Source: Candidatus Latescibacterota bacterium
GTDB lineage: Bacteria > Latescibacterota > UBA2968 > UBA8231
Assembly (NCBI GenBank): GCA_965215195.1
Contig: CBDCDC010000002.1
Location: 4,320,001 to 4,384,000, forward strand
Direction of reading: 5' to 3'
DNA: 64,000 nucleotides
Part shown: positions 1 through 64,000 of the stretch, one piece after another
How positions within the stretch are numbered: position 1 is the stretch's first letter
Layout: each line of letters begins with the position of its first letter
Made by a program: the position numbers and the translations under genes
The notes under the pieces: generated by a model
Told to the model about the DNA's origin: nothing
What the model saw: the letters and a program-made list of their open reading frames with translations, nothing else
Database searches by the model: none

Positions 1-1
1 T

Positions 2-682
2 TTGATTTTGTATTCGGCCCTGCCGCTAACCGCGCTGATGGCCAGCGGCTGCTACACGGTGCTCAGCAGCCCGTACGAGGTGGCCAGCCTGCACGAGGAG
101 GCACCGACCCGCGATGCAGAGGCACCGACGATTGGCAAGTTCGACGACCGCGACTACATGGACGACTTTTATCGCTATCCGGGTGTGCGCGGCGGCTACG
201 GCGGCTATGGTGGCGGCTATGGCGGCTACGGTCGCTATGGTGGCTACTATCCTACTGCTCGCTATGTACCCTACTACTACGGCTACGGCTACGGCGGCTA
301 CCCTTACTATTATGGCGGCTATGGGCCCTATAGTTATGGCTACGATCCGTACTATCGGAGTTCACGCGGTTACTACGTGTCGCCAGGTTATGAACTGGTC
401 AGCACACGCGAGCTCGACGATTTGCGTGCGGCGAGCCGGCGGAATACGACTCCGATGACGGTCGATCCGGCAGCAGCAGCCGAAGTACAGCGCCGCGAAG
501 AAGAAGTGTGGCAAAGGCGAGTAGAGCCTCGAGTGCGCAATACACCTACGCCTACGCCGCGGTCCTCGGTCAGCACTCCGCCGAGTGCGCCGGCGACGAG
601 AGCGCCCGCAACGACGTCGGCATCAGCCTCAAAGAAGACGGAAACCAAGAAGTCGGCCACGCCCAAGAAGCGACGGCGCTAG
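2..682 (+). CDS. Hypothetical lipoprotein with Gly/Tyr-rich and Pro/Thr-rich low-complexity regions (5' end possibly truncated)
   Basis: Hydrophobic N-terminus ending ASGC (lipobox-like); GGYGGYGG/YYYGYG tract; basic C-terminus. Confidence 0.65.
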   Translation: MILYSALPLTALMASGCYTVLSSPYEVASLHEEAPTRDAEAPTIGKFDDRDYMDDFYRYPGVRGGYGGYGGGYGGYGRYGGYYPTARYVPYYYGYGYGGYPYYYGGYGPYSYGYDPYYRSSRGYYVSPGYELVSTRELDDLRAASRRNTTPMTVDPAAAAEVQRREEEVWQRRVEPRVRNTPTPTPRSSVSTPPSAPATRAPATTSASASKKTETKKSATPKKRRR

Positions 683-705
683 CGTTTATCCGACCGAGTA
701 CGCAC

Positions 706-744
706 AAAGAAGCGGAGGTCCTTTCGTGGCCCTCCGCTTCTTTT
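706..744. terminator. Intrinsic terminator, probably bidirectional
   Basis: AAAGAAGCGGAGG...CCTCCGCTTCTTT inverted repeat just after the ORF stop. Confidence 0.75.
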
Positions 745-785
745 ATGCCTAAGCGGCAGCCGATCTCCTTTGGCTTTTGCCATGC

Positions 786-834
786 TTGACACTCGGATCT
801 AAAATTACGTAAATTTTCAAAAAAATAATACGTA
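786..834 (+). promoter_or_regulatory. Sigma-70 promoter with two TACGTA palindromes (candidate antitoxin operators)
   Basis: TTGACA 786-791, 18-nt spacer, TAAATT 810-815; TACGTA at 806-811 and 829-834; AGGAGG SD follows. Confidence 0.55.
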
Positions 835-846
835 TAGGAGGCTAAG

Positions 847-1101
847 ATGGCTGTTAAAAAGCTGACCCTGAGTGCGCCAGAGGAAGTTATCGCCGAGACC
901 AAGCGGATCGCAGCAAAAAAGAAAACCAGCGTTTCGGCCCTTTTCGTCCGGCTTTTTCGAATTATTGACCAAGAATGCGATCCTAAAGACACCTTAGGCC
1001 CGATTGCGCTCAGTGCATCTGGAATCGTGAAGTTGCCAACGGATCGAACGAAGGGCGAGTTGCTCGAAAGTGCGCTTGCTGAAAAATATGGGGTGCGGTA
1101 G
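847..1101 (+). CDS. Antitoxin, DUF6364-like (ribbon-helix-helix type)
   Basis: KKLTLS..EEVI...KRIA....TSVSAL pattern; 84 aa; overlaps the PIN gene. Confidence 0.75.
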   Translation: MAVKKLTLSAPEEVIAETKRIAAKKKTSVSALFVRLFRIIDQECDPKDTLGPIALSASGIVKLPTDRTKGELLESALAEKYGVR

Positions 1102-1532
1102 TGATCGCGCTGGTAGATACCAACGTTCTGCTGGATGTACTCACGCGCCGCGAACCCCACTATCGAGCCTCTGCATGCGTTTGGACGCTGGCCGAGCGCG
1201 GGGAAATTGCGGCGTTTATCTCAGCCATTAGCTTCAACAACATTTACTACATTGTGCGAAAAGCCGAAAGCAAAACAAAGGCCGAAAAAGTATTGCAACT
1301 GTTGCGGGATACCTTCGACTCCGTAGCTCCCGATGCTAAAATCATCAATCAGGCTATCGACTCAGCCTGCGATGATTTCGAGGATGCCATCCAGTTCCAT
1401 TCTGCCATTCGAGTTGGATCCCACGTTCTAATCACGCGCAATCCGCACGACTTCCCACAGCTAGGGGTCAGCATTGCGACGCCTGAGGAGTTCCTGCAAA
1501 TATGGACAGATCGACTCAAAGAATGCCCCTAA
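1101..1532 (+). CDS. PIN-domain (VapC-like) toxin
   Basis: LVDTNVLLD, DFEDAIQ and ITRNPHDF motifs. Confidence 0.9.
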   Translation: MIALVDTNVLLDVLTRREPHYRASACVWTLAERGEIAAFISAISFNNIYYIVRKAESKTKAEKVLQLLRDTFDSVAPDAKIINQAIDSACDDFEDAIQFHSAIRVGSHVLITRNPHDFPQLGVSIATPEEFLQIWTDRLKECP

Positions 1533-1554
1533 GCGCACTCAGCAGAGGAGCACC

Positions 1555-1587
1555 AGCGGAGGTCCTTTTGCGGCCTCCGCTTTTTTG
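1555..1587. terminator. Intrinsic terminator, near-copy of the one at 711-751
   Basis: AGCGGAGG-loop-CCTCCGCT followed by a T tract, between convergent genes. Confidence 0.75.
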
Positions 1588-1590
1588 TGC

Positions 1591-2280
1591 CTAGTCGCCG
1601 CTTAGATCGAAGTGGCGGGCCTGCGGCTTGGGCGGCGGGGCGATGCGGAAGAGGAAGCGTTGCAGCGGGCGGGCGAGGGCCATGAGCAGTTGGCGCTCGC
1701 CTTGTTTATTGCCGCCGAAGAGCTGTACTTGCACCGGCTGGAAATTGCGCTGTGTGCCCCCCTGCTGCCAGACTTGGTTGGTGTTGAGGTTGATTAGGCT
1801 GACCTTGAGATCTATCGTCAGGTCTATGCCGGGGTTGGGCGACATGCCGTAGGGCGTGGGCGACATGGGCATCATCCGCGCCTGTAAGTGCCTCAGCTCG
1901 ACTAAGACCAAGGCGTCGAGCTCGAGCTCTTCCCTGAGAACGGCCCGTACCGAGTCTTGGTGGACGCTGGTCGAATCGAGGCGAATGTCCTTGAGCCTGT
2001 AGGTGATTTCGTCTTGGTTCATCACCTCGGTCTTGGGCATGTTGCCGAGGCTCCGCACCACGGCGTTGGACAGACGCGCCATGACCTTCTCGATGTCCAG
2101 TTCTCGGAAGGGTTCGATGTTGGTCGCGCAAACGACGCCGATGTGATCGACTTCCGCGAGGAAGGGGCGCAAGACCGGGTCGGGTTGCGCCGGGGCGCGG
2201 AATTCGACGCGCGTGAAAGCACCGCGGCCGCCGCAGCCCGCTAGGCCAATGAGCAGTGCGAGGATGGCGACGCGGATCAA
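1591..2280 (-). CDS. Hypothetical lipoprotein
   Basis: Lipobox LAGC; overlaps the stop of the upstream gene. Confidence 0.7.
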   Translation of the reverse strand: MIRVAILALLIGLAGCGGRGAFTRVEFRAPAQPDPVLRPFLAEVDHIGVVCATNIEPFRELDIEKVMARLSNAVVRSLGNMPKTEVMNQDEITYRLKDIRLDSTSVHQDSVRAVLREELELDALVLVELRHLQARMMPMSPTPYGMSPNPGIDLTIDLKVSLINLNTNQVWQQGGTQRNFQPVQVQLFGGNKQGERQLLMALARPLQRFLFRIAPPPKPQARHFDLSGD

Positions 2281-5200
2281 AAGCTCTGTCCAAAGCTGAA
2301 GTGGAACTTGAAGTCCGAGAAGTTGCCCTGCATGTCCATTTGCCGGGCGAATTCAAAGTTCATCGGCAACAAGAAGTACACTAAGAAGCCAAAGCCGACG
2401 CTGGCGTGTACCTGCCGCGGGGAGGACGCGGGTGCGTCGTGGGGGTTGTGGAAAGGCCACAGATCGATTTCGTCGTCCTCGTCCCAAGCCATGCCCACAT
2501 CCACAAACAGGCTGCCGTCAATAGCCGGAATCAGGAAGGTGCCGGGCCAGCCAAAGAGGATGCCGCGCACAAAGGGGACGCGCAGCTCGGCATTGGTCAG
2601 CAGAACCCGGCTGCCGGTGAAGGTCGAGAACGGATAGCCGCGCAGCGGGCCAGTGTTGAGGTTGAAGCCCGTGTAGAAGGGCAGATACCAAACCGGCCCC
2701 CCTAAGTTGTATTCGAGGGCGTTGCGGCCCAAAGACCCCACGCCATAGGCTCTCAAGCCCAGCACCGACCAACGCCCCAGCCGCACGTATTGGCGATAGT
2801 CCAATTCGAGGTGCGAAAAAGAGCGCGTGGCCGACCCGAGGTCGAGTGTGCGCCCCACCGAGAGAAAGTAGCGCTTGCCAGCGGTGGCACCCAAAAGACC
2901 GTAGGTAATGGAGTCGTGGACGTATGCGGTCTTGAACAGATGAGTACTGGTAGCAGTAGAATCTGCTTCGTAGATGGGACTGATCTGTTCTTCTTGCTCG
3001 CCGACATACGTATAGCTCAGGTCGAGGCGGCGGTAGAGATCGAGCGGATAGCTGGCGTTGGCCAAGGCCCCGCGCTGCTGGAGACGACTAATGCCCCGAG
3101 TCGGGGAGCGGCCTGGGACGATGAAGTTGCGGTTGTTGATGAAGTACTGGTTCCAGTTGAAAATAGATACGCGGTACGTGGGCCGCTTGCCGTAGTAGTT
3201 GTAACTGGCGGCAAAGTTAAAATCATTGCTGATGTCCTGCGCGGCCACGTAATCCGTGGCCAAGATCAGCGAGTGATTGCCCAAGAGGTCGCTCATGCTC
3301 AGTTGGGCAACCGACGATAAGAATCCATCGAAATAGCCCATCTGCACGGAGATGCCATCAAATTCGAGCTTGGGGGTGTAGCGGCGACGGCGCAGTTCCA
3401 ATTCGCCATCGTCGGCCGCGAGTTGGACGGCAGCTTGCGGCTCTTGGGGTTTGGTGGGTGCTGCCGGGCCGCTGGCTTCGGTGGGCGGTGCCGGGCCGCT
3501 GGATTCGGCTAGGAGCACGGCGGCGTCCGAGATCCCCTGATCCTTCAGGGCCAAGACCTGCCCTAGGTCCGGGGTGCCGCCTTGGTCGGAGAGCGCGGCG
3601 TCGCCCTGTACCGCGGGCCGCGCTGGAGGCGGCTCTGGGGCTGGGGCCTCGGTGGCTGCTGGCGGTGCTGCTTCGGCCACGCGCGCCAGCAACTGGGCGT
3701 CTTTGCGCTTGACCTCGGGCCATTCGGGCATGGCCATGCGGTAGAGGTGACTGCGGCCCTTGAAGTAGGTGTTGAACACGATCTGCCGCCCATCGGGCGA
3801 GAGGGCGGGGTTCATAATGCCGCTGAGGCTGCGGGTCAGGCGGAATTCGCGGCCCTCGTCGAGGTGATAGACGAAGAGGTCGTTGATCTTGTCGCGGGTG
3901 GAGACGAAGAGCAGCTTGTTGCCTTCGGGCAGCCACTGAGGCCACAGGTCGTCGGTGGGGCTGGATATGGCCGTGTGCGCCACATCCTCGGTTAGATCGT
4001 AAACTTTGATGTTGAACTGGTTGCGGTACTTGGTGCTAAAGGCGATGCGTTGGCCATCGGGCGACCAATTCGGGTAATCTTCGCGCTCGGGCGTGCCCGT
4101 GAGTTGACGCCGCTCGCCGGTCTGCACGTCAATGATGTAGAGATCGCTCTGGCCCTGTCCGGTGCCTATAAAGGCGAGGCGGCGGCTGTCGGGTGCCCAA
4201 GTTAGGCTCTCGACGAGATCCATATCGGGCAGGGTCAGGGTCTGCACGAGCTCCTTGTCGTAGAGATTCCACAGCATGATGCGGTCGCGGGGGCCTTCTT
4301 TGGCGACAAAGGCGATGGTCTGGCCGTCTTGTGCCCATGCCACAGTACCGCTGCCGATGCTGAGATGATCGTAGTCGGCGGCGCGCATGCTCTCGGTGAC
4401 GCGCTCGACGAGCGAGGCGTCGCGCAGGCGGATGATGTCCACGTGCTGTTCGATCCCGTCTGAGGAGTGGACGGCGAGCATGTCGCCGCTGAGCGACCAG
4501 CAGGCGCTGGAGAAGCTGTGGATATTCTCGTCGTCGCCTATTTTCTCGGCGAATTCAGAGGTGTAGTCGCGCGTCTGCAAGAGGGGCCAATAGGTTTTGC
4601 GCATTTGGGCCGACCAGCGCTCGTCGAGGGTCTTCAAGTCCATGCCAATCAGGCGATCCATGAGCTTGTCGGTGTCGTGCTGGCTGTCCCACAGGCGGAG
4701 GATGCGGCTGATTTTTTCCGGGCCGTACTGCTGGGCAATGTATTCCATGAGCGCGTGGCTCTGCTTGTACGCGAGGAATACGTTGCCTTGGCCCCAAGCC
4801 TGATTCATGGTTTCGAGGGGGATGAGGCCGTCGGTGAGCACGGCGTCGCGGAGGACCATTTCATCGACCGTGTTGCGGCCCGGGGTGGTGTATTCGGCCA
4901 TGCCCTCCATGAGCCAAGTGGGCGGCTGGACGATCGGGCTGGTGATGCGGCGAATGGGGCCTTTGTGAACGATGTCGTACTGGAAAATGTGGGTCAGCTC
5001 GTGGACGAGGACATTGCGGAACTCGTCGAGATCGCCGGCAAAGGGGACGACCATGCGAAAGCGCAGCGGCTCGGCAAAGCCGGCGACCCCGGGCGGCAGA
5101 AAGTCGGGGAAGATATTGGTCTGCTGGAACTGGTAGTGAGACTGATAGATGACGACCGGCGGCCGGTGCGACAGCTCGTGGTGCAGAATTTGGCTGATGT

Positions 5201-5450
5201 GATCGTAGCCCTCTTCGAGGTACTCGATCGCCCGCACGGCCAGATTTTGGAATTCAGGCTCAAAGTGCAGCTCTATGTGCTCGCTTTCGAGGATCTCCCA
5301 CTGGAAGTCTCGATAGCGGACCTTGTTTTTCCCGAATCCCTGCTGTAACTGCAAGGTGAGGATGTCTTGGGCGCCGAGGTCTGCGGTGCCCCAAGCGAGC
5401 AGGGCGGCGCAGGCGAGGCTGCGAAATCTCGTTATAGCCTGCACGTTCAC
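2277..5450 (-). CDS. Outer-membrane protein: zincin/peptidase MA domain + PD40/TolB-like propeller + Omp85/BamA-type barrel
   Basis: HELTH and WLMEGMAE motifs; WSPDG repeats; LRGYP motif; terminal FHFSFGQSF. Start moved to GTG 5450 (or 5444) after AGGAG. Confidence 0.8.
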   Translation of the reverse strand: MNVQAITRFRSLACAALLAWGTADLGAQDILTLQLQQGFGKNKVRYRDFQWEILESEHIELHFEPEFQNLAVRAIEYLEEGYDHISQILHHELSHRPPVVIYQSHYQFQQTNIFPDFLPPGVAGFAEPLRFRMVVPFAGDLDEFRNVLVHELTHIFQYDIVHKGPIRRITSPIVQPPTWLMEGMAEYTTPGRNTVDEMVLRDAVLTDGLIPLETMNQAWGQGNVFLAYKQSHALMEYIAQQYGPEKISRILRLWDSQHDTDKLMDRLIGMDLKTLDERWSAQMRKTYWPLLQTRDYTSEFAEKIGDDENIHSFSSACWSLSGDMLAVHSSDGIEQHVDIIRLRDASLVERVTESMRAADYDHLSIGSGTVAWAQDGQTIAFVAKEGPRDRIMLWNLYDKELVQTLTLPDMDLVESLTWAPDSRRLAFIGTGQGQSDLYIIDVQTGERRQLTGTPEREDYPNWSPDGQRIAFSTKYRNQFNIKVYDLTEDVAHTAISSPTDDLWPQWLPEGNKLLFVSTRDKINDLFVYHLDEGREFRLTRSLSGIMNPALSPDGRQIVFNTYFKGRSHLYRMAMPEWPEVKRKDAQLLARVAEAAPPAATEAPAPEPPPARPAVQGDAALSDQGGTPDLGQVLALKDQGISDAAVLLAESSGPAPPTEASGPAAPTKPQEPQAAVQLAADDGELELRRRRYTPKLEFDGISVQMGYFDGFLSSVAQLSMSDLLGNHSLILATDYVAAQDISNDFNFAASYNYYGKRPTYRVSIFNWNQYFINNRNFIVPGRSPTRGISRLQQRGALANASYPLDLYRRLDLSYTYVGEQEEQISPIYEADSTATSTHLFKTAYVHDSITYGLLGATAGKRYFLSVGRTLDLGSATRSFSHLELDYRQYVRLGRWSVLGLRAYGVGSLGRNALEYNLGGPVWYLPFYTGFNLNTGPLRGYPFSTFTGSRVLLTNAELRVPFVRGILFGWPGTFLIPAIDGSLFVDVGMAWDEDDEIDLWPFHNPHDAPASSPRQVHASVGFGFLVYFLLPMNFEFARQMDMQGNFSDFKFHFSFGQSF

Positions 5451-6034
5451 TCTCCTGTGGATGTAGGTGAATTGTCTGGGCGTCCGGTCCGCGGCGGCTG
5501 GCCATGGTTCAACTTGAATATATCGAGTGAGCCTGTAGAGTCGAGGCTGGCCTGTTGGTATTGTTGCAAGTGGCGCAAATTGGCTGCATAGGCTTCTTGG
5601 GCGGGGTTGAGGGCCTGCGCCCGGCCGTAGAATTGAGCGGCTTTGTCGGTCATGCCGAGCCGCTCGTAGATGACCCCGAGGTTGTTGTGCAGGCTGGCCG
5701 ACAAGCTGTCTTGCGCTAGGGCGCGCTCCAGGTGCGACTGGGCCTCGTTCCACATGGCGTTCTCAATGCACCAGAGCGCGTATTTGTTGACCTGCTCGAT
5801 GTTTTGCAACTGCTGGCGCGAGCGCTTGGGGCGATCTACGACGACTAGCACCGGCGTGGGTTGCACGGCTGCCGCGCTCGCGGCCGTGGTGTCGGCGGCA
5901 CTGACTCGCTCGTAGCCGATGGGTGCGCCCGCTGGCGGCCGGCGCACCAGATCTAGACAGCCGTGCAGACACAGCGCACCCAAGCCAAAGGCCACGAGGC
6001 GCAAGGTGTTTTTCAAGGAGCCATTCACGCGCAA
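5447..6034 (-). CDS. TPR lipoprotein
   Basis: Lipobox LHGC; HNNLGVIYERLG TPR motif. Confidence 0.75.
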   Translation of the reverse strand: MRVNGSLKNTLRLVAFGLGALCLHGCLDLVRRPPAGAPIGYERVSAADTTAASAAAVQPTPVLVVVDRPKRSRQQLQNIEQVNKYALWCIENAMWNEAQSHLERALAQDSLSASLHNNLGVIYERLGMTDKAAQFYGRAQALNPAQEAYAANLRHLQQYQQASLDSTGSLDIFKLNHGQPPRTGRPDNSPTSTGE

Positions 6035-6372
6035 TTTTCCTAGGCGCGAGGTCGTTCTCGCCTTGCGCCATTATAATTAGAAATATAACAAACAGAAACA
6101 CTTTGAACTATTTTCCGCGCTGCTGCCTCCGCAAGCCATCTGTTCCCATCCGGCGACGAGCTAGTTCGGTGCCGCATAAGAGCAAGCGAAAAGGCGCGTT
6201 ATGGCAGAACTTGATTATAGAGAGACAGCGCAAGGGGGCGATTCGTTCCTTTTACTTTATCGCCATCGGCTGGCGGTCCACCGCAAGCTGCGCGGATCGG
6301 TAGCATCCCATCTGCATGCGGGCAATGCGGACGGCTGCATAGCACATAAACTACTTTAGCGAGGGGCGATCT

Positions 6373-7476
6373 ATGCTGAATCGGGTCCTTAAAATTGCGG
6401 CGGCCTTGGCGTGCGCGTGGGCGTGTCCGAGCGGTGCCCAGCCGGTCCACGAGACAGTTGGCTGGCGCCCGACCGCGGTGCCGCTGCTGAATTTTAGCTC
6501 GGACGACGGCATCGGATACGGGCTGCGGGCCAATCTCTTCGAATACGACGGCCAGAGCGTACCCTATCGCCGCAAATACAGCGCCCAAGTATTTATCTCA
6601 ACCAAGGGCAAGTGGGTACATCACCTGCTCGTCGACGCGCCCGAATTCCGGCGCGGACAGCGGCTCGAGGTCGAACTGGTTTACGAGAAGGAGGATTTCG
6701 CCAATTACTACGGCGGCCTCAGCGACGAGGATATCGCCGGGTATTCGCGAGACCAGAGGACGTTCCGGTACGCTTTCCCGGAATTCAAAGTCAAGTGGAT
6801 CCGGACCTTGCGCTTGCCTTGGCGTCTGCGCATCGGGGGGCGTTTGAGCCACAGCGATATCGAGCCAAACGCGGCCGATGGCGTCCTCTCTGCGCTCGAC
6901 CCCCCCGGCGCGGACGGGGGCGCGTTCGCCCAGCTCGTCGGCTCGCTGCGCTACGACACGCGCGACAACTACAACAACGCGACCTCGGGCGTACTGGAGG
7001 AGTTGCTGGTGGACTTAGGGGTTGGTGGCGGTGGAGATTACCGGGGGGCGACGCTCAGTTTCGACCACCGGCACTTCCACGCCTTGGGGCGCGGGCTGGT
7101 GGCCGCCAACCGCCTGCGCGTCAACTGGACCATCGGTGCCCTACCCTTCTACGAGGAACTGGACATGGGGGGCAGCGGCACGGTCCGCGGCCTAGCCAGT
7201 GCTAGGGAGCGGGGCGAAGCGCGGATCGTGTTCAACGGCGAGCTGCGCTGGCGCGGGCTGCCGGTATGGCGTCGGCAGCACCTGTATCTGGGGCTGGTGG
7301 CCTTCGGCGACATCGGGCAGATCTTCGCCCGCGACGCGCTGCCAACGAGCGGCGGGTGGCGTCGCGGCCGCGGCATGGGGCTGCGTTGCCACTGGCAGAG
7401 CACGATCGTGCGGGCCGACTACGGCACCTCGGGTGGCCGCAGGGCACTCTACATCACCTTTTCACAGGTTTTCTGA
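6373..7476 (+). CDS. BamA/TamA (Omp85) family barrel protein lacking POTRA domains
   Basis: Signal peptide; YDTRDN, GGSGTVRG and terminal YITFSQVF motifs. Confidence 0.8.
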   Translation: MLNRVLKIAAALACAWACPSGAQPVHETVGWRPTAVPLLNFSSDDGIGYGLRANLFEYDGQSVPYRRKYSAQVFISTKGKWVHHLLVDAPEFRRGQRLEVELVYEKEDFANYYGGLSDEDIAGYSRDQRTFRYAFPEFKVKWIRTLRLPWRLRIGGRLSHSDIEPNAADGVLSALDPPGADGGAFAQLVGSLRYDTRDNYNNATSGVLEELLVDLGVGGGGDYRGATLSFDHRHFHALGRGLVAANRLRVNWTIGALPFYEELDMGGSGTVRGLASARERGEARIVFNGELRWRGLPVWRRQHLYLGLVAFGDIGQIFARDALPTSGGWRRGRGMGLRCHWQSTIVRADYGTSGGRRALYITFSQVF

Positions 7477-7492
7477 GAATCCTCAGGGCGGC

Positions 7493-8191
7493 ATGGAACT
7501 ATTCTCGGCGCGCCACCTGTTCTGGATCGGAGTGGCCGCGCTCTTCGCTGCGGGCTGCGCCAATATGAGGCGCTGGCCGCCGACTGGGCGAGCCCATGCG
7601 GCCTTCCGGCTCGCGCTTTTCGCCCTTGTGCTGGTCAACGAACTCGGCTGGTTCGCCTATCGGCACTTCGTCGTTGGCATCCCCATCGCCGACAACTTGC
7701 CCCTGCACCTGTGCGACTTGTCGGTATTCGTCCTGTTCGCCGGGCTGGCAACAGGTGGGAGGCTGTGGTCCGAACTGGCGTATTACGCGGGGGTAGTCGG
7801 TGCTCTGCTGGCGGTGTGTTTCCCGGCGATCTCAGAGACCGGGTCAATCCGCTTCATCGCCGAAATCCGCTATTTCCTAACCCATGTGGCCTTGGTCGGC
7901 GCGGGGTTCTATTTCACCTTTGGCTGCTGCTACCGCCCGCCAGCGCAGGCGATCCTGCGCAGCTATATCGCCGTCCACCTCTACGCCTTGGCCATTACCC
8001 CGCTCAATCTGTATCTCGGGACTAATTACTTTTTTACGCTCTCAGCCCCTAAACAGCTCGCCTTTATCCACGCCTACCCGCACGGGCTCTTCCTAGTGGC
8101 CGTCTCGGCCATCTTTCTCACTGTTTTCGCTCTAATGCACCTGCCCTTTGCGTGGCAGCGTAGTCGTCGCGGCGACTCGGCCCGCCAATGA
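7493..8191 (+). CDS. YwaF/TIGR02206-family membrane protein
   Basis: LPLHLCD motif and GTNYFF; multiple TM helices; start at ATG 7493. Confidence 0.8.
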   Translation: MELFSARHLFWIGVAALFAAGCANMRRWPPTGRAHAAFRLALFALVLVNELGWFAYRHFVVGIPIADNLPLHLCDLSVFVLFAGLATGGRLWSELAYYAGVVGALLAVCFPAISETGSIRFIAEIRYFLTHVALVGAGFYFTFGCCYRPPAQAILRSYIAVHLYALAITPLNLYLGTNYFFTLSAPKQLAFIHAYPHGLFLVAVSAIFLTVFALMHLPFAWQRSRRGDSARQ

Positions 8192-9470
8192 AGCGCCAGC
8201 AGGCCGTGGTGCTGAGGAGCAAGTAAAAAGGCGCGTATTGCGCCCACAAAACCCACGGCTTTTCGCGCCACACGCCTTCGCTGCCATAGCCGATCTGCAC
8301 CTCGTAAGCGAGGAAGATCAAGCCGCTGAGGAGCATCCAAGCGGGACTAAAAAAAAAGGCGAGGAATGGGAGGATCCAAAGCAAGTACCAAGGATGCACG
8401 GTCGGCGAGAGCAGGACGTAAGCACCGAGGGTTGCAAAGGCGGCTCGGTAGGGGTCGCGGCAGCGGATTTGGACGCCGAGGGCTATCACGGCGAAAAGGG
8501 CCGTGCAGAGCCAGCGAGCGTGTGCGTAGGCGTGGCCGTCCCACGGCTGCAAGGCAAAGCGCAAGAGCGAGTAGGCCGCCGCATTGAAGTGCCAGTGTTG
8601 CACGTAGGTCATAAGGCCGGTCGCGAGCTTTTCTCCGGCGTCGGCAAAAGGCCAAAAGACCAACAGCCCCAGCATTGGAAACAGCAGCAGGGCACTGCGC
8701 TGGCGGAAGCTGAACCAAGGGGCGCGAGGGCGACGCCAAAAGGAGGGCAACAGCGCAAGGGGCACTAGTTTGACGAGAAAGGCCCCGGCGAGGGCGCAGA
8801 TGGCTGCGGCCCAGCGCTGGCTGTGGAGTGCGTACAGGGCCGCGAAGAGGAGCAGCACGCCTAGCGCGTCAATGTGGCCGCTACCGGCGACCTCGACTAG
8901 GGGCAGGGGATTCCAAGCGTAGAGCACGACGCGGCGCGGGTCTTGGCCGCGCCGGCCGAGGATGTGTGCCAAGAGCAGGCAGAGGCCCCAGTCGCAGAGC
9001 AGCAGGGCCAATTTGAACGCGGCCGGCGTCGCGCTTAGCGCGCAAATCGCGCGAAAGAAAAGCTGCGCCAGCGGCGGATAAATCGTGGGAATGGCGGCGT
9101 GGTTGACGCTGGGGTAGAGCGCGTCGCGCAGGTGCGCCACCTGTGGTGCCGAGGGCGCGTAGAGGTACGGATTGATGCCGGCTAGCTGGACGCGGCCATC
9201 CCAGACGTAGCGGAAAATGTCGTCCGAGAGCGTGGCCGGGCTCCACCACAGCGTCAGGCGGAAGACGAGGGCCGCGCCGAGAATTAGGTGTGGTCGCCCG
9301 GAGGGCGCGCCGGGTCGCAGGACGAGGTACGCGGCGAGCGCGTAGCAGCAAAAAGCGGGAAAGACGCCGGCCCACAGCGCCCCGATCTGGCGCTGGAGAT
9401 CGCCGAGAAAGACCAGATAGCAGCAACAGGCTTCAATGGCACTGGCGAGCAGCAGCAGGCGGATGGGCAC
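8118..9470 (-). CDS. GT87/DUF2029-like membrane glycosyltransferase
   Basis: SDDIFRYVWDG, INPY, TIYPP, YAWNPL, GHIDAL and PTVHPWY motifs. Confidence 0.8.
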   Translation of the reverse strand: MPIRLLLLASAIEACCCYLVFLGDLQRQIGALWAGVFPAFCCYALAAYLVLRPGAPSGRPHLILGAALVFRLTLWWSPATLSDDIFRYVWDGRVQLAGINPYLYAPSAPQVAHLRDALYPSVNHAAIPTIYPPLAQLFFRAICALSATPAAFKLALLLCDWGLCLLLAHILGRRGQDPRRVVLYAWNPLPLVEVAGSGHIDALGVLLLFAALYALHSQRWAAAICALAGAFLVKLVPLALLPSFWRRPRAPWFSFRQRSALLLFPMLGLLVFWPFADAGEKLATGLMTYVQHWHFNAAAYSLLRFALQPWDGHAYAHARWLCTALFAVIALGVQIRCRDPYRAAFATLGAYVLLSPTVHPWYLLWILPFLAFFFSPAWMLLSGLIFLAYEVQIGYGSEGVWREKPWVLWAQYAPFYLLLSTTACWRFIGGPSRRDDYAATQRAGALERKQ

Positions 9471-9471
9471 G

Positions 9472-9981
9472 TCAGTGCTTGACGCGCCGAGCGCCGACAT
9501 AGCGGAGGCGGAAATAAGGGTGGTCGAGCGCGGTAATGGTCGCCCCGGTGCTCACGCCCACGTGGGCGAAGCGCCCCTTGCCGAGGTAAATCCCAATGTG
9601 AGAAACGCCCGGTCCTGAGAAGGTATCTCTAAAGAAAACCAGATCCCCTGATTTGAGGTCCTGCCGTCGGTTGACAGTGCGGCCAACTCGGTATATCTGC
9701 CTAGTGGTGCGAGGCAGTTCGATGCCATAAGTCTGGCGGAAAATGGCGCGGGCAAAGGCCGAGCAGTCCATGCCAGCGCGGGTGGTGCCACCCCACTTGT
9801 AGGGTACGCCGAGATAGCCTTCGACGACGCGAGCGAGGCGGTTGGGGCTGGCGCGGCGGCGTTCTTTGAGTTCGCGCACCACGCTGTCCGAATCCGCGGA
9901 GTCGGCGGTATAACGCGGGGCCGAGCGGATTGAGCAGCTACAGGTGGCGAGGAGGCACAAGCAGAGCAGGCGGCACAACAT
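9472..9981 (-). CDS. NlpC/P60 (C40) peptidase
   Basis: LGVPYKWGG, DCSAF, GDLVFF and HIGIY motifs. Confidence 0.92.
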   Translation of the reverse strand: MLCRLLCLCLLATCSCSIRSAPRYTADSADSDSVVRELKERRRASPNRLARVVEGYLGVPYKWGGTTRAGMDCSAFARAIFRQTYGIELPRTTRQIYRVGRTVNRRQDLKSGDLVFFRDTFSGPGVSHIGIYLGKGRFAHVGVSTGATITALDHPYFRLRYVGARRVKH

Positions 9982-9985
9982 GCGG

Positions 9986-10837
9986 TCATGGATACGAGAA
10001 AAACCCGCGGCCCGTCTTGCGCCCCAGCGCGCCTTGATCGACTAGCTGGCGCAGCAGGGGGCAGGGGCGGTATTTGGGGTTGCCGAAGCGTTGTTCAAAA
10101 GATTCGAGGATGTGCAAGGTCACGTCGAGTCCGACGAAGTCGGCAAGGGCTAGGGGGCCTAGGGGATGGCTCGCCCCCAGCACCATCACCCGGTCGATGT
10201 CTGCGGCGCTGGCCACGCCTTCGGCGAGGGCGTAGATGGCTTCGTTGATCATGGGAAAGAGGATGCGGTTGGCCGCAAACCCCGGGCTGTTGGCGACTGA
10301 GATGGGGGTCTTGCCTAGGTCTTGGGCCAAGGCCATGATGGCGGCAAAGGTCTCGTCCGAAGTCTCAGCTGCGCGCACCACTTCGACGAGGGGCATGATC
10401 GGGGGTGGGTTGAAGAAGTGCATGCCGATTACTTTGTCCGGCCGCCCGGCCGCGGCCGCGAGGGCGTCGATGTCGAGGCCAGAGGTATTGCTGGCGAGGA
10501 TGGCCTCGGGTCGGGCGAGTTGGCCGAGGCGAGCGAAGACCGCGCATTTGAGATCGAGGCGTTCGGGCACGGCTTCGATAACTAGGTCGGCAATGCTCGC
10601 GTCGGCCATATCGTCGATGCCGCGTAGGGCGGCGGTGGCCGCTTCGCTGGCGGCCGGCTCTAATCGACCTTTGGCGGCTTGTTGGCACAGGCGTGCGGCG
10701 ATGGAGGCGAGGCCCTGTGCGCGGGCGCAGGGGTCTGCGTCGTAGAGCAAGACTTCCCGGCTGGCCTGGGCCAAAACTTGGGCAATGCCGCGCCCCATAG
10801 TGCCGGCCCCAATGACGGCAATGCGTTTGAGATTCAT
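9986..10837 (-). CDS. hbd: 3-hydroxybutyryl/3-hydroxyacyl-CoA dehydrogenase
   Basis: GAGTMG, EAVPE, SNTS, GMHFFNP and GRKTGRGF motifs. Confidence 0.88.
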
Positions 10838-10980
10838 ATCGTCGCCCGGAGGTGGGTTTTAATCGGCCGTACCATGTTACCCAGTAGCGGCTTACTAACT
10901 AAATATATTGCGGGAGCCAAGAGATCGCCTAGATTGATTGCCTCGCCGCTGGGGCGCAACAATAAAAGCAGGGGAAAATT

Positions 10981-12702
10981 ATGGCAGCAGATCGCGGAAA
11001 ACTGAGGAGCGCCGACTGGTTTGGACGCGAGGACAAAGGCGGGTTCATTCACCGCAGCTGGATGAAGCGCGGCCTGCCCGAACACGAATTCGACGGCCGC
11101 CCGGTCATCGGCATCTGCAACACGTGGTCCGAACTAACGCCGTGCAATATCCACTTCCGCGACTTGGCCGAAGCCGTCAAGCGCGGCGTGTACGAAGCCG
11201 GGGGGTTGCCGGTGGAATTCCCGGTCACCTCGCTGGGCGAGCCCATCATGCGGCCGACGACCATGCTCTTCCGCAACTTGGCGAGCATGGACGTGGAGGA
11301 GTGCATTCGCGCCAACCCGGTCGACGGCGTGGTGCTCCTGACCGGGTGCGACAAGACCACGCCAGCGTGCTTGATGGGGGCGGCCAGCGTAGATTTGCCG
11401 ACGATTGTCGTGCCCGGCGGCCCCATGCTCAACGGCAAGTACCGCGGCAGCGATATTGGTTCGGGAACAGACGTGTGGAAGTTCAGCGAGGACTTTCGCG
11501 CCGGGAAGATGACGCGCGAGGAGTTCGGCCTGGCCGAGGACGGCATGACGCGCTCGGATGGGCACTGCATGACGATGGGCACGGCCTCGACGATGGCCTG
11601 TATGGTCGAGGCCCTCGGCATGACCCTGCCCGGCGGCGCGGCGATCCCGGCCCCGGACTCGCGGCGCAAGGTGCTGGCGCATCTGGCCGGGTCGCGCATC
11701 GTCGAGATGGTGGGCGAAGACCTCAAGATGTCCAACATCCTCGGGCGTACGGCCTTTGAGAATGCCATCAAGGTCAACGCGGCCATCGGCGGTTCGACCA
11801 ACTGCGTCGTCCACTTGCTGGCCCTCGCCGGGCGCGTCGGCGTCGAGTTGTCCTTGGACGACTTCGACCGCCTCGGCAGCGAGCTGCCGCTATTGGTCAA
11901 TTTGATGCCCGCCGGCAAGTACCTGATGGAGGATTTTTATTACGCCGGTGGCTTGCCGGTGGTGATCCAAGAACTGAAGAATTCCCTGCATCTAGACGCT
12001 TTGACGGCGACGGGCCAGTCGCTCGGCGAGAATATCGCCGGGGCAGTCTGCTACAATCGCGCCGTGATTGCGCCGCTAGATGAGCCGTTGATCGAGGCCG
12101 CGGGTTTGGCCGTGCTGCGGGGCAATGTTTGCGAGGACGGGGCGATCATCAAGCCATCGGCCGCCGCGCCCGAGCTGATGCAGCACCGCGGCCGAGCGGT
12201 GGTCTTCGAGACGATTGAGGACTATCACCAACGGATCGACAGCCCGGATTTGGCCGTGGATGAGTCGAGTGTATTGGTCTTGCAAAACGTCGGGCCGGTT
12301 GGCTATCCAGGCATGGCCGAAGTCGGCAATATGGGCTTGCCCAAGAAGTTGCTCGAAAAGGGCGTACGGGACATGGTGCGCATTTCCGATGGCCGCATGA
12401 GCGGCACGGCTTATGGTACCGTGATCCTGCACGTGGCCCCGGAAGCGGCCATTGGCGGCTCGCTGGCGCTGGTGCGCGATGGCGACGCGATCGAGCTCGA
12501 CGTAGCAAGCCGGCGGCTGCACCTAGACGTGCCGGACGAGGAGCTGGCGCGCCGCCGGGCGGCTTGGCAGCCCCCCGCGCCCCACGATACCCGGGGCTAC
12601 GTCAGCCTCTATATCGACCACGTGATGCAGGCCGACAAAGGAGTTGACTTCGACTTCTTGGTCGGCAAGTCCAGTGCCGTTGTAACGCGCGAGGCGCACT
12701 AA
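10981..12702 (+). CDS. IlvD/Edd-family sugar-acid dehydratase (L-arabonate dehydratase-like)
   Basis: SELTPCN, GCDKTTP, HCMTMGTASTM and SDGRMSGT motifs. Confidence 0.9.
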   Translation: MAADRGKLRSADWFGREDKGGFIHRSWMKRGLPEHEFDGRPVIGICNTWSELTPCNIHFRDLAEAVKRGVYEAGGLPVEFPVTSLGEPIMRPTTMLFRNLASMDVEECIRANPVDGVVLLTGCDKTTPACLMGAASVDLPTIVVPGGPMLNGKYRGSDIGSGTDVWKFSEDFRAGKMTREEFGLAEDGMTRSDGHCMTMGTASTMACMVEALGMTLPGGAAIPAPDSRRKVLAHLAGSRIVEMVGEDLKMSNILGRTAFENAIKVNAAIGGSTNCVVHLLALAGRVGVELSLDDFDRLGSELPLLVNLMPAGKYLMEDFYYAGGLPVVIQELKNSLHLDALTATGQSLGENIAGAVCYNRAVIAPLDEPLIEAAGLAVLRGNVCEDGAIIKPSAAAPELMQHRGRAVVFETIEDYHQRIDSPDLAVDESSVLVLQNVGPVGYPGMAEVGNMGLPKKLLEKGVRDMVRISDGRMSGTAYGTVILHVAPEAAIGGSLALVRDGDAIELDVASRRLHLDVPDEELARRRAAWQPPAPHDTRGYVSLYIDHVMQADKGVDFDFLVGKSSAVVTREAH

Positions 12703-12717
12703 CGAAAGGACTAGACG

Positions 12718-13851
12718 GTGAAGATCGCCAAGATCGAACAGTTTTTCCCGCGCCAGCGCATGCGCTTGGTCAAAATTACCACGGACAACGGGCTAGTCGG
12801 CTGGGGTGAAACGACCCTAGAGGGCAAGCCCAAGAGCACTTGGGCCGCAGTAGAGGAGTTGGCCGAATACTTCGTCGGCAAGGACCCACTCCGCATTGAG
12901 CACCACTGGCAGCACGTCTATCGCTCGGCCTTTTTCCGCGGCGGCAATGTGCTGATGAGCGCGCTGTCGGGCATTGACCAAGCACTGTGGGACATTGCCG
13001 GCAAGTACTACAATGTCCCCGCCTATATGCTCTTGGGCGGGGCAGTGCGCGACCGGATTCGCGTGTACGCGCACTGGGGCATCCACGGCCAGACCGACGA
13101 GGCACTCGCGGCGGCGCGGGCGCGGCTCGACGTGCTGAAAGGTTACACGGCCTTTAAGACCGGGCCGGGGGGCACGTGGCGCGCCCACGAGCCACCAGCG
13201 CGAATCGACGCGTTTGTCAAAGACGCCTATACCATGCGCGAATGGGTCGGCGACGAGGTAGAGTTGTGCTTTGACTTTCACGGCAAGATGACGCCGGGGC
13301 TGGCGATTGAGGTGTGTGGCCAGCTTGCGGGGATGCGGCCGATGTTCGTCGAAGAGCCGATTCCGCAGGAGAATGTGGATGCGCTCAAGGAGGTCTCCGA
13401 TCACGTGCCGTTCCCCATTGCCACGGGCGAGCGCCTGCTCTCGCGCTGGGAGTTTCGGGAGATTTTTGAAAAGCAGGCCGTCTCCTACATCCAACCCGAT
13501 GGCTCGCACGCCGGCGGGATCACCGAGCTGAAAAAGATCGCCAATATGGCCGAGGTCTATTACATCCACATCATGCCGCACTGCGCCATCGGCCCGGTGG
13601 CCTTTGCCGCCTGTATGCAGGTTGATGCGGTGGTGCCCAATTTCTTGGTGCAGGAACAGGTCGACGTGGGGTTGGGCGAAGGGCTGCTCACCGCGCCTTG
13701 GCAGGTGATTGACGGCCACATTGAGCTGCCGACCAAGCCGGGGTTGGGGTTTGACTTGATCGAGTCCGAGGTGGAAAAGACGCTCGAGTACACAGAGGAA
13801 TTGGGCGGCGAACTCTACTACGAAAGCGACGGCAGCGTCGCCGACTGGTAG
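12718..13851 (+). CDS. dgoD: Galactonate dehydratase (enolase superfamily)
   Basis: GWGE, SGIDQALWDI, LGGAVRDRI, DFHG, FVEEP and ATGERL motifs. Confidence 0.8.
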   Translation: MKIAKIEQFFPRQRMRLVKITTDNGLVGWGETTLEGKPKSTWAAVEELAEYFVGKDPLRIEHHWQHVYRSAFFRGGNVLMSALSGIDQALWDIAGKYYNVPAYMLLGGAVRDRIRVYAHWGIHGQTDEALAAARARLDVLKGYTAFKTGPGGTWRAHEPPARIDAFVKDAYTMREWVGDEVELCFDFHGKMTPGLAIEVCGQLAGMRPMFVEEPIPQENVDALKEVSDHVPFPIATGERLLSRWEFREIFEKQAVSYIQPDGSHAGGITELKKIANMAEVYYIHIMPHCAIGPVAFAACMQVDAVVPNFLVQEQVDVGLGEGLLTAPWQVIDGHIELPTKPGLGFDLIESEVEKTLEYTEELGGELYYESDGSVADW

Positions 13852-13858
13852 CGTTGCC

Positions 13859-14227
13859 GTGCGCCGCCGCGCGTTTGAGAAGCTGGTGGAAAGGGCCCTT
13901 CAGCACCTGCCAGAAGAGTTTCGTCAAGTGCTGGACAACCTAGCCATCGTCGTGGAGGACTGGCCCGACCCCGCCTTGGTCGAGGAGGTAACCGGCGATC
14001 CAGAGGAAGTGCTCTACGGGCTTTTCACGGGCACACCCCTGCCCGAGCGCCGCCTCGAAGACAGCGGAGACCTGCCGCCGGTAATCGCGCTCTATCAGGG
14101 GCCTTTGGAGGAGGACTTCCCCGAGCGGGGCGAGCTGGCGCGGGAGGTGGAAACGACCTTGGTACACGAATTGGCGCACTTTATGGGCTTTGACGAAGAC
14201 GCAGTTAGAAAGTACGGCTATGAATAG
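13859..14227 (+). CDS. Zincin-like metallopeptidase family protein
   Basis: LYGLFTG and HELAHFMG motifs. Confidence 0.85.
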   Translation: MRRRAFEKLVERALQHLPEEFRQVLDNLAIVVEDWPDPALVEEVTGDPEEVLYGLFTGTPLPERRLEDSGDLPPVIALYQGPLEEDFPERGELAREVETTLVHELAHFMGFDEDAVRKYGYE

Positions 14228-15167
14228 CACCGACTTGCAAAAGGCCATAGACGAGGGCGAGTTAGACGCCTTGGCGACCCTGCTGCGCCAGCACCCGCAC
14301 CTAATGCACCAGCGCGTCGAATGCGCAAACGGGCAGAGCTATACCCCCTTGCAATACGCCGACCGCATCGCCGCTAGCTTGGACGCCATGCGCCTGTTGG
14401 TCGAATTAGGTGCCGATTTGCGCGAATTGAACGGAGTGCTCTTTGGGTGTTGTGAGAACCATAATTTAGACCACATGCAGCGCCTGCTAAAGCTGGGCGT
14501 CCACCCGGACGACGCATACAATGAAGGCTGGGACTGCCGAGTCCTCTACGGGCTTTTGCAGACGTACCACCGCTCGCCCCCCGCCCATCTGCACGCCTGC
14601 GTCGAAGCGCTCATCAAAGCGGGAGCCGCCTTTGAGGACGGGCCGACGATGGATATCCACCGCGGCCGCCTCGACCAACTGGAGCAGTGCCTCGACCGCT
14701 GTCCCGACTTGGTGGAGACGCGCTTCTGGCTCGACTACGGCGACCATCTCACCCTGCGGGGTGCCACCCTCCTGCACGTGGCGGTCGAATATCACGAGCT
14801 AGAGGCCGTGCGCCTGCTGCTGAGGCGCGGTGCCGATTTGAATGCCCGCGCCGAAATCGGCCGCAACGGCGTGGGCGGCCAGACGCCCCTCTTTCACGCC
14901 ATTGGTGCCAACCAAGGAACGGGCTGGGAAACCTTCGAGTACCTGTTGGACAAGGGGGCGGACTTGACGGCCAAGGCACGCATCCAGCGCAACCCGGCGG
15001 CTGACGACAAAGTGATGGACTGCATTCACAAGGGGCAGGATCACTTTTTTCCCGAGGTCGAGGAACTCACGCCGCTGGGCTACGCCCGGCGCTGCGAATT
15101 CGGCCCGGCGTGGCGCTCCACACCGCGCGAAGTGGCCCGGCTGCGGGCACTGCATGCCCCGATGTAA
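14220..15167 (+). CDS. Ankyrin repeat protein
   Basis: TPLQYA, TLLHVA...LLLRRGADLNA and GQTPLFHA repeats. Confidence 0.85.
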   Translation: MNSTDLQKAIDEGELDALATLLRQHPHLMHQRVECANGQSYTPLQYADRIAASLDAMRLLVELGADLRELNGVLFGCCENHNLDHMQRLLKLGVHPDDAYNEGWDCRVLYGLLQTYHRSPPAHLHACVEALIKAGAAFEDGPTMDIHRGRLDQLEQCLDRCPDLVETRFWLDYGDHLTLRGATLLHVAVEYHELEAVRLLLRRGADLNARAEIGRNGVGGQTPLFHAIGANQGTGWETFEYLLDKGADLTAKARIQRNPAADDKVMDCIHKGQDHFFPEVEELTPLGYARRCEFGPAWRSTPREVARLRALHAPM

Positions 15168-15256
15168 TCCGCGCCGCGCTTGGGTAGTTGCTCCTCCCGG
15201 CGATATGGTTTAATTTTTTTCCCTCGCAACACACCACTATCTAAGCAGCTTTTCCC

Positions 15257-16966
15257 GTGAATGTACCTCAACACGACATACTGATCGTCGGCGGCGGCGG
15301 CGCAGGTCTGCGGGCGGCGATTGCCGCTGTCGAGCTCGATCCAAACCTCAGCGTCGGCTTGGTGTCCAAAGTGTACCCTATGCGCAGCCACACGGTGTCA
15401 GCCGAGGGCGGCTCGGCCGCGGTGATACGCGATGACGACAGCTTCGACGGCCATGCCTTCGACACTATCAAGGGCAGCGACTTCCTCGCCGACCAAGACG
15501 TAGTCGAGATCTTTGTCAAGGAGGCCCGCGACGAGCTGATCCAATTGGAGCACTGGGGCTGCCCGTGGAGCCGCGACGACGACGGCCGGATCAGCGTACG
15601 CGCTTTCGGCGGCATGTCGGTCAAGCGCACCCTGTACGCGGCCGACAAGACCGGCTTCCACATGCTGCATGCCCTCTTCCAGACTTCGCTCAAATACGAC
15701 CGCATCCAGCGCTACGACGAGTGGTTCGGGACGCGACTGCTGCTCGACGACAACGGCGCGGCTTGCGGCGTGGCAGCGATCGACGTGCGCTCGGGGGCCA
15801 TGCAGGCGATCCCGGCCAAGGCCGTGATCATCTGCACGGGCGGCGGCGGGCGCATTTTTCCCTTTACGACCAATGCCGCCATCAAGACCGGCGACGGCAT
15901 GTCCATGGCCTACCGAGCGGGCTGCCCACTCAAGGACATGGAATTTGTGCAGTACCATCCCACCGGGCTGCCGGGCACGGGCATCCTGATGACCGAGGCA
16001 TCGCGCGGCGAGGGCGGCTACCTGATCAACAACAAGGGCGACCGCTACCTCAGCGAGTACCTGCCCGACAAGATGGAGCTAGGCCCGCGCGACATGGTTT
16101 CGCGGGCGTTTGTCCACGAGGAGCGAGCCGGTCGGGTCTTTTCCGGCCCGTACGGCACTTACGTCCATCTCGATTTGCGGCACTTGGGCGAAAAGAAAAT
16201 CGACGAGCGCATCCCCTTTGTGCGCGAGCTGACCAAAAATTACGTAGGCATCGATCCCGTGTACGAGCCGGTGCCCGTGCGCCCGGTGGTCCACTACATG
16301 ATGGGCGGCATTCACACTGACATTACTACGGCGACGCCGATTCCGGGCCTGTACGCGGCCGGCGAAACGGCCTGTGTCACCATCAACGGAGCCAATCGCC
16401 TCGGCTCCAACTCGCTGTCCGAGCTTTTGGTCTTCGGCGCTCGGGCCGGCCAGTATGCGGCCGAGTACGCCGCGGAAGCCAAGACACCGCCGTACAGCAG
16501 CTTGGAGCAGATGGCGGCCGATGAGTGGCAGCGGATTGAGAATGCGTTTTTCAAAAACAAAGGCAGCGAGCGAATCGCCGACATTCGCACGGATCTGCAA
16601 AAGACGATGGAGCAAGGGGTGGGCATCTATCGCGAACAGGAGAGCCTAGCGGCGACCTGCGCCGAGCTGCCCAAGCTCAAGGAACGCTATACTCGGGTCC
16701 AGCTCGACGACAGCTCAGCGGTCTTCAACACCGAACTGACCGCCGCTTTGGAACTGGGCTCGCTGCTCGACGTGGCCGAGACCGTAGCCCATGCGGCCCT
16801 TTTGCGCCGGGAGTCGCGCGGCTCGCATTCGCGCATGGACTACGAGGAGCGCGACGACGACAACTTCCTCAGCCACTCCTTGGCGTACCGCACCGATGGC
16901 GAGCCGCGCATCGAATACCAAGACGTCGTCATCACTCGCTGGCAGCCCCAAGAGCGCACCTACTGA
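15257..16966 (+). CDS. frdA: Fumarate reductase flavoprotein subunit
   Basis: [26 protein letters not shown] (FAD-His), [14 protein letters not shown] and RRESRG motifs. Confidence 0.93.
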
Positions 16967-16978
16967 TTGAGAGGAGCT

Positions 16979-17725
16979 ATGAGCGACAAGACCATTGGCA
17001 TCCGGGTGACCCGCTTCCGGCCTGAGCAGGAGGACGCCCCCACCGAGCAGGTTTACGAGGTTCCCTATCAGGAGGACTGGGTCGTCCTCGACGCGCTCAA
17101 CTACATCAAAGACTACATCGACGGCACCCTCTCGTACCGCTGGTCGTGCCGCATGGGCGTGTGCGGGTCTTGCGGCATGATGGTCAACGGCGAGCCTAAG
17201 TTGACCTGCGCGGCCTTCCTCAAGGACTACTACCCGAATGAGCTGGTGGTCCAGCCTCTCGCCCACTTCCCAATCGTTCGCGACTTGGTCGTCGATGTAG
17301 AAGACTTCATGGCCAAGCTCAAGGCGGTCCAGCCGTGGATCATTCGCGCAGAAGAAAAGCCGGTTGCCGAAGGCGAGTACTTGCAGTCGCCCGCGGAGCT
17401 AAAGGAGTTCAAGCAGTTCAGTCAGTGCATCAACTGCCTGCTGTGCTACGCGGCCTGTCCCGTCTATGGGCTGGAAGACGTCTTCGTTGGCCCGGCGGCC
17501 CTCGCGCTTTCCTACCGCTACAACCTCGACTCGCGCGACGAAGGCTACGCCCAGCGCACGGTCGTCGCCGCTAGCAGTGAGGGCATCTGGGAATGTACCT
17601 TTATCGGTGAATGCTCGGTGGTCTGTCCCAAGGACGTGGACCCGGCCGCCGCCATCCAGCGCACCAAGCTCGAGACCACGACTAACTGGTTCAAATCCTT
17701 TCTCATGCCTTGGGGGAACAAATGA
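16979..17725 (+). CDS. frdB: Fumarate reductase iron-sulfur subunit
   Basis: [25 protein letters not shown] and [13 protein letters not shown] Cys clusters. Confidence 0.93.
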
Positions 17726-18126
17726 GCCAGTCGTACAAAACCTACAAGCCAAAGCTATCTCCAGCTTGGTGGCTGAAGAGCCGTCGCTACTTCCTGTTTA
17801 TGATGCGAGAATTGAGCAGCGTCTTCATCGCCGCCTTCGTCCTCCTCTTCCTCTACCAGCTCTTTGCGCTGGCCAAGGGGCCGGAAGCGTATGCGGCTTG
17901 CCGCTCTGCACTGGCGAGGCCGGCGTTTGTGGTCTTTTACGCGGTTGCGTTTGTCTTTGCGCTCTACCACACGATCACTTGGCTGGGGGTAATGGGTCGG
18001 GTCCAAGTCGTGCGGATGGGCACATTTACCGTGCCGCCCAAATTGGTAACGGCTGGTGCCTTCGTCGGGTTTTTCTTAGTGTCGGCGGCCGTTGGCTACA
18101 TTTTCCTGTACGCGCTAGCGCCATGA
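17722..18126 (+). CDS. frdC: Fumarate reductase subunit C
   Basis: WWLK...FMMRE and LYHTITW motifs; three TM segments; operon position. Confidence 0.88.
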
Positions 18127-18485
18127 GCTACAAACAAGACAAAACCGAACCTTTCTGGTGGAGCCTGTTTTCCGCTGGCGGCGTGGTAGCCGCCATGCTA
18201 ATCCCGGTGCTGATCTACTTCGCCGGGCTGGCCGAGCCGCTGGGCTTGATAGGCGCGGAGGCGAGCCGATACGAGGCCATGCGCGAGTTGCTCAGCTACC
18301 CTCTGGCCAAAGTGTTCTTTTTCGTCGTGGCCGTCCTACCGCTCTACCACGCGGCGCACCGCATCCGCTTCATGCTCCACGAGTTCGGGGTGCGGAAGCT
18401 GATCCTTCCCATTCACTACTTCTGCTACGGCGGTGCCGTAGTCGGCACTGGGCTGGCGGCCTATATCTTCTTCCATCTGCTCTAA
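18123..18485 (+). CDS. frdD: Fumarate reductase subunit D
   Basis: EPFWWSLFSAGG, HAAHRIR and CYG motifs; ATGA overlap with frdC. Confidence 0.88.
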   Translation: MSYKQDKTEPFWWSLFSAGGVVAAMLIPVLIYFAGLAEPLGLIGAEASRYEAMRELLSYPLAKVFFFVVAVLPLYHAAHRIRFMLHEFGVRKLILPIHYFCYGGAVVGTGLAAYIFFHLL

Positions 18486-18617
18486 CTGGACGTGGTCGGG
18501 CAGGTCGTCGCGCAAAACAAGGCCGTGTGCGGATTCGTTGGAGGAGACGATCGCGCGTTTTGTGCGCTTGGCGGCCTCTTAGGCAGTTTCACTAAAGCAA
18601 GGAAAGGAAGAACGTCG

Positions 18618-19040
18618 ATGCCTGTGGGAGACAAAAACGCTATAATCGCCGGTTGTGGGATGCACCACGTGGCCGTGCAGACGCGCGATTGGGAAACGTC
18701 GCTGTGCTTTTACCGAGATGTGCTGGGTATGGAGATCGTCGCCGAATTTGGTTCGCCCGAGCGCAAGATCGCGCTCTTGGACGCGGGTGACGGAAGTCAC
18801 CTCGAACTCTTCGCCCCCACGGCCGAGTCCCCCGCACCTAAAGCCGAAAGCCCCAACGATCCGGTGACGCATTTTGCCTTGGCGGTTACAGACGCACGCG
18901 CCGCCACGGAGCGGGTGCGAGCGGCCGGATGCGAGATCTCGGTCGAACCCAAGGATCTGACGCTGGACAGGCTGAACGTGACGATCGCCTTTTTCAAAGG
19001 CCCCAACGGCGAAGTCGTGGAGTTTTTCCAGACTCACTAG
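18618..19040 (+). CDS. VOC/glyoxalase family protein
   Basis: HHVA...FYRDVLG, HFALAV and FFKGPNGEVVEF motifs. Confidence 0.88.
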   Translation: MPVGDKNAIIAGCGMHHVAVQTRDWETSLCFYRDVLGMEIVAEFGSPERKIALLDAGDGSHLELFAPTAESPAPKAESPNDPVTHFALAVTDARAATERVRAAGCEISVEPKDLTLDRLNVTIAFFKGPNGEVVEFFQTH

Positions 19041-19053
19041 GCCGAGTCGGCAT

Positions 19054-19086
19054 AAAAAAGCGCGGGTGCCCCAAGGCCCCGCGCTT
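19054..19086 (-). terminator. Intrinsic terminator downstream of the csp gene
   Basis: AAGCGCGGG...CCCGCGCTT stem; the A6 run reads as a U tract on the minus strand. Confidence 0.65.
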
Positions 19087-19104
19087 CTCGTGTTTGTGTA
19101 GGGA

Positions 19105-19344
19105 TTATTGCGGAGTTTCGGTTTCAGGGGCCGCGCCGATGACAACCACGTCTCGGGCTTGGAGGCCCTTGGGGCTAGCGACCGTTTCAAATTCCACCCG
19201 CTGACCTTCCTCTAGGGAGCGGAAACCATCGCCGCGAATCGCGCTGTAATGGACGAAGACGTCGTCTTGTCCCTCGCGCTGAATAAAACCAAACCCCTTG
19301 GAACTATCGAACCATTTGACGGATCCACTTTGACGTTCAGACAT
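19105..19344 (-). CDS. cspA: Cold-shock protein
   Basis: GSVKWF, KGFGFI and [12 protein letters not shown] motifs. Confidence 0.93.
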
Positions 19345-19443
19345 GATGAAGGTTACCTCCCTTCGATTGCTAATGGCATTAAGCTGAGTGTTCCAAGCTG
19401 GGCTTAAGGACGCCGACCAACAGGGTCGGCTTACAAAAGAAAC

Positions 19444-19737
19444 CTAGCGCGAGCTACGTCCACCGGCCCCGCGTCCACCGGCTCCGCGCCCACCGACCCC
19501 GCGCCCACTGGCCCCGTGCGCACCGCGGACGAAGCCGACCTCGGCCATGCGAATGGCCTTCTGCTGCCGGCGGATGCTCTTTTGGCGATTGATCTTCTTC
19601 TGGACCGAGGGTTTAGTATAGAAACGCCGCTTCTTCAAGTCGCGCAATAAGCCGGCTTTGCGGGTTTTGGACGTAAAGCGCCGCAGCGCCTTTTCAAAGG
19701 GTTCGTCCGATCTGACCTCAACGCTAAAATTGCTCAT
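19444..19737 (-). CDS. rpsU: 30S ribosomal protein bS21 with Gly/Arg-rich tail
   Basis: EPFEKALRRF and RRFYTKPS motifs. Confidence 0.88.
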   Translation of the reverse strand: MSNFSVEVRSDEPFEKALRRFTSKTRKAGLLRDLKKRRFYTKPSVQKKINRQKSIRRQQKAIRMAEVGFVRGAHGASGRGVGGRGAGGRGAGGRSSR

Positions 19738-19786
19738 GTGCTGCTCCTAACCCTTGGCTTTTCAGTCTCTACATGAAGAAAATATA

Positions 19787-19815
19787 ATTTTACGCTATGG
19801 GTTGCTCTTAGTCAA
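19787..19815 (-). promoter_or_regulatory. Sigma-70 promoter for rpsU-csp
   Basis: TTGACT-17 nt-TAAAAT on the minus strand. Confidence 0.65.
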
Positions 19816-19980
19816 GAGCCGTCTTGGCGGCAGTGCTGACCCAAGGTAAGGGGGCGATAAAAGTAGTTGCGATTTTGGACGGATGGCCTTTTTTTGTAAA
19901 AAGACTCCCCTACTCAGAGAGAAGTCGTGCGTCGCCGTTCGACTTCTATGCTTCCTCTATATTGCACGTAAGGAGATGCC

Positions 19981-20178
19981 ATGGTTTTTTCGCATACGAA
20001 TTCCAAGGGGGTCGCGTATATTCTGCATTCCCGGACCACGACCCTCAAAAACGGGAACTCGCAGACGATTTACTTCTTTTCCAAAACTGAGAAGGAAGGT
20101 GCTCTCGACGCGGTGCCGGATGGCTATGAGGTGTCTGAGAGCAAAAACGGCCTACCAGTGCTAAAGCGCAGCAAGTAG
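19981..20178 (+). CDS. Small conserved-looking hypothetical protein
   Basis: AAGGAG SD; NSKG..Y.LH...IYFF...NGLPVLK pattern; followed by a strong terminator. Confidence 0.75.
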   Translation: MVFSHTNSKGVAYILHSRTTTLKNGNSQTIYFFSKTEKEGALDAVPDGYEVSESKNGLPVLKRSK

Positions 20179-20201
20179 GTTGCCTCGGCTGCGCCTCGTT
20201 C

Positions 20202-20255
20202 AGGCCGGTTCCTTTTCTCGGTATTCCCCATCGAGAAAAGGAACCGGCCTTTTTT
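20202..20255 (+). terminator. Long-stem intrinsic terminator
   Basis: Perfect 19-bp stem AGGCCGGTTCCTTTTCTCG / CGAGAAAAGGAACCGGCCT followed by a T run. Confidence 0.85.
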
Positions 20256-20317
20256 GTGCCAAAAAGCGGGTGCTGTCGCGCTTTTGCCGAGTGCAGCGTT
20301 GTCCTATACTATGGGGC

Positions 20318-21034
20318 ATGGTGCCAAAAACGGTAAGAGAACAGGCTGCGGCCAACTTGCAGCAACGGCTAGCCGAAAACCCCTATGTAGGCCGCGGCAT
20401 TGTCATTGGCCGGGCCGCGGAGGGGGCTTGGATGCAGGTTTACTGGATCGCGGGGCGCAGTGCCAACAGCCGCAACCGCATCTTCGTGGCCGCGGGCGAC
20501 GTGCTGCGGACCGAAGCGGCCGATCCCGCGCAGTTGAGCGACCCCACGCTCATCATTTACAACGCCATGCGAGTTTGCGCCCGACGCAGCATTGTCTCCA
20601 ATGGGGTCCATACCGACGCCATATACGAGGGTTTTGCGGCCGGCCGCAGTTTTGCCGAGAGCTTGGCTGGCTGGCTACACGAGCCGGATCCGCCCAATTA
20701 CACGCCGCGCATAGCGGGCTATGTCGATTTGGAGGCCGATGAAGCTTGGCTCGCCATACTCAAGGCCAGCCCCTTTGACCCCGAGCGCAGCGAACGCCAT
20801 TTCTTCCGCTTCGACTGGGTCGAGCCGGGCTATGGCTATGCCATTACCACGTACGACTCAGATGGCGACCCGCTGCCCTCGTTTTCTGGAGTTCCCTACC
20901 TGTTACCCCTCGCCGACGCACCCGCCCGCCTCTGGGAAGCCCTAAATTCCGAGCATCGGATCGCGCTTGCAGTGCGCCGCATTGCCGCCGGCGCAGTCGA
21001 AACCAAGATCATCAACCGCTATGAGGCGGTCTAG
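20318..21034 (+). CDS. IMP cyclohydrolase-like protein (PurO fold)
   Basis: YVGRGIVIG, GRSANSRNR, LIIYNA, VSNG.HTD and EPDPPNYTPRI motifs. Confidence 0.85.
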   Translation: MVPKTVREQAAANLQQRLAENPYVGRGIVIGRAAEGAWMQVYWIAGRSANSRNRIFVAAGDVLRTEAADPAQLSDPTLIIYNAMRVCARRSIVSNGVHTDAIYEGFAAGRSFAESLAGWLHEPDPPNYTPRIAGYVDLEADEAWLAILKASPFDPERSERHFFRFDWVEPGYGYAITTYDSDGDPLPSFSGVPYLLPLADAPARLWEALNSEHRIALAVRRIAAGAVETKIINRYEAV

Positions 21035-22035
21035 CCTCTGGACGCACGGTGGCAAAGGAAAAGCGCGGCCGCGAACAGGGCCACGGCCATTGCCTGATGC
21101 AGTGAGGCCAAGGCCAAGGGCACGTGCGCGACGACCGTGCCGATCCCCAAGCCGATCTGAATCACTACCAAGCAGAGGATTAGGCCGGCCCCAGTTTTCA
21201 GGGCCGTGCGGTGTGCAGCTACCCACAGGGCTAGTGCCAGCCCAAGGACCGCAAAGGCGAAGAAGCGGTGTTGGAAGTGGACGGTAGTGGGGTTGTCGAG
21301 CAGGTTTACGAGCGGCGGCTGCATAGACCCCAAGCCGGTCGGCACCCAAACCCCGAACATCTTGGGAAAGGTATCCGACAGGTAGCCGGCCTTGAGCCCG
21401 GCCACTAGGCCACCAGCGGCGATCTGGAGGCAGACAGCGGCAAACAGCCCAGCGCAAAGGCGGCGCGCGGTGCGGGGCACCGGCCGCGCCTCGGCCGCAG
21501 ACGACAGATAGCCGAGGGCCTGCCAGAGGCAAGCGGCCAAAAGGGCCAGAGCGCAACAAAGGTGCAAGGTCAAGCGCAGGTGACTTACTTGAGGCCGGTC
21601 GCCTAGGCCGCTTTTGACCATCAGCCAGCCCACTAAGCCCTGAAGGGCGAAAAGCAGGCCAATGCCCAGATAGGCCGGTATGTGGACGCGGGGAATGGCT
21701 CGCCGGCAGAGGAAATAGAGCAGGGGCACCACAAAGAGCAACCCGGCCAGCCGGCCGAGCAAGCGGTGGCCGAACTCCATGTAGTAGATAAACTTGAATT
21801 CGTCCAGCCCCATCCCATAGTTGACGAGCCGGTATTCGGGCGTCTGTTGGTACTTGGCGAATTCGCTTTCCCAGGCCGCAGCACTTAACGGCGGAACGAC
21901 GCCGGTGACGACGTTCCACTCGACGATGGATAGGCCCGAGCGGGTCAGGCGCACCCAGCCTCCGTACACCACGAGAACGACGATGAGGGCCGAGACAGCG
22001 AGGAGCCAAGCGGCGATTTGGCGATTAGTGATCAT
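21031..22035 (-). CDS. ctaA: Heme A synthase (COX15/CtaA)
   Basis: GGWVRLTRSGLSIVEW, EFGHRLLGR, GWLMVKSGL and HQ motifs; start at ATG 22035. Confidence 0.92.
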   Translation of the reverse strand: MITNRQIAAWLLAVSALIVVLVVYGGWVRLTRSGLSIVEWNVVTGVVPPLSAAAWESEFAKYQQTPEYRLVNYGMGLDEFKFIYYMEFGHRLLGRLAGLLFVVPLLYFLCRRAIPRVHIPAYLGIGLLFALQGLVGWLMVKSGLGDRPQVSHLRLTLHLCCALALLAACLWQALGYLSSAAEARPVPRTARRLCAGLFAAVCLQIAAGGLVAGLKAGYLSDTFPKMFGVWVPTGLGSMQPPLVNLLDNPTTVHFQHRFFAFAVLGLALALWVAAHRTALKTGAGLILCLVVIQIGLGIGTVVAHVPLALASLHQAMAVALFAAALFLCHRASRG

Positions 22036-22131
22036 CTGGCGGAATTTGAACAAATTACTCGTAGAAAATACCCCATGGCGATATATCGGCAACTTTTGCC
22101 GCGTCGCCGCACGCAATAGAGGGAGGTAAGC

Positions 22132-22872
22132 GTGAAACTGGCAAACAAAGATGCGTTGGTAACGGGCGGAGCTACCGGCATTGGCCGGGCCACGGCCGTG
22201 CTCTTCGCCCGAGAAGGAGCGCGCGTCCACATCGCGGATTACAACGCGGCCGAGGGCCAAGCCGCCGTGGCGCAGATCGAGGCCGCCGGGGGCCAAGCGC
22301 ATTTCTACGCCACGGACGTGCGCTTGGAAGAGAGCGTGGCCGCGTCGGTCGCGCAAATCAGAGAGCACACCGCCCGCCTCGATGTGGCGGTTTTCGCGGC
22401 CGGAGTCTTGACGGGGGCGTACAAGACCATTGAGGAGCTGTCCGAGGAGGATTGGGACGCGACGCTCGACACCAACCTGAAGGGCACCTTCCTCTCGGCC
22501 AAATACGCGACGCCGCTCTTGGCGGCAGCCGGCAAGTCCGTACTGCTGATCATCGCCTCGGGAGCCGGGGTGCGGGGCGGCTCCTCGTCCTATGCCTATG
22601 CAGCGAGCAAGGCTGGGCAGCACGGTTTGCACTACAAGCTGGAAGGTGAGCTAGGGTCTAAGGGGGTGCGCTTGCACGTGATTTGCCCCGGGGGGATTGC
22701 AACGCCCCTGAAGCTGGAGAATATAGCGCAGGCGGCAGAGGCCACAGGCCGCGATCCAGAGGAAGCAAAGCGGAACGCCGTGCTGGGGGATCCAATGGGG
22801 GTGGCGCGGGTCTTGGCGTTTTTGGCTTCCGAGGAAGGGTCTTACGTGCGGGGGACGGTGTTCACTCGGTAG
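22132..22872 (+). CDS. SDR family oxidoreductase
   Basis: TGGATGIG and YAASK motifs. Confidence 0.9.
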   Translation: MKLANKDALVTGGATGIGRATAVLFAREGARVHIADYNAAEGQAAVAQIEAAGGQAHFYATDVRLEESVAASVAQIREHTARLDVAVFAAGVLTGAYKTIEELSEEDWDATLDTNLKGTFLSAKYATPLLAAAGKSVLLIIASGAGVRGGSSSYAYAASKAGQHGLHYKLEGELGSKGVRLHVICPGGIATPLKLENIAQAAEATGRDPEEAKRNAVLGDPMGVARVLAFLASEEGSYVRGTVFTR

Positions 22873-22874
22873 CG

Positions 22875-23714
22875 TTAGGCGCGCTCCCAACGGCTGGGAT
22901 CCATGCCCAGCGCCTCGGAGGCCATATTCGGAGGCTTGTTGCCGCCGTGGTAGTCCCAGTGGCGGGTGTTGCGGTCGGCGAAGAGCGGGCGGATTTCGTC
23001 GGGCAAGGTCTGGAGGTCTTCTTCGCTCCAAGGGCTGATCTCGTCAACTGGCCCGGCCCAAGCGGGTCGGTAGGCGATGGCCAGCATTTCGCGCGGGTAG
23101 GTGCCGACATTGGGGAAGTTGCCGTGGAAGACGCGGTGGTGAATGAGCACGGCAGAACCGGCCTTGCAGGGAACCATGACTTCTTCGGGGTGGGATTTGT
23201 AGCGCGTATAGGGGTTGGCGTGGGCGTGCAGGCACAGGTGCGAGCGCGGCACCACGCGGAAAGGCGAGACTTCTGGGATGAGGTCGTCGAGATAGTAGAG
23301 CACTCGTATCAACACCGGGCAAGAGCCTTCAAAGCCGAAAATTTTGGAGCCGTAGGGTTGGCCATCGGCGTGGAGGCTGATGCCGGGGTGGCCGGGTTCG
23401 GAGCGCGCATAGCCGTAGTGCATGAAGATCACTTCGTCGCCCAACAGTTCGCGCAGAAACGCGAGCGTCGGCGGGTGGCCGAGCAGGGCGGTGATTTCGC
23501 CGCCGTCGAATTGGATGTTGCTGCGGCCGCGCTGGCGTTCGCTGTAATCGACGGCTTTGGTCTCAAAAGTAGCGGTGATGGCTTTGAGACGGGCGACGTG
23601 GTCGGCGTTGAGCAGGTCGGGCAAGACGAGGTAGCCCTCGACTTCGAGTTGGCGGATGCGCTGGCCAGTGGTGAAGGCCGACCAGTCGCGGTCGTCAATG
23701 CGGGGTGTGGCCAT
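22875..23714 (-). CDS. Phytanoyl-CoA dioxygenase (PhyH) family protein
   Basis: EGYLVLPDLL, HAD, VVPRSH and KAGSAVLIHHRVFHG motifs. Confidence 0.85.
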   Translation of the reverse strand: MATPRIDDRDWSAFTTGQRIRQLEVEGYLVLPDLLNADHVARLKAITATFETKAVDYSERQRGRSNIQFDGGEITALLGHPPTLAFLRELLGDEVIFMHYGYARSEPGHPGISLHADGQPYGSKIFGFEGSCPVLIRVLYYLDDLIPEVSPFRVVPRSHLCLHAHANPYTRYKSHPEEVMVPCKAGSAVLIHHRVFHGNFPNVGTYPREMLAIAYRPAWAGPVDEISPWSEEDLQTLPDEIRPLFADRNTRHWDYHGGNKPPNMASEALGMDPSRWERA

Positions 23715-23889
23715 GGTGGTCCTCCTTGTGTAAGGGGTATCGCCGAAAGGATACGGCATTGAGCAGCCGCAATCAACGGCGGCGAGTTGCACGAGACAGA
23801 TCGCTATGCCGGTCTGAAGTGATTCTGTGATGCTTGCATAGAAAGCGTATATTCGACCGACTTAAGACGGAAGGAGATTATTCAAAATC

Positions 23890-24804
23890 ATGCCTGTTCC
23901 AAATAAGAAAGAACTGTGTCGGCCAATTCTCGAAATAGCGGATGGCGCACAAGAAGACGTAGTCCCCAAGCAGTATATCAGGGAGAAGGTTATCGAACGT
24001 TTCTCACTGACGAATGATGATATACTAGAGAAGACCTCGTCGGGAGGAGGAACGAGGTTGGAAATTCGCGTTTCTTGGGCACTCTTCGAGTTAAAAAAAG
24101 CTGGTTTTTTGCAGTCTCCTTCGCGTGGGCACTTCCAAATCACCCCGCAGGGGAAAGAACTGCTCGCAACGGGCGATGATCTTCTTTCATTGCGATGGAA
24201 AGACTTAGATGCAGTGCGGCAGGGTGGAGGTGAGGCAGACGCGCCTGACACCGCTGTCAACGATGACGTCGGCAGCGACTCTGAGGATAGTACGCCCGAT
24301 GAGCAAATTGCGGCGCTTTATCGGGAATTGAGTGACAGACTTGCCGACGAGCTATTGGAGCGGGTGAAAAGGGTATCGCCCGCCGATTTTGAACGATTGG
24401 TAGTCCGTTTGCTCGAGAAAATGGGCTATGGCCAAGGTCAGACCGTTGGAGGCAGCGGCGATGGCGGCATAGACGGCATCATCGATCAGGATGCCTTGGG
24501 GCTTGAGAAGGTGTACATCCAAGCGAAACGCTGGCAAAATCCGGTTGGCGAACCTGAGATTCGCAACTTCTCCGGTAGCCTTGACGGAGAGGGAGCAAAC
24601 AAGGGCGTATTTATCACGTCATCAACTTTCAGTTCGCCGGCTCGAGAAAGAGCGAAAGCCATCTCGCAGGGCAATAAGTTTATCCGGTTAATAGACGGTG
24701 AGGAGCTGGCCCGTCTGATGATAAATCACGGCGTCGGCGTGGTCTCCGAAATCACATACGACGTAAAAAAGTTGGACGAAAACTACTTTGCCGAGGATTT
24801 GTAA
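23890..24804 (+). CDS. mrr: Mrr restriction endonuclease (type IV)
   Basis: N-terminal wHTH (RVSWA..LKKAG); FERLV..LL..MGY, GDGGIDG, IQAKRW and LIDGEELA motifs. Confidence 0.92.
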   Translation: MPVPNKKELCRPILEIADGAQEDVVPKQYIREKVIERFSLTNDDILEKTSSGGGTRLEIRVSWALFELKKAGFLQSPSRGHFQITPQGKELLATGDDLLSLRWKDLDAVRQGGGEADAPDTAVNDDVGSDSEDSTPDEQIAALYRELSDRLADELLERVKRVSPADFERLVVRLLEKMGYGQGQTVGGSGDGGIDGIIDQDALGLEKVYIQAKRWQNPVGEPEIRNFSGSLDGEGANKGVFITSSTFSSPARERAKAISQGNKFIRLIDGEELARLMINHGVGVVSEITYDVKKLDENYFAEDL

Positions 24805-24843
24805 CGGCGAAGCAGTAGAGTTTTCACAGAAATTATAGCATCC

Positions 24844-25962
24844 ATGCAAACCACCGCTAAGCTGATATGCGGCCCTGCCCAGTCCATGGCGGGAATCGCG
24901 GATGAATCGGTTGATTTGATCGTCACCTCGCCGCCCTATCCGATGGTAGAAATGTGGGATGAGATTTTCGCGCTCCAAGACGGCCGCATCCGGGAGCAAC
25001 TGTCGCACGGCAACGGACGGGCCGCCTTCGCGCTCATGCACGAGCTGCTCGATGCAGTGTGGATGCAGTGCAGCCGCGTCATGAAGCCGGGGGCCATTGC
25101 CTGCGTCAACATTGGCGACGCCACCCGAACCTTGGATGGCGACTTCCAGTTATACTCCAATCACTCCCGCATCCTCAGCAGCTTCATAGGCCAAGGTTTT
25201 GCGGCCTTGCCCGATATACTCTGGCGCAAACAGACCAACGCACCCAACAAATTTATGGGGTCTGGGATGCTGCCCGTAGGGGCGTATGTGACCTACGAGC
25301 ACGAGTACATTCTCGTGGTTAGAAAAGGGCGGCGGCGAACCTTCACAACGGCTGCCGAGAAAGCCAACCGCCGAGCGAGCGCCTTCTTCTGGGAGGAGCG
25401 CAACGTCTGGTTCTCAGACGTGTGGTTCGATGTAAAGGGAACTTCGCAAGGGCTCGTTGATGCGCCGACCCGCGAGCGCAATGCGGCCTTCCCGTTTGAA
25501 TTGGCCTACCGGCTCGTCTGCATGTTTTCCGTCAAAGAAGACTTGGTGCTCGATCCGTTTGCGGGCACTGGAACGACACTCGCAGCCGCCCTAACAGCGG
25601 GAAGAAACTCGGTCGGCGTGGAGATTGACGAGACATTGGTGCCGGTCGCGCAAAACCAGCTTCGCTCCACACCCCCAGCCGCCAACGAGTACAACCACGC
25701 CCGGCTAGCTCGGCACGCAGAGTGGGCGGCCGTGCGCAAGACAGAGAGCGGTCCGTTGAAATACGCGAACCGCCATTACGGATTTCCGGTAATGACGGCT
25801 CAGGAACAAGACCTGTTGCTAAACGACGTAACGGGAATTGCCGGCGAGGCCGACGGCATGGCACTGGTGGCTCAGTACAGCGCGGAACCGAATGATTGCT
25901 TTGCAGCGCATCCGCGCAAAAGCAAGGCCGCCGCTCAAACGCTGCTGCCGCTAAGCTCTTAA
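24844..25962 (+). CDS. Beta-class amino-DNA methyltransferase (probably N4-cytosine)
   Basis: TSPPY near the N-terminus; LDPFAGTGTT near the C-terminus. Confidence 0.9.
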   Translation: MQTTAKLICGPAQSMAGIADESVDLIVTSPPYPMVEMWDEIFALQDGRIREQLSHGNGRAAFALMHELLDAVWMQCSRVMKPGAIACVNIGDATRTLDGDFQLYSNHSRILSSFIGQGFAALPDILWRKQTNAPNKFMGSGMLPVGAYVTYEHEYILVVRKGRRRTFTTAAEKANRRASAFFWEERNVWFSDVWFDVKGTSQGLVDAPTRERNAAFPFELAYRLVCMFSVKEDLVLDPFAGTGTTLAAALTAGRNSVGVEIDETLVPVAQNQLRSTPPAANEYNHARLARHAEWAAVRKTESGPLKYANRHYGFPVMTAQEQDLLLNDVTGIAGEADGMALVAQYSAEPNDCFAAHPRKSKAAAQTLLPLSS

Positions 25963-26282
25963 TCGGCGTTGCGCTCTCCAGCCGTGCGCACCGTGCTCTG
26001 CAGCGCTTCATAGGCCGCCTCGCAATCCGCGAGCGCAGCACTCTGTTCCTTGATTTGTTGGTTTAGGGCTTGTACTTGATCGTCGGCCACTGGATCGTTA
26101 CCGGCTTCGAGGAGCTGGTGAACCCGCGCCCCCAGATCCGCTTGGGTGCGGTGGAGTTGGGTCCTAGCAGCGGCGATATCGAGCCGGGCACGCGCTAGAC
26201 GGGTCAGGTCGCCGGCCTTGTCGGCCGCGGCGGCCGCGCCTTCTTGTAGCCCTTTCACGAGATTGTTCCACAGGTTGTCCAC
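25959..26282 (-). CDS. Hypothetical coiled-coil protein
   Basis: GAGG SD before GTG 26282; helical heptad pattern. Confidence 0.65.
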   Translation of the reverse strand: MDNLWNNLVKGLQEGAAAAADKAGDLTRLARARLDIAAARTQLHRTQADLGARVHQLLEAGNDPVADDQVQALNQQIKEQSAALADCEAAYEALQSTVRTAGERNAD

Positions 26283-26298
26283 TGAGACCTCATATCGT

Positions 26299-26748
26299 TT
26301 AAGTGTCTGGTGCCGAGGCGCGGCGCAATTCGCGGAGGAGCGTCTCTTTGTTGGCCCGCGAAATTTGGCGGCCCTTGAGCTGAGCATGGGGTAGCTGGCG
26401 CACGAGTTGGCGCAGGCGGGCGACTGGCAAACCCTCTAGTTCATCGGGGGATGGCTGCGTTGGCGGGGTGGCTGCTTGGGGCTGGTGCAGGAGCAGGTTT
26501 TCTATGTCTAAATGGGGGGCGGGAATGACGCGGTGGCTAATCACCTCGCTGACCTTGCGTGCGGCTTCGACGCCAGCTTGCACGGCTACTTGAACGGCGG
26601 CAACCTCACCTCTAAAGTGCGTTGAAACCAGCCCGGCACCGACGCGCTTGATGCCGAGGAGCTCGACCGGAGCGGATTTTACGGCTGCGTCGGCTGCTTC
26701 GACGACGCCGACGAGACCGCGAGTCTCAATCAGCCCTAGGGCAGCCAT
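26299..26748 (-). CDS. Bacterial microcompartment shell protein (BMC-H) with C-terminal extension
   Basis: ALGLIETRGLV..VEAADAAVKSA, GEVAAV and HRVIPAPH motifs. Confidence 0.9.
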   Translation of the reverse strand: MAALGLIETRGLVGVVEAADAAVKSAPVELLGIKRVGAGLVSTHFRGEVAAVQVAVQAGVEAARKVSEVISHRVIPAPHLDIENLLLHQPQAATPPTQPSPDELEGLPVARLRQLVRQLPHAQLKGRQISRANKETLLRELRRASAPDT

Positions 26749-26766
26749 TGGGCGAGCTTGGCCCGG

Positions 26767-26994
26767 TCAACGAGTGTCGTCGATGGTGTGGGGGACGAGG
26801 GCCAAATAGCGGGCGCGCTTGATGGCGCGGACGACGTGCGTCTGCTGCTTGCGCGTGGCACCGGTGCGCCGGGCCGATTCGATCTTGCCGGTCGGCGTGA
26901 TAAACTTGACTAGGACATCGAGGCGCTTGTAGTCGATGTCTTCGGACTTGAGCTTGGCTACGGCCTCTCGGCGCGTACTGCGGAACTTGGCGAT
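26767..26994 (-). CDS. rpsR: 30S ribosomal protein bS18 (no Zn-binding Cys); start uncertain (ATC 26994 or ATG 27039)
   Basis: IDYK, GKI..ARRTG and AIKRARYLAL motifs. Confidence 0.88.
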   Translation of the reverse strand: MAKFRSTRREAVAKLKSEDIDYKRLDVLVKFITPTGKIESARRTGATRKQQTHVVRAIKRARYLALVPHTIDDTR

Positions 26995-27051
26995 GACGAC
27001 GCTCCTTTTTAAGGCACCCGCTTGGGCGGGCACGTACATTTAGAAGGGCAG

Positions 27052-27080
27052 AAAATACAGGAGGGACCGGGGCATGTCAA
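27052..27080 (-). promoter_or_regulatory. Sigma-70 promoter for rpsR
   Basis: TTGACA-17 nt-TATTTT on the minus strand. Confidence 0.55.
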
Positions 27081-27107
27081 TATGTTGCCCCAGCCCCGGC
27101 ACCCGCG

Positions 27108-28274
27108 TTAGCGCGGGTTCATTTCGTCGTGGAGCTGGCGCATGATTTGATGATGCCCCATGCCCTCGTCCCAGAGCTTTTTGTACCTCGTCTCGTCGAT
27201 GCCGTCGCGCTTGAGAAAGCCGCGGATGTCGTAGCGGCCCTCGACTTCTACGGGCAGGCCGCCCTCCTCGACCATGAGCTGGAGGGGATAGCCCTTTTCT
27301 TGCAGCGGCAGGTGGATTGCGCGGTTGCGGCGCGCCGATTCGTAGAGGGCCATCATAATTTCCACGGTGTCGCGGGCCGTGGTGCCGGCATTGCGGTGCG
27401 CGGCCTTGTGGCCTTCGAGGCAGGCGATGAGTTCGCGGACTTGGGCGGCATTGGTGTTGCCTCCAATGGCCTTACTGCCTTCAGTGAGCGCGAGATCGAC
27501 TTCCCGCCAGCCGCCAGAGGAGGCGTTCATAAGCTGGAGCCGGGTCTCGCTCACCGATAAAATCCCTTCGCGGCCGCGGATTTCAAAGTGGCCGGCACCA
27601 GCCCCCTCGCGCATGAGGTCGGACTGAATGAAAAGCTGGAGATCGCCGGCGAAGTGGACCAAGCCCATGCAGGCGTCTTCGATCATGGTGTCGCGCTCGT
27701 AGCGGTCGGTGCGGCGCTCGACCGCGCCCATGACCCATTGGGCGCAAGGGTCGCCGAGCACGAAGCGCGAGCCGTCAATGGAGTGCGTGCCCCAGTTGGT
27801 CAGGCCGTCGGCGACCTTGTTGGTGACGAACAGCGGTGTGCCAATCGCGCCCTCTTCGATTAGGGCCTTGGCCTTTTCCCAGCCCGGGGTAAAGCGGCGT
27901 TGATGGCTGATGACCAGTTGGGTGCCGTGCGCCTCGCAGGCATCGACCATGGAGTCGGCCGCGGCCATGCCGATGGCCATGGGCTTTTCGCAGATGACGG
28001 CGCGGGCACCGCCCGCGGCCGCGGCCATGGTGGGTGCCGGATGCAAAAGATGCCAAGTGCAGACGCTGACGATGTCGGGCCGGGCCTTTTCCATCATCTC
28101 TTCGACCGTCTCAAATTCCTGCGGGATGCCGTATGCGTCTAGGTAGGTCTTGCGAGCCATGGCGACCGGGTCGGCGACGGCGATCACCTCGACCTCGTCC
28201 ACGAGATTGTAGCCTTCCATGTGGGCGTTGCCTATGGAGCCACAGCCGACAATTGCCGCGGTATAGCGTTTCAT
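27108..28274 (-). CDS. Gfo/Idh/MocA oxidoreductase
   Basis: GCGSIG, CEKPMA and HQRRF motifs. Confidence 0.9.
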   Translation of the reverse strand: MKRYTAAIVGCGSIGNAHMEGYNLVDEVEVIAVADPVAMARKTYLDAYGIPQEFETVEEMMEKARPDIVSVCTWHLLHPAPTMAAAAGGARAVICEKPMAIGMAAADSMVDACEAHGTQLVISHQRRFTPGWEKAKALIEEGAIGTPLFVTNKVADGLTNWGTHSIDGSRFVLGDPCAQWVMGAVERRTDRYERDTMIEDACMGLVHFAGDLQLFIQSDLMREGAGAGHFEIRGREGILSVSETRLQLMNASSGGWREVDLALTEGSKAIGGNTNAAQVRELIACLEGHKAAHRNAGTTARDTVEIMMALYESARRNRAIHLPLQEKGYPLQLMVEEGGLPVEVEGRYDIRGFLKRDGIDETRYKKLWDEGMGHHQIMRQLHDEMNPR

Positions 28275-28406
28275 AGAGCGTATCTCCTTGGCGAAAACGT
28301 AAGAGCGGATTTACTATGGGACATAATAAAGAATAGACATTAGGTTATCTTCAAGTCTTTAAGGCCGCACAACCCAAGCCTGCAGGTTCGGGAGCTAGCG
28401 CCAATT

Positions 28407-28829
28407 ATGGAAACCCTGTACGTCTCGCCCACGCTCTCCATCCCGCTTTCCGAGCTGCGCTTCAAGTTTCGCCGCAGTTCTGGGCCGGGGGGACAAAACG
28501 TCAACAAGCTCAATACCTCGGTTGAGCTACAGTTTGACTTTGTCCACAGTGCGGCGCTCAGCGACGAGCAGCGCCAGCAGATTGCCGAGAAGCTCGCCAT
28601 GCGGCTGAACAGCACGGGCGCGCTCTCGATTCAGTCGGAGCGATTTCGTACGCAGGGACGCAATCGCGCCGACTGCCTCAACAAGCTGGCCGCCCTGCTC
28701 GCCGAGGCGCTCAAGAAGCCGCCTAAACGCGAAAAAACCAAGCCCAGCCGCGCCGCCCAAGCGCGTCGCCTCGACGGCAAGCGGCGTCATTCCGAGAAAA
28801 AAAAGAGCCGCCGACCGCCTTTGGATTGA
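28407..28829 (+). CDS. arfB: Alternative ribosome-rescue peptidyl-tRNA hydrolase
   Basis: SSGPGGQNVNK motif; basic tail RRLDGKRRHSEKK. Confidence 0.93.
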   Translation: METLYVSPTLSIPLSELRFKFRRSSGPGGQNVNKLNTSVELQFDFVHSAALSDEQRQQIAEKLAMRLNSTGALSIQSERFRTQGRNRADCLNKLAALLAEALKKPPKREKTKPSRAAQARRLDGKRRHSEKKKSRRPPLD

Positions 28830-28948
28830 ACGTTTGGCCTTCTTGGTGCGTCAAAAGATAGTATTTGCACATGTTCACTTGGTATTCTACCTTCAACTTT
28901 AACGTGAACGTAAAGGTTGTTATCTCTCTAAAAATGTTGAGGCCTTAA

Positions 28949-29794
28949 ATGAACGCATACAATAAAGAGACAATGTACTCGGCGACCGATCTCTACTGGC
29001 GCGACATAAAAAATGCCGAGCCGCTCAGTCGCCAGCAAGAAATCGCCCTCTTCAAGTGCGCCAAAGCAGGGGACGAAGAGGCGCGTCAGGTGCTGGTGCA
29101 GGCCAATTTGCGCTTTGTGGTTCGCGTCGCCCGCGAGTACCACGACTGTGGTCTCTCGCTGATTGAGTTGATTTCCGAGGGCAACCTCGGGCTGCTCGAA
29201 GCCGTTCAGCGCTTCGACGAGACGCGCGGCTTTAAGTTCATCACCTATGCCGTGTGGTGGATTCGCCAGGCCATCCTGCGCGCCTTAGCCGAACACAGCA
29301 AAATTGCCCGCCCGCCCCTGAGCCGGATCAGCGACCGGCAGAAGGTCGAAAAGGAGGCCGCGGTCCTCGCTCAGCAACTAGGGCGCTCTCCGACAGTTGA
29401 GGAGATCGCCGCCTGCGTCGATTTCTCGGCCGAGCGCATCCGCAACGCCTTTGAGATGGGGCAGCCGGATCTGCCCTTGGACGCCCCGGCCTTTGCCGAT
29501 GGCGAGATGACGTTTGCGCAGACCTTTGTCTCGGCCGAGCCCAGCTCGCACGAGCGCTTCGTCGACGGGGAAATGCGTGCGGCTGTGGCCGATTGTCTGA
29601 AGGTGCTCGACTCCCGCGAGTCCCACATCGTCCGCGCTTATTTTGGCCTCGACGACAGCTCGCCCAAGACCTTGGAGGAGATCGGCGAGTCCATGGGCGT
29701 CACCCGCGAGCGCGTGCGGCAGTTGCGGAACAGGGCTTTGGAAAAAATGAAAGACGAGTGCGGCGGGCAGTTGGTCGAGTTTTCGCGCAACTGA
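28949..29794 (+). CDS. Sigma-70 family (RpoD/SigA-like) sigma factor lacking region 1.1
   Basis: ANLRFVV, KFITYAVWWIRQ and TLEEIG..MGVTRERVRQ motifs. Confidence 0.92.
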   Translation: MNAYNKETMYSATDLYWRDIKNAEPLSRQQEIALFKCAKAGDEEARQVLVQANLRFVVRVAREYHDCGLSLIELISEGNLGLLEAVQRFDETRGFKFITYAVWWIRQAILRALAEHSKIARPPLSRISDRQKVEKEAAVLAQQLGRSPTVEEIAACVDFSAERIRNAFEMGQPDLPLDAPAFADGEMTFAQTFVSAEPSSHERFVDGEMRAAVADCLKVLDSRESHIVRAYFGLDDSSPKTLEEIGESMGVTRERVRQLRNRALEKMKDECGGQLVEFSRN

Positions 29795-29849
29795 GCGGGC
29801 GAGAGGCCCATTGCCGGGGGCTGTGCCGCGTCCTATTATTGAATACCCT

Positions 29850-30134
29850 ATGGCCCAGCTCCGGCAGAAATTATTGGTGCTCTACGCCCATTCTCCCGAT
29901 TTGCACAGCCAAACCGTGGCTTGGTCGCTCTACGACGGCACGGGCGAGGAGCGATCCAGCAGCGGCGATAGCGAGGTGCCCCCCTATCCTTCGGTGGTGG
30001 CGGCCATGCGGGATGGGTGGAGGGTGGTTCAGTTCCCGCAGCAGTACCCGGCCTATCGAGGCATGGAATACAATACATCCTATCTGAAATACGAGTACAT
30101 CCTCGAAAAGATGGAGGCAATCGATGGTCGATAA
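29850..30134 (+). CDS. Hypothetical protein coupled to a PhyH gene
   Basis: AMRDGWRV motif; overlaps the start of the downstream gene. Confidence 0.65.
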   Translation: MAQLRQKLLVLYAHSPDLHSQTVAWSLYDGTGEERSSSGDSEVPPYPSVVAAMRDGWRVVQFPQQYPAYRGMEYNTSYLKYEYILEKMEAIDGR

Positions 30135-30936
30135 GCAATATCTCCTGAATACCAAGCAAATGGCCCAGTTTGTCGCCGACGGCTTGTTGCGCTTTGATGA
30201 ACTGGTGCCCGACGAGCTGAATCGCGCCGCGTGCGCGGAGATGGAAACCGGGATTCCGCGGGGCAAAGCCGGCGCGCCGCTCGCCGAACTGTGGACCGAT
30301 GCGGCGGTTGGCCAAGTCGTGCGCCTGCCCAGTGTGCAGGGGATCATTCACAGCTTAGTCGGCCCCGACCCCCTCTACGACCACCACGCCGTGCATACGG
30401 TTGATGCCCACCACGAGCACGGGCAGATCTGGCACGCCGACGCGATCATCGACACCCGGCTGCACTTTGACATCCAGCTCTTTTACTTTGCCCACGACAC
30501 GCCGCGGGAGATGGGCGGCACCATGTTCCTTCCCGGCAGTATCTATCGCCGCATCAGCGAGTCGGACATCGCTCGCTATCAAAACTTCCTCGGGCAGATG
30601 CCAATGGTCTGCAAGGCCGGCACAGTGGCTGTGGCCCACCACGGCATCTGGCACTGCGCCCAGCCCAACCTAACCGGCCGCAAGCGCTACATGTTCAAGC
30701 TGCGGCTCAACCCCACGGTGCGGCAGAAGAAGCTGTGGAATACCGACGATATCGACGACGCGGATATACCCGCCCTGCTCAATGCCAACCACCGCTGGTA
30801 CGGCAACGAGGTGCGCTTAGAGGTCGTCAACCGCATCAAGCTGTGGCGCTTCTTGACCGGCGACGAAAGCTACGACGTGTCCTACTGGCTGTCGCGGCTG
30901 GAGAACGCGCCCGAAAACGAGCTGCGGGTAGCGTGA
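30124..30936 (+). CDS. Phytanoyl-CoA dioxygenase family protein
   Basis: WHAD, GGTMFLPGS and KAGTV..HHGIWH motifs. Confidence 0.85.
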   Translation: MVDKQYLLNTKQMAQFVADGLLRFDELVPDELNRAACAEMETGIPRGKAGAPLAELWTDAAVGQVVRLPSVQGIIHSLVGPDPLYDHHAVHTVDAHHEHGQIWHADAIIDTRLHFDIQLFYFAHDTPREMGGTMFLPGSIYRRISESDIARYQNFLGQMPMVCKAGTVAVAHHGIWHCAQPNLTGRKRYMFKLRLNPTVRQKKLWNTDDIDDADIPALLNANHRWYGNEVRLEVVNRIKLWRFLTGDESYDVSYWLSRLENAPENELRVA

Positions 30937-30963
30937 GCCCAAGCACAATTCAGGCTACAATAG

Positions 30964-30995
30964 GAGCCGACTTGCAACCGCAGGTCGGCTCTTTT
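30964..30995 (+). terminator. Intrinsic terminator
   Basis: GAGCCGAC...GTCGGCTC followed by TTTT. Confidence 0.75.
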
Positions 30996-31012
30996 GCGTT
31001 TTATACGCGACG

Positions 31013-31768
31013 TTAATCGGCAGACGATGGCAATGCGGCGGGTGCGGGGCTTGTGAAGACCAAGCGCGGCAATTCGTCGAAGACAGCCACGTCAGTGTGC
31101 TGACGCTCGCCGCGGCCATCGGAGAGCAGGATGGCTCCGTGGTGCTGCCAGTTGGTCCAGGGACCAGTAAAGCGCGGTTCGGCGTCGGCCGCGTCGCGGT
31201 AGAACGCCCATTGGGTCACTAACCGCGATTCTTGGTCGATCCAGACCGCGTATTTGTTCTGCGGGGTGACGCCGACGCCTTTGAACGCGAGCTCTAGCAC
31301 TTCGGCTGGGCGGCCGTCTTGGGTGGCTTCGAGGCCCCGGTAGCGCAGGGTGACGCCGGTGTCCTTGAGCTTGTAGGGCATGACCAGCCAGTACGAGTCG
31401 TTGATCCAGGCGCGGTAGCCGTGGTCGAGTTTAGCTGCGAGGGTGTCGGGGTCGCTGATCTCCACACCAGCGGCGAAGGCTCGGCCCTCTTTGCTGTGGA
31501 TGTTCATCAGCACTGTCAAATCGCCTTGCTCGAAGCGGATGTCCCCAGTCCACTTGTCCCACACGTGTAAGCGGAAACCGAAAAAGCGCCAAGTGATGTA
31601 GCGAGTGGCGTCCCAGTTGGCGCGGCCGCCCATCGCGGCCATGACTTCGTCGGCTAGAGCGATGGCTTTGGGGTCGGAACCGGCGGCGTTGAAGCCGGGG
31701 GCCGAGGGGTTGTCGCCGGCGTGGGCCGGGCCGATGAAAAAGACGAGGGGCAGGAGTAGGCGGGGCAT
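31013..31768 (-). CDS. Secreted hypothetical protein
   Basis: Signal peptide ending AHA; AMGG...W and NDSYWLVMPYKL motifs. Confidence 0.7.
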   Translation of the reverse strand: MPRLLLPLVFFIGPAHAGDNPSAPGFNAAGSDPKAIALADEVMAAMGGRANWDATRYITWRFFGFRLHVWDKWTGDIRFEQGDLTVLMNIHSKEGRAFAAGVEISDPDTLAAKLDHGYRAWINDSYWLVMPYKLKDTGVTLRYRGLEATQDGRPAEVLELAFKGVGVTPQNKYAVWIDQESRLVTQWAFYRDAADAEPRFTGPWTNWQHHGAILLSDGRGERQHTDVAVFDELPRLVFTSPAPAALPSSAD

Positions 31769-31832
31769 GAGGGCTTTTCCCGGAGAGGGTTTGCGCTAAA
31801 TGCGTTTAGAGGGAATCTCTTAGTATATGACA

Positions 31833-33653
31833 CTAAGTCTCGGGCATTACTGCTGGTAGCAATTTTTCCAGTTCGGCCAGCGGGGCCTCCAAGGTCTGGA
31901 TCGCCTCGGTCCAGAACTGAGTGTCTTCGAGGTCGCGGCCCAAGGCCCGGCGGGCCACGCCCTCGGCCGTGTCGCTGCCAGTGAGGCGGAGGAATTCCTC
32001 GTAGCGGGGCAGGAAATCGCGGCCCTCTTGTTTGAACATGGAATACAGGCCACGGCTGAGTAAGAAGCCAAAGGTGTAAGGGAAGTTGTAGAAGGTCACG
32101 CCGGTGATATAGAAATGGAGCTTCGAGGCCCAGAAGTAGGGATCTTCGCCCCCCTGTGCGAGCGCGTCGCCGAAGACGTCGCGCTGGGTTGTGACCATTA
32201 GCTCTTTGAGGCGGCTGACGGTGAGTTCGCCGCTGGTGCGCTCCTCGTAGAGCTTTTTCTCGAACTGGTAGCGCACGGGGATGTCGAGCAGGAAGATCGC
32301 GCCGTGGCCGATTTCTTGGTCGAGGGCGCTGGCCTTTTGGGCCGGGCTGAAGGAAGAGTCGGCGAGGATGCCCTCGGTGAGGATCATTTCGCCGAAGGTA
32401 GAGGCCGATTCGGCCAGAGTCATCGGGTAGAAGTGGGCGTAGGTGCGCGCGTCGCGCATGATGTAGCTGTGGAAGGCGTGGCCGACCTCGTGGGCGAGCG
32501 TGAGCACATCGCCGAGGGTGTCGTTGTAGGTCATATAGACGCGGGACTCGCGGGTCAACAGCGAGCCGGTGCAAAAGGCCCCAGGCCGCTTGCTGGGGCG
32601 GGGCGCGTGCTCAATCCATTGGCGTTTGCAGACTTGGCCGAGGAATTCGCCTAGGCGTGGATAGGCCGCCGCAAAGGAGCGGGTGACGAGGTCTGTGCCC
32701 TCTTCCCAAGAGAGTTGCCCTTGGTCGGGCAGCGGCAGCGGTGCGCCCAGATCGTACCAAGCGACGCCCTCAGTACCCATGAGTTGCGCCTTGAGGGCGA
32801 GGATGCGTCGGGGCAGCTCAATTTGCTCGGCAATAGCTGCAAACATCGCGTCGAGGGTCTTGGGCGAAATAGACGCTTGGAAGAGGGCGACATCGAGAAA
32901 GTGGTCAATGCCGCGGTGCTGATTGAGGGTCAGTCGCGTCCCCGAGATGGCATTGAGCGCGGCACAGGCGACGTCTTCGAGGCTCTCCCAAGCCCGGTTG
33001 CCGCCGTCGAAGGCAGCTTGGCGAACTCGGCGGTCGGGGTCTTCCATCAGGGCGCGGCGTTGCGATATGGGGCGGTACTCGGTGCGACCGTCGGGAAACG
33101 CCATGTCGAATTCGAGTTTGCCGGAGATCGAGTCGTAGAGACGTCCCCAAGCGTGGAGACCGTCAACGCCGAGGTCGGCAGAGAGCACCTCCTTCTCCGG
33201 GCTCATGGTGCGCTGCGCGTCTTCGCGCTGGCGGCGGAGGAAGTGGCCGCAGTCGGCCAAGGCGGGCCGTTGGGCGAACTTGGCAAAAATTTCGTCCGAG
33301 ACGTCCTTGAGCGCACGCAGGAGCTCGACATCGAGCTTTGCGCTCTCGGCTGCCAGCAGAGCAAAGGCGGCTTCCTCGCGGGCGTAATGTTCATTGCGGG
33401 CGTCGGCCGCAGTCAGGCAGCCGAGGTAGGAGCCCAGATGGGAGAGGCGGTCGGTCAAGCCCTCAGTCAGGAGGAATATGGCTTCCCAAGCGTCGGCATT
33501 GTCCTCGGCAAGCGGTGCTAGGGCGGCGGCTTGCTGACGTGCCGCCGCAAGATCCCTTTGCAGTTCCTCTTTGAATTGCCGCATGGCTGGGCCGTCAAAT
33601 TCAGCGAAATAGCTAGTCAGGTCCCAGTCCATGGCTGTCGGGGTAGTGGTCAT
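31833..33653 (-). CDS. pepF: M3B oligoendopeptidase F
   Basis: WDL start; KRPGAFC, HEVGHAFH, AESAS and FYNFPYTFG motifs. Confidence 0.9.
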   Translation of the reverse strand: MTTTPTAMDWDLTSYFAEFDGPAMRQFKEELQRDLAAARQQAAALAPLAEDNADAWEAIFLLTEGLTDRLSHLGSYLGCLTAADARNEHYAREEAAFALLAAESAKLDVELLRALKDVSDEIFAKFAQRPALADCGHFLRRQREDAQRTMSPEKEVLSADLGVDGLHAWGRLYDSISGKLEFDMAFPDGRTEYRPISQRRALMEDPDRRVRQAAFDGGNRAWESLEDVACAALNAISGTRLTLNQHRGIDHFLDVALFQASISPKTLDAMFAAIAEQIELPRRILALKAQLMGTEGVAWYDLGAPLPLPDQGQLSWEEGTDLVTRSFAAAYPRLGEFLGQVCKRQWIEHAPRPSKRPGAFCTGSLLTRESRVYMTYNDTLGDVLTLAHEVGHAFHSYIMRDARTYAHFYPMTLAESASTFGEMILTEGILADSSFSPAQKASALDQEIGHGAIFLLDIPVRYQFEKKLYEERTSGELTVSRLKELMVTTQRDVFGDALAQGGEDPYFWASKLHFYITGVTFYNFPYTFGFLLSRGLYSMFKQEGRDFLPRYEEFLRLTGSDTAEGVARRALGRDLEDTQFWTEAIQTLEAPLAELEKLLPAVMPET

Positions 33654-33788
33654 AGGGCGTTTTCCTTGCTGTGATGTAAGTGCCGGATAAAAATAACAGT
33701 GCCCTCTGGCACAAAGGCAAATTGGCCACTAGGCGATAGTCTCGGTCCTAAGTACATCTATCCCGTCCGTTTATTGTGGAGGCTCACG

Positions 33789-34433
33789 ATGCTCAAATGC
33801 GCGACTTCTCTGTGGTCGGCCGACTTGGCTAATCTCGCGGCTGATATCCGGCGCGTTGCACCCCATTCGGAGCGCTTCCACTTCGACGTGGCCGATGGCC
33901 ATTACACGCCGACTATGCTGTTCTTCCCAGATCTGGTGGCGGCCCTGCGACCGCATACGGATCGACCTTTTGAAATGCACCTGATGACGTGCGATCCGGC
34001 CGCGTGGATTGATCCCTTTGTTGAGGCGGGTGCCGATGCCATCATCTTCTGCTTTGATTCGGCCGCTGACCCGGGGGCCGTGCTGGAGGCGATCAAGGCA
34101 AGGGGACTTCAGGCCGGGGTCTCGCTCTTGCTGGAAGAGGATCTCGACCTACTCGAGCCCTATTGGACGCTATTGGATGTCTTGACGCTGATGAATACGG
34201 CGGCCGGGATCAAGGGAGCTGATATGGAGCCGCAGGCACCCGACAGGATCCGCCGGGCTAGGGACGAGATCGACCGGCGCGGCTTGGCGACAGTGGTGGA
34301 GGCCGATGGCGGGATTCGCCGCCACACCGTGCCGCAGATCGCACGAGCCGGTGCCGACTATATCGTCCCCGGCTCGCTGATGTTCGGGGATGATCCAAGT
34401 GCGATGCGGACGTGGCTAGCCGGGCTTGGATAG
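33789..34433 (+). CDS. Ribulose-phosphate 3-epimerase family protein
   Basis: SLWSAD, HFDVADGHY, EMHLM, EADGGI and VPGS motifs. Confidence 0.88.
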   Translation: MLKCATSLWSADLANLAADIRRVAPHSERFHFDVADGHYTPTMLFFPDLVAALRPHTDRPFEMHLMTCDPAAWIDPFVEAGADAIIFCFDSAADPGAVLEAIKARGLQAGVSLLLEEDLDLLEPYWTLLDVLTLMNTAAGIKGADMEPQAPDRIRRARDEIDRRGLATVVEADGGIRRHTVPQIARAGADYIVPGSLMFGDDPSAMRTWLAGLG

Positions 34434-34500
34434 CCACTAGGTCGGGTGTGGCCGCTCGTATTCGAGGGTTGGATAGTTGGAGGAAATCGTCTATGCAACT

Positions 34501-36255
34501 CTATCCAAAAGAGAGTTGCATCTGTTGATCATCTGGTCGAGTGCGAATAGATTGAGAGGAATTTTCAGTCATTCCTTTATCGCCAATGGCACTACACACT
34601 TCTCCCCAGTCGATGAAGTATTCGTCAAAATAGCGAACTGGATATTTACTGAATCTAATAATGTCCTCTCTATCGGGCCTGCGTCCCAGTTTGATAGCAA
34701 TCTCCTTGACTTCGATCTGTAGTGTTTTTTTAGGCACTTCGTACTTCTGTTTTTGTAGTCTTGCAACTCTACTGTTCTTTGCTTTTGGAGTAGTACCATT
34801 TTTTGCAAACGGATCCCTCCCTTTTTGCAGGTCTAAATGTCTCTGTTCGGCAATTGCATGATATTTAGCCGACAGTTCAATTCCAATGAATTTTCTTCCA
34901 AGCATCTCTGATGTTAAAGTCGTTGTACCTGCGCCGTTAAAAGGATCTAAAACGAGATCTCCTTCTTTGGTAAAGGTATGGATAAGTCGCTTCATCAGTG
35001 ATGGAGGTAGTTGACATGGATGATCAACTCTTTTTGAATTGTGCTTTAGCCTATGGATATCCCACCACAAATTTCCAATCGGCTGTCGGTCTGTAATTTT
35101 GTTTATATTTCTTTTTTTGATACAAGAGGTTCTAACGCAATACCATGGTTTGAGGCTCATGAAGTTTTGGGGAGTTCGCCAACTAGCTTTCTTTTCGTGA
35201 TTGGCAATTTCAATTGGCCGACCTTTACTAAAGCAAATTATTCCATAATGTGCCGGCATAATTTTTCTGATGGGTAAGCTCAATCCCTCCCAAACTATCC
35301 AATCTTGGTAATATAAAATGCTTCTCGCGAACGAAAAATGCCTGACGATCCAGAGAGGAATATTTATAATTGCAAGAGTCCGACTGGGTTTCAAAACTCT
35401 AGCTGATTCAGCTATCCATTGATCACACCATGAAAAGTAATTACTAATATCTTGGGCATCATTCCAGTTATCATATTTCTTTTTTATATTATATGGAGGA
35501 TCAGCAAAAATAAAATCTACGGAATTTTCAGGGATAGTTTTGAGGATATCTAAACAATCTCCGTTGAGTAAACGACTCCTGCCGGGGTTATTAATTATTC
35601 CGTTTGAAGAGCGGAATTTTCTCTTTTTGGAGAATGTAAGAAAGTTCCTGACATCGCAGTAAATAAGTTGGCTATAAGGTTCGTGCCCAAAGAGATCCGC
35701 TAGTCTTTCCAGAATAGCTCTTGGTGCTGTATCATTATCATAAGAAATATCGCGCCAAATATCAGACATAAGAGTCCCATAGGGGCTATAAATATGTTTC
35801 TTACCTCCGTAGTCCTTTGTTGTTTTGTTGCAGGCAGGACAGTACGTATATTCTATTTGAGTCTTGTTATGCTTCAAAGAACCCTTGTAACGGGTAAAAA
35901 CTAAGAGAGCAATATGGCCATCTGGCAAGGCCCCCAATCGCAGTATCTCTTGTTTGCGTTTGACAGCAATCCAAAGTTTGAAATAGACGCGGTTCTGAAG
36001 TTTTTCTATTATATAGCAAGCTATGTGAGGATTTGTCAAAAAACAAATTGTACTTTCTGCGGGCAATTTTTCAAGAAAATCATCGAAACCTTGCTTAAGA
36101 AATTCCACAGAAACTTTATCGTCGAGACCAATTTCTGTAGTCAAATGGAAAAGCCATACATCCGGCCGTAGTGACTTTGGCGATAATTTTTGAAAATTTT
36201 CAAATGTCCTTATTGATATATCTAAGGACTTGCAGTTTTCACTCCGGTGAGCCAT
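34501..36255 (-). CDS. Beta-class N6-adenine DNA methyltransferase with N- and C-terminal extensions
   Basis: FADPPY, HPCQLP and LDPFNGAGTT motifs; AT-rich DNA. Confidence 0.9.
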   Translation of the reverse strand: MAHRSENCKSLDISIRTFENFQKLSPKSLRPDVWLFHLTTEIGLDDKVSVEFLKQGFDDFLEKLPAESTICFLTNPHIACYIIEKLQNRVYFKLWIAVKRKQEILRLGALPDGHIALLVFTRYKGSLKHNKTQIEYTYCPACNKTTKDYGGKKHIYSPYGTLMSDIWRDISYDNDTAPRAILERLADLFGHEPYSQLIYCDVRNFLTFSKKRKFRSSNGIINNPGRSRLLNGDCLDILKTIPENSVDFIFADPPYNIKKKYDNWNDAQDISNYFSWCDQWIAESARVLKPSRTLAIINIPLWIVRHFSFARSILYYQDWIVWEGLSLPIRKIMPAHYGIICFSKGRPIEIANHEKKASWRTPQNFMSLKPWYCVRTSCIKKRNINKITDRQPIGNLWWDIHRLKHNSKRVDHPCQLPPSLMKRLIHTFTKEGDLVLDPFNGAGTTTLTSEMLGRKFIGIELSAKYHAIAEQRHLDLQKGRDPFAKNGTTPKAKNSRVARLQKQKYEVPKKTLQIEVKEIAIKLGRRPDREDIIRFSKYPVRYFDEYFIDWGEVCSAIGDKGMTENSSQSIRTRPDDQQMQLSFG

Positions 36256-36256
36256 T

Positions 36257-37291
36257 TTAGTTACCTCCTTCCATAGTTTCTGCTAGACGTCTAATATCGC
36301 CGTCACTAAGATTGATGATACAGTCGCTGTACTTGATTAAGTTCTTCACAAAAGAGCGGCGTTCAAAATTGCCAGCACCATCAACTACATACGCAATTTT
36401 ATGCCCTTTTTCACGAAGAAGCCTTTGTCTATCAGGAGCGGATTGAGCTTTCCTTTCTACTACACTGTTTGTAGTAAATTGAAAACTCACTTCAATACCC
36501 CAATAATTACCATTAGGACTTTTACCGACGATGTCAAATTTTGTATCTGTTCTACCTTCGGTCTGGCTGATGCTTGGAATCGTGGTTTGTGAGAAATCCC
36601 AACTCGGGAGATATTGAGCCAACCGCTCTTTTACATAATTCTGAGCGAGGTAACCCATCCTGTTGGACGTTGCACCTCCAGTAATTCGACTAACTAAGAT
36701 ATATCTTTCTTTAATATATTTTTCCAACCTTGGTTTGTCGCCAATCATTGAACCAATAATACATTTGTCTTCGATTTCCTTTGGTAAAAAATCATTCGTT
36801 GACAAACCACCAAATAAAATCAGGGTACTTACGTCAACAATAGAGTCTGTAAGGTCAAAACGTTGCTGGATTCCCTCTCCGTCAAGCCCTAAGCTGGGAT
36901 TACTCCACCTTCTGCCACAAAAAAGAGATTTCATCTCGTAATCGTAATTTTTGCCACGAAAGGTGAATTTGAAATTCTCGTACTTAAATTTTTCTGGAAG
37001 CTCTGCTGCAAAGCGTTTTAAGTTTTCTCCGCTGATATCGGATAAAATGCAAAGATGTTTTAAAAAAAGATTTGGATAGAGATCTTCAACAAAACCTAAA
37101 ATCTTAGTCCAATCATAAGGAGCTTTATATCCAAGTTGGAGCATACTTATAAAACTATCTTGCGTTTTAAGAAGCAGAGGGATAATACTAGAATTCTTCT
37201 CTTGCTTGGCGATTTCAGATGGCCAATAGATTACAGCATTTTCCTTCAGTTCTTCTACTGTTTCAGGATTAGGCATTACCAGATTCTCCAT
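36257..37291 (-). CDS. Type II restriction endonuclease (PD-(D/E)xK-like)
   Basis: FD...IEVSFQ.TTNS..ERK and VVDGAGN motifs; directly upstream of the methyltransferase; AT-rich. Confidence 0.75.
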   Translation of the reverse strand: MENLVMPNPETVEELKENAVIYWPSEIAKQEKNSSIIPLLLKTQDSFISMLQLGYKAPYDWTKILGFVEDLYPNLFLKHLCILSDISGENLKRFAAELPEKFKYENFKFTFRGKNYDYEMKSLFCGRRWSNPSLGLDGEGIQQRFDLTDSIVDVSTLILFGGLSTNDFLPKEIEDKCIIGSMIGDKPRLEKYIKERYILVSRITGGATSNRMGYLAQNYVKERLAQYLPSWDFSQTTIPSISQTEGRTDTKFDIVGKSPNGNYWGIEVSFQFTTNSVVERKAQSAPDRQRLLREKGHKIAYVVDGAGNFERRSFVKNLIKYSDCIINLSDGDIRRLAETMEGGN

Positions 37292-37391
37292 TTTCAGGCA
37301 AAAGTAGGGCCGATAATGACCTGACTACTGGGTAATATAGCCAATATCTAATAGCGTGGAAATATGAATTAGTGCCGCGGCTGAGGGCAAC

Positions 37392-39281
37392 TTACAGCAG
37401 CTTGCACCCGGCTAGTTCCTTGGTACTCAGGCGGATGCCGCCGGCGCGGAGCCCGCGCACGGGATATTGGCCGATGGGGAAGACCTCGTTGAGCTTGCGC
37501 AGGCGCGGCTTGGGCTTGTAGGCGAGGGCGATCTTTTTGTTAGAATCCGTGGTCAGCTTGAGCACTTTGCACTCGGCCGGCACGAGATCGTAGCTACGGC
37601 CTAAGATGAACTTGTCGATTGTGCAGCGCTTGATGTAGGAGGCACCGGCCTTGTCCTTATAGACGATGCTGAAAACTAGGTCCTTGTCGATCAAGCCGCA
37701 GTGGAGCAAGCCCTTGCCGACGAAGAGCTTGTCCGGCGCGTGGACGACCGAGTAGGTGCCGCCCTTGCGGATGGCGAGCACAGGGTCGTAGAGCGATACG
37801 TCGAAGAGGACAGTGCCGTTGATTTGGTGGCCGAGATAGCCGGTCTTTTTGTCGTAGCGGAGCTTGAGGTTGCGGTTGGCAGCCGAGCGCACATCAACTC
37901 TTTTGAGCTCCACGATTTTGGTGCGGCGCGGGAACTGGCTGCGGTAGCGACTGATGAGGTCTTGCAGGAAGGAGATGGTGTAGGGAATGATGCTGTCTAA
38001 ATGGCCCTTGATCTCGCGCAGCCGGCCGCGGATCTGGGTCATTTCCCTTTGGGCGCGGTTGGTGTCGTAGAGCGAGATGCGGCGGATTGGTATGGCGAGC
38101 AAGGCGTCGATGTCGTCGGCAGTAACGGCGCGTTTGATTTGCGCGGCAAAGGGCGCAAGCCCCGCACGCACGGCCGCGGCGATCTGCTTGGGGGAGGCTT
38201 CGCTCTCAATGGCCTCGTACACGCGGTTGGCAATGAAAATTTGCTCCAAGGTGCGGGCGTGGAGCCGGTCGTTGAGCTGGTCGGCTTCGAGGTGCAGCTC
38301 GGCCTTGAGAATATCGACGAGGCGATCGACGTTGTACTGCAAGACTTCGGTCGCGCTCATGACTTGGGGCTTGTCCTGCTGGTTGATCAGCATCAGGTGA
38401 GTCGAAATCGACATCTCGCAGTCCGTGAAGGCGTAGAGCGCATCCACGACCTCCTCGGTGTACGTGCCGCGCGGCAGTTTGATCTCGATCTCAACCTCTT
38501 CGGCTGTGTAGTCGCTGATGGTGCCGATCTTGATTTTGTTTTTGCGCACCGCGTCTTCTATGGAAGCGATAAGCTGTTCGGTGGTGGTGCCGAAGGGAAT
38601 CTCGCGGATGAGGATGCGCTTGGGGTCGGAAGCGTCGAGCTTGGCGCGGACTAAGACCTTGCCGTTGCCGTCGTTGTACGTCGAAAGGTCGGCGAGCCCG
38701 CCGGTGGGAAAATCCGGGCGAATGGCAAAGGGCCGGTCCTGCAGGTAAGCGACTTGGGCCTCTAGAAGCTCGATGAGGTTGTGCGGCAGGATCTTGGTGG
38801 CCATGCCGACGGCAATGCCCTCAGCTCCTTGGGCGAGGAGCACCGGGAGCTTGGCGGGAAAAACCACGGGCTCCTCGTTGCGGCTGTCGTACGAGGGAAC
38901 GCGTGGGGTAAGCGCTTTGTTGAAGAGGGTTTCCTTGGCCAAGGGCGTGAGGCGGCACTCAATATAGCGTGCGGCAGCGGCTTCGTCGCCCGTGTAGATG
39001 TTGCCAAAATTGCCCTGTTTCTCAATGAAAAGGTCCTTGTTGGCGAGGACGACTAAGGCCCCGTAGATCGACTGGTCGCCGTGCGGGTGGTACTGCATGG
39101 TTTGGCCGACCACATTGGCGACCTTGTGGAACTTGCCGTCGTCGATCTGCTGGAGAGCGTAGAGGATGCGCCGCTGGACGGGCTTGAACCCGTCGTCGAG
39201 GTGCGGGATGGCGCGATCCTTGATGTAGTAAGCGGCGTATCTGAGGAAGTAGCTCTCGTATAAGCGGTCTATATAGGCCAT
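37392..39281 (-). CDS. parC: DNA topoisomerase IV subunit A (short type)
   Basis: [24 protein letters not shown] and GIAVGMAT motifs. Confidence 0.88.
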
Positions 39282-41104
39282 TAGACTAGGTGCTCCATGA
39301 TGTAGTCGCGGCGTTGCGGGGTGTTTCTACCCATGTAAAAGGAGAGGGTCTGCGGCACGGTGTCTAGCGAGCGCACAGCGACCTTGACCAAGCGCATGTC
39401 GCCGTTGATAAACTGCCCGAATTCCTTGGGGGAGATTTCGCCCAAACCCTTGAAGCGAGTGACCTCGACGCTGCCCTTGAGCCGGTTCTCGGCGCGCTCG
39501 CGCTCGCGCTGGTCGTAGCAATAGAGGGTCTGGCGCTTGTTGCGCACCCGGAAGAGCGGGGTCTCCAAGATGTAGAGGTGGCCGCTGGTCACGAGCTCCT
39601 CGAAGTACGTGAGGAAGAAGGTCATCAGCAAGGTGCGGATGTGGAAGCCATCTTCGTCGGCATCCGTGGCCAAGATGACGCTGTCGTAGCGCAGATTTTC
39701 CACGTCCTCTTCAATGCCCAGCGCCATCATCATGTTGTACAGCTCTTCGTTTTTGTAGATGGCGGCGCGGGTTTTGCCACAGAGGTTTTGCGGCTTGCCC
39801 TTGAGGGTGAAGATGGCTTGGGTCTCCGGGTCGCGCGAGGAGACGATGGAGCCAGCGGCCGACTGACCCTCGGCGATAAAGATCATGGAATCCTCTCCGC
39901 GCTTCTTGTCGCCTTTGTGGTACTTGCAGTCCTTGAGCTGGGGAATTTTGATCTCAATGCGGCGCGCGGCCTCCTTGGCTTCCTTTTTAACTGCGTTCAG
40001 CTCCTTGCGCAGCTTCTCATTGTGGATGATGCGCGCTTCGAGCTTTTGCGCGGTCTCCCGATTTTTGTGCAGGAAATCGACGATGGCTTCGCGGGTCTCG
40101 TTGACGATCCAGCCGCGGACGTCGGTATTGCCCAGCTTGTTTTTGGTTTGCGACTCGAAAATCGGCTCCTTGACCTTGACGGCGACGACGCCAAAGGCCC
40201 CATCGCGGACATCGACGCCGTTGAAGGTTTTCTTGTAAAATTCGTTGACGCCCTTGAGTACGCCTTCGCGGAACGCGCTCTGGTGGGTGCCGCCGTCGGC
40301 CGTGTACTGGCCGTTGACAAAGGAACGGTAGGACTCGCCGTAGCTATGGACGTGGGTGAGGGCAAATTCGAGGTATTGGCCCTTGTAGTAAGCGGGCGGA
40401 TAGAAAACCGAGTCGCCGGCTTCGCTTTTGAGGAGGTTGAGCAGGCCCTGTTTGGACTCGAATTTTTGGCGGTTGAAGTACAGGCGCAGGCCCTGGTTGA
40501 GGCAGGCGTAGTTCCACATCCGGCGCTCGACGAACTCGTGGTTGAAGGCGAATTCGCCAAAGATGGCCGGATCGGGCAAAAACTCGACGTACGTGCCGTC
40601 GGGCGCGTTGGGCGCTCGGCTCTTCTTTTGCTTTTTCAGCTCGCCGCGCTCAAAGAGCACTTCGGCGCACCGGCCGTCGCGGTAGGAGCGGACAGCGAAG
40701 TGGGCCGAAAGCGCGTTGACGGCCTTGGTGCCGACGCCGTTAAGCCCCACGCTGAACTGGAACACATCGTCGTTGTATTTGGCACCGGTGTTGATGACCG
40801 AGACGCACTCTACTACCTTGCCGAGGGGAATGCCGCGGCCGTAGTCGCGGACCTTGACCCGCCCCTTGTCGATCTCGACGTCGATCTGCTTGCCACAGCC
40901 CATGATGAACTCATCGACGGCGTTATCGACGACCTCTTTGAGCAAGATGTAGATGCCGTCGTCGGAATCGTCCCCCGAGCCGAGGCGGCCGATGTACATG
41001 CCGGTCCGCAGACGGATGTGTTCAAGCGAAGAGAGGGTCTTGATCTTGCTTTCGTCGTACGTGGCCTTGCCGTTGGCGCGGCTGTTGATCAGAGTCTTGG
41101 CCAT
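39281..41104 (-). CDS. parE: DNA topoisomerase IV subunit B
   Basis: EVVDNAVDE, DYGRGIP, GLNGVG, EGQSA, TDADEDG and RFKGLGE motifs. Confidence 0.9.
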   Translation of the reverse strand: MAKTLINSRANGKATYDESKIKTLSSLEHIRLRTGMYIGRLGSGDDSDDGIYILLKEVVDNAVDEFIMGCGKQIDVEIDKGRVKVRDYGRGIPLGKVVECVSVINTGAKYNDDVFQFSVGLNGVGTKAVNALSAHFAVRSYRDGRCAEVLFERGELKKQKKSRAPNAPDGTYVEFLPDPAIFGEFAFNHEFVERRMWNYACLNQGLRLYFNRQKFESKQGLLNLLKSEAGDSVFYPPAYYKGQYLEFALTHVHSYGESYRSFVNGQYTADGGTHQSAFREGVLKGVNEFYKKTFNGVDVRDGAFGVVAVKVKEPIFESQTKNKLGNTDVRGWIVNETREAIVDFLHKNRETAQKLEARIIHNEKLRKELNAVKKEAKEAARRIEIKIPQLKDCKYHKGDKKRGEDSMIFIAEGQSAAGSIVSSRDPETQAIFTLKGKPQNLCGKTRAAIYKNEELYNMMMALGIEEDVENLRYDSVILATDADEDGFHIRTLLMTFFLTYFEELVTSGHLYILETPLFRVRNKRQTLYCYDQRERERAENRLKGSVEVTRFKGLGEISPKEFGQFINGDMRLVKVAVRSLDTVPQTLSFYMGRNTPQRRDYIMEHLV

Positions 41105-41671
41105 TGTTTCTAATAATATAGTAGAATGAGCCGCGCCTCAGTGGGGGAGGGACGCGACTGGCGGACAATGGGAGCGATTAAAATGAAGGAGAAAACAGAA
41201 GCATAGGAGGAGAGCAGAAGGGGTAGCCACTCTCCTTGGTGCAACTGCTAGTTCAAGAAATTCTCCGTTTGCTTAATATAGTGAACATAAATGCAGTTGT
41301 CAATCAAATGCAGGTGTGGGCAGAAGCGGTGATTTAGCGACTTTGCTGTATCTTTTGGGAACGGTAGTGTTACAGAGGTGATACACTTTGGCGTATCGAC
41401 TGGTTGGAGCGGAAGCTGTGGCGACAAAAAATCTGGATTGGCTAACCTACCTAATTTCAAGGAGTTAGCGAATACCAACGACGGCTCAGTCTATCTGGTG
41501 TGCTTCTTGGCACGTTTTTCGCTTTTGTTCCCGCTGAGGCCGAGACCTCAGTCGTGCTTCAAACCATCTTCAACTAGAGGTATATTTCAATTGCTCGCAT
41601 CTATAAGAGAAAGATTGGCATCAAGGTTATTGTGGTGGAGCAGTGGCCTCAGAAGATCCTCGGAAACCAAT

Positions 41672-44059
41672 ATGTTGGACCGTAGCACATTATCTATTCT
41701 AGTCCTATTCCATGGATGTAGCTCCGTTCATACTAGACGAGCTTGTGAGATCGCCCGACAATTACGACACCGAGGCTACGAGGTTCGGCTAGCAGGAGAT
41801 GGGCCTTATGCGGAGCAATTTTCCCAAAAGGGAGAAGAAATATGCAGTGTTGAAACATTGCCTCTAGATATTCACCGAGACCAGACTGAGCTATTGGACT
41901 ATAGGTCGTGCGATACTGAATGGATCGATTCTTGCGTAAAATCCGAACGGTCTTTGATTGAGGAGTACAAGCCCGATCTAATTATACACTCCTTGAAACC
42001 AACGGCTTCAGTTGCAGCATATTTGGAAGGTGTTGACGAAGTTGAAATAATCCAAGGATACGATCAACCAGGCGGTCATCTTCCTCTTCAGACCCTATCT
42101 GTACTACCATCGCGAGATACGTTTGCAGAATACTTAAAAAGCAAAGTCTGCGAAATCAAAAAAAGAAATAAGTACTTCCTAATCGCCGATATACCCGATC
42201 TATATCCTACACTAGAGTTTAGTGCTAGTGGATTCCATTATATAGGACCTCTTTTGCCAGCCATGAGAAAAAAAAGAGACGGACGGAAGGTGATTCGCAA
42301 ACGGGGTACACCATTTCCTACCGTCTATATAAAGGATCCCAAAAATCTCCTAAGAGAAGATATACTTAGACAAGTTGAGTCCGGGACAAAGATGCCTTAT
42401 CGCTTACTAGTAGAATCTACCAGAGGAGTAAAATGGTCTAAAAGCCGTGTAGAGTTTGTCGACGAAAGATATAGAGAGCCACCATGGGAAAGAATACGTA
42501 TAATAGTTGGAGATTTAGATATAGAGACTCTATACAGTGCTTTATCTCATGGAGTTTTGCCTGTCGGTATAGCTACTACTTTAGACCAAGAGCTCCATCT
42601 CGATAGACTCGAAGCAGTTAATCTGGGTTTCAAGATAGATCCAGATATGTTTAGCTATCATATTGTTACACAAGCAGTAGGAAAAATACTAGATACTTGG
42701 GATAAAATGGAGGTTCGATTAGAACACGTTGTTAAGATCTTGGAAAGATGGTATACAAAAGATGTCGTCGCTGACTGGGTAGATAATTATTTTGTGAACC
42801 GGCATACGGTACTCCGTTACGATCCCAGATTTCTAGTAAGCGAAAACGAATTCTTACAGCAACTCGACGGCACTACTCCCTCCACGCTATCAATTGAGTC
42901 ACTACGTAAAATGCTACAGCAAGGTATTCAAAGAGGAATACCTCACTGGCGACAGGGCAATCAGTACTTCTTCGACATAATAGATTCTTGGAACTGGCTT
43001 TACGAAAAGGAAGATCGATTTTTCGAGGCTGAATACAGAGCCTGTGATCAAAGGCGGAGTACCTTCTTCGATATAGATGAAATGGGCAACATACGTTCAA
43101 AATCTCATATTCAACGCTATAAAGTAACCTACTCTTACGACATACACCTCACTGAAAAATCGGATCAACAGTTAAGAGCTTTTATACCATATCCTTTAGA
43201 GACAGAAGAACAAAAGGCAGTTAATCTAATTAGCTGTTTCCCAGAGGATATGAGAGACTATTTACGCGGCAAGTTTGGATTCTTCTACGCGTACCCTTTC
43301 ACTGCAAATTCGGCAAATTTTTCATATACTTGCGAACTTGAAGTCAGTAAGTACAATGCTAAAGGTAGGGGTGAGTACATCCTCCCAGAGTGGGAGAGAT
43401 CGAGATATTTGTACACCGGCGAAGGCTTGGCAAAACTTCCAGAGTTAGATCAAATGCTCTCTGAGATACTCGAAGCATCTGCGTCCTGTGATAAAAAAGA
43501 ACTAGCTTGGGCCTTCTACAGCAAACTAGTCAGAACCAAAAAATTCAGAAAGACTAAACCACCTGCGATGGGTCTAGTTGATAGTTCAGCTACCTTACTA
43601 AATAGTAGCGGTGGTAATTGTATTCACTTTGCCAGAACCTTTATATCTCTGTGTCGAATGGTAGGTATTCCTGCTCGGGAGAGATGTGGAACCTTGTTAG
43701 GATACCCAATTTCTGAAAAGGTGTACGAATACAGCAGTATAAACGAGCCTATAATAGGCCACACATGGGCCGAAATCTACCTAGAAGAAGCAGGCTGGAT
43801 ACCCGTCGAATTCCTCAGTGTGGCTATCGGCGAAGTTTCTATAAACGAATACAATATCAAGGATCCTAAATTAAAAAAATATATAAAGCAAAATAATCGC
43901 TCTTTTGAATCTTATTATTTTGGCCATTTAGATAACCAACGACTCATGTTTTCCAATTCTGTGAAGACACTACCTCTATGCTTAACAAAAGGTGTGGATG
44001 AATGGGAACCTCTTCCAAACATACAATGCCAATATCGTATGAGAGTGGAGTGCATATAA
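41672..44059 (+). CDS. Fusion of GT-B (GT1-like) glycosyltransferase and transglutaminase-like domain
   Basis: N-terminal H..R...IARQLRHRGYEV, KPDLII, YIGP and LDQ; C-terminal GGNCIHFA..F..LCR..GIPAR, GHTWAEIY and GWIPVE. Start moved to ATG 41672. Confidence 0.8.
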   Translation: MLDRSTLSILVLFHGCSSVHTRRACEIARQLRHRGYEVRLAGDGPYAEQFSQKGEEICSVETLPLDIHRDQTELLDYRSCDTEWIDSCVKSERSLIEEYKPDLIIHSLKPTASVAAYLEGVDEVEIIQGYDQPGGHLPLQTLSVLPSRDTFAEYLKSKVCEIKKRNKYFLIADIPDLYPTLEFSASGFHYIGPLLPAMRKKRDGRKVIRKRGTPFPTVYIKDPKNLLREDILRQVESGTKMPYRLLVESTRGVKWSKSRVEFVDERYREPPWERIRIIVGDLDIETLYSALSHGVLPVGIATTLDQELHLDRLEAVNLGFKIDPDMFSYHIVTQAVGKILDTWDKMEVRLEHVVKILERWYTKDVVADWVDNYFVNRHTVLRYDPRFLVSENEFLQQLDGTTPSTLSIESLRKMLQQGIQRGIPHWRQGNQYFFDIIDSWNWLYEKEDRFFEAEYRACDQRRSTFFDIDEMGNIRSKSHIQRYKVTYSYDIHLTEKSDQQLRAFIPYPLETEEQKAVNLISCFPEDMRDYLRGKFGFFYAYPFTANSANFSYTCELEVSKYNAKGRGEYILPEWERSRYLYTGEGLAKLPELDQMLSEILEASASCDKKELAWAFYSKLVRTKKFRKTKPPAMGLVDSSATLLNSSGGNCIHFARTFISLCRMVGIPARERCGTLLGYPISEKVYEYSSINEPIIGHTWAEIYLEEAGWIPVEFLSVAIGEVSINEYNIKDPKLKKYIKQNNRSFESYYFGHLDNQRLMFSNSVKTLPLCLTKGVDEWEPLPNIQCQYRMRVECI

Positions 44060-46572
44060 TGGACATAAGTGTAATTGTAGCCACATATAATCAGAAAGAA
44101 CGTCTCCGTCTCGTGTTGAGAGGTTTAGAAAGTCAGAGTATTCCAAACGATCACTTTGAAATACTAGTGGTTGACGACGGTTCAACAGACGGTACTGGAG
44201 CAATGCTGAAATCACTGAAGATGCAGAATCTCGAAGTTGAATCTTTTGAAACGAACCAAGGCCGCTGCCGAGCACGGAACAAAGGAATTGAACGGGCACA
44301 TGGTTCGTTAGTCGTTTTTTTAGATGGAGATGCATTACCGGCTCCGAATCTACTCCAGTGCTACTTAGAAGCCTATAAAGAGAATGGTCAGAAATCAGTA
44401 TTTTGTGGGTACCAGTATGTCCTTCCCAATCTAGAGTATTTCCAAGATCCTCAGACAGGTTCTCTCTTGGATATCTCGCTGCCTTATTCACTGCGTCGGC
44501 ACTTGGCTCTACATCGAGATAAGATGATTGTCACAGAGGATATGGTATGCAATGAGTTCGATAGTATTATTGAAAAAGCAGTAGAAGGAGGCTATCCGTT
44601 TGAAGCAGTTCGTACTATGCAGCGAGAATCTCTCGATCTTTACGAAACTGTCGCAGAACCGGCACTAGGCTGGATTGGATTATACCCTCACAATGTGGCC
44701 ATACCGTTAAAGCTACTAGAAAAAGTAGGGAAATTCGATGATACCATACCTTTTTGTGAAGGATGGGAACTTGGCTATCGCCTAAAGGCGGCAGGTGGAC
44801 AATTTATCAGTGTCCAAGCCTCTTCTTACCACCTATACCATCATCATAATTTCTCCGATCCTGAGAAAGCAAAAGCCGAAAGAGTGAAGCGATATGCTGC
44901 GGTTGAGTACATAGCCTGCAAACATAGCGACCCCTTGGTGCGTCTGATCCACTTCTGGTGGGCACATCTGTGGCCTAATCCTTTTCTTCCAGAGGAGTCA
45001 GTTATAGACAGTCTGATTGAATTTGACCATATCTACCGAACTATTTCTGAAACAGATAGAAAAGAATACCAAGAGATCCTAGATGCACTTCCACAGCTTG
45101 ACCTAGATACCGAGCTTCCTGCTCATTGCAAATTTAGCTCTGCTGAAAGTAATGTATCCGAACTAGTTGACCAGCAAGATGGTCCTGAAGAATGGGAAAT
45201 CATTTTAGCCTCTGCTGACGAGCACTGGCAAAACGGTCGTCTAGAATCCGCCTTATCCCAAATCGAACTAGCAAAAGAAGTTAACCGTCTTCGGGGTGGT
45301 ACAACTATAGGATTAGCTAACATACTGATCTCCCAAGGCAAAGTTTACGAGCTGAAAGGCGAATTAGACAAGGCAAATCAATGTTATGATGAGGCCATAT
45401 CAATTTTTTCACAAACTGAGGATGATGAGAGTACAAGGAAGCTAGCTGTAGGATATACCTGCAAAGGGTTTATCACACAGCTACAAGGAAATCTCACTGA
45501 GGCTGCTGATTTTTATATAAAAGCACAGAGCCTTAACAAAAAAATAAATTGTCGAGAAGATTATGCCTTAGTTACTAGCAACTTGGGTACTGTGCATTTA
45601 CTAAAAGGCGACTTGAATTCAGCAGAGAAACTTTACGAGGAATCTATAGCTATTTACAAAGAAATTGGAGACTCCGAAGGAATTGCTAGCCAGTACAATT
45701 CACTTGCAAATTTAAGAAAAATTCAAGGCCGTATTTACGAAGCACGTACTCTACTGGAACAGGCTATTGGTATAGATAAAAAGATGGATAGAAAAGAGGG
45801 ATTGGCATTGCATTATGGATTATTTTCCTCGATACACCTTCTAATGGGAAATATGGAAGAAGCACTAGAGTGCGGCAAAGCTGCTTTAGAAGCTAATCAA
45901 AGCTTGGCGGATGAAAAGGGAAAAGCGTACTCATATAGAATACTAGCGAATGTGCATTTCTATCGTGGGGATTTTCCTCTGGCAGAATCTTATCTGCATC
46001 ATTCTATAAGCCTATTTGAACGTATAGGTATGTCATCCGATGTGATTGAGTGTTATTTATCTCTTGGAAAATTGTACGCTCATAGTAAAAAATTTGATAA
46101 AGCCAAGGAATTCCTATGCAATTACCTACGCCTTGCTCCAGACTCGCCTAACCAGCAAACTATTGCTGCAGCCCGAGCTACTTTAAGTCTCGTATATATC
46201 CAATGCGGACAATATGAAGACGCGTACCAAGAGCAGAAGACTGCACTGGGGATATACGAAGCCGAGGACGATGAAAAGGGCACCGCCTACGGATTTGCTA
46301 GTCTAGGCGAGATACATCAGCTTAGAGGACAATGGATTGAAGCAGAATCTTGTTATAGTAGAGCTCTGTCTATATGCAAGAAGATAGGTGACGAACTCGG
46401 ACAAGGGCTTGCCTATATGGGGATGGGAGATGTGGCTGCCCAAAAAGAGTCAAAAGCAAGAGCTGTCGCTTTGTGGACGATGGCATCAAAAATTTTCGCC
46501 GGAATGAATATGTATAACTACGCTGACCGAGTCGAAGAAAAGATAAAGACTGTTCAAGGATCAGAACTATAG
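44059..46572 (+). CDS. GT2 glycosyltransferase with long C-terminal TPR array
   Basis: SVIVATYN, VVDDGSTD, ARNKG and FLDGD motifs; repeated NLG/A...Y..A TPRs; TAATG coupling to the upstream gene. Confidence 0.88.
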   Translation: MDISVIVATYNQKERLRLVLRGLESQSIPNDHFEILVVDDGSTDGTGAMLKSLKMQNLEVESFETNQGRCRARNKGIERAHGSLVVFLDGDALPAPNLLQCYLEAYKENGQKSVFCGYQYVLPNLEYFQDPQTGSLLDISLPYSLRRHLALHRDKMIVTEDMVCNEFDSIIEKAVEGGYPFEAVRTMQRESLDLYETVAEPALGWIGLYPHNVAIPLKLLEKVGKFDDTIPFCEGWELGYRLKAAGGQFISVQASSYHLYHHHNFSDPEKAKAERVKRYAAVEYIACKHSDPLVRLIHFWWAHLWPNPFLPEESVIDSLIEFDHIYRTISETDRKEYQEILDALPQLDLDTELPAHCKFSSAESNVSELVDQQDGPEEWEIILASADEHWQNGRLESALSQIELAKEVNRLRGGTTIGLANILISQGKVYELKGELDKANQCYDEAISIFSQTEDDESTRKLAVGYTCKGFITQLQGNLTEAADFYIKAQSLNKKINCREDYALVTSNLGTVHLLKGDLNSAEKLYEESIAIYKEIGDSEGIASQYNSLANLRKIQGRIYEARTLLEQAIGIDKKMDRKEGLALHYGLFSSIHLLMGNMEEALECGKAALEANQSLADEKGKAYSYRILANVHFYRGDFPLAESYLHHSISLFERIGMSSDVIECYLSLGKLYAHSKKFDKAKEFLCNYLRLAPDSPNQQTIAAARATLSLVYIQCGQYEDAYQEQKTALGIYEAEDDEKGTAYGFASLGEIHQLRGQWIEAESCYSRALSICKKIGDELGQGLAYMGMGDVAAQKESKARAVALWTMASKIFAGMNMYNYADRVEEKIKTVQGSEL

Positions 46573-46627
46573 TGTAATATCATAAGGCGATACCTTCGCA
46601 AAAGGCGAGTAATAATTCCTATCAAGT

Positions 46628-47173
46628 ATGACACTTTGTAAAAGTAAATTAACAATTGGAGCGGCTATAATATTAGTCATTTTTTTTGCTGCTACCTTGC
46701 AATTAATCGCCGTGTTCGTTACGAATGAAAGCATATACCGTAACGCGATGGCGTGGTTGAAAGGTGCGGAATACGAAGGAACGGAAGGAGTCGTTCTACA
46801 GACACGTAAGATGAATTGTGGTCCTGCATCTCTTAAAATGGTCTTGGATAGCCTAGGTATAGACCAAGAACTTACAGATATTGAAGACATGATTAGATTG
46901 GACGAGACAGGTTCTTCTTTATTCGACTTGATGAAATACGCCGAAAGTCAAGGAGTACATGCTGAAGCTTGGAGGCTAAATATAGATGACCTAGAGAGCA
47001 AACCACTTCCTGTGGTAGTCTTTATTGAGGATGATCACTTTGCTGTGCTGGACCAGATCAACGAACACGGTGAGGTCATCTTGCGAGATCCAGCCATCGG
47101 CAGGCTCAGAATTAGGAAATGGGCATTCAACCGTATATGGAAAGGAGAGACTTTGATATTGACAAAAAAATAA
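46628..47173 (+). CDS. Stand-alone C39 cysteine peptidase with N-terminal TM anchor
   Basis: LQ....NCGPASL, HFAVL, DPA.G and F...WKG motifs; no ABC domains. Confidence 0.88.
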   Translation: MTLCKSKLTIGAAIILVIFFAATLQLIAVFVTNESIYRNAMAWLKGAEYEGTEGVVLQTRKMNCGPASLKMVLDSLGIDQELTDIEDMIRLDETGSSLFDLMKYAESQGVHAEAWRLNIDDLESKPLPVVVFIEDDHFAVLDQINEHGEVILRDPAIGRLRIRKWAFNRIWKGETLILTKK

Positions 47174-47175
47174 AA

Positions 47176-47579
47176 CATTCACCATGTGGAGGTAGGGGTT
47201 GTCATCTTCTCTTTTAAGAAAGGAGAACATCATGACCAAACTTATCAACACGAAAGGTGTAACAGCTCTGGCGACAGCCTTGGGCTTATGCGCCTACAGT
47301 ATCGCACCTAGCAACAGTGCCATCATCTCCAAGCCTATTACGCCTTCTGAGGCTCGGGACATCAAGGGTGGCATTCTCCCTTGGGCACTGGTAGGTTGGG
47401 CCATAGCAGCTGACGTCGCACTCACAGTTGGTGCGATGTCCCTTTACGGGAATCTAGAGACTTCAAGGCAACAACGAGAAGGATCTTACGCCCGCAACCC
47501 GTAAGAAGACTGAAAAACAACAAACAAAACCTGTAAGAAGCTAACCTAGGTGAAACCCGCAACCTCTACATGGTGAATG
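47176..47579. repeat. About 29-nt imperfect inverted repeats (47176-47204 and 47551-47579) flanking the precursor gene
   Basis: CATTCACCATGTGGAGGT versus reverse complement CATTCACCATGTAGAGGT (17/18 match), extending imperfectly. Confidence 0.85.
47232..47504 (+). CDS. Double-glycine RiPP/bacteriocin-like precursor with an additional signal-like N-terminus (90 aa)
   Basis: AGGAG SD; ITPSEARDIKGG leader motif; hydrophobic core; lies next to the C39 peptidase. Confidence 0.8.
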   Translation: MTKLINTKGVTALATALGLCAYSIAPSNSAIISKPITPSEARDIKGGILPWALVGWAIAADVALTVGAMSLYGNLETSRQQREGSYARNP

Positions 47580-47582
47580 GAC

Positions 47583-47620
47583 GAGCTACCAGTCTTTTCA
47601 TCGAGACTGGTAGCTCAAAA
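47583..47620. terminator. Perfect 13-bp hairpin (terminator or mRNA stabiliser)
   Basis: GAGCTACCAGTCT...AGACTGGTAGCTC followed by AAAA. Confidence 0.65.
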
Positions 47621-47821
47621 TCTTCGCTAACTAAGAGAAGGACTCTACGACTTTGAATGCCTTAGTGTTTCTTTTAGGGATGATTCAGCCTATCGCCTAT
47701 AAGGCGAGGGTCGCTTTAGTTGGGCTGAATGGTCTTTTGCATGTTGAGCAATTTTCGGTGTCATGCTATGGACTATGAGGTTTTACCACACTATCTTAAG
47801 GTATTGGTTCGGACTTGAGGG

Positions 47822-48661
47822 GTGTACTTCAAGCATTTAGAAGAGGCAGGTGTACTCATGAAAAAAATCCGTACAATGGACCAACACATTTATCCCTTAT
47901 TTACCAGAAAGTTTGAAAATATACGATGTAGGACATTTTCTACCTTTCTACTAGCTATTTTTATGTTCTTCTTTTTTCGCTATACTGTCGATACTATACT
48001 TAATCTATTCGCTTTGAGCGACTACCTTCTCATATTATTATGTACTATTCCTTATGTTTTACTTATTTTAATTGTCGTGGCATTCTCTAAGATAGAGAAA
48101 CAGGATCTGACCATCCAAACCTTGGGATTATCCCCTCAAATTCCCAGAAGATCAAAAAGATTCGTTTTGACGTTTATTTTTTTATCGTTAGTATCCGGAG
48201 TAGGTATATTGGTCTTTTTCCTTTACATGAAGCTCCAAGGGATTGATATCCACTTAATACACCCCAACCCTACTCTAATACCTTGGACTGAGGAAGCCGA
48301 CTGGGATGAAAAATTTCGTACTATATTTCTCCTTATTATTCCATATTCAGTTCGTGCTTTATTGATTGCCCCTGTTATAGAGGAGGCATATTTTACAGGC
48401 CTGATTTTCCCTGCTCTAAGGAATCGATTGGGGTTCGTTCTCGGCTTCACTATTACCGCTTTTCTCTTCAGCTATCACCATTACTCTCCGTTTTTAGAAG
48501 GACATCTAAGGGAATTTATCATTATGTTTATGTCACAAAGTCTTTCATTTTTTTTCTATCAGGGTACGCGCTCTCTTTATCCTTCTATAATATACCATTC
48601 TTTACGCAATATGTCAGTTTTGGCTATTGAACTCTCAGCCTTTATCCCAACTCAGTCCTAA
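47822..48661 (+). CDS. CPBP/Abi (CAAX-like) intramembrane protease, possible immunity factor
   Basis: APVIEE..F.G, F...HH and SIIYHSLRN motifs; start uncertain. Confidence 0.85.
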   Translation: MYFKHLEEAGVLMKKIRTMDQHIYPLFTRKFENIRCRTFSTFLLAIFMFFFFRYTVDTILNLFALSDYLLILLCTIPYVLLILIVVAFSKIEKQDLTIQTLGLSPQIPRRSKRFVLTFIFLSLVSGVGILVFFLYMKLQGIDIHLIHPNPTLIPWTEEADWDEKFRTIFLLIIPYSVRALLIAPVIEEAYFTGLIFPALRNRLGFVLGFTITAFLFSYHHYSPFLEGHLREFIIMFMSQSLSFFFYQGTRSLYPSIIYHSLRNMSVLAIELSAFIPTQS

Positions 48662-48786
48662 TTAGCACAGGAAAAACCTTCGGTGCCGTTTTAAGCTTAT
48701 GGTTAGTCTAGTATATATCAAATACGTTCTTAGTGAATACGATGTTATGAAAATAAATCCATCTCTTTTAATAAGGAGGATAACTC

Positions 48787-49488
48787 GTGGAAGCCGCACT
48801 CCAGACTGAAATCGGCCTCGTCGGCCGCATGATCCGGATCTTCTACGCACCCAGCAAGACCTTTGAATCCTTCGCTCATAAGCACAGCACTGCCGACTGG
48901 CTTATGCCCGCCATTCTGAGCACCGTAGTTGCCACAATTGCTGCCGTGCTCGTCATGCCCGTCACGACTGAGTTCAATCAGGAGGCCATACAACAGCGTA
49001 TTCAGGGTATGTCTGCTCAACAGCGAGAGGCAGTAGAGCAATCCCAAATCGAGGGTATGATACAGGCCATTACGCTGATCTCCACACCTATTGTGCTTTT
49101 CATTTTTCTTTTTCTTTTTGCCGCGTCTTGCCTACTGATGGGCAAATTACTCGGCGGCCTACTCTCCTACGGCCAAGTCCTAACCATCGTAGCCTATGCG
49201 GGGTTGATCGCTATTCCCCAACATATTGTCAAGACATTGCTAATATTGGCCAAAAAGACACCGATGGTGCAAATGGGCTTGGGGGTGTTCCTCTCCGAAG
49301 AGGCCCTACAAAGCTTCAGTGGTCGCTTATTGTCTCTCATTGATCCCTTTGTCGTTTGGAGCGTTGTGATTACTGGTCTCGGTCTGTCCATTGTCGGACA
49401 GTTCGATCGCAGCAAAGCCTACACTGGGATTGGTGTCATAATGATTGTTTGGTTTTCCTTCGCTGCTGCCCTAGGTAGTATCGGCTAG
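48787..49488 (+). CDS. YIP1-family membrane protein
   Basis: IFYAPSKTF and IDPFVVW motifs; about five TM segments; AGGAGG SD. Confidence 0.8.
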   Translation: MEAALQTEIGLVGRMIRIFYAPSKTFESFAHKHSTADWLMPAILSTVVATIAAVLVMPVTTEFNQEAIQQRIQGMSAQQREAVEQSQIEGMIQAITLISTPIVLFIFLFLFAASCLLMGKLLGGLLSYGQVLTIVAYAGLIAIPQHIVKTLLILAKKTPMVQMGLGVFLSEEALQSFSGRLLSLIDPFVVWSVVITGLGLSIVGQFDRSKAYTGIGVIMIVWFSFAAALGSIG

Positions 49489-49492
49489 TCTT

Positions 49493-49705
49493 TCGGAGCA
49501 TGCCCTTGAACTGTTCGCCAAAGAGGAAATCCGCGATCCCTTCCAACCCTCTTGGGGCTACGACGAAGCCTGCGCTCGATTGGGTCTCATGCGTCAGGAG
49601 GCCGGCGACATCGAGGGAGCGCGGGAAGCCTTTGTCAAAGCCCTCGAAGTGAATCCCAACAACGGCTGGGTAAAAAACCACTTATTACCGGAATTGGAGC
49701 GCTAG
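49493..49705 (+). pseudogene. Start-less C-terminal fragment of a TPR protein paralogous to 51968-52753
   Basis: Translates ELFAKEEIRDPFQPSWGYDEACARLG...AREAFVKALEVNPNNGWVKNHLLPELER*. Confidence 0.75.
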
Positions 49706-49711
49706 TACGCA

Positions 49712-51946
49712 ATGAATAAAAGATGCACCGCTCGACAGGCCGAGATCGTCCTGTTCTGCGTTTCCTTACTCGCTGGGCAGACCTTTGCCCAGAGCAAGGC
49801 TTTCGTACAGGGGCAGGTCGTCGACGAAACCGGACAGCCGGTCGCCTTTGCCAACGTACAAATCATCGACACTACCGACGGCTCAGTAACAGGCCGCGAC
49901 GGCCGTTTTGTCTTTTCTACCCGGCACCTTGGATCACGCGACCTGCACGCCACCTTCATCGGCTTTGAACCTGCCCGGCAGACCCTACACTTGATCGCGG
50001 GCGACACCACACTGGTGCGCTTGGTGCTGCGGCACTCCCTCATTGAACTCGGTGAAACCGTCGTCACAGTTAGCACCTACACCACCGGGGAGGATGAGAC
50101 CGTCACCCTCTCGCCTTTAGATGTATTGACGACGCCTGGGGCTTCGGCCGATATTTTTCTCGCGGTCAAAACCTTTCCCGGCGTTGCTACCGTACATGAC
50201 GGTGCCGGTCTTTTTGTCCGCGGGGGCGACGTGAGCGAGACCGTCGTTTTGCTCGATCAAGCTACGGTGGTGCATCCCTACAGATACGAATCGCCCACCG
50301 GCGGAGTATTCGGCACGATTCCCTCCTTTATGGTGCAGGGCACGGTTTTTTCCACAGGTGGATTCTCCGCCCGCTATGGCAATGCGCTTTCCGCGGTGCT
50401 GTCCATGGAGAGCCTAAACATGCCCGTGCAACGGAGCTATAGGCTCGGTTTGGGCCTCGCTGCCGGCTCTGTGGGCCTCGACCTGCCTCTTATTGACGAT
50501 AAGCTTGGCCTGCGCTTTACGGGCAATCGCAGCTTTACCGATCTCATGCTTCGCGTCAACGGTCACCGCAGCGAATTCACTACCACTCCACGCGGCCACG
50601 ACGGCAATCTCAACCTAGTGTACAAATACTCACCGACCGGACGCCTCAAACTCTTCAGCTTCAACGCGGGCGACCGAATCGGTGTGCGCGTGGTCGAGCC
50701 TTCGTTTGACGGCCAGTACCGAGACCGTACCGATAACTACTTGCACAATGTTCAGTGGACGGATGTATGGGCCGATTGGTTCATCCAGACCAGTGCCTCG
50801 CTCAACCGGCACACGGCCCGGCGGCAGTTGGGCAGCCTAGACCTGACCCCCCGCGACTGGACCGGCAAAATTCGCACGGACTGGGAACGCGCGCTCGGAG
50901 CTTTCGGGATCATGCGCCTCGGTACCGAACTGGAGCACGCTGACAACAGCTTCGTGGGCAGCATTCCTCAGGACGATGTTCTCGACCCCGAGGCAGAGAC
51001 ATTTGAACTCGACACTTCCTACAGTGCCCGGCGCACTGGTGCCTACTTTGAGGTTGATTTCAAGCCCGGGCGTCGCATCGTCGCCAATGTCGGTATGCGC
51101 GCCGACCACCACAGCTTGAGCGACGATTTTGTCCTAGACCCGCGCCTGTCTGCGCGATACCAGTTTTCCGCGAACACAAACGCTCGGCTCGCTTGGGGCA
51201 TCTATCACCAATTCCCCGCCCCATTTGAATACAACCCCACCAGCGGCAACCCCAATCTAGGGCCCCAACGCGCCCAACACTGGGTAGGCGGCTTGCACCA
51301 CGAACGCGGACAATTCCTAGTACGGCTGGAGGCTTACTACAAACCCTACCGCAATCTCGTCCTGGATCACCCCGACCTAAACCTTGCAAACGCGGGTAAA
51401 GGCCGGGCTTCTGGTGTTGACCTCTTTTGCAAGTACGGCGCTTTTCTCAATACGCGCTTGAGCGGGTGGATAGCCTACAGTCTGCTGCGATCGCGCCGAT
51501 TGCAGGTGCGCCACCTAGGGTTTGAGATGCTCCGCGAAGAAGCTCCTTCTCCGTTTGATATTACGCACAACCTGACCTTGGTCACAAAGGGGCAGATCGT
51601 CTACGCCCTCAGCGGCGGCCTGACTCTGAGATACGCCACCGGACGCCCCATCACCCCAATCGTCGATGCCGTTTCCGTAGCAGATAAAAGCTACTACCTG
51701 CCCGTAGAAGGACCTGTCGGCTCAGAACGGCTGCCGTCCTTTCAACAGATAGATGGGCAATTGAGCTACGTGCATTTCTTTGGCAGCGGTCACCAAGCGG
51801 TCTTCTACTTGGCGGTCAACAACCTGCTCAACCGCGCCAATGTGCTCGACTATGATTACAGCATCGACTATGCTCAGCGCCAGCCACGCACCGCCATCTT
51901 TCGCCGCTCCATTTACTTTGGCACCACCGTCTCTCTGAACTATTGA
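49712..51946 (+). CDS. TonB-dependent receptor with N-terminal carboxypeptidase-regulatory-like domain
   Basis: GQVVD..G.PVAFANV, LFVRGG, FSTGGFSARYGNALS and PRLS motifs; terminal aromatic residue. Confidence 0.9.
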   Translation: MNKRCTARQAEIVLFCVSLLAGQTFAQSKAFVQGQVVDETGQPVAFANVQIIDTTDGSVTGRDGRFVFSTRHLGSRDLHATFIGFEPARQTLHLIAGDTTLVRLVLRHSLIELGETVVTVSTYTTGEDETVTLSPLDVLTTPGASADIFLAVKTFPGVATVHDGAGLFVRGGDVSETVVLLDQATVVHPYRYESPTGGVFGTIPSFMVQGTVFSTGGFSARYGNALSAVLSMESLNMPVQRSYRLGLGLAAGSVGLDLPLIDDKLGLRFTGNRSFTDLMLRVNGHRSEFTTTPRGHDGNLNLVYKYSPTGRLKLFSFNAGDRIGVRVVEPSFDGQYRDRTDNYLHNVQWTDVWADWFIQTSASLNRHTARRQLGSLDLTPRDWTGKIRTDWERALGAFGIMRLGTELEHADNSFVGSIPQDDVLDPEAETFELDTSYSARRTGAYFEVDFKPGRRIVANVGMRADHHSLSDDFVLDPRLSARYQFSANTNARLAWGIYHQFPAPFEYNPTSGNPNLGPQRAQHWVGGLHHERGQFLVRLEAYYKPYRNLVLDHPDLNLANAGKGRASGVDLFCKYGAFLNTRLSGWIAYSLLRSRRLQVRHLGFEMLREEAPSPFDITHNLTLVTKGQIVYALSGGLTLRYATGRPITPIVDAVSVADKSYYLPVEGPVGSERLPSFQQIDGQLSYVHFFGSGHQAVFYLAVNNLLNRANVLDYDYSIDYAQRQPRTAIFRRSIYFGTTVSLNY

Positions 51947-51967
51947 CCTTAACCAAAGAGGCCACTT

Positions 51968-52753
51968 ATGCGACGCGTTCTGCTCTCACTAATTTTCATT
52001 TTCTCGCCCGCTTACTCCGCCTTCGCCCAATCGGTTGACAGTCTTCTCGTCAGTGGAAAACAGATGCTGGAAGCCGGTGAAAACGAGCGTTCCCTCGATG
52101 CGATGTATGCGGCGCGGGCGATGTTCGAGCGCACCTTAGCCGATACCAGCTTGGCCGCGTGGGGACACTACTACATCGCCTTGGCCGATTACCGCATCGT
52201 CGACCTCCTATTAGCCGCAGGCAAAAAAAACAAAGACGCGGCTTCTGAGCATCTCAAAGCCGCTGTCGAGCATTTGCAAGAGGCCACCCGGCTCGATCCT
52301 CAAGCCGCCGAAGCTTATGCTCTGCTGTCGAGCGTGTACGGACGACAGATCGGCCTCAACCCGGTCAAGAGCATGGTCTTGGGCTCCAGAGTAGGGAAGG
52401 CCATCAAAAAAGCTATGCAGCTCGCCCCCGACAATCCGCGTGTGGTGCTGAGCGCGGCCATCAGTGATTTCAATACCCCCAAAATGTTCGGTGGAAGCAA
52501 AGAAGAGGGCCTGCAAGGATTCCAGCGTGCGGCCGAACTATTCGCCCAAGAAGAGCCGACCGATCCCATCCACCCCGCATGGGGACACAGCCGCACGTAC
52601 GCTTGGCTCGGCATCGCTTACCAGGACCGCGGCGAACTGGAGCAGGCGCGAGCGGCCTTTGCAAAGGCGCTTGAAATCGATCCAGATTTTGGTTGGGTCA
52701 AGTACGTGCTGCTGCCCGAATTGGAGAAAGCCAATTCACCGGATGCGCCGTGA
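51968..52753 (+). CDS. Secreted TPR protein
   Basis: Signal peptide ending AFA; PDNPR and PAWG motifs; TPR helices. Confidence 0.8.
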   Translation: MRRVLLSLIFIFSPAYSAFAQSVDSLLVSGKQMLEAGENERSLDAMYAARAMFERTLADTSLAAWGHYYIALADYRIVDLLLAAGKKNKDAASEHLKAAVEHLQEATRLDPQAAEAYALLSSVYGRQIGLNPVKSMVLGSRVGKAIKKAMQLAPDNPRVVLSAAISDFNTPKMFGGSKEEGLQGFQRAAELFAQEEPTDPIHPAWGHSRTYAWLGIAYQDRGELEQARAAFAKALEIDPDFGWVKYVLLPELEKANSPDAP

Positions 52754-52781
52754 GCAAGCGACCGCCAGATTGCTGGGCTGA

Positions 52782-52900
52782 GAAGCTGTCGAGTTAAACG
52801 CGAATATCGGGAAAACCAAGCGATTCTACGGGGTTTCAGCACCCTGCAAAAATGAAAACCAACCCTTTTCGTGGATTATGCCGAATAACTCAACAACTCC
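52782..52900. mobile_element. Putative 119-bp MITE
   Basis: Terminal IR GAAGCTGTCGAGTTA versus reverse complement GGAGTTGTTGAGTTA (12/15); TGA on both flanks. Confidence 0.5.
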
Positions 52901-52917
52901 TGAGTTGCAAGGAGTGC

Positions 52918-54117
52918 CTAACTGGCTTTGGTGGCGGGTCTGCCGCCTCGGGAGCGCCTCCGGCCGCGCCCGCGTCCTCGGCCGCCTCGTTTGGCGCGGA
53001 TGTCGTCCAAGTTGGGCGCAGTGCCTTCCCACTGTGCGTGGATGCGGTTGGCGTTGAGCAGGCGCTTGAGGTCGCGGAGGTCGCGGTCGCCGACCAAGGT
53101 CAGGGCCTTGCCCGCCCGGCCCATGCGCCCGGCCCGACCCGTGCGGTGGGTGTAGATTTCGGCGTTAAAGGGAAAGTCGTAGTTGATGACGTGGGTGACG
53201 TGCGAAAAATCGAGGCCGCGCCCGGCCACGTCCGTGGCGACCATAAAGCGGATCTTCCGCTGGCGGAAGCGGCGGAAGATGGAGGTGCGCCGCTCTTGGT
53301 CCAGCCCGCCGTGGATGATGTCAACCGAGGGGACGCGCCTTTGTAAGCTGCGGAACAAGTCGGATGCTTTGTAGCGCGAGTTGCAGAAGATGATGCCTTG
53401 CTGGATCTCGTGGTCCTCGATGTAATTGACGAGCGCGTCACAACGGTGGCGGGAGACGTGGAGGAAGTGATGGGCGAGCGATTGGGGTGCCCGCTGGTGG
53501 CGGTTGAGATGGACGCGCTCGGGCGACGTGAGGTATTGTTGGGTCAGCCGCTCTATCTCCGAGGGCATGGTAGCGGAAAAAAGCAGGGTTTGGTATTCCT
53601 GCATGATGCAGGACATGATAAAGTCCACGTCTTCGATAAATCCCATCTTGAGCATCTCGTCAGCCTCGTCGAGGACCACGGTTTTGACTTGGGTCAGGTC
53701 GAGGCTGTGATTCCATATAAAGTCGATGAGGCGACCGGGCGTGGCCACGAGCACGTGAACGCCGTGGTTGATCTTGGCCTTTTGGATGTCCATGTCAAAG
53801 CCGCCGTAGATGGCAAACGGCACCACGTCTGAGTACTGGGCGATTTCGTCCACCTCTTGGACGTATTGGAGTGCCAACTCGCGGGTGGGGACCAAGATGA
53901 GGGACTGGATGGCGTTGAGCGATTCGTCTGTGGCTTGGATTAGGGGAATGGCGCAGGCCCCGGTCTTGCCAGAGCCGGTTTCGGCTAGGCCCATGACGTC
54001 TTTGCCGGCGATAATGTGGGGAATGGTTTGTTCTTGGATGGGCGTCATGTCCTCGTAGCCCATCTCGTTGAGTGCTTTGAGGATGTAGGGTGCTAGGTCG
54101 AGCTCGGTAAACTGCAT
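52918..54117 (-). CDS. DEAD-box RNA helicase
   Basis: TGSGKT, PTRELA, TPGR, DEAD, SAT and HRTGRAGR motifs. Confidence 0.95.
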   Translation of the reverse strand: MQFTELDLAPYILKALNEMGYEDMTPIQEQTIPHIIAGKDVMGLAETGSGKTGACAIPLIQATDESLNAIQSLILVPTRELALQYVQEVDEIAQYSDVVPFAIYGGFDMDIQKAKINHGVHVLVATPGRLIDFIWNHSLDLTQVKTVVLDEADEMLKMGFIEDVDFIMSCIMQEYQTLLFSATMPSEIERLTQQYLTSPERVHLNRHQRAPQSLAHHFLHVSRHRCDALVNYIEDHEIQQGIIFCNSRYKASDLFRSLQRRVPSVDIIHGGLDQERRTSIFRRFRQRKIRFMVATDVAGRGLDFSHVTHVINYDFPFNAEIYTHRTGRAGRMGRAGKALTLVGDRDLRDLKRLLNANRIHAQWEGTAPNLDDIRAKRGGRGRGRGRRRSRGGRPATKAS

Positions 54118-54282
54118 AAATCCTGTCTATTGGGTTACAGATGTGTGCCGCGGAATGTCAGCGAATGTGCGTTACTTGTTATAAGTTATAAACTTAGGCA
54201 AAAAAGCCAAATGTGCAATAGGCCGCGCTGCGCGGGAGCGGCGGGGGCTTACTTTGTAACCCAATAGACGAGGAGACAAAAG

Positions 54283-55758
54283 ATGACAGATGTGCGGGTG
54301 CGCATCGCACCTTCGCCGACCGGCCCCATGCACGTGGGGACCGCGTACCAAGCGCTATTCGACTGGGTGTGGGCGCGGCAAAACGAAGGGCAGTTTGTGC
54401 TGCGCATTGAGGACACGGACCAAGCCCGGTCGCACGAGAAGTACGAAGATCAGCTCGTGCAGTCGCTGCGGTGGCTGGGATTGGCGTGGGACGAAGGCCC
54501 GGATGTGGGCGGCCCCTACGGCCCATATCGGCAGAGCGAGCGCTTGCCCATCTACGCGGAGTACGCCGCGAAGTTGGTAGCCAGCGGGCATGCTTATCCC
54601 TGCTTTTGCACGAGCGAGCGGCTGGCCGCGCTGCGGGCGGAGCAGCAGGAGCGCAGGGAGCGTATTGGCTACGATGGACACTGCCGGGGGCTGGCTGCCA
54701 GCGAGGTCGAAGCCAAGATGCGGGCGGGATGTGCGCACGTAATTCGGCTGGAGATGCCGAAGGAGGGAGCATGTGTAGTCGAGGACATGCTCCGGGGGCC
54801 AATTTCCCTGCAGTGGGGGCATATAGACGACCAAGTGCTGATGAAGTCCGATGGCTTTCCGACCTACCACTTGGCCGTGGTCGTAGATGATCACTTGATG
54901 CGGATCAGCCACGTGATTCGGGGGGAGGAATGGATCACCTCCACGCCCAAGCACCTCATGCTCTACGAGGCTTTTGGCTGGGCACCGCCGACGTACATGC
55001 ACCTGCCATTGCTGCTCAATCCCGATGGCTCCAAGATGTCGAAGCGGCGGAATCCGACCTCGGTGGAGTACTATCGCCGCGCCGGCTATGTGCCGCAGGC
55101 CCTGCTCAACTACTTGGCACTCATGGCCCATCCGCCGGTTGGGGAAGAAAAGTTCACCTTGGAGCAATTAACGGAGCATTTCGACCCGGCGAAGCTCAAC
55201 TTGGGCGGCTCCATCTTTGACATAGACAAGCTGAGTTGGCTCAATGGACGCTATTTGCGCGAGGAGCGGACGCCGGAGGCCCTGTTGGCCGAGCTAAAGG
55301 GTTGGCTGCTCAACGACGAGTACTTGGGGCAGATGCTGCCGTTTATGCAGCAGCGGCTAGAGACGCTGGGAGATTTTGTGCCGCGCGTGGCGTTCTTCTT
55401 CGCCCGGCAGGTGGTGCCCAAGGCCGAGGATTTGGTCCCGAAAAAGCGGCAGGCCGCCGAGGTGGCGCGGATGTTGCAAACAGCCGTGTGGGCCCTGGAC
55501 GAGGTGGTGGAGTGGGACAAAGATGGCGTGGCCGAGGCCGTGCGCCGGGTGGCCGCGCATTGGGAGTGGCCGGTCCGCGACGTGACCGTACCGCTCATCG
55601 CCGCGCTGACTGGCGAGCGGGTGGGGCCGCCGCTGTTTGAATCCGCCGCGCTCTTGGGGCCAGAATTGACCCGGATGCGGCTCTTGGACGCGATGAAGGT
55701 GTTGGGTGGGCTGTCTAAGAAACAGGCGAGTCGGCTGGAGAAGAATTGGAGGCGGTAA
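54283..55758 (+). CDS. gltX: Glutamate--tRNA ligase
   Basis: RIAPSPTG, HVGT, RIEDTD and KMSKR motifs; anticodon domain present. Confidence 0.95.
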   Translation: MTDVRVRIAPSPTGPMHVGTAYQALFDWVWARQNEGQFVLRIEDTDQARSHEKYEDQLVQSLRWLGLAWDEGPDVGGPYGPYRQSERLPIYAEYAAKLVASGHAYPCFCTSERLAALRAEQQERRERIGYDGHCRGLAASEVEAKMRAGCAHVIRLEMPKEGACVVEDMLRGPISLQWGHIDDQVLMKSDGFPTYHLAVVVDDHLMRISHVIRGEEWITSTPKHLMLYEAFGWAPPTYMHLPLLLNPDGSKMSKRRNPTSVEYYRRAGYVPQALLNYLALMAHPPVGEEKFTLEQLTEHFDPAKLNLGGSIFDIDKLSWLNGRYLREERTPEALLAELKGWLLNDEYLGQMLPFMQQRLETLGDFVPRVAFFFARQVVPKAEDLVPKKRQAAEVARMLQTAVWALDEVVEWDKDGVAEAVRRVAAHWEWPVRDVTVPLIAALTGERVGPPLFESAALLGPELTRMRLLDAMKVLGGLSKKQASRLEKNWRR

Positions 55759-55801
55759 CGTCCTCAGCGCAACGAGAGCCCCGCCCAGCATAGACCGCAT
55801 G

Positions 55802-57328
55802 TTACGGCTCACCGCGCAACCTTTTGAAGTGCGCCAGTGCCTGCGCGGTGCGCAGGGAGTCGCCGAGGGCCCGGTAGGCCAAGGCCAAGCCGTAATGGGC
55901 GCGGGCATAGCTCGAGTCGGCCGCTAGGACCGTGCGAAAGTGGCCCACTGCCTCCTCGGCCGCCCCGGCGCGCAACGCCACCCCGCCGAGGCCGTGGTAG
56001 GCGTCTGCGTACCCTGCCCGGTGCTCGAGTGCCGCAGTGAATGCCTTGCGGGCTTGCGCCAGTTCCCCCTTGGCAAAATGGGCGTTGCCGAGGTTGTACC
56101 AAGCAAGGGCGTACCCTTCGTCCAGTGCCAGTGCCTGGCGAAAGGCGGCGATGGCCTCGTCCAAGCGGTTGAGACGAGCGTAGGCATTGCCCAGATTGTG
56201 CCAAGCCGGCGCATGGGTGGGGTTGATCGTCAGGGTGCGCTGGAAGGCCGCGGCCGCTTCGCTTGCTACGCCCAATCTCGCATAGATCCGGCCCAATTCA
56301 AAGAGCGCCATAGCATCGTGCGGATTGCCGTCCAGTACTGTTTTCCAGCGGAGAATGTCCCCAGCGTACGCGTCCATGCGCTTGAAGGCGCGTAGAGCCG
56401 CGGCGCTTTCCTCGGCCTTACCTTGTTTCTGGTAGGTCTGGGATAGGTTGTAATAGGCTTGCGGGGAGAGCATATCCAAGTGAATGGCGCGGCGCAGAGC
56501 TTGGGCCGCCGGCTCGTATTGCCCCAGCTTGGTGCGGGCTACCCCGAGCCAGTTAAATGCCGCTGCGGCCGTCGAATCCGCGGCAATGGCCGCCTCAAAG
56601 CTGGCCGCGGCCTCCTCGTACCGCCCCAGGCGGAGGTGTGCCCGCCCCAAGCCGATCCGGGGGGCGACCGCCGTCGGTTGCAAATTTACGGCCTGCACGA
56701 GGAGTGCGGCCGCCTTTTTGCACTGCCCCAGCTTGAGACAGTACACATCCCCCAACGCAGTGTGCGCCAAGATGTATTTAGAGTCGCTGGCAATGGCCTG
56801 TTCCATGGCCGCGGCCGCCTCTTGGTACGCGCCTTCTTGGGCGAAGGCCGCGCCGATATTGTAGTGCGAGGGGGCATGATCCGGCTCGCTTAAAAGTGCC
56901 TGCTGGTAGGCTTGGCGGGCTTTTGCAAAGTGCCGCTGCCGCAGATAGACGGCCCCCAGCCCCCGGTGCGCGTCCGCACAATCGGCACATCCCTGCGCGG
57001 CCTCTTGGTATGTTTCTGCGGCTCGATCCAATTGGCCTCTCTTAAACAGGATGTTGCCGATCGCCACCTGCGCTCCGGTGTGGGTGGAGTCCAGCGCCCG
57101 GGCTTGGCCAAAGGACTGGAGAGCCTCGGAGTAGCGCATCTGTTCGTGGTACACTTGGCCGAGCGCGTAATGGGTCTCGGCGTCCGTTGGGTCTTCGGCG
57201 ATCTGGCGCTGATAGCGGACCGCCCGCTCGCCTAGGCTTTCCTCGGCGGGGGCACACCCAGCGAGCAGGGCTAGCAGGCAGGCAATGGCCCAGCGGCACA
57301 CTCGAGTCCTTTTCCACTGGTTGCTCAT
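55802..57328 (-). CDS. TPR lipoprotein
   Basis: Lipobox LAGC; many TPR units. Confidence 0.85.
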   Translation of the reverse strand: MSNQWKRTRVCRWAIACLLALLAGCAPAEESLGERAVRYQRQIAEDPTDAETHYALGQVYHEQMRYSEALQSFGQARALDSTHTGAQVAIGNILFKRGQLDRAAETYQEAAQGCADCADAHRGLGAVYLRQRHFAKARQAYQQALLSEPDHAPSHYNIGAAFAQEGAYQEAAAAMEQAIASDSKYILAHTALGDVYCLKLGQCKKAAALLVQAVNLQPTAVAPRIGLGRAHLRLGRYEEAAASFEAAIAADSTAAAAFNWLGVARTKLGQYEPAAQALRRAIHLDMLSPQAYYNLSQTYQKQGKAEESAAALRAFKRMDAYAGDILRWKTVLDGNPHDAMALFELGRIYARLGVASEAAAAFQRTLTINPTHAPAWHNLGNAYARLNRLDEAIAAFRQALALDEGYALAWYNLGNAHFAKGELAQARKAFTAALEHRAGYADAYHGLGGVALRAGAAEEAVGHFRTVLAADSSYARAHYGLALAYRALGDSLRTAQALAHFKRLRGEP

Positions 57329-57330
57329 GT

Positions 57331-58974
57331 TCAACCGGAGGAGGGCGGTTCTTCCACTTGGTGAATCTGGTCGATGGGCACTTCTGCGAGCGTCTGCACG
57401 ATCCCGCTGGGCCAGCGGATCTGGACGCGATCCACCCGTTCCCGCTGGCCCAAGCCGAAGTACACCCGCAGATCGTTTTGCGAGAGATAGCTGCTGCCGC
57501 TGCGCACCTCTTCGACTTGCACCAAATCGCCGCTTACCACCCGGATCACCGCCCCGATCCCGTCTCGGTTGCTGACCCGGCCTACGGTCTTAAATGCGAT
57601 CCAGTGGTTGCGCTGGTCGCGGTCGTTGCGCAGCAAAAACGCCCGCTGGTTGTTGTTGGAGACAAAGGCGTCTAGGTCGCCATCGTTGTCGTAGTCGGCA
57701 AAGGCCGCGCCCCGGCCGACTCCGCGCAGGGCCGTAGCCTGCACCAGCGCAAACCGCCCGGCCCCGTCGTTGGCAAAGAGTTGGTCCGGCTGGGGATAGG
57801 ACGCGGCTTGGTCAAACGCCTGCACTTGTGGATGAACGTGACCATTGGCCAGATAGAGGTCTAGGTCGCCGTCGTTGTCGTAGTCGAAAAAATCCGTGCC
57901 AAAAGTCAAGGTCAAAAGCGTAGGCTCGCCCAGCCCCGACGGAAAGCTCAGGTCGGCAAATGCGCCATCGCCTTCGTTGCGATAGAGGCGGCAGCTTTCC
58001 CACTGGAAGTTGCAGACCACGAGATCCAAGTCGCCGTCCCGGTCGCAATCGCCAAAGTCCGTGCCCATGCCGGCCTCGGGGCGAGCGCTCTCGCTGAGCG
58101 CCACCCCGGCGCTCAATCCCACTTCGGCGAACCGCGCTGCGCCGTCGTTGCGGAAGAGGAAATTGGCCTTCATGTCGTTGGCCACATACAGATCCGCGTC
58201 GCCATCGCCGTCGTAGTCGCCAAAGACGACGCCCAACTGGCGGCCGGCTTCGCTGTACACGCCAGCCGCCCGGGTAATATCGGCGAACTTCCCGCTCCGA
58301 TCGTTGCGGAAAAGGACGCCGGATTCTCCTTTGTACTGGGTGGGGGCGCAATAGACCGGGATCGACCCTTGGCGACACCCTTCGTCGTGCGCTAGGTCAA
58401 CCGAGACATTGTTGGCCACATAGAGGTCCAAATCGCCGTCGTTGTCGATGTCGGCAAAGGCCGCGCTGGTGCTCAGGCGGGGGTCGCCGACCCCGGCGTC
58501 GGCGGTCTGATCGGCAAAGGTGCCATCGCCCTGATTGCGATACAGGACGTTGGGGCCGAAGTTGGTCACGTACAGATCCACGTGTCCGTCGTTGTCGATG
58601 TCCCCGACGCAGGTCCCCATGCCATAGCCCGGATGGCCCGTCCGCGTTTGCGCTGTCACATCGGCAAAGGTGCCGTCGCCCCGGTTGCGATAGAGTGCGT
58701 TGGTGGGGACGCCCTCGGCGACAAAACCCGGCAGGGGCGCGCTGTTGACCGCATAGAGGTCTGGATCGCCGTCGCTGTCGTAGTCGAGGAAGGCCGCGCC
58801 CGATCCATAGGTTTCCACGTAGTAGTAGCGCCCGCTCGCCCCATTCTGATGGTGGAATTCAATGCCCACCTCCTGCGCCACCTCTACAAACGCCGGTCTG
58901 GCCTCCGGGTTTTCTGGTCCGCATCCCGCGCTGCCCACGACGAGCAGTGCCCACAAAGACAAAACCGCGGCCAC
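57331..58974 (-). CDS. CRTAC1-family FG-GAP/ASPIC-UnbV protein
   Basis: Repeated DxDxDGDxD; NRDGIGA, YLSQ, FGLG and IRWPSG motifs. Confidence 0.92.
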   Translation of the reverse strand: MAAVLSLWALLVVGSAGCGPENPEARPAFVEVAQEVGIEFHHQNGASGRYYYVETYGSGAAFLDYDSDGDPDLYAVNSAPLPGFVAEGVPTNALYRNRGDGTFADVTAQTRTGHPGYGMGTCVGDIDNDGHVDLYVTNFGPNVLYRNQGDGTFADQTADAGVGDPRLSTSAAFADIDNDGDLDLYVANNVSVDLAHDEGCRQGSIPVYCAPTQYKGESGVLFRNDRSGKFADITRAAGVYSEAGRQLGVVFGDYDGDGDADLYVANDMKANFLFRNDGAARFAEVGLSAGVALSESARPEAGMGTDFGDCDRDGDLDLVVCNFQWESCRLYRNEGDGAFADLSFPSGLGEPTLLTLTFGTDFFDYDNDGDLDLYLANGHVHPQVQAFDQAASYPQPDQLFANDGAGRFALVQATALRGVGRGAAFADYDNDGDLDAFVSNNNQRAFLLRNDRDQRNHWIAFKTVGRVSNRDGIGAVIRVVSGDLVQVEEVRSGSSYLSQNDLRVYFGLGQRERVDRVQIRWPSGIVQTLAEVPIDQIHQVEEPPSSG

Positions 58975-59034
58975 GGACTAATAGACGGAGGAGTTGAGGT
59001 GAGCGTGGGGTGCCCCTACGAGTGATGGCATGGG

Positions 59035-60699
59035 CTAGTGGGGGCTGGCGTCTAAGGCGTCCAACTGCTCTTCAAACACGACAACTCTATCGGCGTACTG
59101 ATCCCTGAGCCGGGCGAACAAGTCGTTGAAGAGGGCCTTTTCTTGCTGCTTCTGCACCCACCACCGCGCCCGCGAAGCCGCCTGCGCAAAGGGCGTGGGA
59201 CGCGGGGGAATGCGTTCCTGCACCGCGAATATTGAATAGCCTTCGTCGAGGGCCACAGGGCCGGTGAGCACTCCCACCGGCGCGGCGACCACCGAATCGT
59301 AGAGGGCACCGAAAACCCGCCGCTCGGAGGGATGATTGTGGATGTGGTATTGCCCGCCCTCGGCATCCGTGCGGATCGTGTGGCGGGCGGCCAGCGCTTC
59401 TAGGCGTTCGCCAGCGCGGATCCGCTGCAAGAGCTGGTCCGCCTCGGCCCGGGTCGCTACCAACACCTCTGCCACCCGAATCTCTTCCAGTTCCATGAAC
59501 ATTTGCGGATGATCGTCGTAGTACTGGCGGGCCATGGTGCTATCGACTTCGGTTCGCTGCACGACGTCCTCTCTGCGAAGGGCTTCGAGCAGCAGCGATT
59601 TTTCCTTTTCCTGCAACCAAGCCGCTATGGTCGAATCTTGGTCCAAGCCTTCCTGCAACGCCGCTTGATAGACGAGGGTCCGCGGCAACAGGTCCCGGTG
59701 GACGAACTCGGCAATTCCGCTGCTGTCGAAGGAGACCGAGCGGATGAACCAATAGGCGTTATAGGTTTCGGCGAAATCCCGCAGCGTCACCTGCCCGCCC
59801 TCGAAGCGGCAGAGGATCACTTCCTGCTCTTCGGGACCCAGCAGCATCCCCCGGCCATCGGATTCGGCCATCCTATCGACCAGCAAGCGGATCGCCTCGC
59901 CGTCCAGCCGGGCGTTTAGTCGGTCTTTGAGCTGGGCGGTCAGCTCATTCCAGCGGGTGCGAAACTCATTCCAGTACTGCTCGCGCAAGAAGGCCGCTCG
60001 GTAGTGAGTAGGGGCCGGGCCTTCGGACAGCACTTTGAAAATCTCGTAGTGTTCCCCCACGAGTAAGGGCTGGCTCAAGTCTCCAACCTGTAGGTCGAAT
60101 ACCTGCTCCCCCACTTCTATGGGCAGGCCCATCTCCTCCAAGTTGCCGCGCCCGTACCAAACATCGAGCACCCCGCCGTGGGCGGCGGTCGGCGCGATAG
60201 AACGCCCGCGGGCCACCGCGGCAAAATCCCGCCCCTGCTCCAAGTCGCGCATGGCCTTTTGGGCTTGGGCCGCGCTAGCAGTGCGAATATGGGCCAAGCG
60301 CAACATCCGATTCCACTTGCTCGTCGCAAAACCCTGCCGCATGTCTTCCACTGCGAGATCTACATCCGCGAGGATGGTCCGCACGGCGTACTCGTCGACC
60401 AGTTTTTTGCGCCGTTCCCGCTCCCATTGGCGCACGAACTCCACGGTCTGATCCAGCCGCCGTTCCCGCGCTTCGAGGAGCATTAGCTTCATGTCGATCA
60501 TCGTCTGCAAGTAGAAACGCCACGCCGCGACCCCCTCTTCGGGGTCGCGGTAGTTGGCGGTGGATTCTTCGCGGAACTGGCGCAATGCTGCCAGCTCGAT
60601 CGCTTCGTCGCCTACCTTGGCGACCACGTCGCCATCCACATCGCATCCACTCCACCACAGTGCCGCGAGTGCGGCGCCCACAACGGCCCGAGCGAGCAT
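59035..60699 (-). CDS. PpiC/parvulin-type peptidyl-prolyl isomerase (SurA/PrsA-like) lipoprotein
   Basis: VVAKVG; two rotamase-like repeats (G.DFAAVA..S, GG.L, S.P). Confidence 0.8.
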   Translation of the reverse strand: MLARAVVGAALAALWWSGCDVDGDVVAKVGDEAIELAALRQFREESTANYRDPEEGVAAWRFYLQTMIDMKLMLLEARERRLDQTVEFVRQWERERRKKLVDEYAVRTILADVDLAVEDMRQGFATSKWNRMLRLAHIRTASAAQAQKAMRDLEQGRDFAAVARGRSIAPTAAHGGVLDVWYGRGNLEEMGLPIEVGEQVFDLQVGDLSQPLLVGEHYEIFKVLSEGPAPTHYRAAFLREQYWNEFRTRWNELTAQLKDRLNARLDGEAIRLLVDRMAESDGRGMLLGPEEQEVILCRFEGGQVTLRDFAETYNAYWFIRSVSFDSSGIAEFVHRDLLPRTLVYQAALQEGLDQDSTIAAWLQEKEKSLLLEALRREDVVQRTEVDSTMARQYYDDHPQMFMELEEIRVAEVLVATRAEADQLLQRIRAGERLEALAARHTIRTDAEGGQYHIHNHPSERRVFGALYDSVVAAPVGVLTGPVALDEGYSIFAVQERIPPRPTPFAQAASRARWWVQKQQEKALFNDLFARLRDQYADRVVVFEEQLDALDASPH

Positions 60700-61491
60700 T
60701 TAGAGTTCCTCGGCGCGGCGGTGCTTGGCCAAGTACACTTCGCGTGTAAATGGGTAGGCGATGTCTATGGTCTCCACCGGCTGATCTCGGTAGTCGAAGC
60801 GCAGTACCATCTCGGCGATCCGCACTTCAAACGCTTCGACATCGTTGGCCAGCGGGGCGAAGGCAACAAAGCCTTCGCGCTCTTGACCGCTGAAGATCAT
60901 CTCGTCTGCTGGATACAAGGTGCGGGTCAGCAGATCGCGCCGTTCGCGGAAGGGGAGGAAGGTATTGCCCGCATAGCCTATGGCATACGGGGCAAAGTAC
61001 TCGTCTAGCGCCAGCCGGGTGAAGGCTTGATAGCGCCGGCCATTGGTGCTGGCGATCTCTATGGCGTAGGGATTGAGCCACACCTTGGGGTACGCGTAGT
61101 TTTTGACCTTGAGCAGAAAAACCGTAAAGCGGGTGGGATGCTCCTCTTCCCACCCCGGTTTCCAGTCGCCATAGGTGTAGGGATTGACCGGCGCGAGATA
61201 GGGGTTGGGCTCGTGAAAGCCCTCTGGCCGCTGCGAGTGGCTGCTTAGCTGCCGGTTGAGCATAGCCACGGTCAGGGGCAACAAACTCACCTCCAAGCGG
61301 TCTTTGACAAAGGTGATGCTGTGGTCGTCGCGGACGACCAAATCCGCGGCTGCCAAATCCGCGGCCGGCAATATGGGTCCGGCAAAGTGGCGATAGCCCA
61401 ATTTGTGTCCGCATCCTCCGGCGAGCAGGGCGGCGCACAGCAATGTGCTCAAGGGCCGTGAGCGGCTTATGATAAAATTGGGTTTAGGCAT
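60700..61491 (-). CDS. Hypothetical lipoprotein
   Basis: Lipobox AGGC; in operon with the PPIase. Confidence 0.7.
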   Translation of the reverse strand: MPKPNFIISRSRPLSTLLCAALLAGGCGHKLGYRHFAGPILPAADLAAADLVVRDDHSITFVKDRLEVSLLPLTVAMLNRQLSSHSQRPEGFHEPNPYLAPVNPYTYGDWKPGWEEEHPTRFTVFLLKVKNYAYPKVWLNPYAIEIASTNGRRYQAFTRLALDEYFAPYAIGYAGNTFLPFRERRDLLTRTLYPADEMIFSGQEREGFVAFAPLANDVEAFEVRIAEMVLRFDYRDQPVETIDIAYPFTREVYLAKHRRAEEL

Positions 61492-61565
61492 GATTTGGCT
61501 TTCCTTTTAAATTGCTACCAAGTCGCGTTGCTCTTACTCAAGGCTGCTCAGGCACTGGTTGGCAA

Positions 61566-61955
61566 TTACCACGGGGAGTTCACCTCTATGAATGGGGCTT
61601 GCGGATGGTTAGTACCTACTCTGGGTTTCCATTTATAAGCCAAGTACGCTTCCACACCGTTGCGGTACTCCTCGGGAACTGTTGCCCAAGTTACATAGAG
61701 ATCCAGATATTCAAACTCCTGAATCTCCGGATCCTTCCTATGGACATCTATGCGTTCCTTGATATTCCCTTGGCCAACGTATACCACCGCAGGATTTGGC
61801 CCCCCGTGCCAAATTATATAGACACCAGAGACATCCTTATCGAAATACTCATGGTTCAGGTTTACAAAATTAAGCTTGCACCAGACATCACCCCAGCATC
61901 TCATCCATTCCAACTCCGGCGATAGTTCGTGCTCTTGAAGAAGTCTCTCGTTCAT
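61566..61955 (-). CDS. Small GIY-YIG-like protein
   Basis: SGVYII...VVYVGQG.IKERI..H and a later E; AGGAGG SD. Confidence 0.65.
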   Translation of the reverse strand: MNERLLQEHELSPELEWMRCWGDVWCKLNFVNLNHEYFDKDVSGVYIIWHGGPNPAVVYVGQGNIKERIDVHRKDPEIQEFEYLDLYVTWATVPEEYRNGVEAYLAYKWKPRVGTNHPQAPFIEVNSPW

Positions 61956-61971
61956 CTTTTACCTCCTAAAG

Positions 61972-62907
61972 TTATTGTGGTTCGTCAGGGTATCGTAGGA
62001 GTTGGTCGGGTTGCGATACTTGTGCGAAGTAACTTGCTAGCACCAGATTGCAAGTAGTCTCAATGTGATGGAATATAGCCTTTGTGTCCGGTTCAGTCGC
62101 TTGATTACGAACCATGTCACATACCTGTTTCTGTGAGTCAATCGCCTCGGAAATCCTATGCCTATTGCGCCCAACAAAAATTTCGGCTTTAGCTTGTGGT
62201 GACAAGCTGGTGAGAAGTTGGCCAAGCAGAAAAAATGTATCATCAACGGCCTCTCCTACCTTCACTATTGAACTTGCTGGAGCAATTTGGAAGTAGTTGC
62301 CTTGCGCCATTTCGTCGGAAAAGTAATCACGCAACTCGATACACTTTAATTGAAGGTCTCTGACAATTCTTTGGAAACGTGCGTTCAATGGTCCCCTGTC
62401 CTCGTCAGTGGACCTCCCACCGGGTGTACCTTGGTATGTATCCGCAAGATCCGGCATAATTCCGTCAAGATCAGATCGAGAGGTATCGAATTTTGCGGCA
62501 ATATCTTCAAGCCGTTTTTGGGCATCGAAACTGAAGAGACGCGAAACATGATATGAAAGGCGTCGAGAAGTTACTTTTGCAATCATGATCCCTACCACTG
62601 CAAGTCCTATGAGGACTTCTATGCAGATGAGAACCTTCGAGAATCCCATCGGGTGCATGTCACCGTACCCCAACGAGGAGATCGTGACGATACTGAAGTA
62701 TATGCCTGTGGGGATGTCTGTGGGAAATGCAATATCAGGAAGCGGCTTAAGATCTCGCCCAATACCATGCCCTATTGGGGTGAGTAGGGTATAAGCAATC
62801 CCAAAGAGGATGACCGTCGCGGCGAAAAATACCATATACCGGAGCAAGCTGACGTCCTCTACCAGAAAGACGAGTACCCTTTTGATACTTCTCTTGATTT
62901 TAGGCAA
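61972..62907 (-). CDS. 2TM potassium-channel family protein with helical cytoplasmic tail
   Basis: YFSIVTISSLGYGDMHP pore signature. Confidence 0.85.
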   Translation of the reverse strand: MPKIKRSIKRVLVFLVEDVSLLRYMVFFAATVILFGIAYTLLTPIGHGIGRDLKPLPDIAFPTDIPTGIYFSIVTISSLGYGDMHPMGFSKVLICIEVLIGLAVVGIMIAKVTSRRLSYHVSRLFSFDAQKRLEDIAAKFDTSRSDLDGIMPDLADTYQGTPGGRSTDEDRGPLNARFQRIVRDLQLKCIELRDYFSDEMAQGNYFQIAPASSIVKVGEAVDDTFFLLGQLLTSLSPQAKAEIFVGRNRHRISEAIDSQKQVCDMVRNQATEPDTKAIFHHIETTCNLVLASYFAQVSQPDQLLRYPDEPQ

Positions 62908-63135
62908 AATAACCTCTCTTCACTTCTTCACTTCCGTTAATTTACGTGCCTCGGCAACTCTGTCTAAATCGTAAGTTGATTGCATGCGGAAGAACACGCA
63001 CAAAATAGACCTAACCGTCGAAAGACATTTGCTTGGCTGCTCAAATACCGGGCCATGCCAGAGACTACGAGGGTCGGGTTGTCTGTGCTATTTTCGCACA
63101 GGGCTAACCCCATGCTGAAAAAGGCTCATTGTGCT

Positions 63136-63999
63136 CTAGTACGCCACGGCCACCGGCTGCAACCGCACCGCTCGCCCCTTATCCGTTTCCACTTCCACAC
63201 GCGCCAAGTACACGCCTATGGGGACCCGTTGCCCAGCCGCGTCCCGGCCATCCCAGAGGACCGCATGGCGTCCTGCGCCCTGCACATTTGGCGGTGCTTG
63301 CCACACGGATCGCCCGTCAAGTCCATACACGCCGACTTGCACTTGGGACGACTCCCGCACCCGAAAGAGGGTGTATTGTATGGACAACAGATCGTTTACG
63401 CCGTCGCCTTGGGGGGTAAATGCGCCGCTACCCGCCTCGATGTCGCCCAGCACTCCGCCCGTGGAGGCGGCAGACGCCACGACGAGCAACTGGTTGGAGC
63501 CTAGTTCCGCGCTGACGTCGCCCCCTTCGATGCGCTGCAACAAGCTCGGCTCGCGGCGGTTGAAGACCTCGCCGCCAAATTCGCCGGCTTCGCCGTACAG
63601 CACGGCTTCAAGGCCGATGCGCAGTCGCTGGTCGCCGCTGGGATGCAAGGGGCGCGGCAAGAATACGACAAAGCCGCTTTCTTCGCGTAGCAGGCTATCC
63701 GGCTCTACCGGGCTAAGTGGATCGCCCATCTCCAGATAGCCAAATGCAGCTTCGGCCGGTGCTGAGATGCGCACGGCGTCGCAGCCGATGCGGTCCGCGC
63801 TGGCAAACTCCACGCCGAGGTCGTACGTGAACGGGGTTTGCTCGCCCGCTGGTACGCGCACTTGCCCGCCTTGGGGGTGGGGTTCTTCGGCGAGGACGAC
63901 TTCGCCCACGACCCGGTCGGCCAGCAGGGGCGCGATCTCGATTTGCAGGGAGTCGAGGCGGGCAAATTCCCACAGCGCATCCGTTGCTAGCCGGACGCG
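63136..63999 (-). CDS. Large protein with C-terminal FlgD-like Ig domain (partial, runs off the window)
   Basis: FTPQGDGVND, VYGLDGR.V and WDGRD..G..VP.GVY motifs; frame open to the window edge. Confidence 0.8.
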   Translation of the reverse strand, partial: RVRLATDALWEFARLDSLQIEIAPLLADRVVGEVVLAEEPHPQGGQVRVPAGEQTPFTYDLGVEFASADRIGCDAVRISAPAEAAFGYLEMGDPLSPVEPDSLLREESGFVVFLPRPLHPSGDQRLRIGLEAVLYGEAGEFGGEVFNRREPSLLQRIEGGDVSAELGSNQLLVVASAASTGGVLGDIEAGSGAFTPQGDGVNDLLSIQYTLFRVRESSQVQVGVYGLDGRSVWQAPPNVQGAGRHAVLWDGRDAAGQRVPIGVYLARVEVETDKGRAVRLQPVAVAY

Positions 64000-64000
64000 C

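Follow-up and report, generated by a model that had tools for sequence, protein, structure and literature searches.

A rare double-glycine peptide locus with a stand-alone C39 peptidase and two large glycosyltransferase genes in Candidatus Latescibacterota

The locus lies in a 64,000-nt window (the whole stretch of DNA that was analyzed) from a Candidatus Latescibacterota bacterium and comprises five co-oriented genes on the + strand, encoding a glycosyltransferase–transglutaminase-like fusion (g1), a GT2–TPR protein (g2), a stand-alone C39 peptidase, a double-glycine precursor peptide and a CPBP protease. A sequence-only reading had placed these five genes in AT-rich DNA; Pfam and NCBIfam matches bear out the domains as described, and the GC content of the island is 0.37–0.42 against 0.58–0.60 in its flanks. 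Gene by gene, GC amounts to 0.414 for g1, 0.424 for g2, 0.416 for C39 and 0.365 for CPBP, compared with 0.588 for the flanking host gene parE and 0.582 for the TonB receptor gene, and GC3 is likewise low across the same four genes relative to the flanks. By its composition, the operon reads as a foreign, AT-rich island that was horizontally acquired. The adjoining gene for a Yip1/YknW-family membrane protein (48787..49488, +, identified by domain match) is probably host backbone outside the island, since its GC3 is host-like (0.585). No convincing direct repeats were found flanking the island, all families being two-copy, 14–37 nt long and 72–94% identical. Searches of the window returned no tRNA, nor did any Rfam family reach its gathering score there.

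The first gene, g1 (41591..44059, +, 822 aa), was characterized by domain and structure matches, which agree with the gene and domains first read from the sequence. Its start is most likely the TTG at 41591, 81 nt upstream of the ATG at 41672 first proposed, since homologues at 37–96% identity conserve the 27 codons that this adds. The protein combines a GT-B region probably of the GT1 family (approximately residues 30–400), a helical/β-sandwich middle and a transglutaminase-like core (approximately 600–822), the last matching Pfam Transglut_core (PF01841, E=1.8e-14) and carrying Cys677 and His724, both invariant in homologues, with an acidic residue near 740. A PDB comparison of g1 gave TgpA (E=2.6e-4). 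An N-terminal helix (residues 5–24) is conserved, and no transmembrane segment was predicted from hydropathy. The AlphaFold model (pLDDT 79.8) retrieved SpnP, OleD, EryCIII, GtfA/D and YjiC in Foldseek (E ~1e-13, TM-score to target 0.55–0.71). The GT-B half matches Pfam Glyco_trans_4_4 and the GT-B Pfam models only below threshold, while a g1 paralogue (L008) reaches gathering score for EryCIII-like_C and UDPGT. GT1-family enzymes have a two-Rossmann GT-B fold, a catalytic His loop at the N-terminus and a donor-binding motif at the C-terminus; in g1, His41, His47 and an LDQE motif are invariant among homologues, but the Gly-rich donor loop has diverged. Small molecules are the acceptors of the enzymes that g1 resembles in structure, which counts against a peptide substrate. 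The family is very rare, accounting for 14 of 5.8 billion protein clusters; ESM Atlas yielded no match of use, tblastn against 72,556 plasmids gave none, and no Pfam or NCBIfam model covers g1 as a whole.

The ATG of g2 (44059..46572, +, 837 aa) overlaps the g1 stop codon as TAATG, so that the translational coupling noted at first sight is present. Pfam, NCBIfam and the structural model place a GT2 (GT-A) domain at approximately residues 1–260 (motifs DDGSTDG and DGD; Glycos_transf_2, E=3.5e-26), followed by a linker and about 11 TPR repeats (376–833; TPR_12, E=7e-46), and the predicted structure has a pLDDT of 79.2. In a structure search, the TPR superhelix matched TPR domains that bind peptides, namely those of OGT, SPY and LGN. 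The GT2 domain resembles K4CP chondroitin polymerase, and its structural neighbours make polysaccharides or teichoic acids, which counts against a peptide substrate. Compared with PDB sequences, the domain scored about 18 bits to SunS (7msp, 7msn; E = 0.009–0.013), behind 34 generic GT2 sequences, and 54 bits to a generic chondroitin synthase; judged by these scores, it is not SunS-like. PADLOC gave only generic TPR matches on g2, and a known defence system was rejected on this basis. Complex prediction of g2 with the precursor gave no answer (score 0.00 in both runs), a result that speaks neither for nor against binding.

The third gene (46628..47173, +) encodes a 181-aa stand-alone C39 cysteine peptidase (PF03412, E=7.7e-28). 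The gap between g2 and this gene holds no structured terminator in the window (z = 0.12), and in the relative L004 the two genes overlap by ATGA. The protein aligns with 6mpz, a solved double-glycine protease of the LahT type; Gln58 (oxyanion), Cys64, His137 and Asp154 are invariant in 13/13 aligned homologues. The catalytic residues are thus complete, and the pairing of a stand-alone C39 with a neighbouring GG-motif precursor holds as initially described. Hydropathy places a basic N-terminal stretch and one transmembrane helix (approximately residues 8–31) ahead of the catalytic domain, an arrangement kept in all 13 homologues. Remote stand-alone C39 proteins (P0036–P0040) are 40–43% identical. 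The peptidase is probably membrane-anchored with its catalytic domain facing the periplasm; its orientation in the membrane, like that of the precursor, was read from hydropathy and charge only. FapD provides a precedent for a periplasmic stand-alone C39 (PMC5557850). Against the NCBIfam models, the peptidase scored 42.8 bits for FapD (NF058616, cut-off 330) and 35.3 bits for FilB (cut-off 475).

Next comes the precursor gene (47232..47504, +, 90 aa), a single copy in the window, which is preceded by an AAGGAG ribosome-binding site and encodes MTKLINTKGVTALATALGLCAYSIAPSNSAIISKPITPSEARDIKGGILPWALVGWAIAADVALTVGAMSLYGNLETSRQQREGSYARNP, with a double-glycine motif. Its leader (residues 1–47) comprises a basic n-region, a hydrophobic segment (9–25) and a double-glycine consensus (36–47) that ends in Gly46-Gly47. 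Double-glycine leaders carry hydrophobic residues at positions -4 and -12 and an acidic residue at -8; the precursor has Ile at -4, Glu at -8 and Ile at -12. The sequence supports the assignment as a good double-glycine leader, a pattern given in part in PMC10885120. The GG pair is invariant in 12/12 aligned precursor sequences, one remote relative having GA. The core (residues 48–90, 43 aa) consists of a hydrophobic helix with Asp61 and a polar Q/S/T/Y tail; it has no Cys, the sole Cys of the precursor sitting in the leader. Both the ORF and the alignment confirm the GG-motif precursor with a Cys-free 43-aa core that had been proposed.

Mean pairwise identity is 85% in the leader and 59% in the core, and leader residues 1–30 are conserved at 84%, though C39 recognition needs just the proximal part. 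The leader motif, a GG or GA site and the helix with its Asp persist in remote relatives, and no Ser/Thr/Tyr position is conserved across all of them. The SYARNP tail is absent from L004, P0041, P0042 and P0044, and P0041 contains two tandem leader–core units. The first 25–30 leader residues, basic and hydrophobic in character, appear to resemble a signal anchor. A Sec signal peptide that is cleaved off is disfavoured: in the stretch after the hydrophobic segment (P-S/N-N-S/T), relatives share no conserved small-x-small site, and an uncleaved anchor is preferred for this reason. In ESM Atlas the precursor gave only leads below 0.9 (best 0.87, unnamed); a cluster labelled 'Bacteriocin_IIc 11%' scored 0.78 and provides no more than a weak lead. 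The family is rare, with 5 representatives among 1.84 billion, and Pfam and NCBIfam hold no model for it.

The precursor ORF is bracketed by the arms of an inverted repeat (47176..47207, + strand, 32 nt, and 47548..47579, +). The 32-nt arms are 81% complementary, the core of the repeat is invariant in 5/5 loci, and in the consensus fold the arms pair as a long-range stem, predicted in 5/5 sequences. A reading of the repeat as an inverton was set aside as less likely, as the island contains no recombinase and the RNA stem is predicted in all five sequences. Directly 3' of the repeat lies a 14-bp GC-rich hairpin (47583..47616, +; -34.1 kcal/mol, z = -6.6, with 0/200 shuffles equally stable); the conserved-fold comparison revealed both-sided changes keeping the pairs in L001 and L004. 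This hairpin is likely a transcript-end, attenuator or stability element.

The last gene of the island (47858..48661, +) encodes a 267-aa multi-pass CPBP/Rce1-like intramembrane glutamic protease, recognized by Pfam and NCBIfam (E=7e-12); 4/4 full-length orthologues carry its EExxFxG and HxxxN motifs. Gene and family stand as first read and the start is refined, most likely to the ATG at 47858, since a stop codon lies upstream in the relative L002; a GTG at 47822 is also open as a start. NCBIfam scores were 28.3 for MrtS (cut-off 130) and 20.2 for MrtJ (cut-off 75). Immunity genes of the CPBP type classically sit next to the gene for a GG peptide, and by this analogy the protein is a candidate self-protection factor or second processing enzyme.

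Domain scans of the five cluster proteins, the Yip1 protein and 38 other large window ORFs detected no ABC/PCAT, MFP or TolC protein and no thiol-disulfide oxidoreductase, in line with the absence of transporter and oxidoreductase claimed from the sequence. The absence of an ABC exporter would be explained by the hydrophobic, signal-anchor-like leader together with a membrane-anchored, probably periplasmic C39.

To analyze the distribution of the genes, 15 related loci besides the window were compared, for which tblastn and profile HMM searches of six-frame ORFs agree. All five genes occur in the same order in 4/15 loci, with protein identities of 46–89%, so the co-occurrence in other genomes that the sequence-only reading proposed to test for does exist. 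Identities to the window in the four loci are 84/79/79/56% for g1, 83/88/89/57% for g2, 76/85/88/58% for C39 and 73/82/81/52% for the precursor. One of these, L004, occupies a different chromosomal neighbourhood, with EamA and DUF386 and no parE/parC. The GT pair of the remaining 11 loci has no C39, precursor or CPBP gene beside it (best off-target E = 0.046 or worse), four of these loci being truncated: L006 within g1, and L005, L009 and L015 shortly beyond the TPR gene. The objection raised in advance, that the glycosyltransferase genes might mostly lack C39 and precursor neighbours, is thus partly borne out: it holds in 11 of 15 loci, and four loci of one clade carry all five genes.

In the g1 tree, the four five-gene loci are 4/4 of the clade to which the window belongs, and the 11 peptide-less loci form two other clades, with a 100/100 branch setting the peptide-linked loci apart. 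The association with the peptide thus has a single origin, and the five peptide-linked instances are consequently not independent. GT2 and TPR are fused in 5/5 peptide-type loci; of the loci in the other clades, 8 encode them separately and 2 lack the TPR. Both locus types occur in the same genome in three cases (L003 and L007, L002 and L010, L004 and L015). Peptide-less GT pairs adjoin ABC-2 permeases, DUF1573, a NEW3 protein, OEP, an ABC ATPase or a histidine kinase, and in the second g1 clade a conserved 79–89-aa ORF with a hydrophobic N-terminus lies 12–15 nt upstream of g1. Metagenomic clusters of g1, C39 and precursor agree in their longest-contig values (9171, 67304, 8912, 1129472, 9214 and 5653), which hints that these homologues may be co-located.

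Together, the low GC and GC3, the TAATG and ATGA overlaps, the conserved order, the parallel divergence and the second neighbourhood seen in L004 support the view that the five genes have been transferred, are transcribed and have diverged together as one unit. That the genes stand together by chance, or are spurious ORFs of AT-rich DNA, is hardly credible, as the promoter-like and terminator-like matches at shuffle level in the region (17 against 17.7 expected and 8 against 6.8 expected) are outweighed by strong domain matches, an order kept in four other loci and conserved non-coding elements. We conclude that the locus encodes a real double-glycine peptide system, one that is rare and has not been described before.

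What the system makes is less certain. Our leading interpretation, held at slightly less than an even chance, is an exporter-free double-glycine membrane peptide that is probably decorated by g1 and g2. The leader anchor segment and the hydrophobic core helix would carry the precursor into the inner membrane, with the loop containing the cleavage site facing the periplasm. There, the tethered C39 would cut after Gly46-Gly47, where both the motif and the catalytic residues are seen, and release a 43-aa Cys-free peptide, in which a hydrophobic helix, with a conserved Asp at its centre, precedes a polar Gln/Ser/Thr/Tyr tail. By analogy, CPBP may protect the producer or trim remnants, while the long-range stem and hairpin would probably give a stable or abundant precursor transcript. 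On the cytoplasmic side, g1 and g2 might add one or more sugars to those parts of the peptide that are exposed to the cytosol, either its tail or the not yet inserted peptide, possibly with Gln transamidation as part of the decoration.

That the two enzymes act on the peptide is argued by the clade-specific GT2–TPR fusion, the peptide-binding-like TPR, the over-conserved leader residues 1–30 and the 79–89-aa ORF upstream of g1 in the second clade. The proposed topology leaves most of the peptide in the membrane or periplasm, beyond the reach of cytoplasmic enzymes, and this counts against decoration. So do the GT pairs that lack peptide genes, the genomes that contain both locus types, the single origin of the association and the want of any Ser/Thr/Tyr position common to all remote precursors. 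On balance, glycosylation or transamidation of the peptide by g1/g2 falls just short of an even call, and an isopeptide link in it would be pure conjecture.

Alternatively, two modules may travel together: the C39–precursor–CPBP genes would make an unmodified class-II-like bacteriocin with its immunity protein, and the GT pair would do as its paralogues do elsewhere and modify another acceptor, for instance a lipid or a protein exported to the envelope, at most aiding producer self-protection by altering the envelope. We regard this as a plausible though doubtful account. The GT pair does occur without peptide genes in 11/15 loci, amid other gene neighbours, and its peptide association is of single origin; moreover, the core looks like a plain hydrophobic helix with a polar tail, the CPBP gene sits where an immunity gene would, and the closest solved relatives of the GT domains are not peptide glycosyltransferases. 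Set against this, g2 and C39 are translationally coupled in L004, all five genes are retained across 56–96% identity and two genomic neighbourhoods, the GT2–TPR fusion is peculiar to the peptide clade and the N-terminal leader is over-conserved, while the sugar-nucleotide, flippase and polymerase genes that a glycan pathway requires are absent in the domain scans.

Taken further, the decorated-peptide interpretation would describe a peptide family matured on both membrane faces, with sugars on a Gln/Ser/Thr-rich cytoplasmic tail, possibly a Gln linkage with NH3 loss, and removal of the anchor leader by a signal-anchored periplasmic C39 without any ABC exporter; such a family would constitute a separate RiPP class. 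We consider this rather unlikely. The proposal of a new RiPP class survives in that no known class fits, and is weakened by the GT pairs that lack peptide genes and by the GT2 domain, which is not SunS-like.

A non-antimicrobial role seems improbable. The precursor would then be a membrane protein of two helices; C39 would cut its periplasmic loop and CPBP would deal with the fragments. It would serve as a membrane-embedded signal, anchor or regulator of the GT/transglutaminase enzymes, or as a very small pilin- or amyloid-like subunit. A mature peptide that forms a membrane helix and buries a conserved Asp would suit such a role, as would the tandem leader–core units of P0041, the weak likeness of the C39 to the fibre-system peptidases FapD and FilB and the sub-threshold matches of CPBP to the sorting proteases MrtS/MrtJ. 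However, the FapD, FilB and MrtS scores are all far under their cut-offs, fibre secretion, usher and platform genes are absent in the window domain scans, and a conserved leader over a variable core is a signature of secreted peptides and bacteriocins.

Should g1 and g2 act on the peptide, the system would add a class of glycosylated, possibly transamidated, Cys-free peptides, and the RiPP toolbox would gain a GT1–transglutaminase fusion enzyme. Even without decoration, the PCAT exporter would be replaced by a hydrophobic leader plus a C39 that is tethered to the membrane and probably periplasmic, a layout that genome mining for PCATs or known RiPP enzymes would overlook. The family comes from an uncultured phylum and has to date been seen only in Latescibacterota-like genomes.

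A literature search found no description of this gene set, and the locus fits no defined RiPP class, as had been suspected from the sequence. The glycocins (sublancin/SunS, glycocin F, thurandacin) share with it a GG-type leader peptide beside a GT2 with a helical, TPR-like C-terminal part. The glycocin definition in PMC12457901 includes a core with nested disulfides and paired Cys, whereas the core here has neither Cys nor disulfides, PCAT and thiol-disulfide oxidoreductase are missing, the GT2 is remote from SunS, and there is an extra GT1-fold enzyme fused to a transglutaminase-like domain. Lasso B proteins (transglutaminase-like C96 leader peptidases; PMC10885120) likewise bring a transglutaminase-fold Cys/His/acid domain into a ribosomal-peptide cluster; here the domain is GT1-fused and a separate C39 would remove the leader, and no lasso Asn-synthetase-like cyclase or RRE was detected in domain scans of the cluster and window ORFs. 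For the CPBP sorting systems (MrtS/MrtJ, x-CTERM), the equivalog scores of the CPBP protein stay below cut-off.

OGT/SPINDLY, the top structural match of the TPR part, also join a long TPR superhelix to a glycosyltransferase; they are GT41 GT-B enzymes with an N-terminal TPR, whereas g2 has the reverse order, with a GT2 (GT-A) domain ahead of a C-terminal TPR. FapD of the Pseudomonas Fap amyloid system is similarly a C39 detached from an ABC transporter and acting in the periplasm (PMC5557850); the system described here differs in its low FapD score, in having no FapF, FapC or FapE in the window and in the GG-leader substrate that adjoins the peptidase. From class II bacteriocins it departs in its unfused, small, membrane-anchored, probably periplasmic C39, in lacking a dedicated ABC (PCAT) exporter, in a 47-aa leader with a conserved hydrophobic N-terminal segment and in the two large glycosyltransferase genes added to the operon. 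With class II bacteriocins and microcins it shares the GG leader with hydrophobic -4/-12 and acidic -8 positions, a complete C39, a hydrophobic, Cys-free, helix-forming core and a CPBP gene just downstream.

The window, with a GC content of 57%, is a chromosome piece syntenic with Latescibacterota MAG chromosomes that carry parC and parE upstream and a TonB-dependent receptor downstream; its ParE is 95% and its ParC 92–93% identical to those of two related loci, L002 and L003. Between parE (end 41104) and a Yip1/YknW-like gene (48787..49488, +) lies a 7.6-kb stretch of 37–42% GC holding five co-oriented genes on the forward strand: g1 (glycosyltransferase/transglutaminase-like fusion, 41591..44059), g2 (GT2-TPR, 44059..46572), a C39 peptidase (46628..47173), a double-glycine precursor (47232..47504) and a CPBP/Rce1-like protease (47858..48661). 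A GC3 of 0.36–0.41 is common to g1, g2, C39 and CPBP; flanking genes have 0.58–0.68. Since the GC3 of the Yip1 gene is host-like (0.585), the island comprises exactly the five genes from g1 to CPBP. Other patches were also seen in the window. The genes of a second AT-rich island (34501–37291, −; GC 0.38–0.39), which lies just past parC and 4 kb away from the peptide island, specify a type II restriction enzyme resembling BanI (PF24447, E = 6e-106) together with an N6/N4 DNA methylase. A further N6/N4 methylase accompanies an Mrr-type restriction endonuclease in a local GC dip of 0.53 (23890–25962, +), an Ion_trans_2 channel gene lies in a third low-GC patch of 0.47 (61972–62907, −), and an ankyrin-repeat protein is encoded at 14190–15167 (+); such proteins are common in sponge-symbiont genomes.

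The gene assignments of the sequence-only reading, five co-oriented genes in AT-rich DNA among them, were borne out. The C-terminal part of g1 matches Transglut_core in Pfam (E = 1.8e-14), with Cys677 and His724, followed by an acidic residue, invariant among homologues. In its AlphaFold model (pLDDT 79.8), about 400 residues match GT1-family natural-product glycosyltransferases in Foldseek (E about 1e-13), including SpnP, OleD, EryCIII, GtfA/GtfD, CalG and YjiC, which agrees with the proposed GT-B/transglutaminase fusion. The proposed g1 start, ATG 41672, proved to be internal: because the 27 codons upstream of it show conservation even in homologues of only 37% identity, and P0001, a protein 96% identical, begins at the equivalent site, g1 most likely starts at TTG 41591. 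Its stop overlaps the g2 start as TAATG, and in g2, as expected, about 11 TPR repeats follow a GT2 domain whose DDGSTDG and DGD motifs are intact. The C39 peptidase is indeed stand-alone (181 aa) and can be aligned to a double-glycine protease of the LahT type whose structure is solved; Gln58, Cys64, His137 and Asp154 are kept and are invariant in all 13 aligned stand-alone homologues. The precursor, a 90-aa ORF preceded by a strong AAGGAG site, has a leader (residues 1–47) that ends in KGG, where Ile −4, Glu −8 and Ile −12 form the double-glycine pattern. The CPBP protease retains its Glu-Glu and His...Asn motifs.

Mean pairwise identity among 12 precursor sequences is 0.85 in the leader versus 0.59 in the core, and falls to 23% in the hydrophobic core of the L004 copy. 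Only five proteins came back when 1.84 billion representatives were searched with a profile. The remote precursors among them, whose tails are divergent, retain a basic and hydrophobic N-terminus, an S-[KRE]-P-I-T...E-A-Q...G-G/A motif and a hydrophobic helix carrying an Asp at its center. One of them, P0041 (121 aa), has two tandem units, each with the leader-proximal motif, a GG site and an Asp-bearing hydrophobic segment, which would imply two cleavage products.

The absence of an ABC exporter was likewise upheld: no ABC, MFP or TolC domains were detected in the cluster or in 38 other large ORFs of the window. Hydropathy analysis gave no hydrophobic segments in g1 or g2, one (N-terminal) in C39, two in the precursor and several in CPBP. 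In all 13 C39 homologues the N-terminus consists of a basic stretch (up to RRKK) and a transmembrane helix, which by the positive-inside rule would place the catalytic domain outside the cytoplasm. Residues 1–25 of the precursor are signal-anchor-like, no signal-peptidase site is conserved across its relatives, and the core forms a second hydrophobic helix. From hydropathy and charge we infer a helical hairpin that would expose residues 26–47 and thereby make the cleavage site accessible to a C39 in the periplasm. Published work on FapD (PMC5557850) offers precedent for such a periplasmic C39 peptidase.

Several independent lines indicate that the five genes form one unit. When 185,579 species genomes were scanned for the pattern, 15 loci with a g1 relative emerged, and in the four closest (L001–L004; g1 56–84% identical) all five genes recur in unchanged order, with gene identities declining in parallel. 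The L004 neighborhood differs, with an EamA transporter and DUF386 and without parE/parC; there the g2 stop overlaps the C39 start as ATGA. In the window, no significant RNA structure was found in the 55-nt g2–C39 gap. L001 is labelled Poribacteria, yet its parE is 91% identical to that of the window, and L004 is labelled Planctomycetota, yet its g1 lies at zero branch length from P0007 (Latescibacterota per one source).

Whether the GT homologues keep these neighbors received a mixed answer. The five genes stay together in L001–L004, but 11 of the 15 loci have g1 and GT2 without C39, precursor or CPBP (tblastn; profile HMMs on six-frame ORFs), with the sequence of four of the 11 breaking off near the GT genes. 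Both kinds of locus occur in the same genomes. The g1 tree contains three clades, each with its own gene context. As one change on a 100/100 branch suffices, the association with the peptide arose once, and its five instances are kin rather than independent observations. Some peptide-free loci have a histidine kinase and, close to it, a sigma-54 activator. In others (L005–L010, L013, L014; e.g., L008 5937–18570), a paralogous g1–GT2(–TPR) trio lies within a conserved operon. The trio is preceded by a pair of ABC-2 permeases and a secreted DUF1573 protein and followed by a coiled-coil/NEW3 membrane protein, an efflux protein of the outer membrane and an ABC ATPase, and an ECF sigma/anti-sigma pair is nearby; this arrangement suggests an exported, enzyme-modified product. 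The L013 paralogue (10049–12435) occurs as two overlapping ORFs of 355 and 459 aa, owing to either a frameshift or an assembly error.

That the g1 and g2 enzymes modify this precursor is our tentative reading, held at slightly below even confidence. Operon coupling and co-inheritance of all five genes speak for it, as does the clade-specific GT2-TPR fusion in 5/5 peptide-linked loci (elsewhere, GT2 and TPR are two genes in eight loci, and TPR is absent in two). The superhelix of its TPR part is similar to the peptide-binding TPRs of OGT, SPY and LGN, and leader residues 1–30 are conserved well past C39 recognition needs. In addition, L012 and L015, of the histidine-kinase-linked g1 clade, have a conserved 79–89-aa ORF, basic and hydrophobic at its N-terminus, 12–15 nt upstream of g1 (9665–9904 and 141–410; 33% identity, E = 6e-8); its product may be that module's substrate peptide. 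A possible alternative, to which we give less credence, is that the peptide genes and the GT pair are two modules functioning separately. Against modification of the precursor count the peptide-free loci and the single origin. For both GT domains, the relatives of known structure work on small molecules or polysaccharides; the glycocin enzyme SunS is only a marginal match to GT2, and no hydroxyl residue is conserved across all remote precursors.

A 32-nt inverted repeat (47176–47207 and 47548–47579) brackets the whole precursor ORF. Its arm cores are invariant in 5/5 loci, even in L004 with its protein identities of only 46–58% (tblastn), and RNAalifold predicts a long-range stem of ~29 bp closing the ORF in all five sequences, with few compensatory changes because the arms barely vary. 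Located 3′ of the repeat is a 14-bp hairpin (47583–47616; −34.1 kcal/mol, z = −6.6), in which L001 and L004 have double changes that preserve pairing. Most likely, stem and hairpin set precursor transcript abundance or stability; invertible DNA, which the paired arms might also represent, is less likely because a recombinase is absent.

The family is tiny, with 14 g1 clusters among 5.8 billion, eight precursor clusters and 18 stand-alone C39 clusters. Neither g1 nor the precursor is covered by an NCBIfam model, Pfam likewise lacks one for the precursor, and no description of the five-gene set was found in the full-text literature searched. Its chief interest lies in a C39 design that is membrane-anchored and works without an exporter, in the unusual fusions of enzyme domains and in a possible new modification. 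By score or partner genes, the cluster belongs to none of the Fap, x-CTERM and lasso systems, and it departs from glycocins in all four features tested. Closest in working are class II double-glycine bacteriocin loci, which it resembles in leader, C39 and CPBP and from which it differs in having no exporter.

Follow-up and report, generated by a model that had tools for sequence, protein, structure and literature searches.

The window analysed here is a 64,000-nt stretch of DNA from an uncultured, marine-type bacterium, and all coordinates are positions within it on the forward strand. Six genes form an island at 41569-49494 (+) with a GC content of 0.424. Five of these had been noted previously, and all five co-oriented ORFs are present in AT-rich DNA as described (GC 0.417 in the five-gene region vs 0.60 genome-wide), but the unit also includes a sixth gene that had been left out, encoding a Yip1 protein. 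When the island was compared to three orthologous loci, dN/dS values of 0.18-0.37 were obtained for all six genes, and the five noted genes can be regarded as genuine; they are conserved and evolve under purifying selection. The island is made up of two modules: a C39 peptidase, a peptide precursor, and a CPBP protein (Module 1), and a cassette comprised of a GT1-winged helix-transglutaminase protein, a GT2, and a TPR array (Module 2).

The junctions of the island were defined from all four of the relatives fetched. The region upstream of the slot (41105..41568, +) has 75-84% DNA identity to relatives of the same genus, which ends at ~41561-41568. It is also found in relatives that carry a LAP cluster in the same slot and presumably supplies the promoter for the island. 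Of the 29 loci from the genus, 21 have a LAP precursor in the slot, three have gene A, and five have neither. The displaced cluster is a poly-Cys LAP/YcaO (azole-peptide) cluster, the genes of which were identified by Pfam, and a headless remnant of its last gene, the C-terminal TPR of an ABC-ATPase-TPR gene, directly follows the island (49495..49705, +). Judging from these sequences, a true RiPP cluster was replaced by the island at the same site. Genes A, B, and C are 56-58% identical to their counterparts in a second genome (G114), and the C39 and precursor genes are present in all six fetched loci of the window's A clade, which indicates that the five genes moved as a set between two genera. 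Scans for sigma-70 promoters and terminators stayed at the chance level, Rfam gave no match over 41000-50000, and plasmid searches returned generic matches only. The sequencing runs in which the stretch is listed are four DNA-type runs from one study, with no RNA run among them.

Gene A (41591..44059, +) encodes an 822 aa protein that was examined using Pfam, an alignment to YjiC, structural models, fold searches, and a residue table. The ORF is real, but the start is probably the TTG at 41591, which is preceded by a Shine-Dalgarno sequence and is shared with the homolog P0001, rather than the ATG at 41672 proposed earlier, from which residues are numbered here. A GT1-type GT-B domain is followed by a small winged helix (residues ~385-440) and a transglutaminase-like domain, and the reported GT-B/transglutaminase fusion is borne out by a Transglut_core match (E 1.8e-14) together with weak GT-B matches. 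Strong homologs of A were found in 33 of the 76 genomes of one Latescibacterota family and in none of the 92 other genomes searched.

The GT-B domain of A aligns to YjiC with an E value of 9e-21. In GT1 enzymes the HGGxNS loop binds the diphosphate; in A this loop is replaced by GDLDIET, and it is acidic and lacks glycine in 12/12 clade members. Active GT1 enzymes use a His-Asp dyad (PMC13214531). The dyad Asp of YjiC (Asp106) corresponds to Ser107 in A and is Ser, Thr, or Cys in 12/12 clade members vs Asp or Glu in 20/20 A homologs outside of the window's clade. Neither the complete dyad nor the loop expected of an active YjiC/OleD-type GT1 is present in A, and the domain is degenerate in two of the three A clades, which casts doubt on the earlier reading of two GT folds. 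The domain may have been retained as a scaffold or binder and not as a normal UDP-sugar transferase. In its fullest form, the original prediction would have both GTs acting on the core, the transglutaminase closing an isopeptide ring, and the five genes forming a dedicated class. The long co-inheritance of A, B, and C, the purifying selection on the GT1 domain (dN/dS 0.22-0.25), and the retention in 12/12 clade members of His20 and of an acid where Asp305 is expected are consistent with that proposal, but the loss of the dyad Asp and of the glycine loop is not, and we consider it very improbable as a whole.

The winged-helix-like domain of A was missed by the earlier note. It is the most constrained part of the protein (dN/dS 0.09-0.14) and weakly resembles DNA-binding winged helices including that of phage Xis (Z 4.2, rmsd 2.6 over 51 residues), and none of the 34 members of the A family matched an HTH family in Pfam. 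The RRE fold begins with three strands, and an RRE reading of this domain was dropped as the model is helix-helix-hairpin-helix. The transglutaminase-like domain (PF01841) was detected in 34/34 members, and the fold is backed by models and fold searches (3ISR, Z 14.7, rmsd 3.7 over 240 residues). Its triad consists of Cys650, His697, and Glu713, with the Cys, the His, and the acid retained in 32/32, and cross-linking, protease, and acyltransferase activities are all represented among its structural neighbors. With the C-terminal half of A, the Atlas returned only unnamed Transglut_core clusters of 418-456 aa, and a sequence search for stand-alone forms returned seven proteins without context.

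Gene B (44059..46572, +) encodes an 837 aa protein in which Pfam and homolog alignment place a GT2 domain (Glycos_transf_2, PF00535, E 3.5e-26) and a MalT-like TPR array, in agreement with the original assignment. The stop codon of A overlaps the start codon of B (TAATG), as expected for the translational coupling that had been proposed. Whereas B fuses GT2 and TPR, the other cassette loci that were inspected encode them as two separate ORFs. The DxD motif of the GT2 is retained in all 32 homologs listed. The ED motif reads EG in B and its usual Asp is missing in all homologs, which weakens the proposal that the GT2 modifies the peptide. A faint similarity to SunS was detected for the GT2 domain (E 0.009). 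A complex prediction for full-length B with the precursor scored 0.01 and was counted neither way.

The C39 peptidase (46628..47173, +) is encoded by a 181 aa ORF (open frame of 185 aa) that matches Peptidase_C39 with an E value of 7.7e-28 and has no ABC transporter fusion, as had been noted. The catalytic residues Gln58, Cys64, and His137 are invariant, with Cys64 and His137 found in 8/8 sequences. All eight sequences also have an N-terminal hydrophobic segment (KD19 1.7-2.8) with a mixed charge bias; the peptidase is probably anchored in the membrane and may face the periplasm. The anchor is a feature that the original prediction did not describe. As the only C39 in the genome is this stand-alone protein, there is no PCAT anywhere in the genome, which upholds the reported absence of a PCAT/ABC exporter. 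The C39 and precursor genes are adjacent in 7/7 genomes that have either one, and it is very likely that the C39 cuts the island's precursor.

The precursor (47232..47504, +) is a 90 aa peptide that was characterized by alignment, the leader rule, and selection analysis. It consists of a Sec-like N-terminus (residues ~1-29), a double-Gly leader, and a 43 aa core (47373-47501). The part of the literature considered here describes a C39 leader rule of hydrophobic residues at -4, -7, and -12 with GG, GA, or GS at the cut (PMC10885120), and the GG-motif leader reported earlier follows it with Ile-12, Ala-7, Ile-4, and GG at 46-47. These three residues are found in 14 of 16 precursors (the other two have Ala or Thr at -4) and GG, GA, or GS in 16/16. 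Constraint is stronger on the leader (dN/dS 0.07-0.19) than on the core (0.31-0.54). The Sec-like N-terminus is an addition to the earlier description. A signal-like N-terminus and GG leader beside an anchored C39 recur in distant loci (L096/L099/L101 and L100), and the precursor probably uses the Sec route, although this reading is weakened by a signal segment whose hydrophobicity is only moderate (KD17 1.5-2.2) and by the lack of a conserved AxA site. The missing ABC exporter had been presented as a peculiarity of the cluster; its absence stands, and a Sec-like precursor together with a C39 that may face the periplasm would account for it, with FapD as a precedent. A profile of the precursor matched six proteins among 1.84 billion representatives, all from the same precursor family, but no solved structure, and nothing in the Atlas reached 0.9 (best 0.87). 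A match to TIGR03949 (class IIb bacteriocin) was rejected (13 bits vs a cut-off of 21.5) and a match of the profile in G143 (E 0.007) was treated as chance.

The core has a hydrophobic helix, conserved Asp61 and Tyr72, and a polar tail containing Gln. As originally reported the 43 aa core is free of Cys, which is true of 16/16 cores, and it has no Lys and five Ser/Thr. Lys is absent from 10 of the 13 cores linked to GT genes, the window's included, making the suggested isopeptide within the core unlikely. Cleavage would create a new N-terminal amine that could serve as an acyl acceptor, but this amine would appear only once the peptide has been exported, at a distance from an enzyme in the cytoplasm. 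Each of the 13 GT-linked cores contains a Tyr at Asp+10/+11 and a Gln, whereas the three GT-less cores have Phe at Asp+10/+11 and two of the three have no Gln. The GT-less precursors do have Tyr elsewhere in the core, and these three represent one lineage and thus one event.

A predicted 12-bp stem that closes the precursor mRNA is conserved and had not been noticed before. Its 5' arm (47178..47189, +) pairs over a long range with a 3' arm in the precursor 3' UTR at 47566-47577, which is followed by a strong hairpin at 47583-47616 (together 47566..47616, +), as determined by folding and conservation. In the window's genome the stem extends to a 32-nt inverted repeat (47176-47207/47548-47579, z -8.3). 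The 12 pairs are 100% paired in 11/11 loci; nine never vary, and one has a two-sided change in a single lineage. In a duplex test most of the distant loci did no better than shuffles because whole UTRs are folded in it. A closed stem suggests a peptide made in high stoichiometry, and along with a core built from a hydrophobic helix and a polar tail and with NCBIfam matches of the stand-alone C39s to FapD and FilB (E 3.6e-11 and 8e-9, both below cut-off), this would suit a mature peptide that is a pilin-like membrane or fiber subunit, possibly glycosylated and not a toxin, and processed in the periplasm by a C39, as happens in Fap/Fil systems. We regard this as improbable since no outer-membrane channel or assembly gene is found in the island or in L086-L088, the island occupies a RiPP slot, the core is more variable than the leader, and no solved pilin was matched.

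The CPBP gene (47858..48661, +) encodes a membrane protein that was confirmed as Rce1-like by Pfam (E 7e-12) and a motif alignment, with the start revised to a probable ATG at 47858. Motif 1 of CPBP glutamic proteases is given as EExxxR in the part of a preprint considered (bioRxiv 10.1101/2023.06.07.544157). The EE of this motif and HxxxN are present in the window and in 8/8 orthologous loci and FxxxH aligned in 7/8, and the Arg is replaced in all (Thr in seven and Ser in one of the eight orthologous loci). The protein may provide immunity or make a second cut. It is followed by the Yip1/YknW-family membrane protein (48787..49488, +), which lies downstream of CPBP in 3/3 same-site loci, is absent from L086-L088, and has a possible role in self-protection.

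Module 2 is a multi-copy cassette in Latescibacterota. Only 4 of 71 GT2 copies are beside a C39 and precursor, an outcome that the earlier note had itself named as counting against its reading, and the C39-precursor-CPBP core is found without either GT gene in three of the seven genomes (G111, which is 94% complete, G112, and G115). Both observations contradict the originally proposed dedication of the GT genes to the precursor, and the module is also alone in L097/L098. Other cassette loci contain a different small signal-bearing peptide in 28 of 34 cases; none was found in the other six, two of which end at a contig edge. A blind peptide filter selected 13 of 19 cassette loci vs 14.5% of random 20-kb windows from the same genome. 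Additionally, the profile of one peptide family identified four new places, three of which immediately precede an A homolog, and a match of the family IV profile (G111:C77) was treated as chance on account of an internal stop. The transglutaminase and GT2 trees agree in their groups, and every group with strong support pairs with one peptide family, although synteny by itself would predict such matching. The cassette-linked peptides (Cys-rich, Asp-rich, or hydrophobic) share no residue motif, so a single common cassette chemistry is not evident. The real partners could instead be the larger secreted proteins (FG-GAP/FlgD, DUF4159) or the sigma-54 or two-component genes that are also present at cassette loci.

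These data lead us to propose, with a probability of about 0.5, that a portable peptide-tailoring cassette was captured by a bacteriocin-like module that relies on Sec and a periplasmic C39. The proposal draws on the displacement of a true RiPP cluster from the site that the island now occupies, the association of the cassette with peptides, the intact transglutaminase triad and GT2 DxD, the fit of the leader to the C39 rule with adjacent C39 and precursor genes, and the Tyr/Phe and Gln differences between GT-linked and GT-less cores. It is weakened by the core modules of G111, G112, and G115 that exist without the cassette. Those modules and the ones in L097/L098 would be expected if the peptide is released unmodified and the cassette either serves in regulation or sensing or acts on other exported proteins. 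A constrained, Xis-like winged helix, a GT1 domain that is degenerate in two clades, and the family IV loci, in which the peptide gene is directly upstream of A and the locus is flanked by a sigma-54 activator on the upstream side and a histidine kinase on the downstream side, would fit the regulatory version, where the TPR binds a peptide signal and the winged helix binds DNA, much as the GT2-TPR protein GmaR also acts as a regulator. We find this alternative, in either version, rather unlikely given that the triad and DxD are intact throughout, that the A family lacks HTH matches, and that the island has no regulator and no further secreted protein as a target.

In the captured-cassette proposal, the precursor would be made from the transcript segment closed by the 5'/3' UTR stem, which may confer stability and an excess over the enzymes. 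A complex of A and B would grip the precursor in the cytoplasm via the TPR and winged-helix domains. The GT2 would glycosylate the polar half of the core at Ser/Thr or Tyr72, the transglutaminase-like domain may deamidate the tail Gln, transfer it to an outside amine, or act as a peptidase, and the GT1 domain would serve as a scaffold or binder. The N-terminal hydrophobic segment would then send the precursor through Sec with no need for an ABC exporter, and the anchored C39 would cut after Gly47 on the periplasmic side, freeing a 43 aa membrane-active peptide. CPBP and Yip1 would provide self-protection or a second cut. The odds slightly favor modification of the island's peptide by the cassette, and an antagonistic role for the peptide is favored to the same slight degree. 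More tentatively, the cassette may be an undescribed, portable Latescibacterota RiPP machine, built from the GT1-like/winged-helix/transglutaminase protein, a GT2 that lacks its usual base, and a TPR, which acts in the cytoplasm on Sec-exported peptides of five or more unrelated families before they leave the cell interior, with the island as the case in which a double-Gly peptide was captured. Such a machine would define a RiPP class of its own, in which a transglutaminase-like enzyme is among the modifying enzymes and a dedicated exporter is lacking.

As far as we found, the earlier statement that no described RiPP class matches the peptide cluster is correct, and no description of the cluster or cassette was found in the literature searched, which was mostly openly accessible main text. 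The island is not a glycocin. Glycocins (sublancin/SunS, glycocin F, enterocin 96) also combine a GT2 enzyme with a neighboring double-Gly precursor and a C39 domain, and they carry a sugar on Ser, Thr, or Cys of the core, for which the island's core would offer its five Ser/Thr. Of the sequence-level features in the portion of the glycocin definition considered (PMC10125368), however, only the GT2 in the cluster is found: the island has no core Cys or nested disulfides, no oxidoreductase, and no PCAT, and it adds a Sec-like N-terminus, an anchored C39, and a transglutaminase-like fusion protein. Double-Gly peptides are described as exported through PCATs in the part of PMC10885120 considered. 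PCAT/AMS proteins (PCAT1, LahT, ComA) share the catalytic Cys/His of the C39 (PCAT1 E 1e-13) and the leader pattern, whereas the island's C39 is free-standing with its own anchor and no transporter domain, and its precursor adds a signal-like segment. FapD from Pseudomonas is described as an active periplasmic stand-alone C39 with Sec substrates in the portion of PMC5557850 considered. The island would share an exported stand-alone C39 with FapD and FilB, but its six genes include no FapF-type outer-membrane channel and no fiber subunits or amyloid repeats; it encodes one short hydrophobic peptide, with CPBP, Yip1, and the GT/transglutaminase cassette alongside.

The Bacillus peptide SdpC is exported via Sec. 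SDP is a hydrophobic toxin of 42 residues, and the Yip1 protein YknW takes part in protection, according to the portion of PMC4887032 considered. The likeness to the island (a short hydrophobic peptide and a Yip1 protein) is by description; SDP differs in having a disulfide and in lacking a C39 and a GT, and YknW works with an ABC pump that the island lacks. Listeria GmaR, as described in part of PMC9638930, is a cytoplasmic GT2-TPR protein that glycosylates exported flagellin. It shares its architecture with B, the only level at which they were compared, but its substrate is flagellin and it has no transglutaminase partner. The halves of A have the folds of GT1 enzymes (YjiC, OleD, Ngt-1) and transglutaminase-like proteins (3ISR, TgpA, lasso B2), whereas A fuses both via a winged helix and has an altered GT1 dyad Asp and UDP loop. 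In the part considered of a review on RiPP proteases, the only role given to transglutaminase-like domains is that of lasso leader protease.

If the proposal is correct, a transglutaminase-like and GT2-TPR cassette acting on Sec-exported peptides would represent new chemistry and a new route, as well as a class that genome mining centered on exporters would probably overlook. The locus records the replacement of one peptide cluster by another behind a common upstream region. It also provides a natural experiment in which one precursor family occurs with and without the cassette at a single chromosomal site (G114 vs G111/G112/G115). Additionally, with an anchored C39 and a matching leader, a substrate can be tested directly for the periplasmic C39 class, the target of which is left open in the part of the FapD paper considered (PMC5557850).

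Searches for ORFs and domains confirmed five ORFs on the + strand (41672-48661) with the domains stated for them. They encode protein A (GT1-type GT-B, winged helix, transglutaminase-like domain, TG), protein B (GT2-TPR), an anchored C39 peptidase, a double-glycine precursor with a 43-residue core, and a CPBP protein. Gene A probably starts at the TTG at 41591 (residues are numbered here from the ATG at 41672). The GC content of the five-gene DNA is 0.417 versus 0.60 for the genome. Genus relatives align with the window to ~41568 and resume at 49495, and because of these junctions the island is taken to contain six genes, including Yip1. Every island gene is under purifying selection (dN/dS 0.18-0.37 against orthologous loci L002-L004), with the precursor leader under tighter constraint than the core. 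The named relatives are Ca. Latescibacterota MAGs; two more loci are labelled Poribacteria and Planctomycetota, the latter being the same contig as family member G114.

In four of four fetched relatives another cluster occupies this gap. In G130 (L152:500-8840, in place of window 41569-49494; also in L153-L155) the gap holds ThiF, nitroreductase, YcaO, CPBP, ABC-2 and ABC-ATPase-TPR genes together with poly-Cys precursors, and is an azole-peptide (LAP/TOMM) cluster. This is the usual occupant of the slot in the genus: of 29 parE loci, 21 have the LAP precursor (17 with a ThiF gene also within the fetched flank), three have gene A and five have neither. The LAP precursors contain 6-8 Cys, and the ABC-ATPase is fused to TPR. 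The end of the last LAP gene is still in the window as a headless TPR remnant (49495-49705). The remnant, the shared flanks and the LAP occupants in relatives therefore indicate an exchange of peptide clusters downstream of a common upstream region. Such a swap fits a peptide-product role for the island and falls short of proving modification. A second AT-rich insert (34501-37291, - strand) lies on the opposite side of parE/parC and reads by eye as a DNA methyltransferase and a restriction-enzyme-like ORF.

The precursor family was found in seven of 168 phylum genomes, and stand-alone C39 orthologs occur in the same seven, adjacent every time; an eighth genome was rejected, its match reaching only E 0.007. 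The leader is hydrophobic at positions -12/-7/-4, followed by GG, GA or GS, the rule given in PMC10885120. It is preceded by a basic and then hydrophobic segment ending in a conserved Pro, and no conserved AxA site was found in this signal-like segment. The C39 protein carries its own hydrophobic segment at the N-terminus, and the C39 of FapD is able to function in the periplasm (PMC5557850). We infer that the precursor may be inserted via Sec and cut on the outer face. The arrangement recurs beside anchored C39s with unrelated cores (L096:761-1019, L099 and L101:470-730; L100:1031-1231), and locus L091 has a signal-plus-GG peptide (1387-1713) close to an exported C39 fusion. These precursors have Cys-containing cores and no glycosyltransferase within the DNA fetched. 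One precursor homolog (P0045, 121 aa) has an internal duplication of leader, GG and core start. The island would work like a double-Gly bacteriocin system with a FapD-type peptidase; that the peptide is a structural subunit seems quite unlikely. The 5' UTR of the precursor gene pairs with its 3' UTR in a 12-bp stem, in which no pair is broken at any of 11 loci, including those where precursor identity falls to 30%; one pair has changed on both sides, in a single lineage. A strong hairpin follows the stem. A hairpin at 47208-47228 masks the precursor Shine-Dalgarno in the own-genome fold and is absent from the consensus fold.

The C39-precursor-CPBP module of genomes G111, G112 and G115 sits where it does in G114, yet these genomes (94, 84 and 73% complete) gave no match to A or B at all; another CPBP, of canonical type, fills the A/B position in G111 and G112. 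Loci L097 and L098 also are without glycosyltransferases. It is likely that the island arose when this module captured the A/B cassette, although the cassette may instead have been lost in G111, G112 and G115. All 13 GT-linked cores have a Tyr at Asp+10/+11 plus a Gln, and ten of the 13 lack Lys; three GT-less precursors, from one lineage, have Phe at the Tyr position.

In one family, 33 of 76 genomes carry strong A homologs, as many as six each; the remaining 92 phylum genomes searched gave none. The GT2 domain was found at 71 places in 32 of the 76, only four of which adjoin C39 and precursor; by the refuting condition that came with it, the dedicated five-gene pathway originally proposed fails. 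The wider association of the cassette with peptides is the more interesting result. The own genome has five more cassette loci (A is broken in one) and a single C39. Among 34 other cassette loci inspected (sets of 19 and ten plus five own loci; a selection, the best-scoring place per genome), 28 encode a small protein whose N-terminus is signal-like, detected by filter and eye or by homology; none was found at L072, L163, L164, one locus of the own genome and two loci truncated by contig ends. A blind peptide filter gave 13 of 19 cassette loci versus 14.5% of random 20-kb windows, the loci being kin from about four lineages.

These peptides belong to groups that are not related to each other: Cys-rich ones, of two or three kinds, and an Asp-rich kind. 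The Asp-rich peptides (L073:8513, L074:11406-11642, L075:8515, L076:6979, L079:7905, L085:7034 and 7361, L156, L157, L158, L160) lie directly upstream of A homologs, at 300-400 bases, behind sigma-54 activators. A profile from six of them located four further places, of which three lie immediately upstream of an A homolog. The Asp-rich loci are the most diverse, do not group as a single clade in the TG tree, and are the best system in which to test the cassette. The peptides have a conserved Tyr and a Pro-rich end, and are flanked by sigma-54 Reg_prop activators on one side and a histidine kinase on the other. Groups with strong support in the TG tree (29 rows) reappear in the GT2 tree (26 rows), and each is tied to a single kind of peptide, a match that shared ancestry alone could explain. 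That the cassette is a new RiPP tailoring class is a tentative reading, somewhat short of even odds; that it is a regulatory unit or bystander seems unlikely. Signal-bearing Cys-rich peptides, in some cases with a fused FlgD-type tail, form large repeated arrays around cassette copies (own contig C2:2150000-2190000, 2365000-2392000 and 2765000-2783000; L077, L078, L080, L082) beside FG-GAP/FlgD and DUF4159 proteins, A24 peptidase and thioredoxins. Other copies (own C1:786000-803000 and C2:73000-99000; L067-L072, L081, L083, L084) adjoin repeats of a secreted protein of ~300 aa that matches no Pfam family, a 4-6-Cys peptide and two ABC-2-type permeases.

In A, the TG triad (Cys650, His697, Glu/Asp713) is retained in 32 of 32 homologs. 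In a fold search with the predicted model, the nearest structure is a putative Cytophaga cysteine protease (3ISR, Z 14.7), and the neighbours span transglutaminases, proteases and acyltransferases. The GT-B domain is GT1 type, nearest to YjiC, and retains His20. Throughout the island's clade (12 of 12 members), Ser, Thr or Cys stands in for the dyad Asp (Asp106 in YjiC and Ngt-1; PMC13214531) and the HGGxNS stretch reads GDLDIET. Because these are altered yet the domain is still constrained, it is probably a pseudo-enzyme or altered-donor domain. A second A clade is without the His. A small winged helix spans residues 385-440; it has no Pfam match and weak similarity to many structures (Z 4-5). 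In GT2 enzymes the ED motif has a base role. The GT2 domain of B retains DxD, and in a weak alignment the ED of chondroitin synthase falls on EG in all 32 homologs listed, which may point to unusual chemistry or to an acceptor that does not require a base. The fusion to TPR, likened to GmaR/SunS (PMC9638930), is limited to the island's clade among the loci inspected. Two sugars plus an isopeptide, the product first proposed, are very improbable. Unlike glycocins (defined in PMC10125368), the island has no Cys in the core, no oxidoreductase and no PCAT, and its product is not a glycocin. The cluster is real and undescribed within the literature searched, where neither it nor the cassette appears; the accessible text on sponge Latescibacterota gives generic RiPP-like clusters only (PMC12993501).

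In the scheme we favor (probability about 0.5), B would attach a sugar to the precursor in the cytoplasm and A would carry out Gln chemistry or trimming; Sec would export the tailored precursor, C39 would cut it in the periplasm to free a 43-aa membrane-active peptide, and CPBP/Yip1 would protect the producer (YknW/SDP comparison, PMC4887032). The scheme rests on the observed genes, motifs, co-occurrence, slot and stem, from which every activity, the topology and the biological role are inferred. The island CPBP has an intact catalytic Glu/His/Asn pattern and a replaced motif-1 Arg (motifs as in bioRxiv 10.1101/2023.06.07.544157). A low-GC paralog, 67% identical, lies at own contig C2:4143360-4144130, where its neighbors are Yip1/ABC genes and remains of transposases but no C39.

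Follow-up and report, generated by a model that had tools for sequence, protein, structure and literature searches.

The cassette and its genes

In the window, the 64-kb stretch of Latescibacterota DNA analysed here, the GC profile marks out a low-GC island (41000..48900; GC 0.36–0.48 versus 0.58–0.62 in the flanks) that carries a cassette of six genes, all read from the forward strand. An equivalent island is present in L002, one of the 15 loci (L001–L015) from Latescibacterota, Poribacteria, Bacteroidota and Ignavibacteria that, with their 16 anchored-C39 genes, make up our comparison set. An earlier note had read the open reading frame at 47232..47504 (+) as a precursor with a Sec-like signal peptide followed by a double-glycine (GG) site. 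Its translation (P0001, 90 aa plus stop) is exactly the protein quoted there and contains each of the parts described: MTKLINTK, a hydrophobic stretch at residues 9–25, PSNSA, a pro-segment that ends in KGG at residues 45–47, and a core of 43 residues with a QQ pair and no Lys.

P0001 is a real gene. A Shine-Dalgarno sequence, AAGGAGA (47220..47226, +), can be read 5 nt 5′ of the ATG; eight homologues share 68–98% identity with the product and four more are more distant; and four orthologous DNA copies reveal purifying selection, with pN/pS at 0.25 in the signal region, 0.20 in the pro-segment and 0.39 in both core and tail. On its 3′ side, 79 nt past the stop codon, folding finds a perfect 14-bp stem-loop (47583..47616, +; −34.1 kcal/mol, z −5.2) that none of 200 shuffles matches in stability, a possible terminator or attenuator that the terminator scan of the window passed over because it has no T-run; the counts from promoter and terminator scanning of the window as a whole did not rise above those of shuffles (19 versus 15.0; 12 versus 11.2). 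In Pfam and NCBIfam searches neither P0001 nor any other of 18 peptides reached the threshold of a family, Rfam matched no family in the window, and the ESM Atlas returned no score of 0.9 or above for P0001 and no usable match for P0005.

The gene that ends 58 nt upstream of the precursor (46628..47173, +) encodes a stand-alone C39 cysteine peptidase of 181 aa, P0002, recognised by Pfam (PF03412, 97.4 bits; cutoff 22), by alignment and by its structural model. Its catalytic residues are Q58, C64, H137 and D154, the last three invariant in both C39 alignments (19 close and 22 wider members) and Q58 invariant among the 19 and at least 90% kept in the wider set. The model (pLDDT 86.2) has a helix at residues 2–32, spanning the predicted N-terminal anchor at about residues 8–32, and its best Foldseek match is the leader-bound LahT150 (6mpz; E = 9e-12, rmsd 1.3 Å over 128 columns). 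The C39 motif occurs only once in the window, and among the 42 long ORFs scanned there we found no ABC transporter.

An anchor-like 19-residue window is present in 18 of 22 family C39s, whose N-terminal tails are just 5–13 residues long and densely basic. Lys and Arg residues flanking the anchors of the 22 proteins number 77 on the N side versus 45 on the C side, with an N-side excess in 16 of them, equality in four and a deficit in two; because P0002 is itself balanced (2 versus 2), its predicted outward topology rests on this family trend. As read from sequence, the short basic N-tail and hydrophobic anchor of P0002 favour a protease domain that would lie outside the cytoplasm.

Two genes for membrane proteins follow the precursor. 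One (47822..48661, +; start codon uncertain) encodes a CPBP/Rce1-like intramembrane protease family protein (PF02517, 45.9 bits) that is conserved in L001 and L003 and whose NCBIfam matches are weak, lying far under the cutoffs for MrtS (E = 1.7e-6) and MrtJ (E = 7e-4). The other (48787..49488, +) encodes a multi-pass Yip1/YknW-like protein (PF04893, 58.7 bits), and genes of this kind recur in 8 of the 12 Bacteroidota/Ignavibacteria loci. The two proteins may confer immunity to the peptide: CPBP proteins have been described as possible bacteriocin self-immunity factors (PMC8692603), and in the account of PMC4887032 the YknWXYZ system, in which a Yip1-type YknW takes part, protects Bacillus against the SDP peptide, although the NCBIfam YknW_fam score of the cassette's protein, 65.2 bits, is under the cutoff of 110.

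The remaining two genes encode a GT2 glycosyltransferase with a long TPR array (44002..46572, +), found by domain searches and syntenic in L001 and L003, and a protein with a GT-B-like N-terminal region and a transglutaminase-like core domain (41378..44059, +; start probably further downstream), whose orthologues in L001 and L003 measure 824 aa and 821 aa. L002 has ORFs that match the pair by length and position alone, and either protein is at most a putative partner of the peptide. Glycocin-type RiPPs depend on a SunS-like peptide glycosyltransferase that works on the precursor; here the GT2-TPR gene adjoins the other cassette genes, and the 50 PDB sequence matches of its product at E ≤ 0.001 are to polysaccharide-type GT2 enzymes and TPR proteins, none of them named as a glycocin enzyme. 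Judging from the translations, neither glycosyltransferase-bearing protein has a signal-like N-terminus, and both could therefore act on the peptide only before export; the model of Sec export and C39 cleavage set out below does not account for these cytoplasmic glycosyltransferase and transglutaminase-like genes. The transglutaminase link and the glycosylation raised in the earlier note are speculative and gain no support here. We also considered an outer-membrane barrel (49712–51946) as a channel for the peptide and rejected it for its host-like GC and its absence from L002, which lacks both the barrel and its TPR neighbour and has a helicase directly after Yip1.

Signal-like segment, pro-segment and core of the precursor

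Residues 1–24 of P0001 (47232..47303, +; end approximate) resemble a Sec signal peptide, with K3 and K8 preceding the hydrophobic residues 9–25, a signal-like hydrophobicity, and several candidate (−3, −1) signal-peptidase sites, after residues 21, 23, 27 and 29 by a heuristic of our own. The segment passes the corresponding n-h-c and (−3, −1) test, a lenient one that 26 of 26 family or class sequences pass. In P0034 a duplicated module begins at the residue equivalent to A25 of P0001, and in P0036 the signal region diverges in sequence and retains its n-h-c form. Across close homologues the signal region is unusually conserved, more so than is typical of a segment that does nothing but direct export. 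A lipobox has Gly, Ala or Ser at −1 followed by an invariant Cys; C20 of P0001 is preceded by Leu and replaced by Phe in P0036, so we rejected a lipoprotein reading.

The pro-segment that follows, ITPSEARDIKGG (residues 25–47; 47304..47372, +), fits the published C39 register of a hydrophobic residue at −12, Glu at −8, a hydrophobic residue at −4 and then GG. Its motif residues are S33-K-P-I36-T-P-S-E40-A-R-D-I44-K-G46-G47, which place I36 at −12, E40 at −8 and I44 at −4, with a weak fit at −7, where A41 stands in place of Leu or Met. Recognition by C39 has been ascribed to Leu-12-X3-Glu-8-Leu-7 together with Val-4, the last 13 residues being enough and GG, GA and GS all being accepted (PMC6363468). 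Among the 794 window ORFs of at least 25 aa (67,068 aa), the pattern [ILMVF][ST]xxE[LMA]xx[IVLA]xG[GAS] has a single match, P0001, compared with 0.06 matches per replicate when the residues of the same ORFs are shuffled; the motif is more than chance. The pro-segment is also the most conserved part of the family, with P26, S33, P35, I36, T37, E40, A41 and G46 invariant in 15 sequences. The alignment of homologues that the earlier note had proposed as a check bears out the GG itself, which is kept in 14 of the 15 and is replaced in one by G-A, an accepted double-glycine variant (PMC6363468).

Past the double glycine, residues 48–90 (47373..47501, +) form the predicted mature peptide, a hydrophobic Gly/Ala-rich helix at 48–72 and then a polar tail that ends in SYARNP. 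Within the family the core is variable, with an indel directly past the GG, and it carries Asp or Glu at position 61, in the middle of the hydrophobic segment, in 14 of 15 sequences (D61 in P0001). The tail, EGSYARNP, is invariant in nine close family members and is not kept in the distant relatives P0033–P0036; the Q80–Q81 pair is not fully conserved, Q81 varying across the family. The structural model of P0001 predicts helices at residues 2–22 and 48–88, the second with modest confidence. Three of four family peptides match TIGR03949 (class IIb, lactobin A/cerein 7B) at sub-threshold level (E 0.0064–0.067), their scores of 13.0 bits for P0001 and 16.3 and 15.4 bits for two relatives falling short of the 21.5-bit cutoff for the class, and the fourth gives no match. 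The predicted mature peptide, 43 residues long and hydrophobic, would be bacteriocin-like and, purely by inference, antimicrobial.

Recurrence of the leader and peptidase pair

Downstream of 14 of the 16 anchored-C39 genes in the comparison set, at distances within about 60–740 nt, lies a small ORF that begins like a signal peptide (basic n-region, h-region and (−3, −1) site) and continues with a GG/GA leader, its core being unrelated to the others; the other two genes deviate. When a strict rule was applied to 1026 ORFs it returned eight matches, and all eight are the small ORF after an anchored C39. The leaders share the consensus S(−15) x P(−13) [ILM](−12) [TS](−11) x x E(−8) [MAL](−7) x x [IVA](−4) x G G. 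Alignment by hhalign sets the P0001-family leader in register with Bacteroidota leaders, weakly (E = 0.0016, probability 16%), and on account of that low probability we dropped hhalign-based homology from the argument. A match of the L015 peptide to BLB8/JUQZ-1 (E = 0.0031), JUQZ-1 being reported in the literature as a Brevibacillus bacteriocin, was dropped as well, as it covers the signal region only. By sequence comparison, the P0001 cassette appears to belong to a wider class that has no name as yet, in which the leader module and the anchored C39 are shared and the cores are unrelated.

The Bacteroidota loci couple their C39 gene to one for a TlpA/ResA-like oxidoreductase with a membrane anchor. 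Of the 12 Bacteroidota/Ignavibacteria loci, 10 have a Redoxin/AhpC-TSA gene immediately 5′ of the C39 gene, and in nine of these ten cases the two genes overlap, usually by 4 nt; CxxC is present in nine of the ten redoxins and an N-terminal anchor-like window in eight. The peptide cores of the Bacteroidota and Ignavibacteria loci are Cys-rich, with 2, 4 or 6 Cys, and the Bacteroidota counterparts of P0001 combine classic AXA-type sites with soluble-looking Cys-rich cores. The window's cassette has no redoxin, no core Cys and no conserved outer-membrane component. At four of the twelve loci (L005, L007, L010 and L013) ABC-type ATPase genes occur a few genes off; they are DrrA/ABC-2-like, a type that serves protection rather than PCAT export.

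Prediction of a complex between the peptide and the C39 gave a score of 0.52, the best of three controls reaching 0.02, with at least 73% of contacts agreeing between runs and a partner pLDDT of at least 59. Among reference cases, 116 of 157 solved complexes and 2 of 215 mismatched pairs attain the mark applied, but at scores of 0.60 or below only 18 of the 157 solved complexes reach it, yet both of the passing mismatches do. Like complexes have already been solved (6mpz, 6v9z), and the pass may therefore stem from memorised structures; the prediction offers weak support.

Proposed export and cleavage, and competing readings

The two-stage leader claimed in the earlier note stands in its layout, a signal-like segment, a GG pro-segment and a core, tied to an adjacent C39 and recurrent in four phylum-level groups; the two stages themselves we put forward conditionally. 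The note's statement that Sec-dependent bacteriocins normally lack GG sites agrees with a 2025 survey, which, like mining tools and textbooks, presents a GG leader with its PCAT and a Sec signal as two alternative types among unmodified bacteriocins (PMC12648112). We lean, if only slightly, towards a reading in which P0001, through its composite leader, gives rise to a small hydrophobic peptide of bacteriocin-like character: the chain is exported by Sec, the anchored C39 cuts it, and the secreted product is membrane-active.

On this proposal, residues 1 to about 24 would serve as a Sec signal peptide that brings the chain across the inner membrane and is then removed by signal peptidase I, or would at the least keep the chain at the membrane. 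The GG recognition helix of the pro-segment would then dock on the neighbouring C39, a step suggested by motif, adjacency and comparative genomics. The C39, which belongs to no ABC transporter, would be tethered to the inner membrane through its N-terminus so that the catalytic domain lies on the outer side, and would cut after Gly47. The last step is the weakest: the freed 43-residue Gly/Ala-rich helix, with its central Asp and polar tail, might be membrane-active against competitors, while the CPBP and Yip1/YknW-like proteins of the membrane, made from the same transcript, would shield the producer.

The two hydrophobic segments of P0001, each of 17–25 residues, might instead form a membrane hairpin, in which an uncleaved signal-anchor and helix 48–72 flank a periplasmic GG loop cut by the anchored C39, and the tail is cytoplasmic. 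The product would then be a single-pass peptide whose tail could be the target of the GT2-TPR and GT/transglutaminase-like enzymes, and such an arrangement would accommodate the unusual conservation of the N-terminal segment, the invariant tail of the nine close family members, the two model helices, and the presence, beside the precursor in the window, in L001 and in L003 (and by length and position in L002), of genes for enzymes without signal-like N-termini. We nevertheless think it unlikely: crude hydrophobicity (insertion) sums are positive for both P0001 segments (+1.9 and +3.9) versus −2.6 for the C39 anchor, the second segment has an acidic residue at its middle in 14 of 15 sequences, the tail is not kept in P0033–P0036, and the Bacteroidota counterparts have AXA-type sites and soluble-looking cores. 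Less probable again is a C39 domain that is cytoplasmic, as in PCATs, with the N-terminus of P0001 acting in membrane targeting only and some other transporter, unlinked or neighbouring, exporting the cut peptide. The family's charge bias (77 versus 45) and short, densely basic N-tails argue against it, as do the coupling to anchored CxxC proteins, the Cys-rich cores, the signal-peptidase-type sites that our heuristic finds in the precursors and a window with no ABC transporter among its 42 long ORFs. What speaks for it is that the characterised PCAT GG-leader proteases, as described in PMC5557850 and PMC6363468, all work on the cytoplasmic face, that P0002 has no charge bias of its own, and that ABC-type ATPase genes lie near 4 of the 12 Bacteroidota/Ignavibacteria loci, though these are of the protection type.

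It seems very improbable to us that the GG is no protease site at all, P0001 carrying a C-terminal sorting signal for the CPBP protein or being a small membrane protein while the C39 acts elsewhere. The C-terminal 43 residues do have a three-part build reminiscent of the sorting signals described in a preprint by Haft (10.1101/2023.06.07.544157), and the CPBP neighbour matches MrtS and MrtJ, if weakly. The CPBP-cognate types in that preprint, however, always carry a Cys within their signature motif, and P0001 has no Cys past residue 20; nor did it match any GlyGly-CTERM or other sorting-domain model of NCBIfam at E ≤ 10. A passenger of 23 residues would be implausibly small, the register of the motif agrees with C39 recognition, and in 12 other C39-linked ORFs, from loci with no CPBP gene, the leader precedes cores that lack the helix-plus-basic-tail form.

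The preferred reading, Sec export followed by cleavage by an anchored C39, combines elements of several known systems. PCAT/AMS GG-leader systems (class II bacteriocins, class II microcins and many RiPPs; LahT, ComA, PCAT1) share the leader register with P0001 and the protease fold and catalytic residues with P0002, and they likewise pair a conserved leader with a variable core. Unlike that of PCAT substrates, the leader of P0001 is not N-terminal, about 24 signal-like residues coming before it, and unlike PCATs, P0002 is a 181-residue anchored protein rather than the N-terminal domain of an ABC exporter, with a predicted action outside the cytoplasm. Sec-dependent class II bacteriocins combine an n-h-c signal with a small product that is hydrophobic, and P0001 resembles them in the n-h-c form of its N-terminus and in its predicted product, but in them the signal-peptidase cut yields the mature peptide, whereas in P0001 a conserved GG pro-segment of 23 residues comes after the signal-like part. 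SDP (SdpC of Bacillus subtilis) likewise leaves the cell by Sec as a pro-peptide and is processed further, and it is not known to involve a C39 or a GG leader.

FapD, from the Fap amyloid system of Pseudomonas, is, like P0002 as predicted, a stand-alone periplasmic C39 that deals with Sec-exported partners; it is active, requires its catalytic Cys, and is presented as the only studied periplasmic C39 peptidase and as one with no known substrate (PMC5557850). By the same account the Fap proteins have no canonical GG leaders, whereas P0001, the candidate substrate of P0002, has one and adjoins its protease. P0002 scores 42.8 bits against the NCBIfam FapD model NF058616, below its cutoff of 330, and the locus has no fap genes. 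In the literature that we searched, FapD was the only case found when we looked for a Sec signal joined to a GG leader, or for a stand-alone C39, whether anchored or periplasmic, that acts on substrates of this kind; FilB yielded nothing of use.

P0001 and an anchored C39 without a transporter point to an undescribed extracytoplasmic maturation of bacteriocin-like peptides. A broader proposal, which we advance tentatively and with a confidence a little short of even, is that FCB-group diderms and their neighbours have an unrecognised two-step route, independent of PCAT and type I systems, in which Sec export is followed by removal of a portable leader module by an extracytoplasmic anchored C39. 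The module, in this broader proposal, is S-x-P-[ILM]-[TS]-x-x-E-[MAL]-x-x-[IVA]-x-G-G; it spans phyla with unrelated cores and would move horizontally, here on a low-GC island. In Bacteroidota the C39 would work alongside a TlpA-like oxidoreductase and Yip1, together with a secreted protein of about 180 aa and a small protein that resembles an outer-membrane barrel.

If the reading is true, there is a class of peptides with GG and Sec leaders in series that mining pipelines would have missed or mis-cut, and its loci would supply the first clear enzyme–substrate pairs for periplasmic C39 peptidases. The release of peptides in the periplasm or outside the cell could draw on a protease domain that is small and soluble and on a tag that is short and portable, and the poorly explored Latescibacterota and Ignavibacteria would be sources of hydrophobic or disulfide-rich peptides.

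The precursor gene and its leader

The 90-residue protein proposed in the earlier note proved to be the exact translation of window positions 47232-47504 on the forward strand. The gene, P0001, is preceded on the same strand by a Shine-Dalgarno sequence, AAGGAGA, 5 nt before its ATG, and followed 3' of its stop codon by a perfect 14-bp stem-loop (47583-47616; -34.1 kcal/mol, z -5.2) whose folding energy was equalled in none of 200 shuffles. A large protein collection holds eight homologues at 68-98% identity, and searching 1.84 billion representatives by profile added four more distant relatives, its only other hit, a fifth, being one of those eight; every sequence compared is MAG- or metagenome-derived. 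Across four orthologous DNA copies, from the window and the close loci L001, L002 and L003 of other genomes, pN/pS is 0.25 for the signal-like segment, 0.20 for the pro-segment, and 0.39 for both core and tail. As judged from these sequences, P0001 is translated and evolves under purifying selection, with its leader the part under tightest constraint.

The nine close sequences are nearly invariant over residues 1-47, vary in the hydrophobic stretch 48-72, carry an indel immediately after the double glycine (GG), and end in the same eight residues, EGSYARNP. When distant relatives are included (15 sequences), P26, S33, P35, I36, T37, E40, A41, G46 and A52 are invariant, and I44, K45, G47, P50 and D61 nearly so. 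The GG thus held up in the alignment of homologous precursors that the earlier note had suggested as a check, with G46 invariant and G47 near-invariant. Because the invariant columns fall mostly in the pro-segment, it is this segment, rather than signal or core, that defines the family. The most distant member, P0036, has an N-terminus that is basic-hydrophobic-polar in form, its sequence not kept, and places Phe at the position of C20, disfavouring a lipobox reading of that cysteine. The repeat in P0034, a 121-residue metagenome representative with two tandem copies of pro-segment, GG and core behind one signal-like segment, begins at the residue equivalent to A25, which sets the edge of a module at the expected end of the signal; the tandem arrangement may mean that one precursor carries several cores, or may have arisen in assembly.

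AlphaFold, with modest confidence (pLDDT 66.5), models P0001 as a helix at 2-22, coil at 23-37, a short helix at 38-45, a break at the GG and a helix at 48-88. The 43-residue core is a Gly/Ala-rich predicted helix with small-xxx-small spacing, then a polar tail. An acidic residue lies mid-way along the hydrophobic core in 14 of the 15 family members (D61 in P0001, 47412-47414); its conservation there is unusual for a membrane-active helix. Published work gives the recognition consensus of C39 domains as Leu(-12)-X3-Glu(-8)-Leu(-7), and the P0001 leader reads, in the same register, I(-12) T P S E(-8) A(-7) R D I(-4) K G G. A search of the window's 794 ORFs (67,068 aa) with this register pattern matched P0001 alone, against 0.06 matches per replicate in shuffled ORFs.

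The neighbouring C39 peptidase

The gene for P0002, a 181-residue Peptidase_C39 protein (46628-47173, forward strand; 97.4 bits, cutoff 22), ends 58 nt 5' of P0001, and neither a second C39-type motif nor a second copy of the peptide occurs in the window. C64, H137 and D154 are invariant across both C39 alignments; Q58 is shared by all 19 close family members and by nearly all of the wider set of 22. A model of P0002 (pLDDT 86.2) shows a long N-terminal helix (2-32) followed by the C39 fold, and its top structural match is LahT150 with bound leader peptide (6mpz; E 9e-12, rmsd 1.3 Å over 128 columns, TM 0.85 on the target), which is also the top PDB sequence match. P0002 carries no fused ABC transporter, nor did any of the 42 long ORFs scanned within the 64-kb window contain an ABC domain.

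In a word-indexed collection, 64 clusters belong to the anchored C39 family at an E-value no worse than 1e-10, all generically named. An anchor-like 19-residue window occurs in 18 of 22 family proteins, most of which have N-tails of 5-13 residues; these short tails together carry 77 Lys and Arg, versus 45 in the 15 residues past the anchor. Counted per protein, the N side is richer in 16, equal in 4 and poorer in 2. P0002 itself is balanced (2 versus 2), so its membrane side is assigned by leaning on the family trend. Crude, position-independent insertion sums come to -2.6 for the C39 anchor and +1.9 and +3.9 for the hydrophobic segments of P0001, which would fit a protease with a true anchor and a precursor with a signal peptide and a translocatable hydrophobic core.

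Complex prediction for P0002 residues 40-181 with P0001 residues 26-62 scored 0.52, the best of three controls reaching 0.02, with at least 73% of contacts agreeing between runs and partner pLDDT at least 59. Among solved complexes 116 of 157 attain the mark for such scores, and among mismatched pairs 2 of 215; the range from the mark to 0.60 holds 18 of the 157 together with both passing mismatches. The prediction weakly favours docking of the leader on P0002; since C39-leader complexes have already been solved (6mpz, 6v9z), the pass may reflect likeness only.

Recurrence and site of action

A scan with the C39 alignment, limited to a single genome for each species, yielded 30 loci. P0001 orthologues are present in L001 and L002 (both Latescibacterota; 88% and 85% C39 identity to P0002) and, at 76%, in L003, whose MAG is titled Poribacteria. 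In L001 and L003, both covered by the Pfam scan, the gene order is that of the window: GT/transglutaminase-like, GT2-TPR, C39, peptide, and the membrane proteins CPBP and Yip1; in L002, ORFs agree with the window cassette as judged by length and position. Twelve loci of Bacteroidota and Ignavibacteria (L004-L015) hold 13 further anchored-C39 genes (29-52% identity), 11 of them with a small ORF of P0001-type layout some 90-740 nt downstream: an M-[KR]-[KR] start, a hydrophobic stretch containing AXA-type sites, a leader segment (for example LSQVEMQIVAGG, MTQTEMSCAVGG and LSKSEMNCTVGA) and a core, Gly-rich or Cys-rich, unrelated to that of P0001. The remaining precursors are deviant: one (L007, 4599-4892) keeps the layout with G-E at the GG position, and the other (L013, 9549-10033) has its signal-like segment and leader plus core in separate frames, on a MAG contig with coverage of about 2.6 by its header. 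Over L001-L015, a complete downstream precursor accompanies 14 of 16 anchored-C39 genes and a deviant one the other two. L011 contains two C39-peptide pairs.

Our signal-segment heuristics are lenient. When a strict rule requires a basic n-region, a hydrophobic window averaging at least 2.0 on the Kyte-Doolittle scale and then [LIVMF]xx[LIVMFA]xG[GA], just 8 of the 1026 ORFs of 50-190 aa from these loci pass, each of them the one that follows a C39 gene; Latescibacterota-type peptides fall short of its hydrophobicity threshold. Pooling both groups (21 rows, that of L015 anchored at the wrong GG) gives the leader consensus S(-15) x P(-13) [ILM](-12) [TS](-11) x x E(-8) [MAL](-7) x x [IVA](-4) x G G, and in hhalign the leaders of the two groups align in register, though only as a weak match (E 0.0016, probability 16%). 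Elsewhere in the scan, a Nitrosomonadaceae MAG has a truncated anchored-C39-like ORF (L016, 407-667), and Woesearchaeota and Nanoarchaeota MAGs give weak partial matches (L017-L029; 29-49% over 30-85 residues).

In 10 of the 12 Bacteroidota/Ignavibacteria loci the gene immediately upstream of C39 encodes an AhpC-TSA/Redoxin protein; the two genes overlap in nine, usually by 4 nt. Nine of these ten redoxins carry CPHC or CEHC, and eight have an anchor-like window at the N-terminus, the remaining two ORFs being called from doubtful starts; their closest NCBIfam model is ResA, with a score far under cutoff. Downstream lie a protein of ~180 aa and an outer-membrane-barrel-like protein of ~235 aa with an aromatic C-terminus, both with signal-like N-termini and neither matching a Pfam or NCBIfam family. 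A Yip1/YknW-like protein is found in 8 of the 12 loci, and a DrrA-type ABC ATPase, multi-pass permease-like proteins and a MauE/DoxX protein in some. The recurrent cassette comprises an anchored CxxC redoxin, an anchored C39, a Cys-rich peptide with signal and GG (2, 4 or 6 Cys per core), the ~180-aa and ~235-aa proteins, and Yip1. Thiol-disulfide chemistry of the redoxin kind takes place outside the cytoplasm, and the coupled C39 would then act there too, our strongest indirect argument for an extracytoplasmic site. There is precedent in FapD of the Fap amyloid system, a C39 active in the periplasm, whose authors describe its class as yet to be characterised and its target as unknown (PMC5557850); P0002 resembles FapD in inferred location and falls outside its family by score and gene context. 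For P0001, each mechanistic step (export, cleavage and action) is one that we infer.

Cassette limits and possible function

GC drops from about 0.60 to 0.36-0.48 between window positions ~41,000 and ~48,900, a span holding the GT/transglutaminase-like, GT2-TPR, C39, P0001 and CPBP genes, with Yip1 intermediate; L002 has a low-GC island likewise (4000-11000). Flanked by topoisomerase and housekeeping genes, the island suggests horizontal acquisition of the peptide cassette. We dropped as cassette parts a TonB-receptor-like barrel (49712-51946; CarboxypepD_reg domain, no Plug-domain match) and the TPR protein after it (together 49712-52753): both have host-like GC and are present in L001 and absent from L002, where a DEAD-box helicase 93% identical to the window's directly follows Yip1. 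The pair is an indel adjoining the cassette. The two upstream proteins are both without a signal-like N-terminus; the transglutaminase-like core scores 54.1 bits in Pfam, with a weak PDB match to protein-glutamine gamma-glutamyltransferase (E 2.9e-4), and the GT2 domain resembles polysaccharide-type GT2 enzymes. The window also contains two restriction-modification modules, one with a BanI-type enzyme and an N6/N4 methylase (34501-37291; GC 0.38 at 36-37 kb) and one with an Mrr-type nuclease beside another methylase (23890-25962). On the reverse strand are an 1158-aa protein with Peptidase_MA, PD40 beta-propeller repeats and an Omp85 barrel (2277-5753) and a protein with a CHU_C type IX secretion tail (63136-63909), which fits an FCB-group host.

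Recognition and cleavage chemistry, as predicted here, would be like those of GG-leader bacteriocin systems. P0001 differs from substrates of PCATs, the usual GG-leader exporters, in that its leader is not N-terminal and the window ORFs scanned include no PCAT, and from Sec-dependent bacteriocins in the pro-segment left after the signal. A 2025 survey treats GG and Sec leader types as alternatives (PMC12648112), and neither a Sec signal with a GG leader behind it nor anchored C39-substrate pairs like these turned up in our literature search. By score P0001 is not a member of the class IIb bacteriocin model TIGR03949, to which three of four family peptides have sub-threshold matches (E 0.0064-0.067). 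CPBP proteins are cited as possible bacteriocin self-immunity factors (PMC8692603), and YknW as part of a Bacillus transporter protecting against SDP (PMC4887032). A signalling or structural role for the product is possible; our best guess is that it may be bacteriocin-like.
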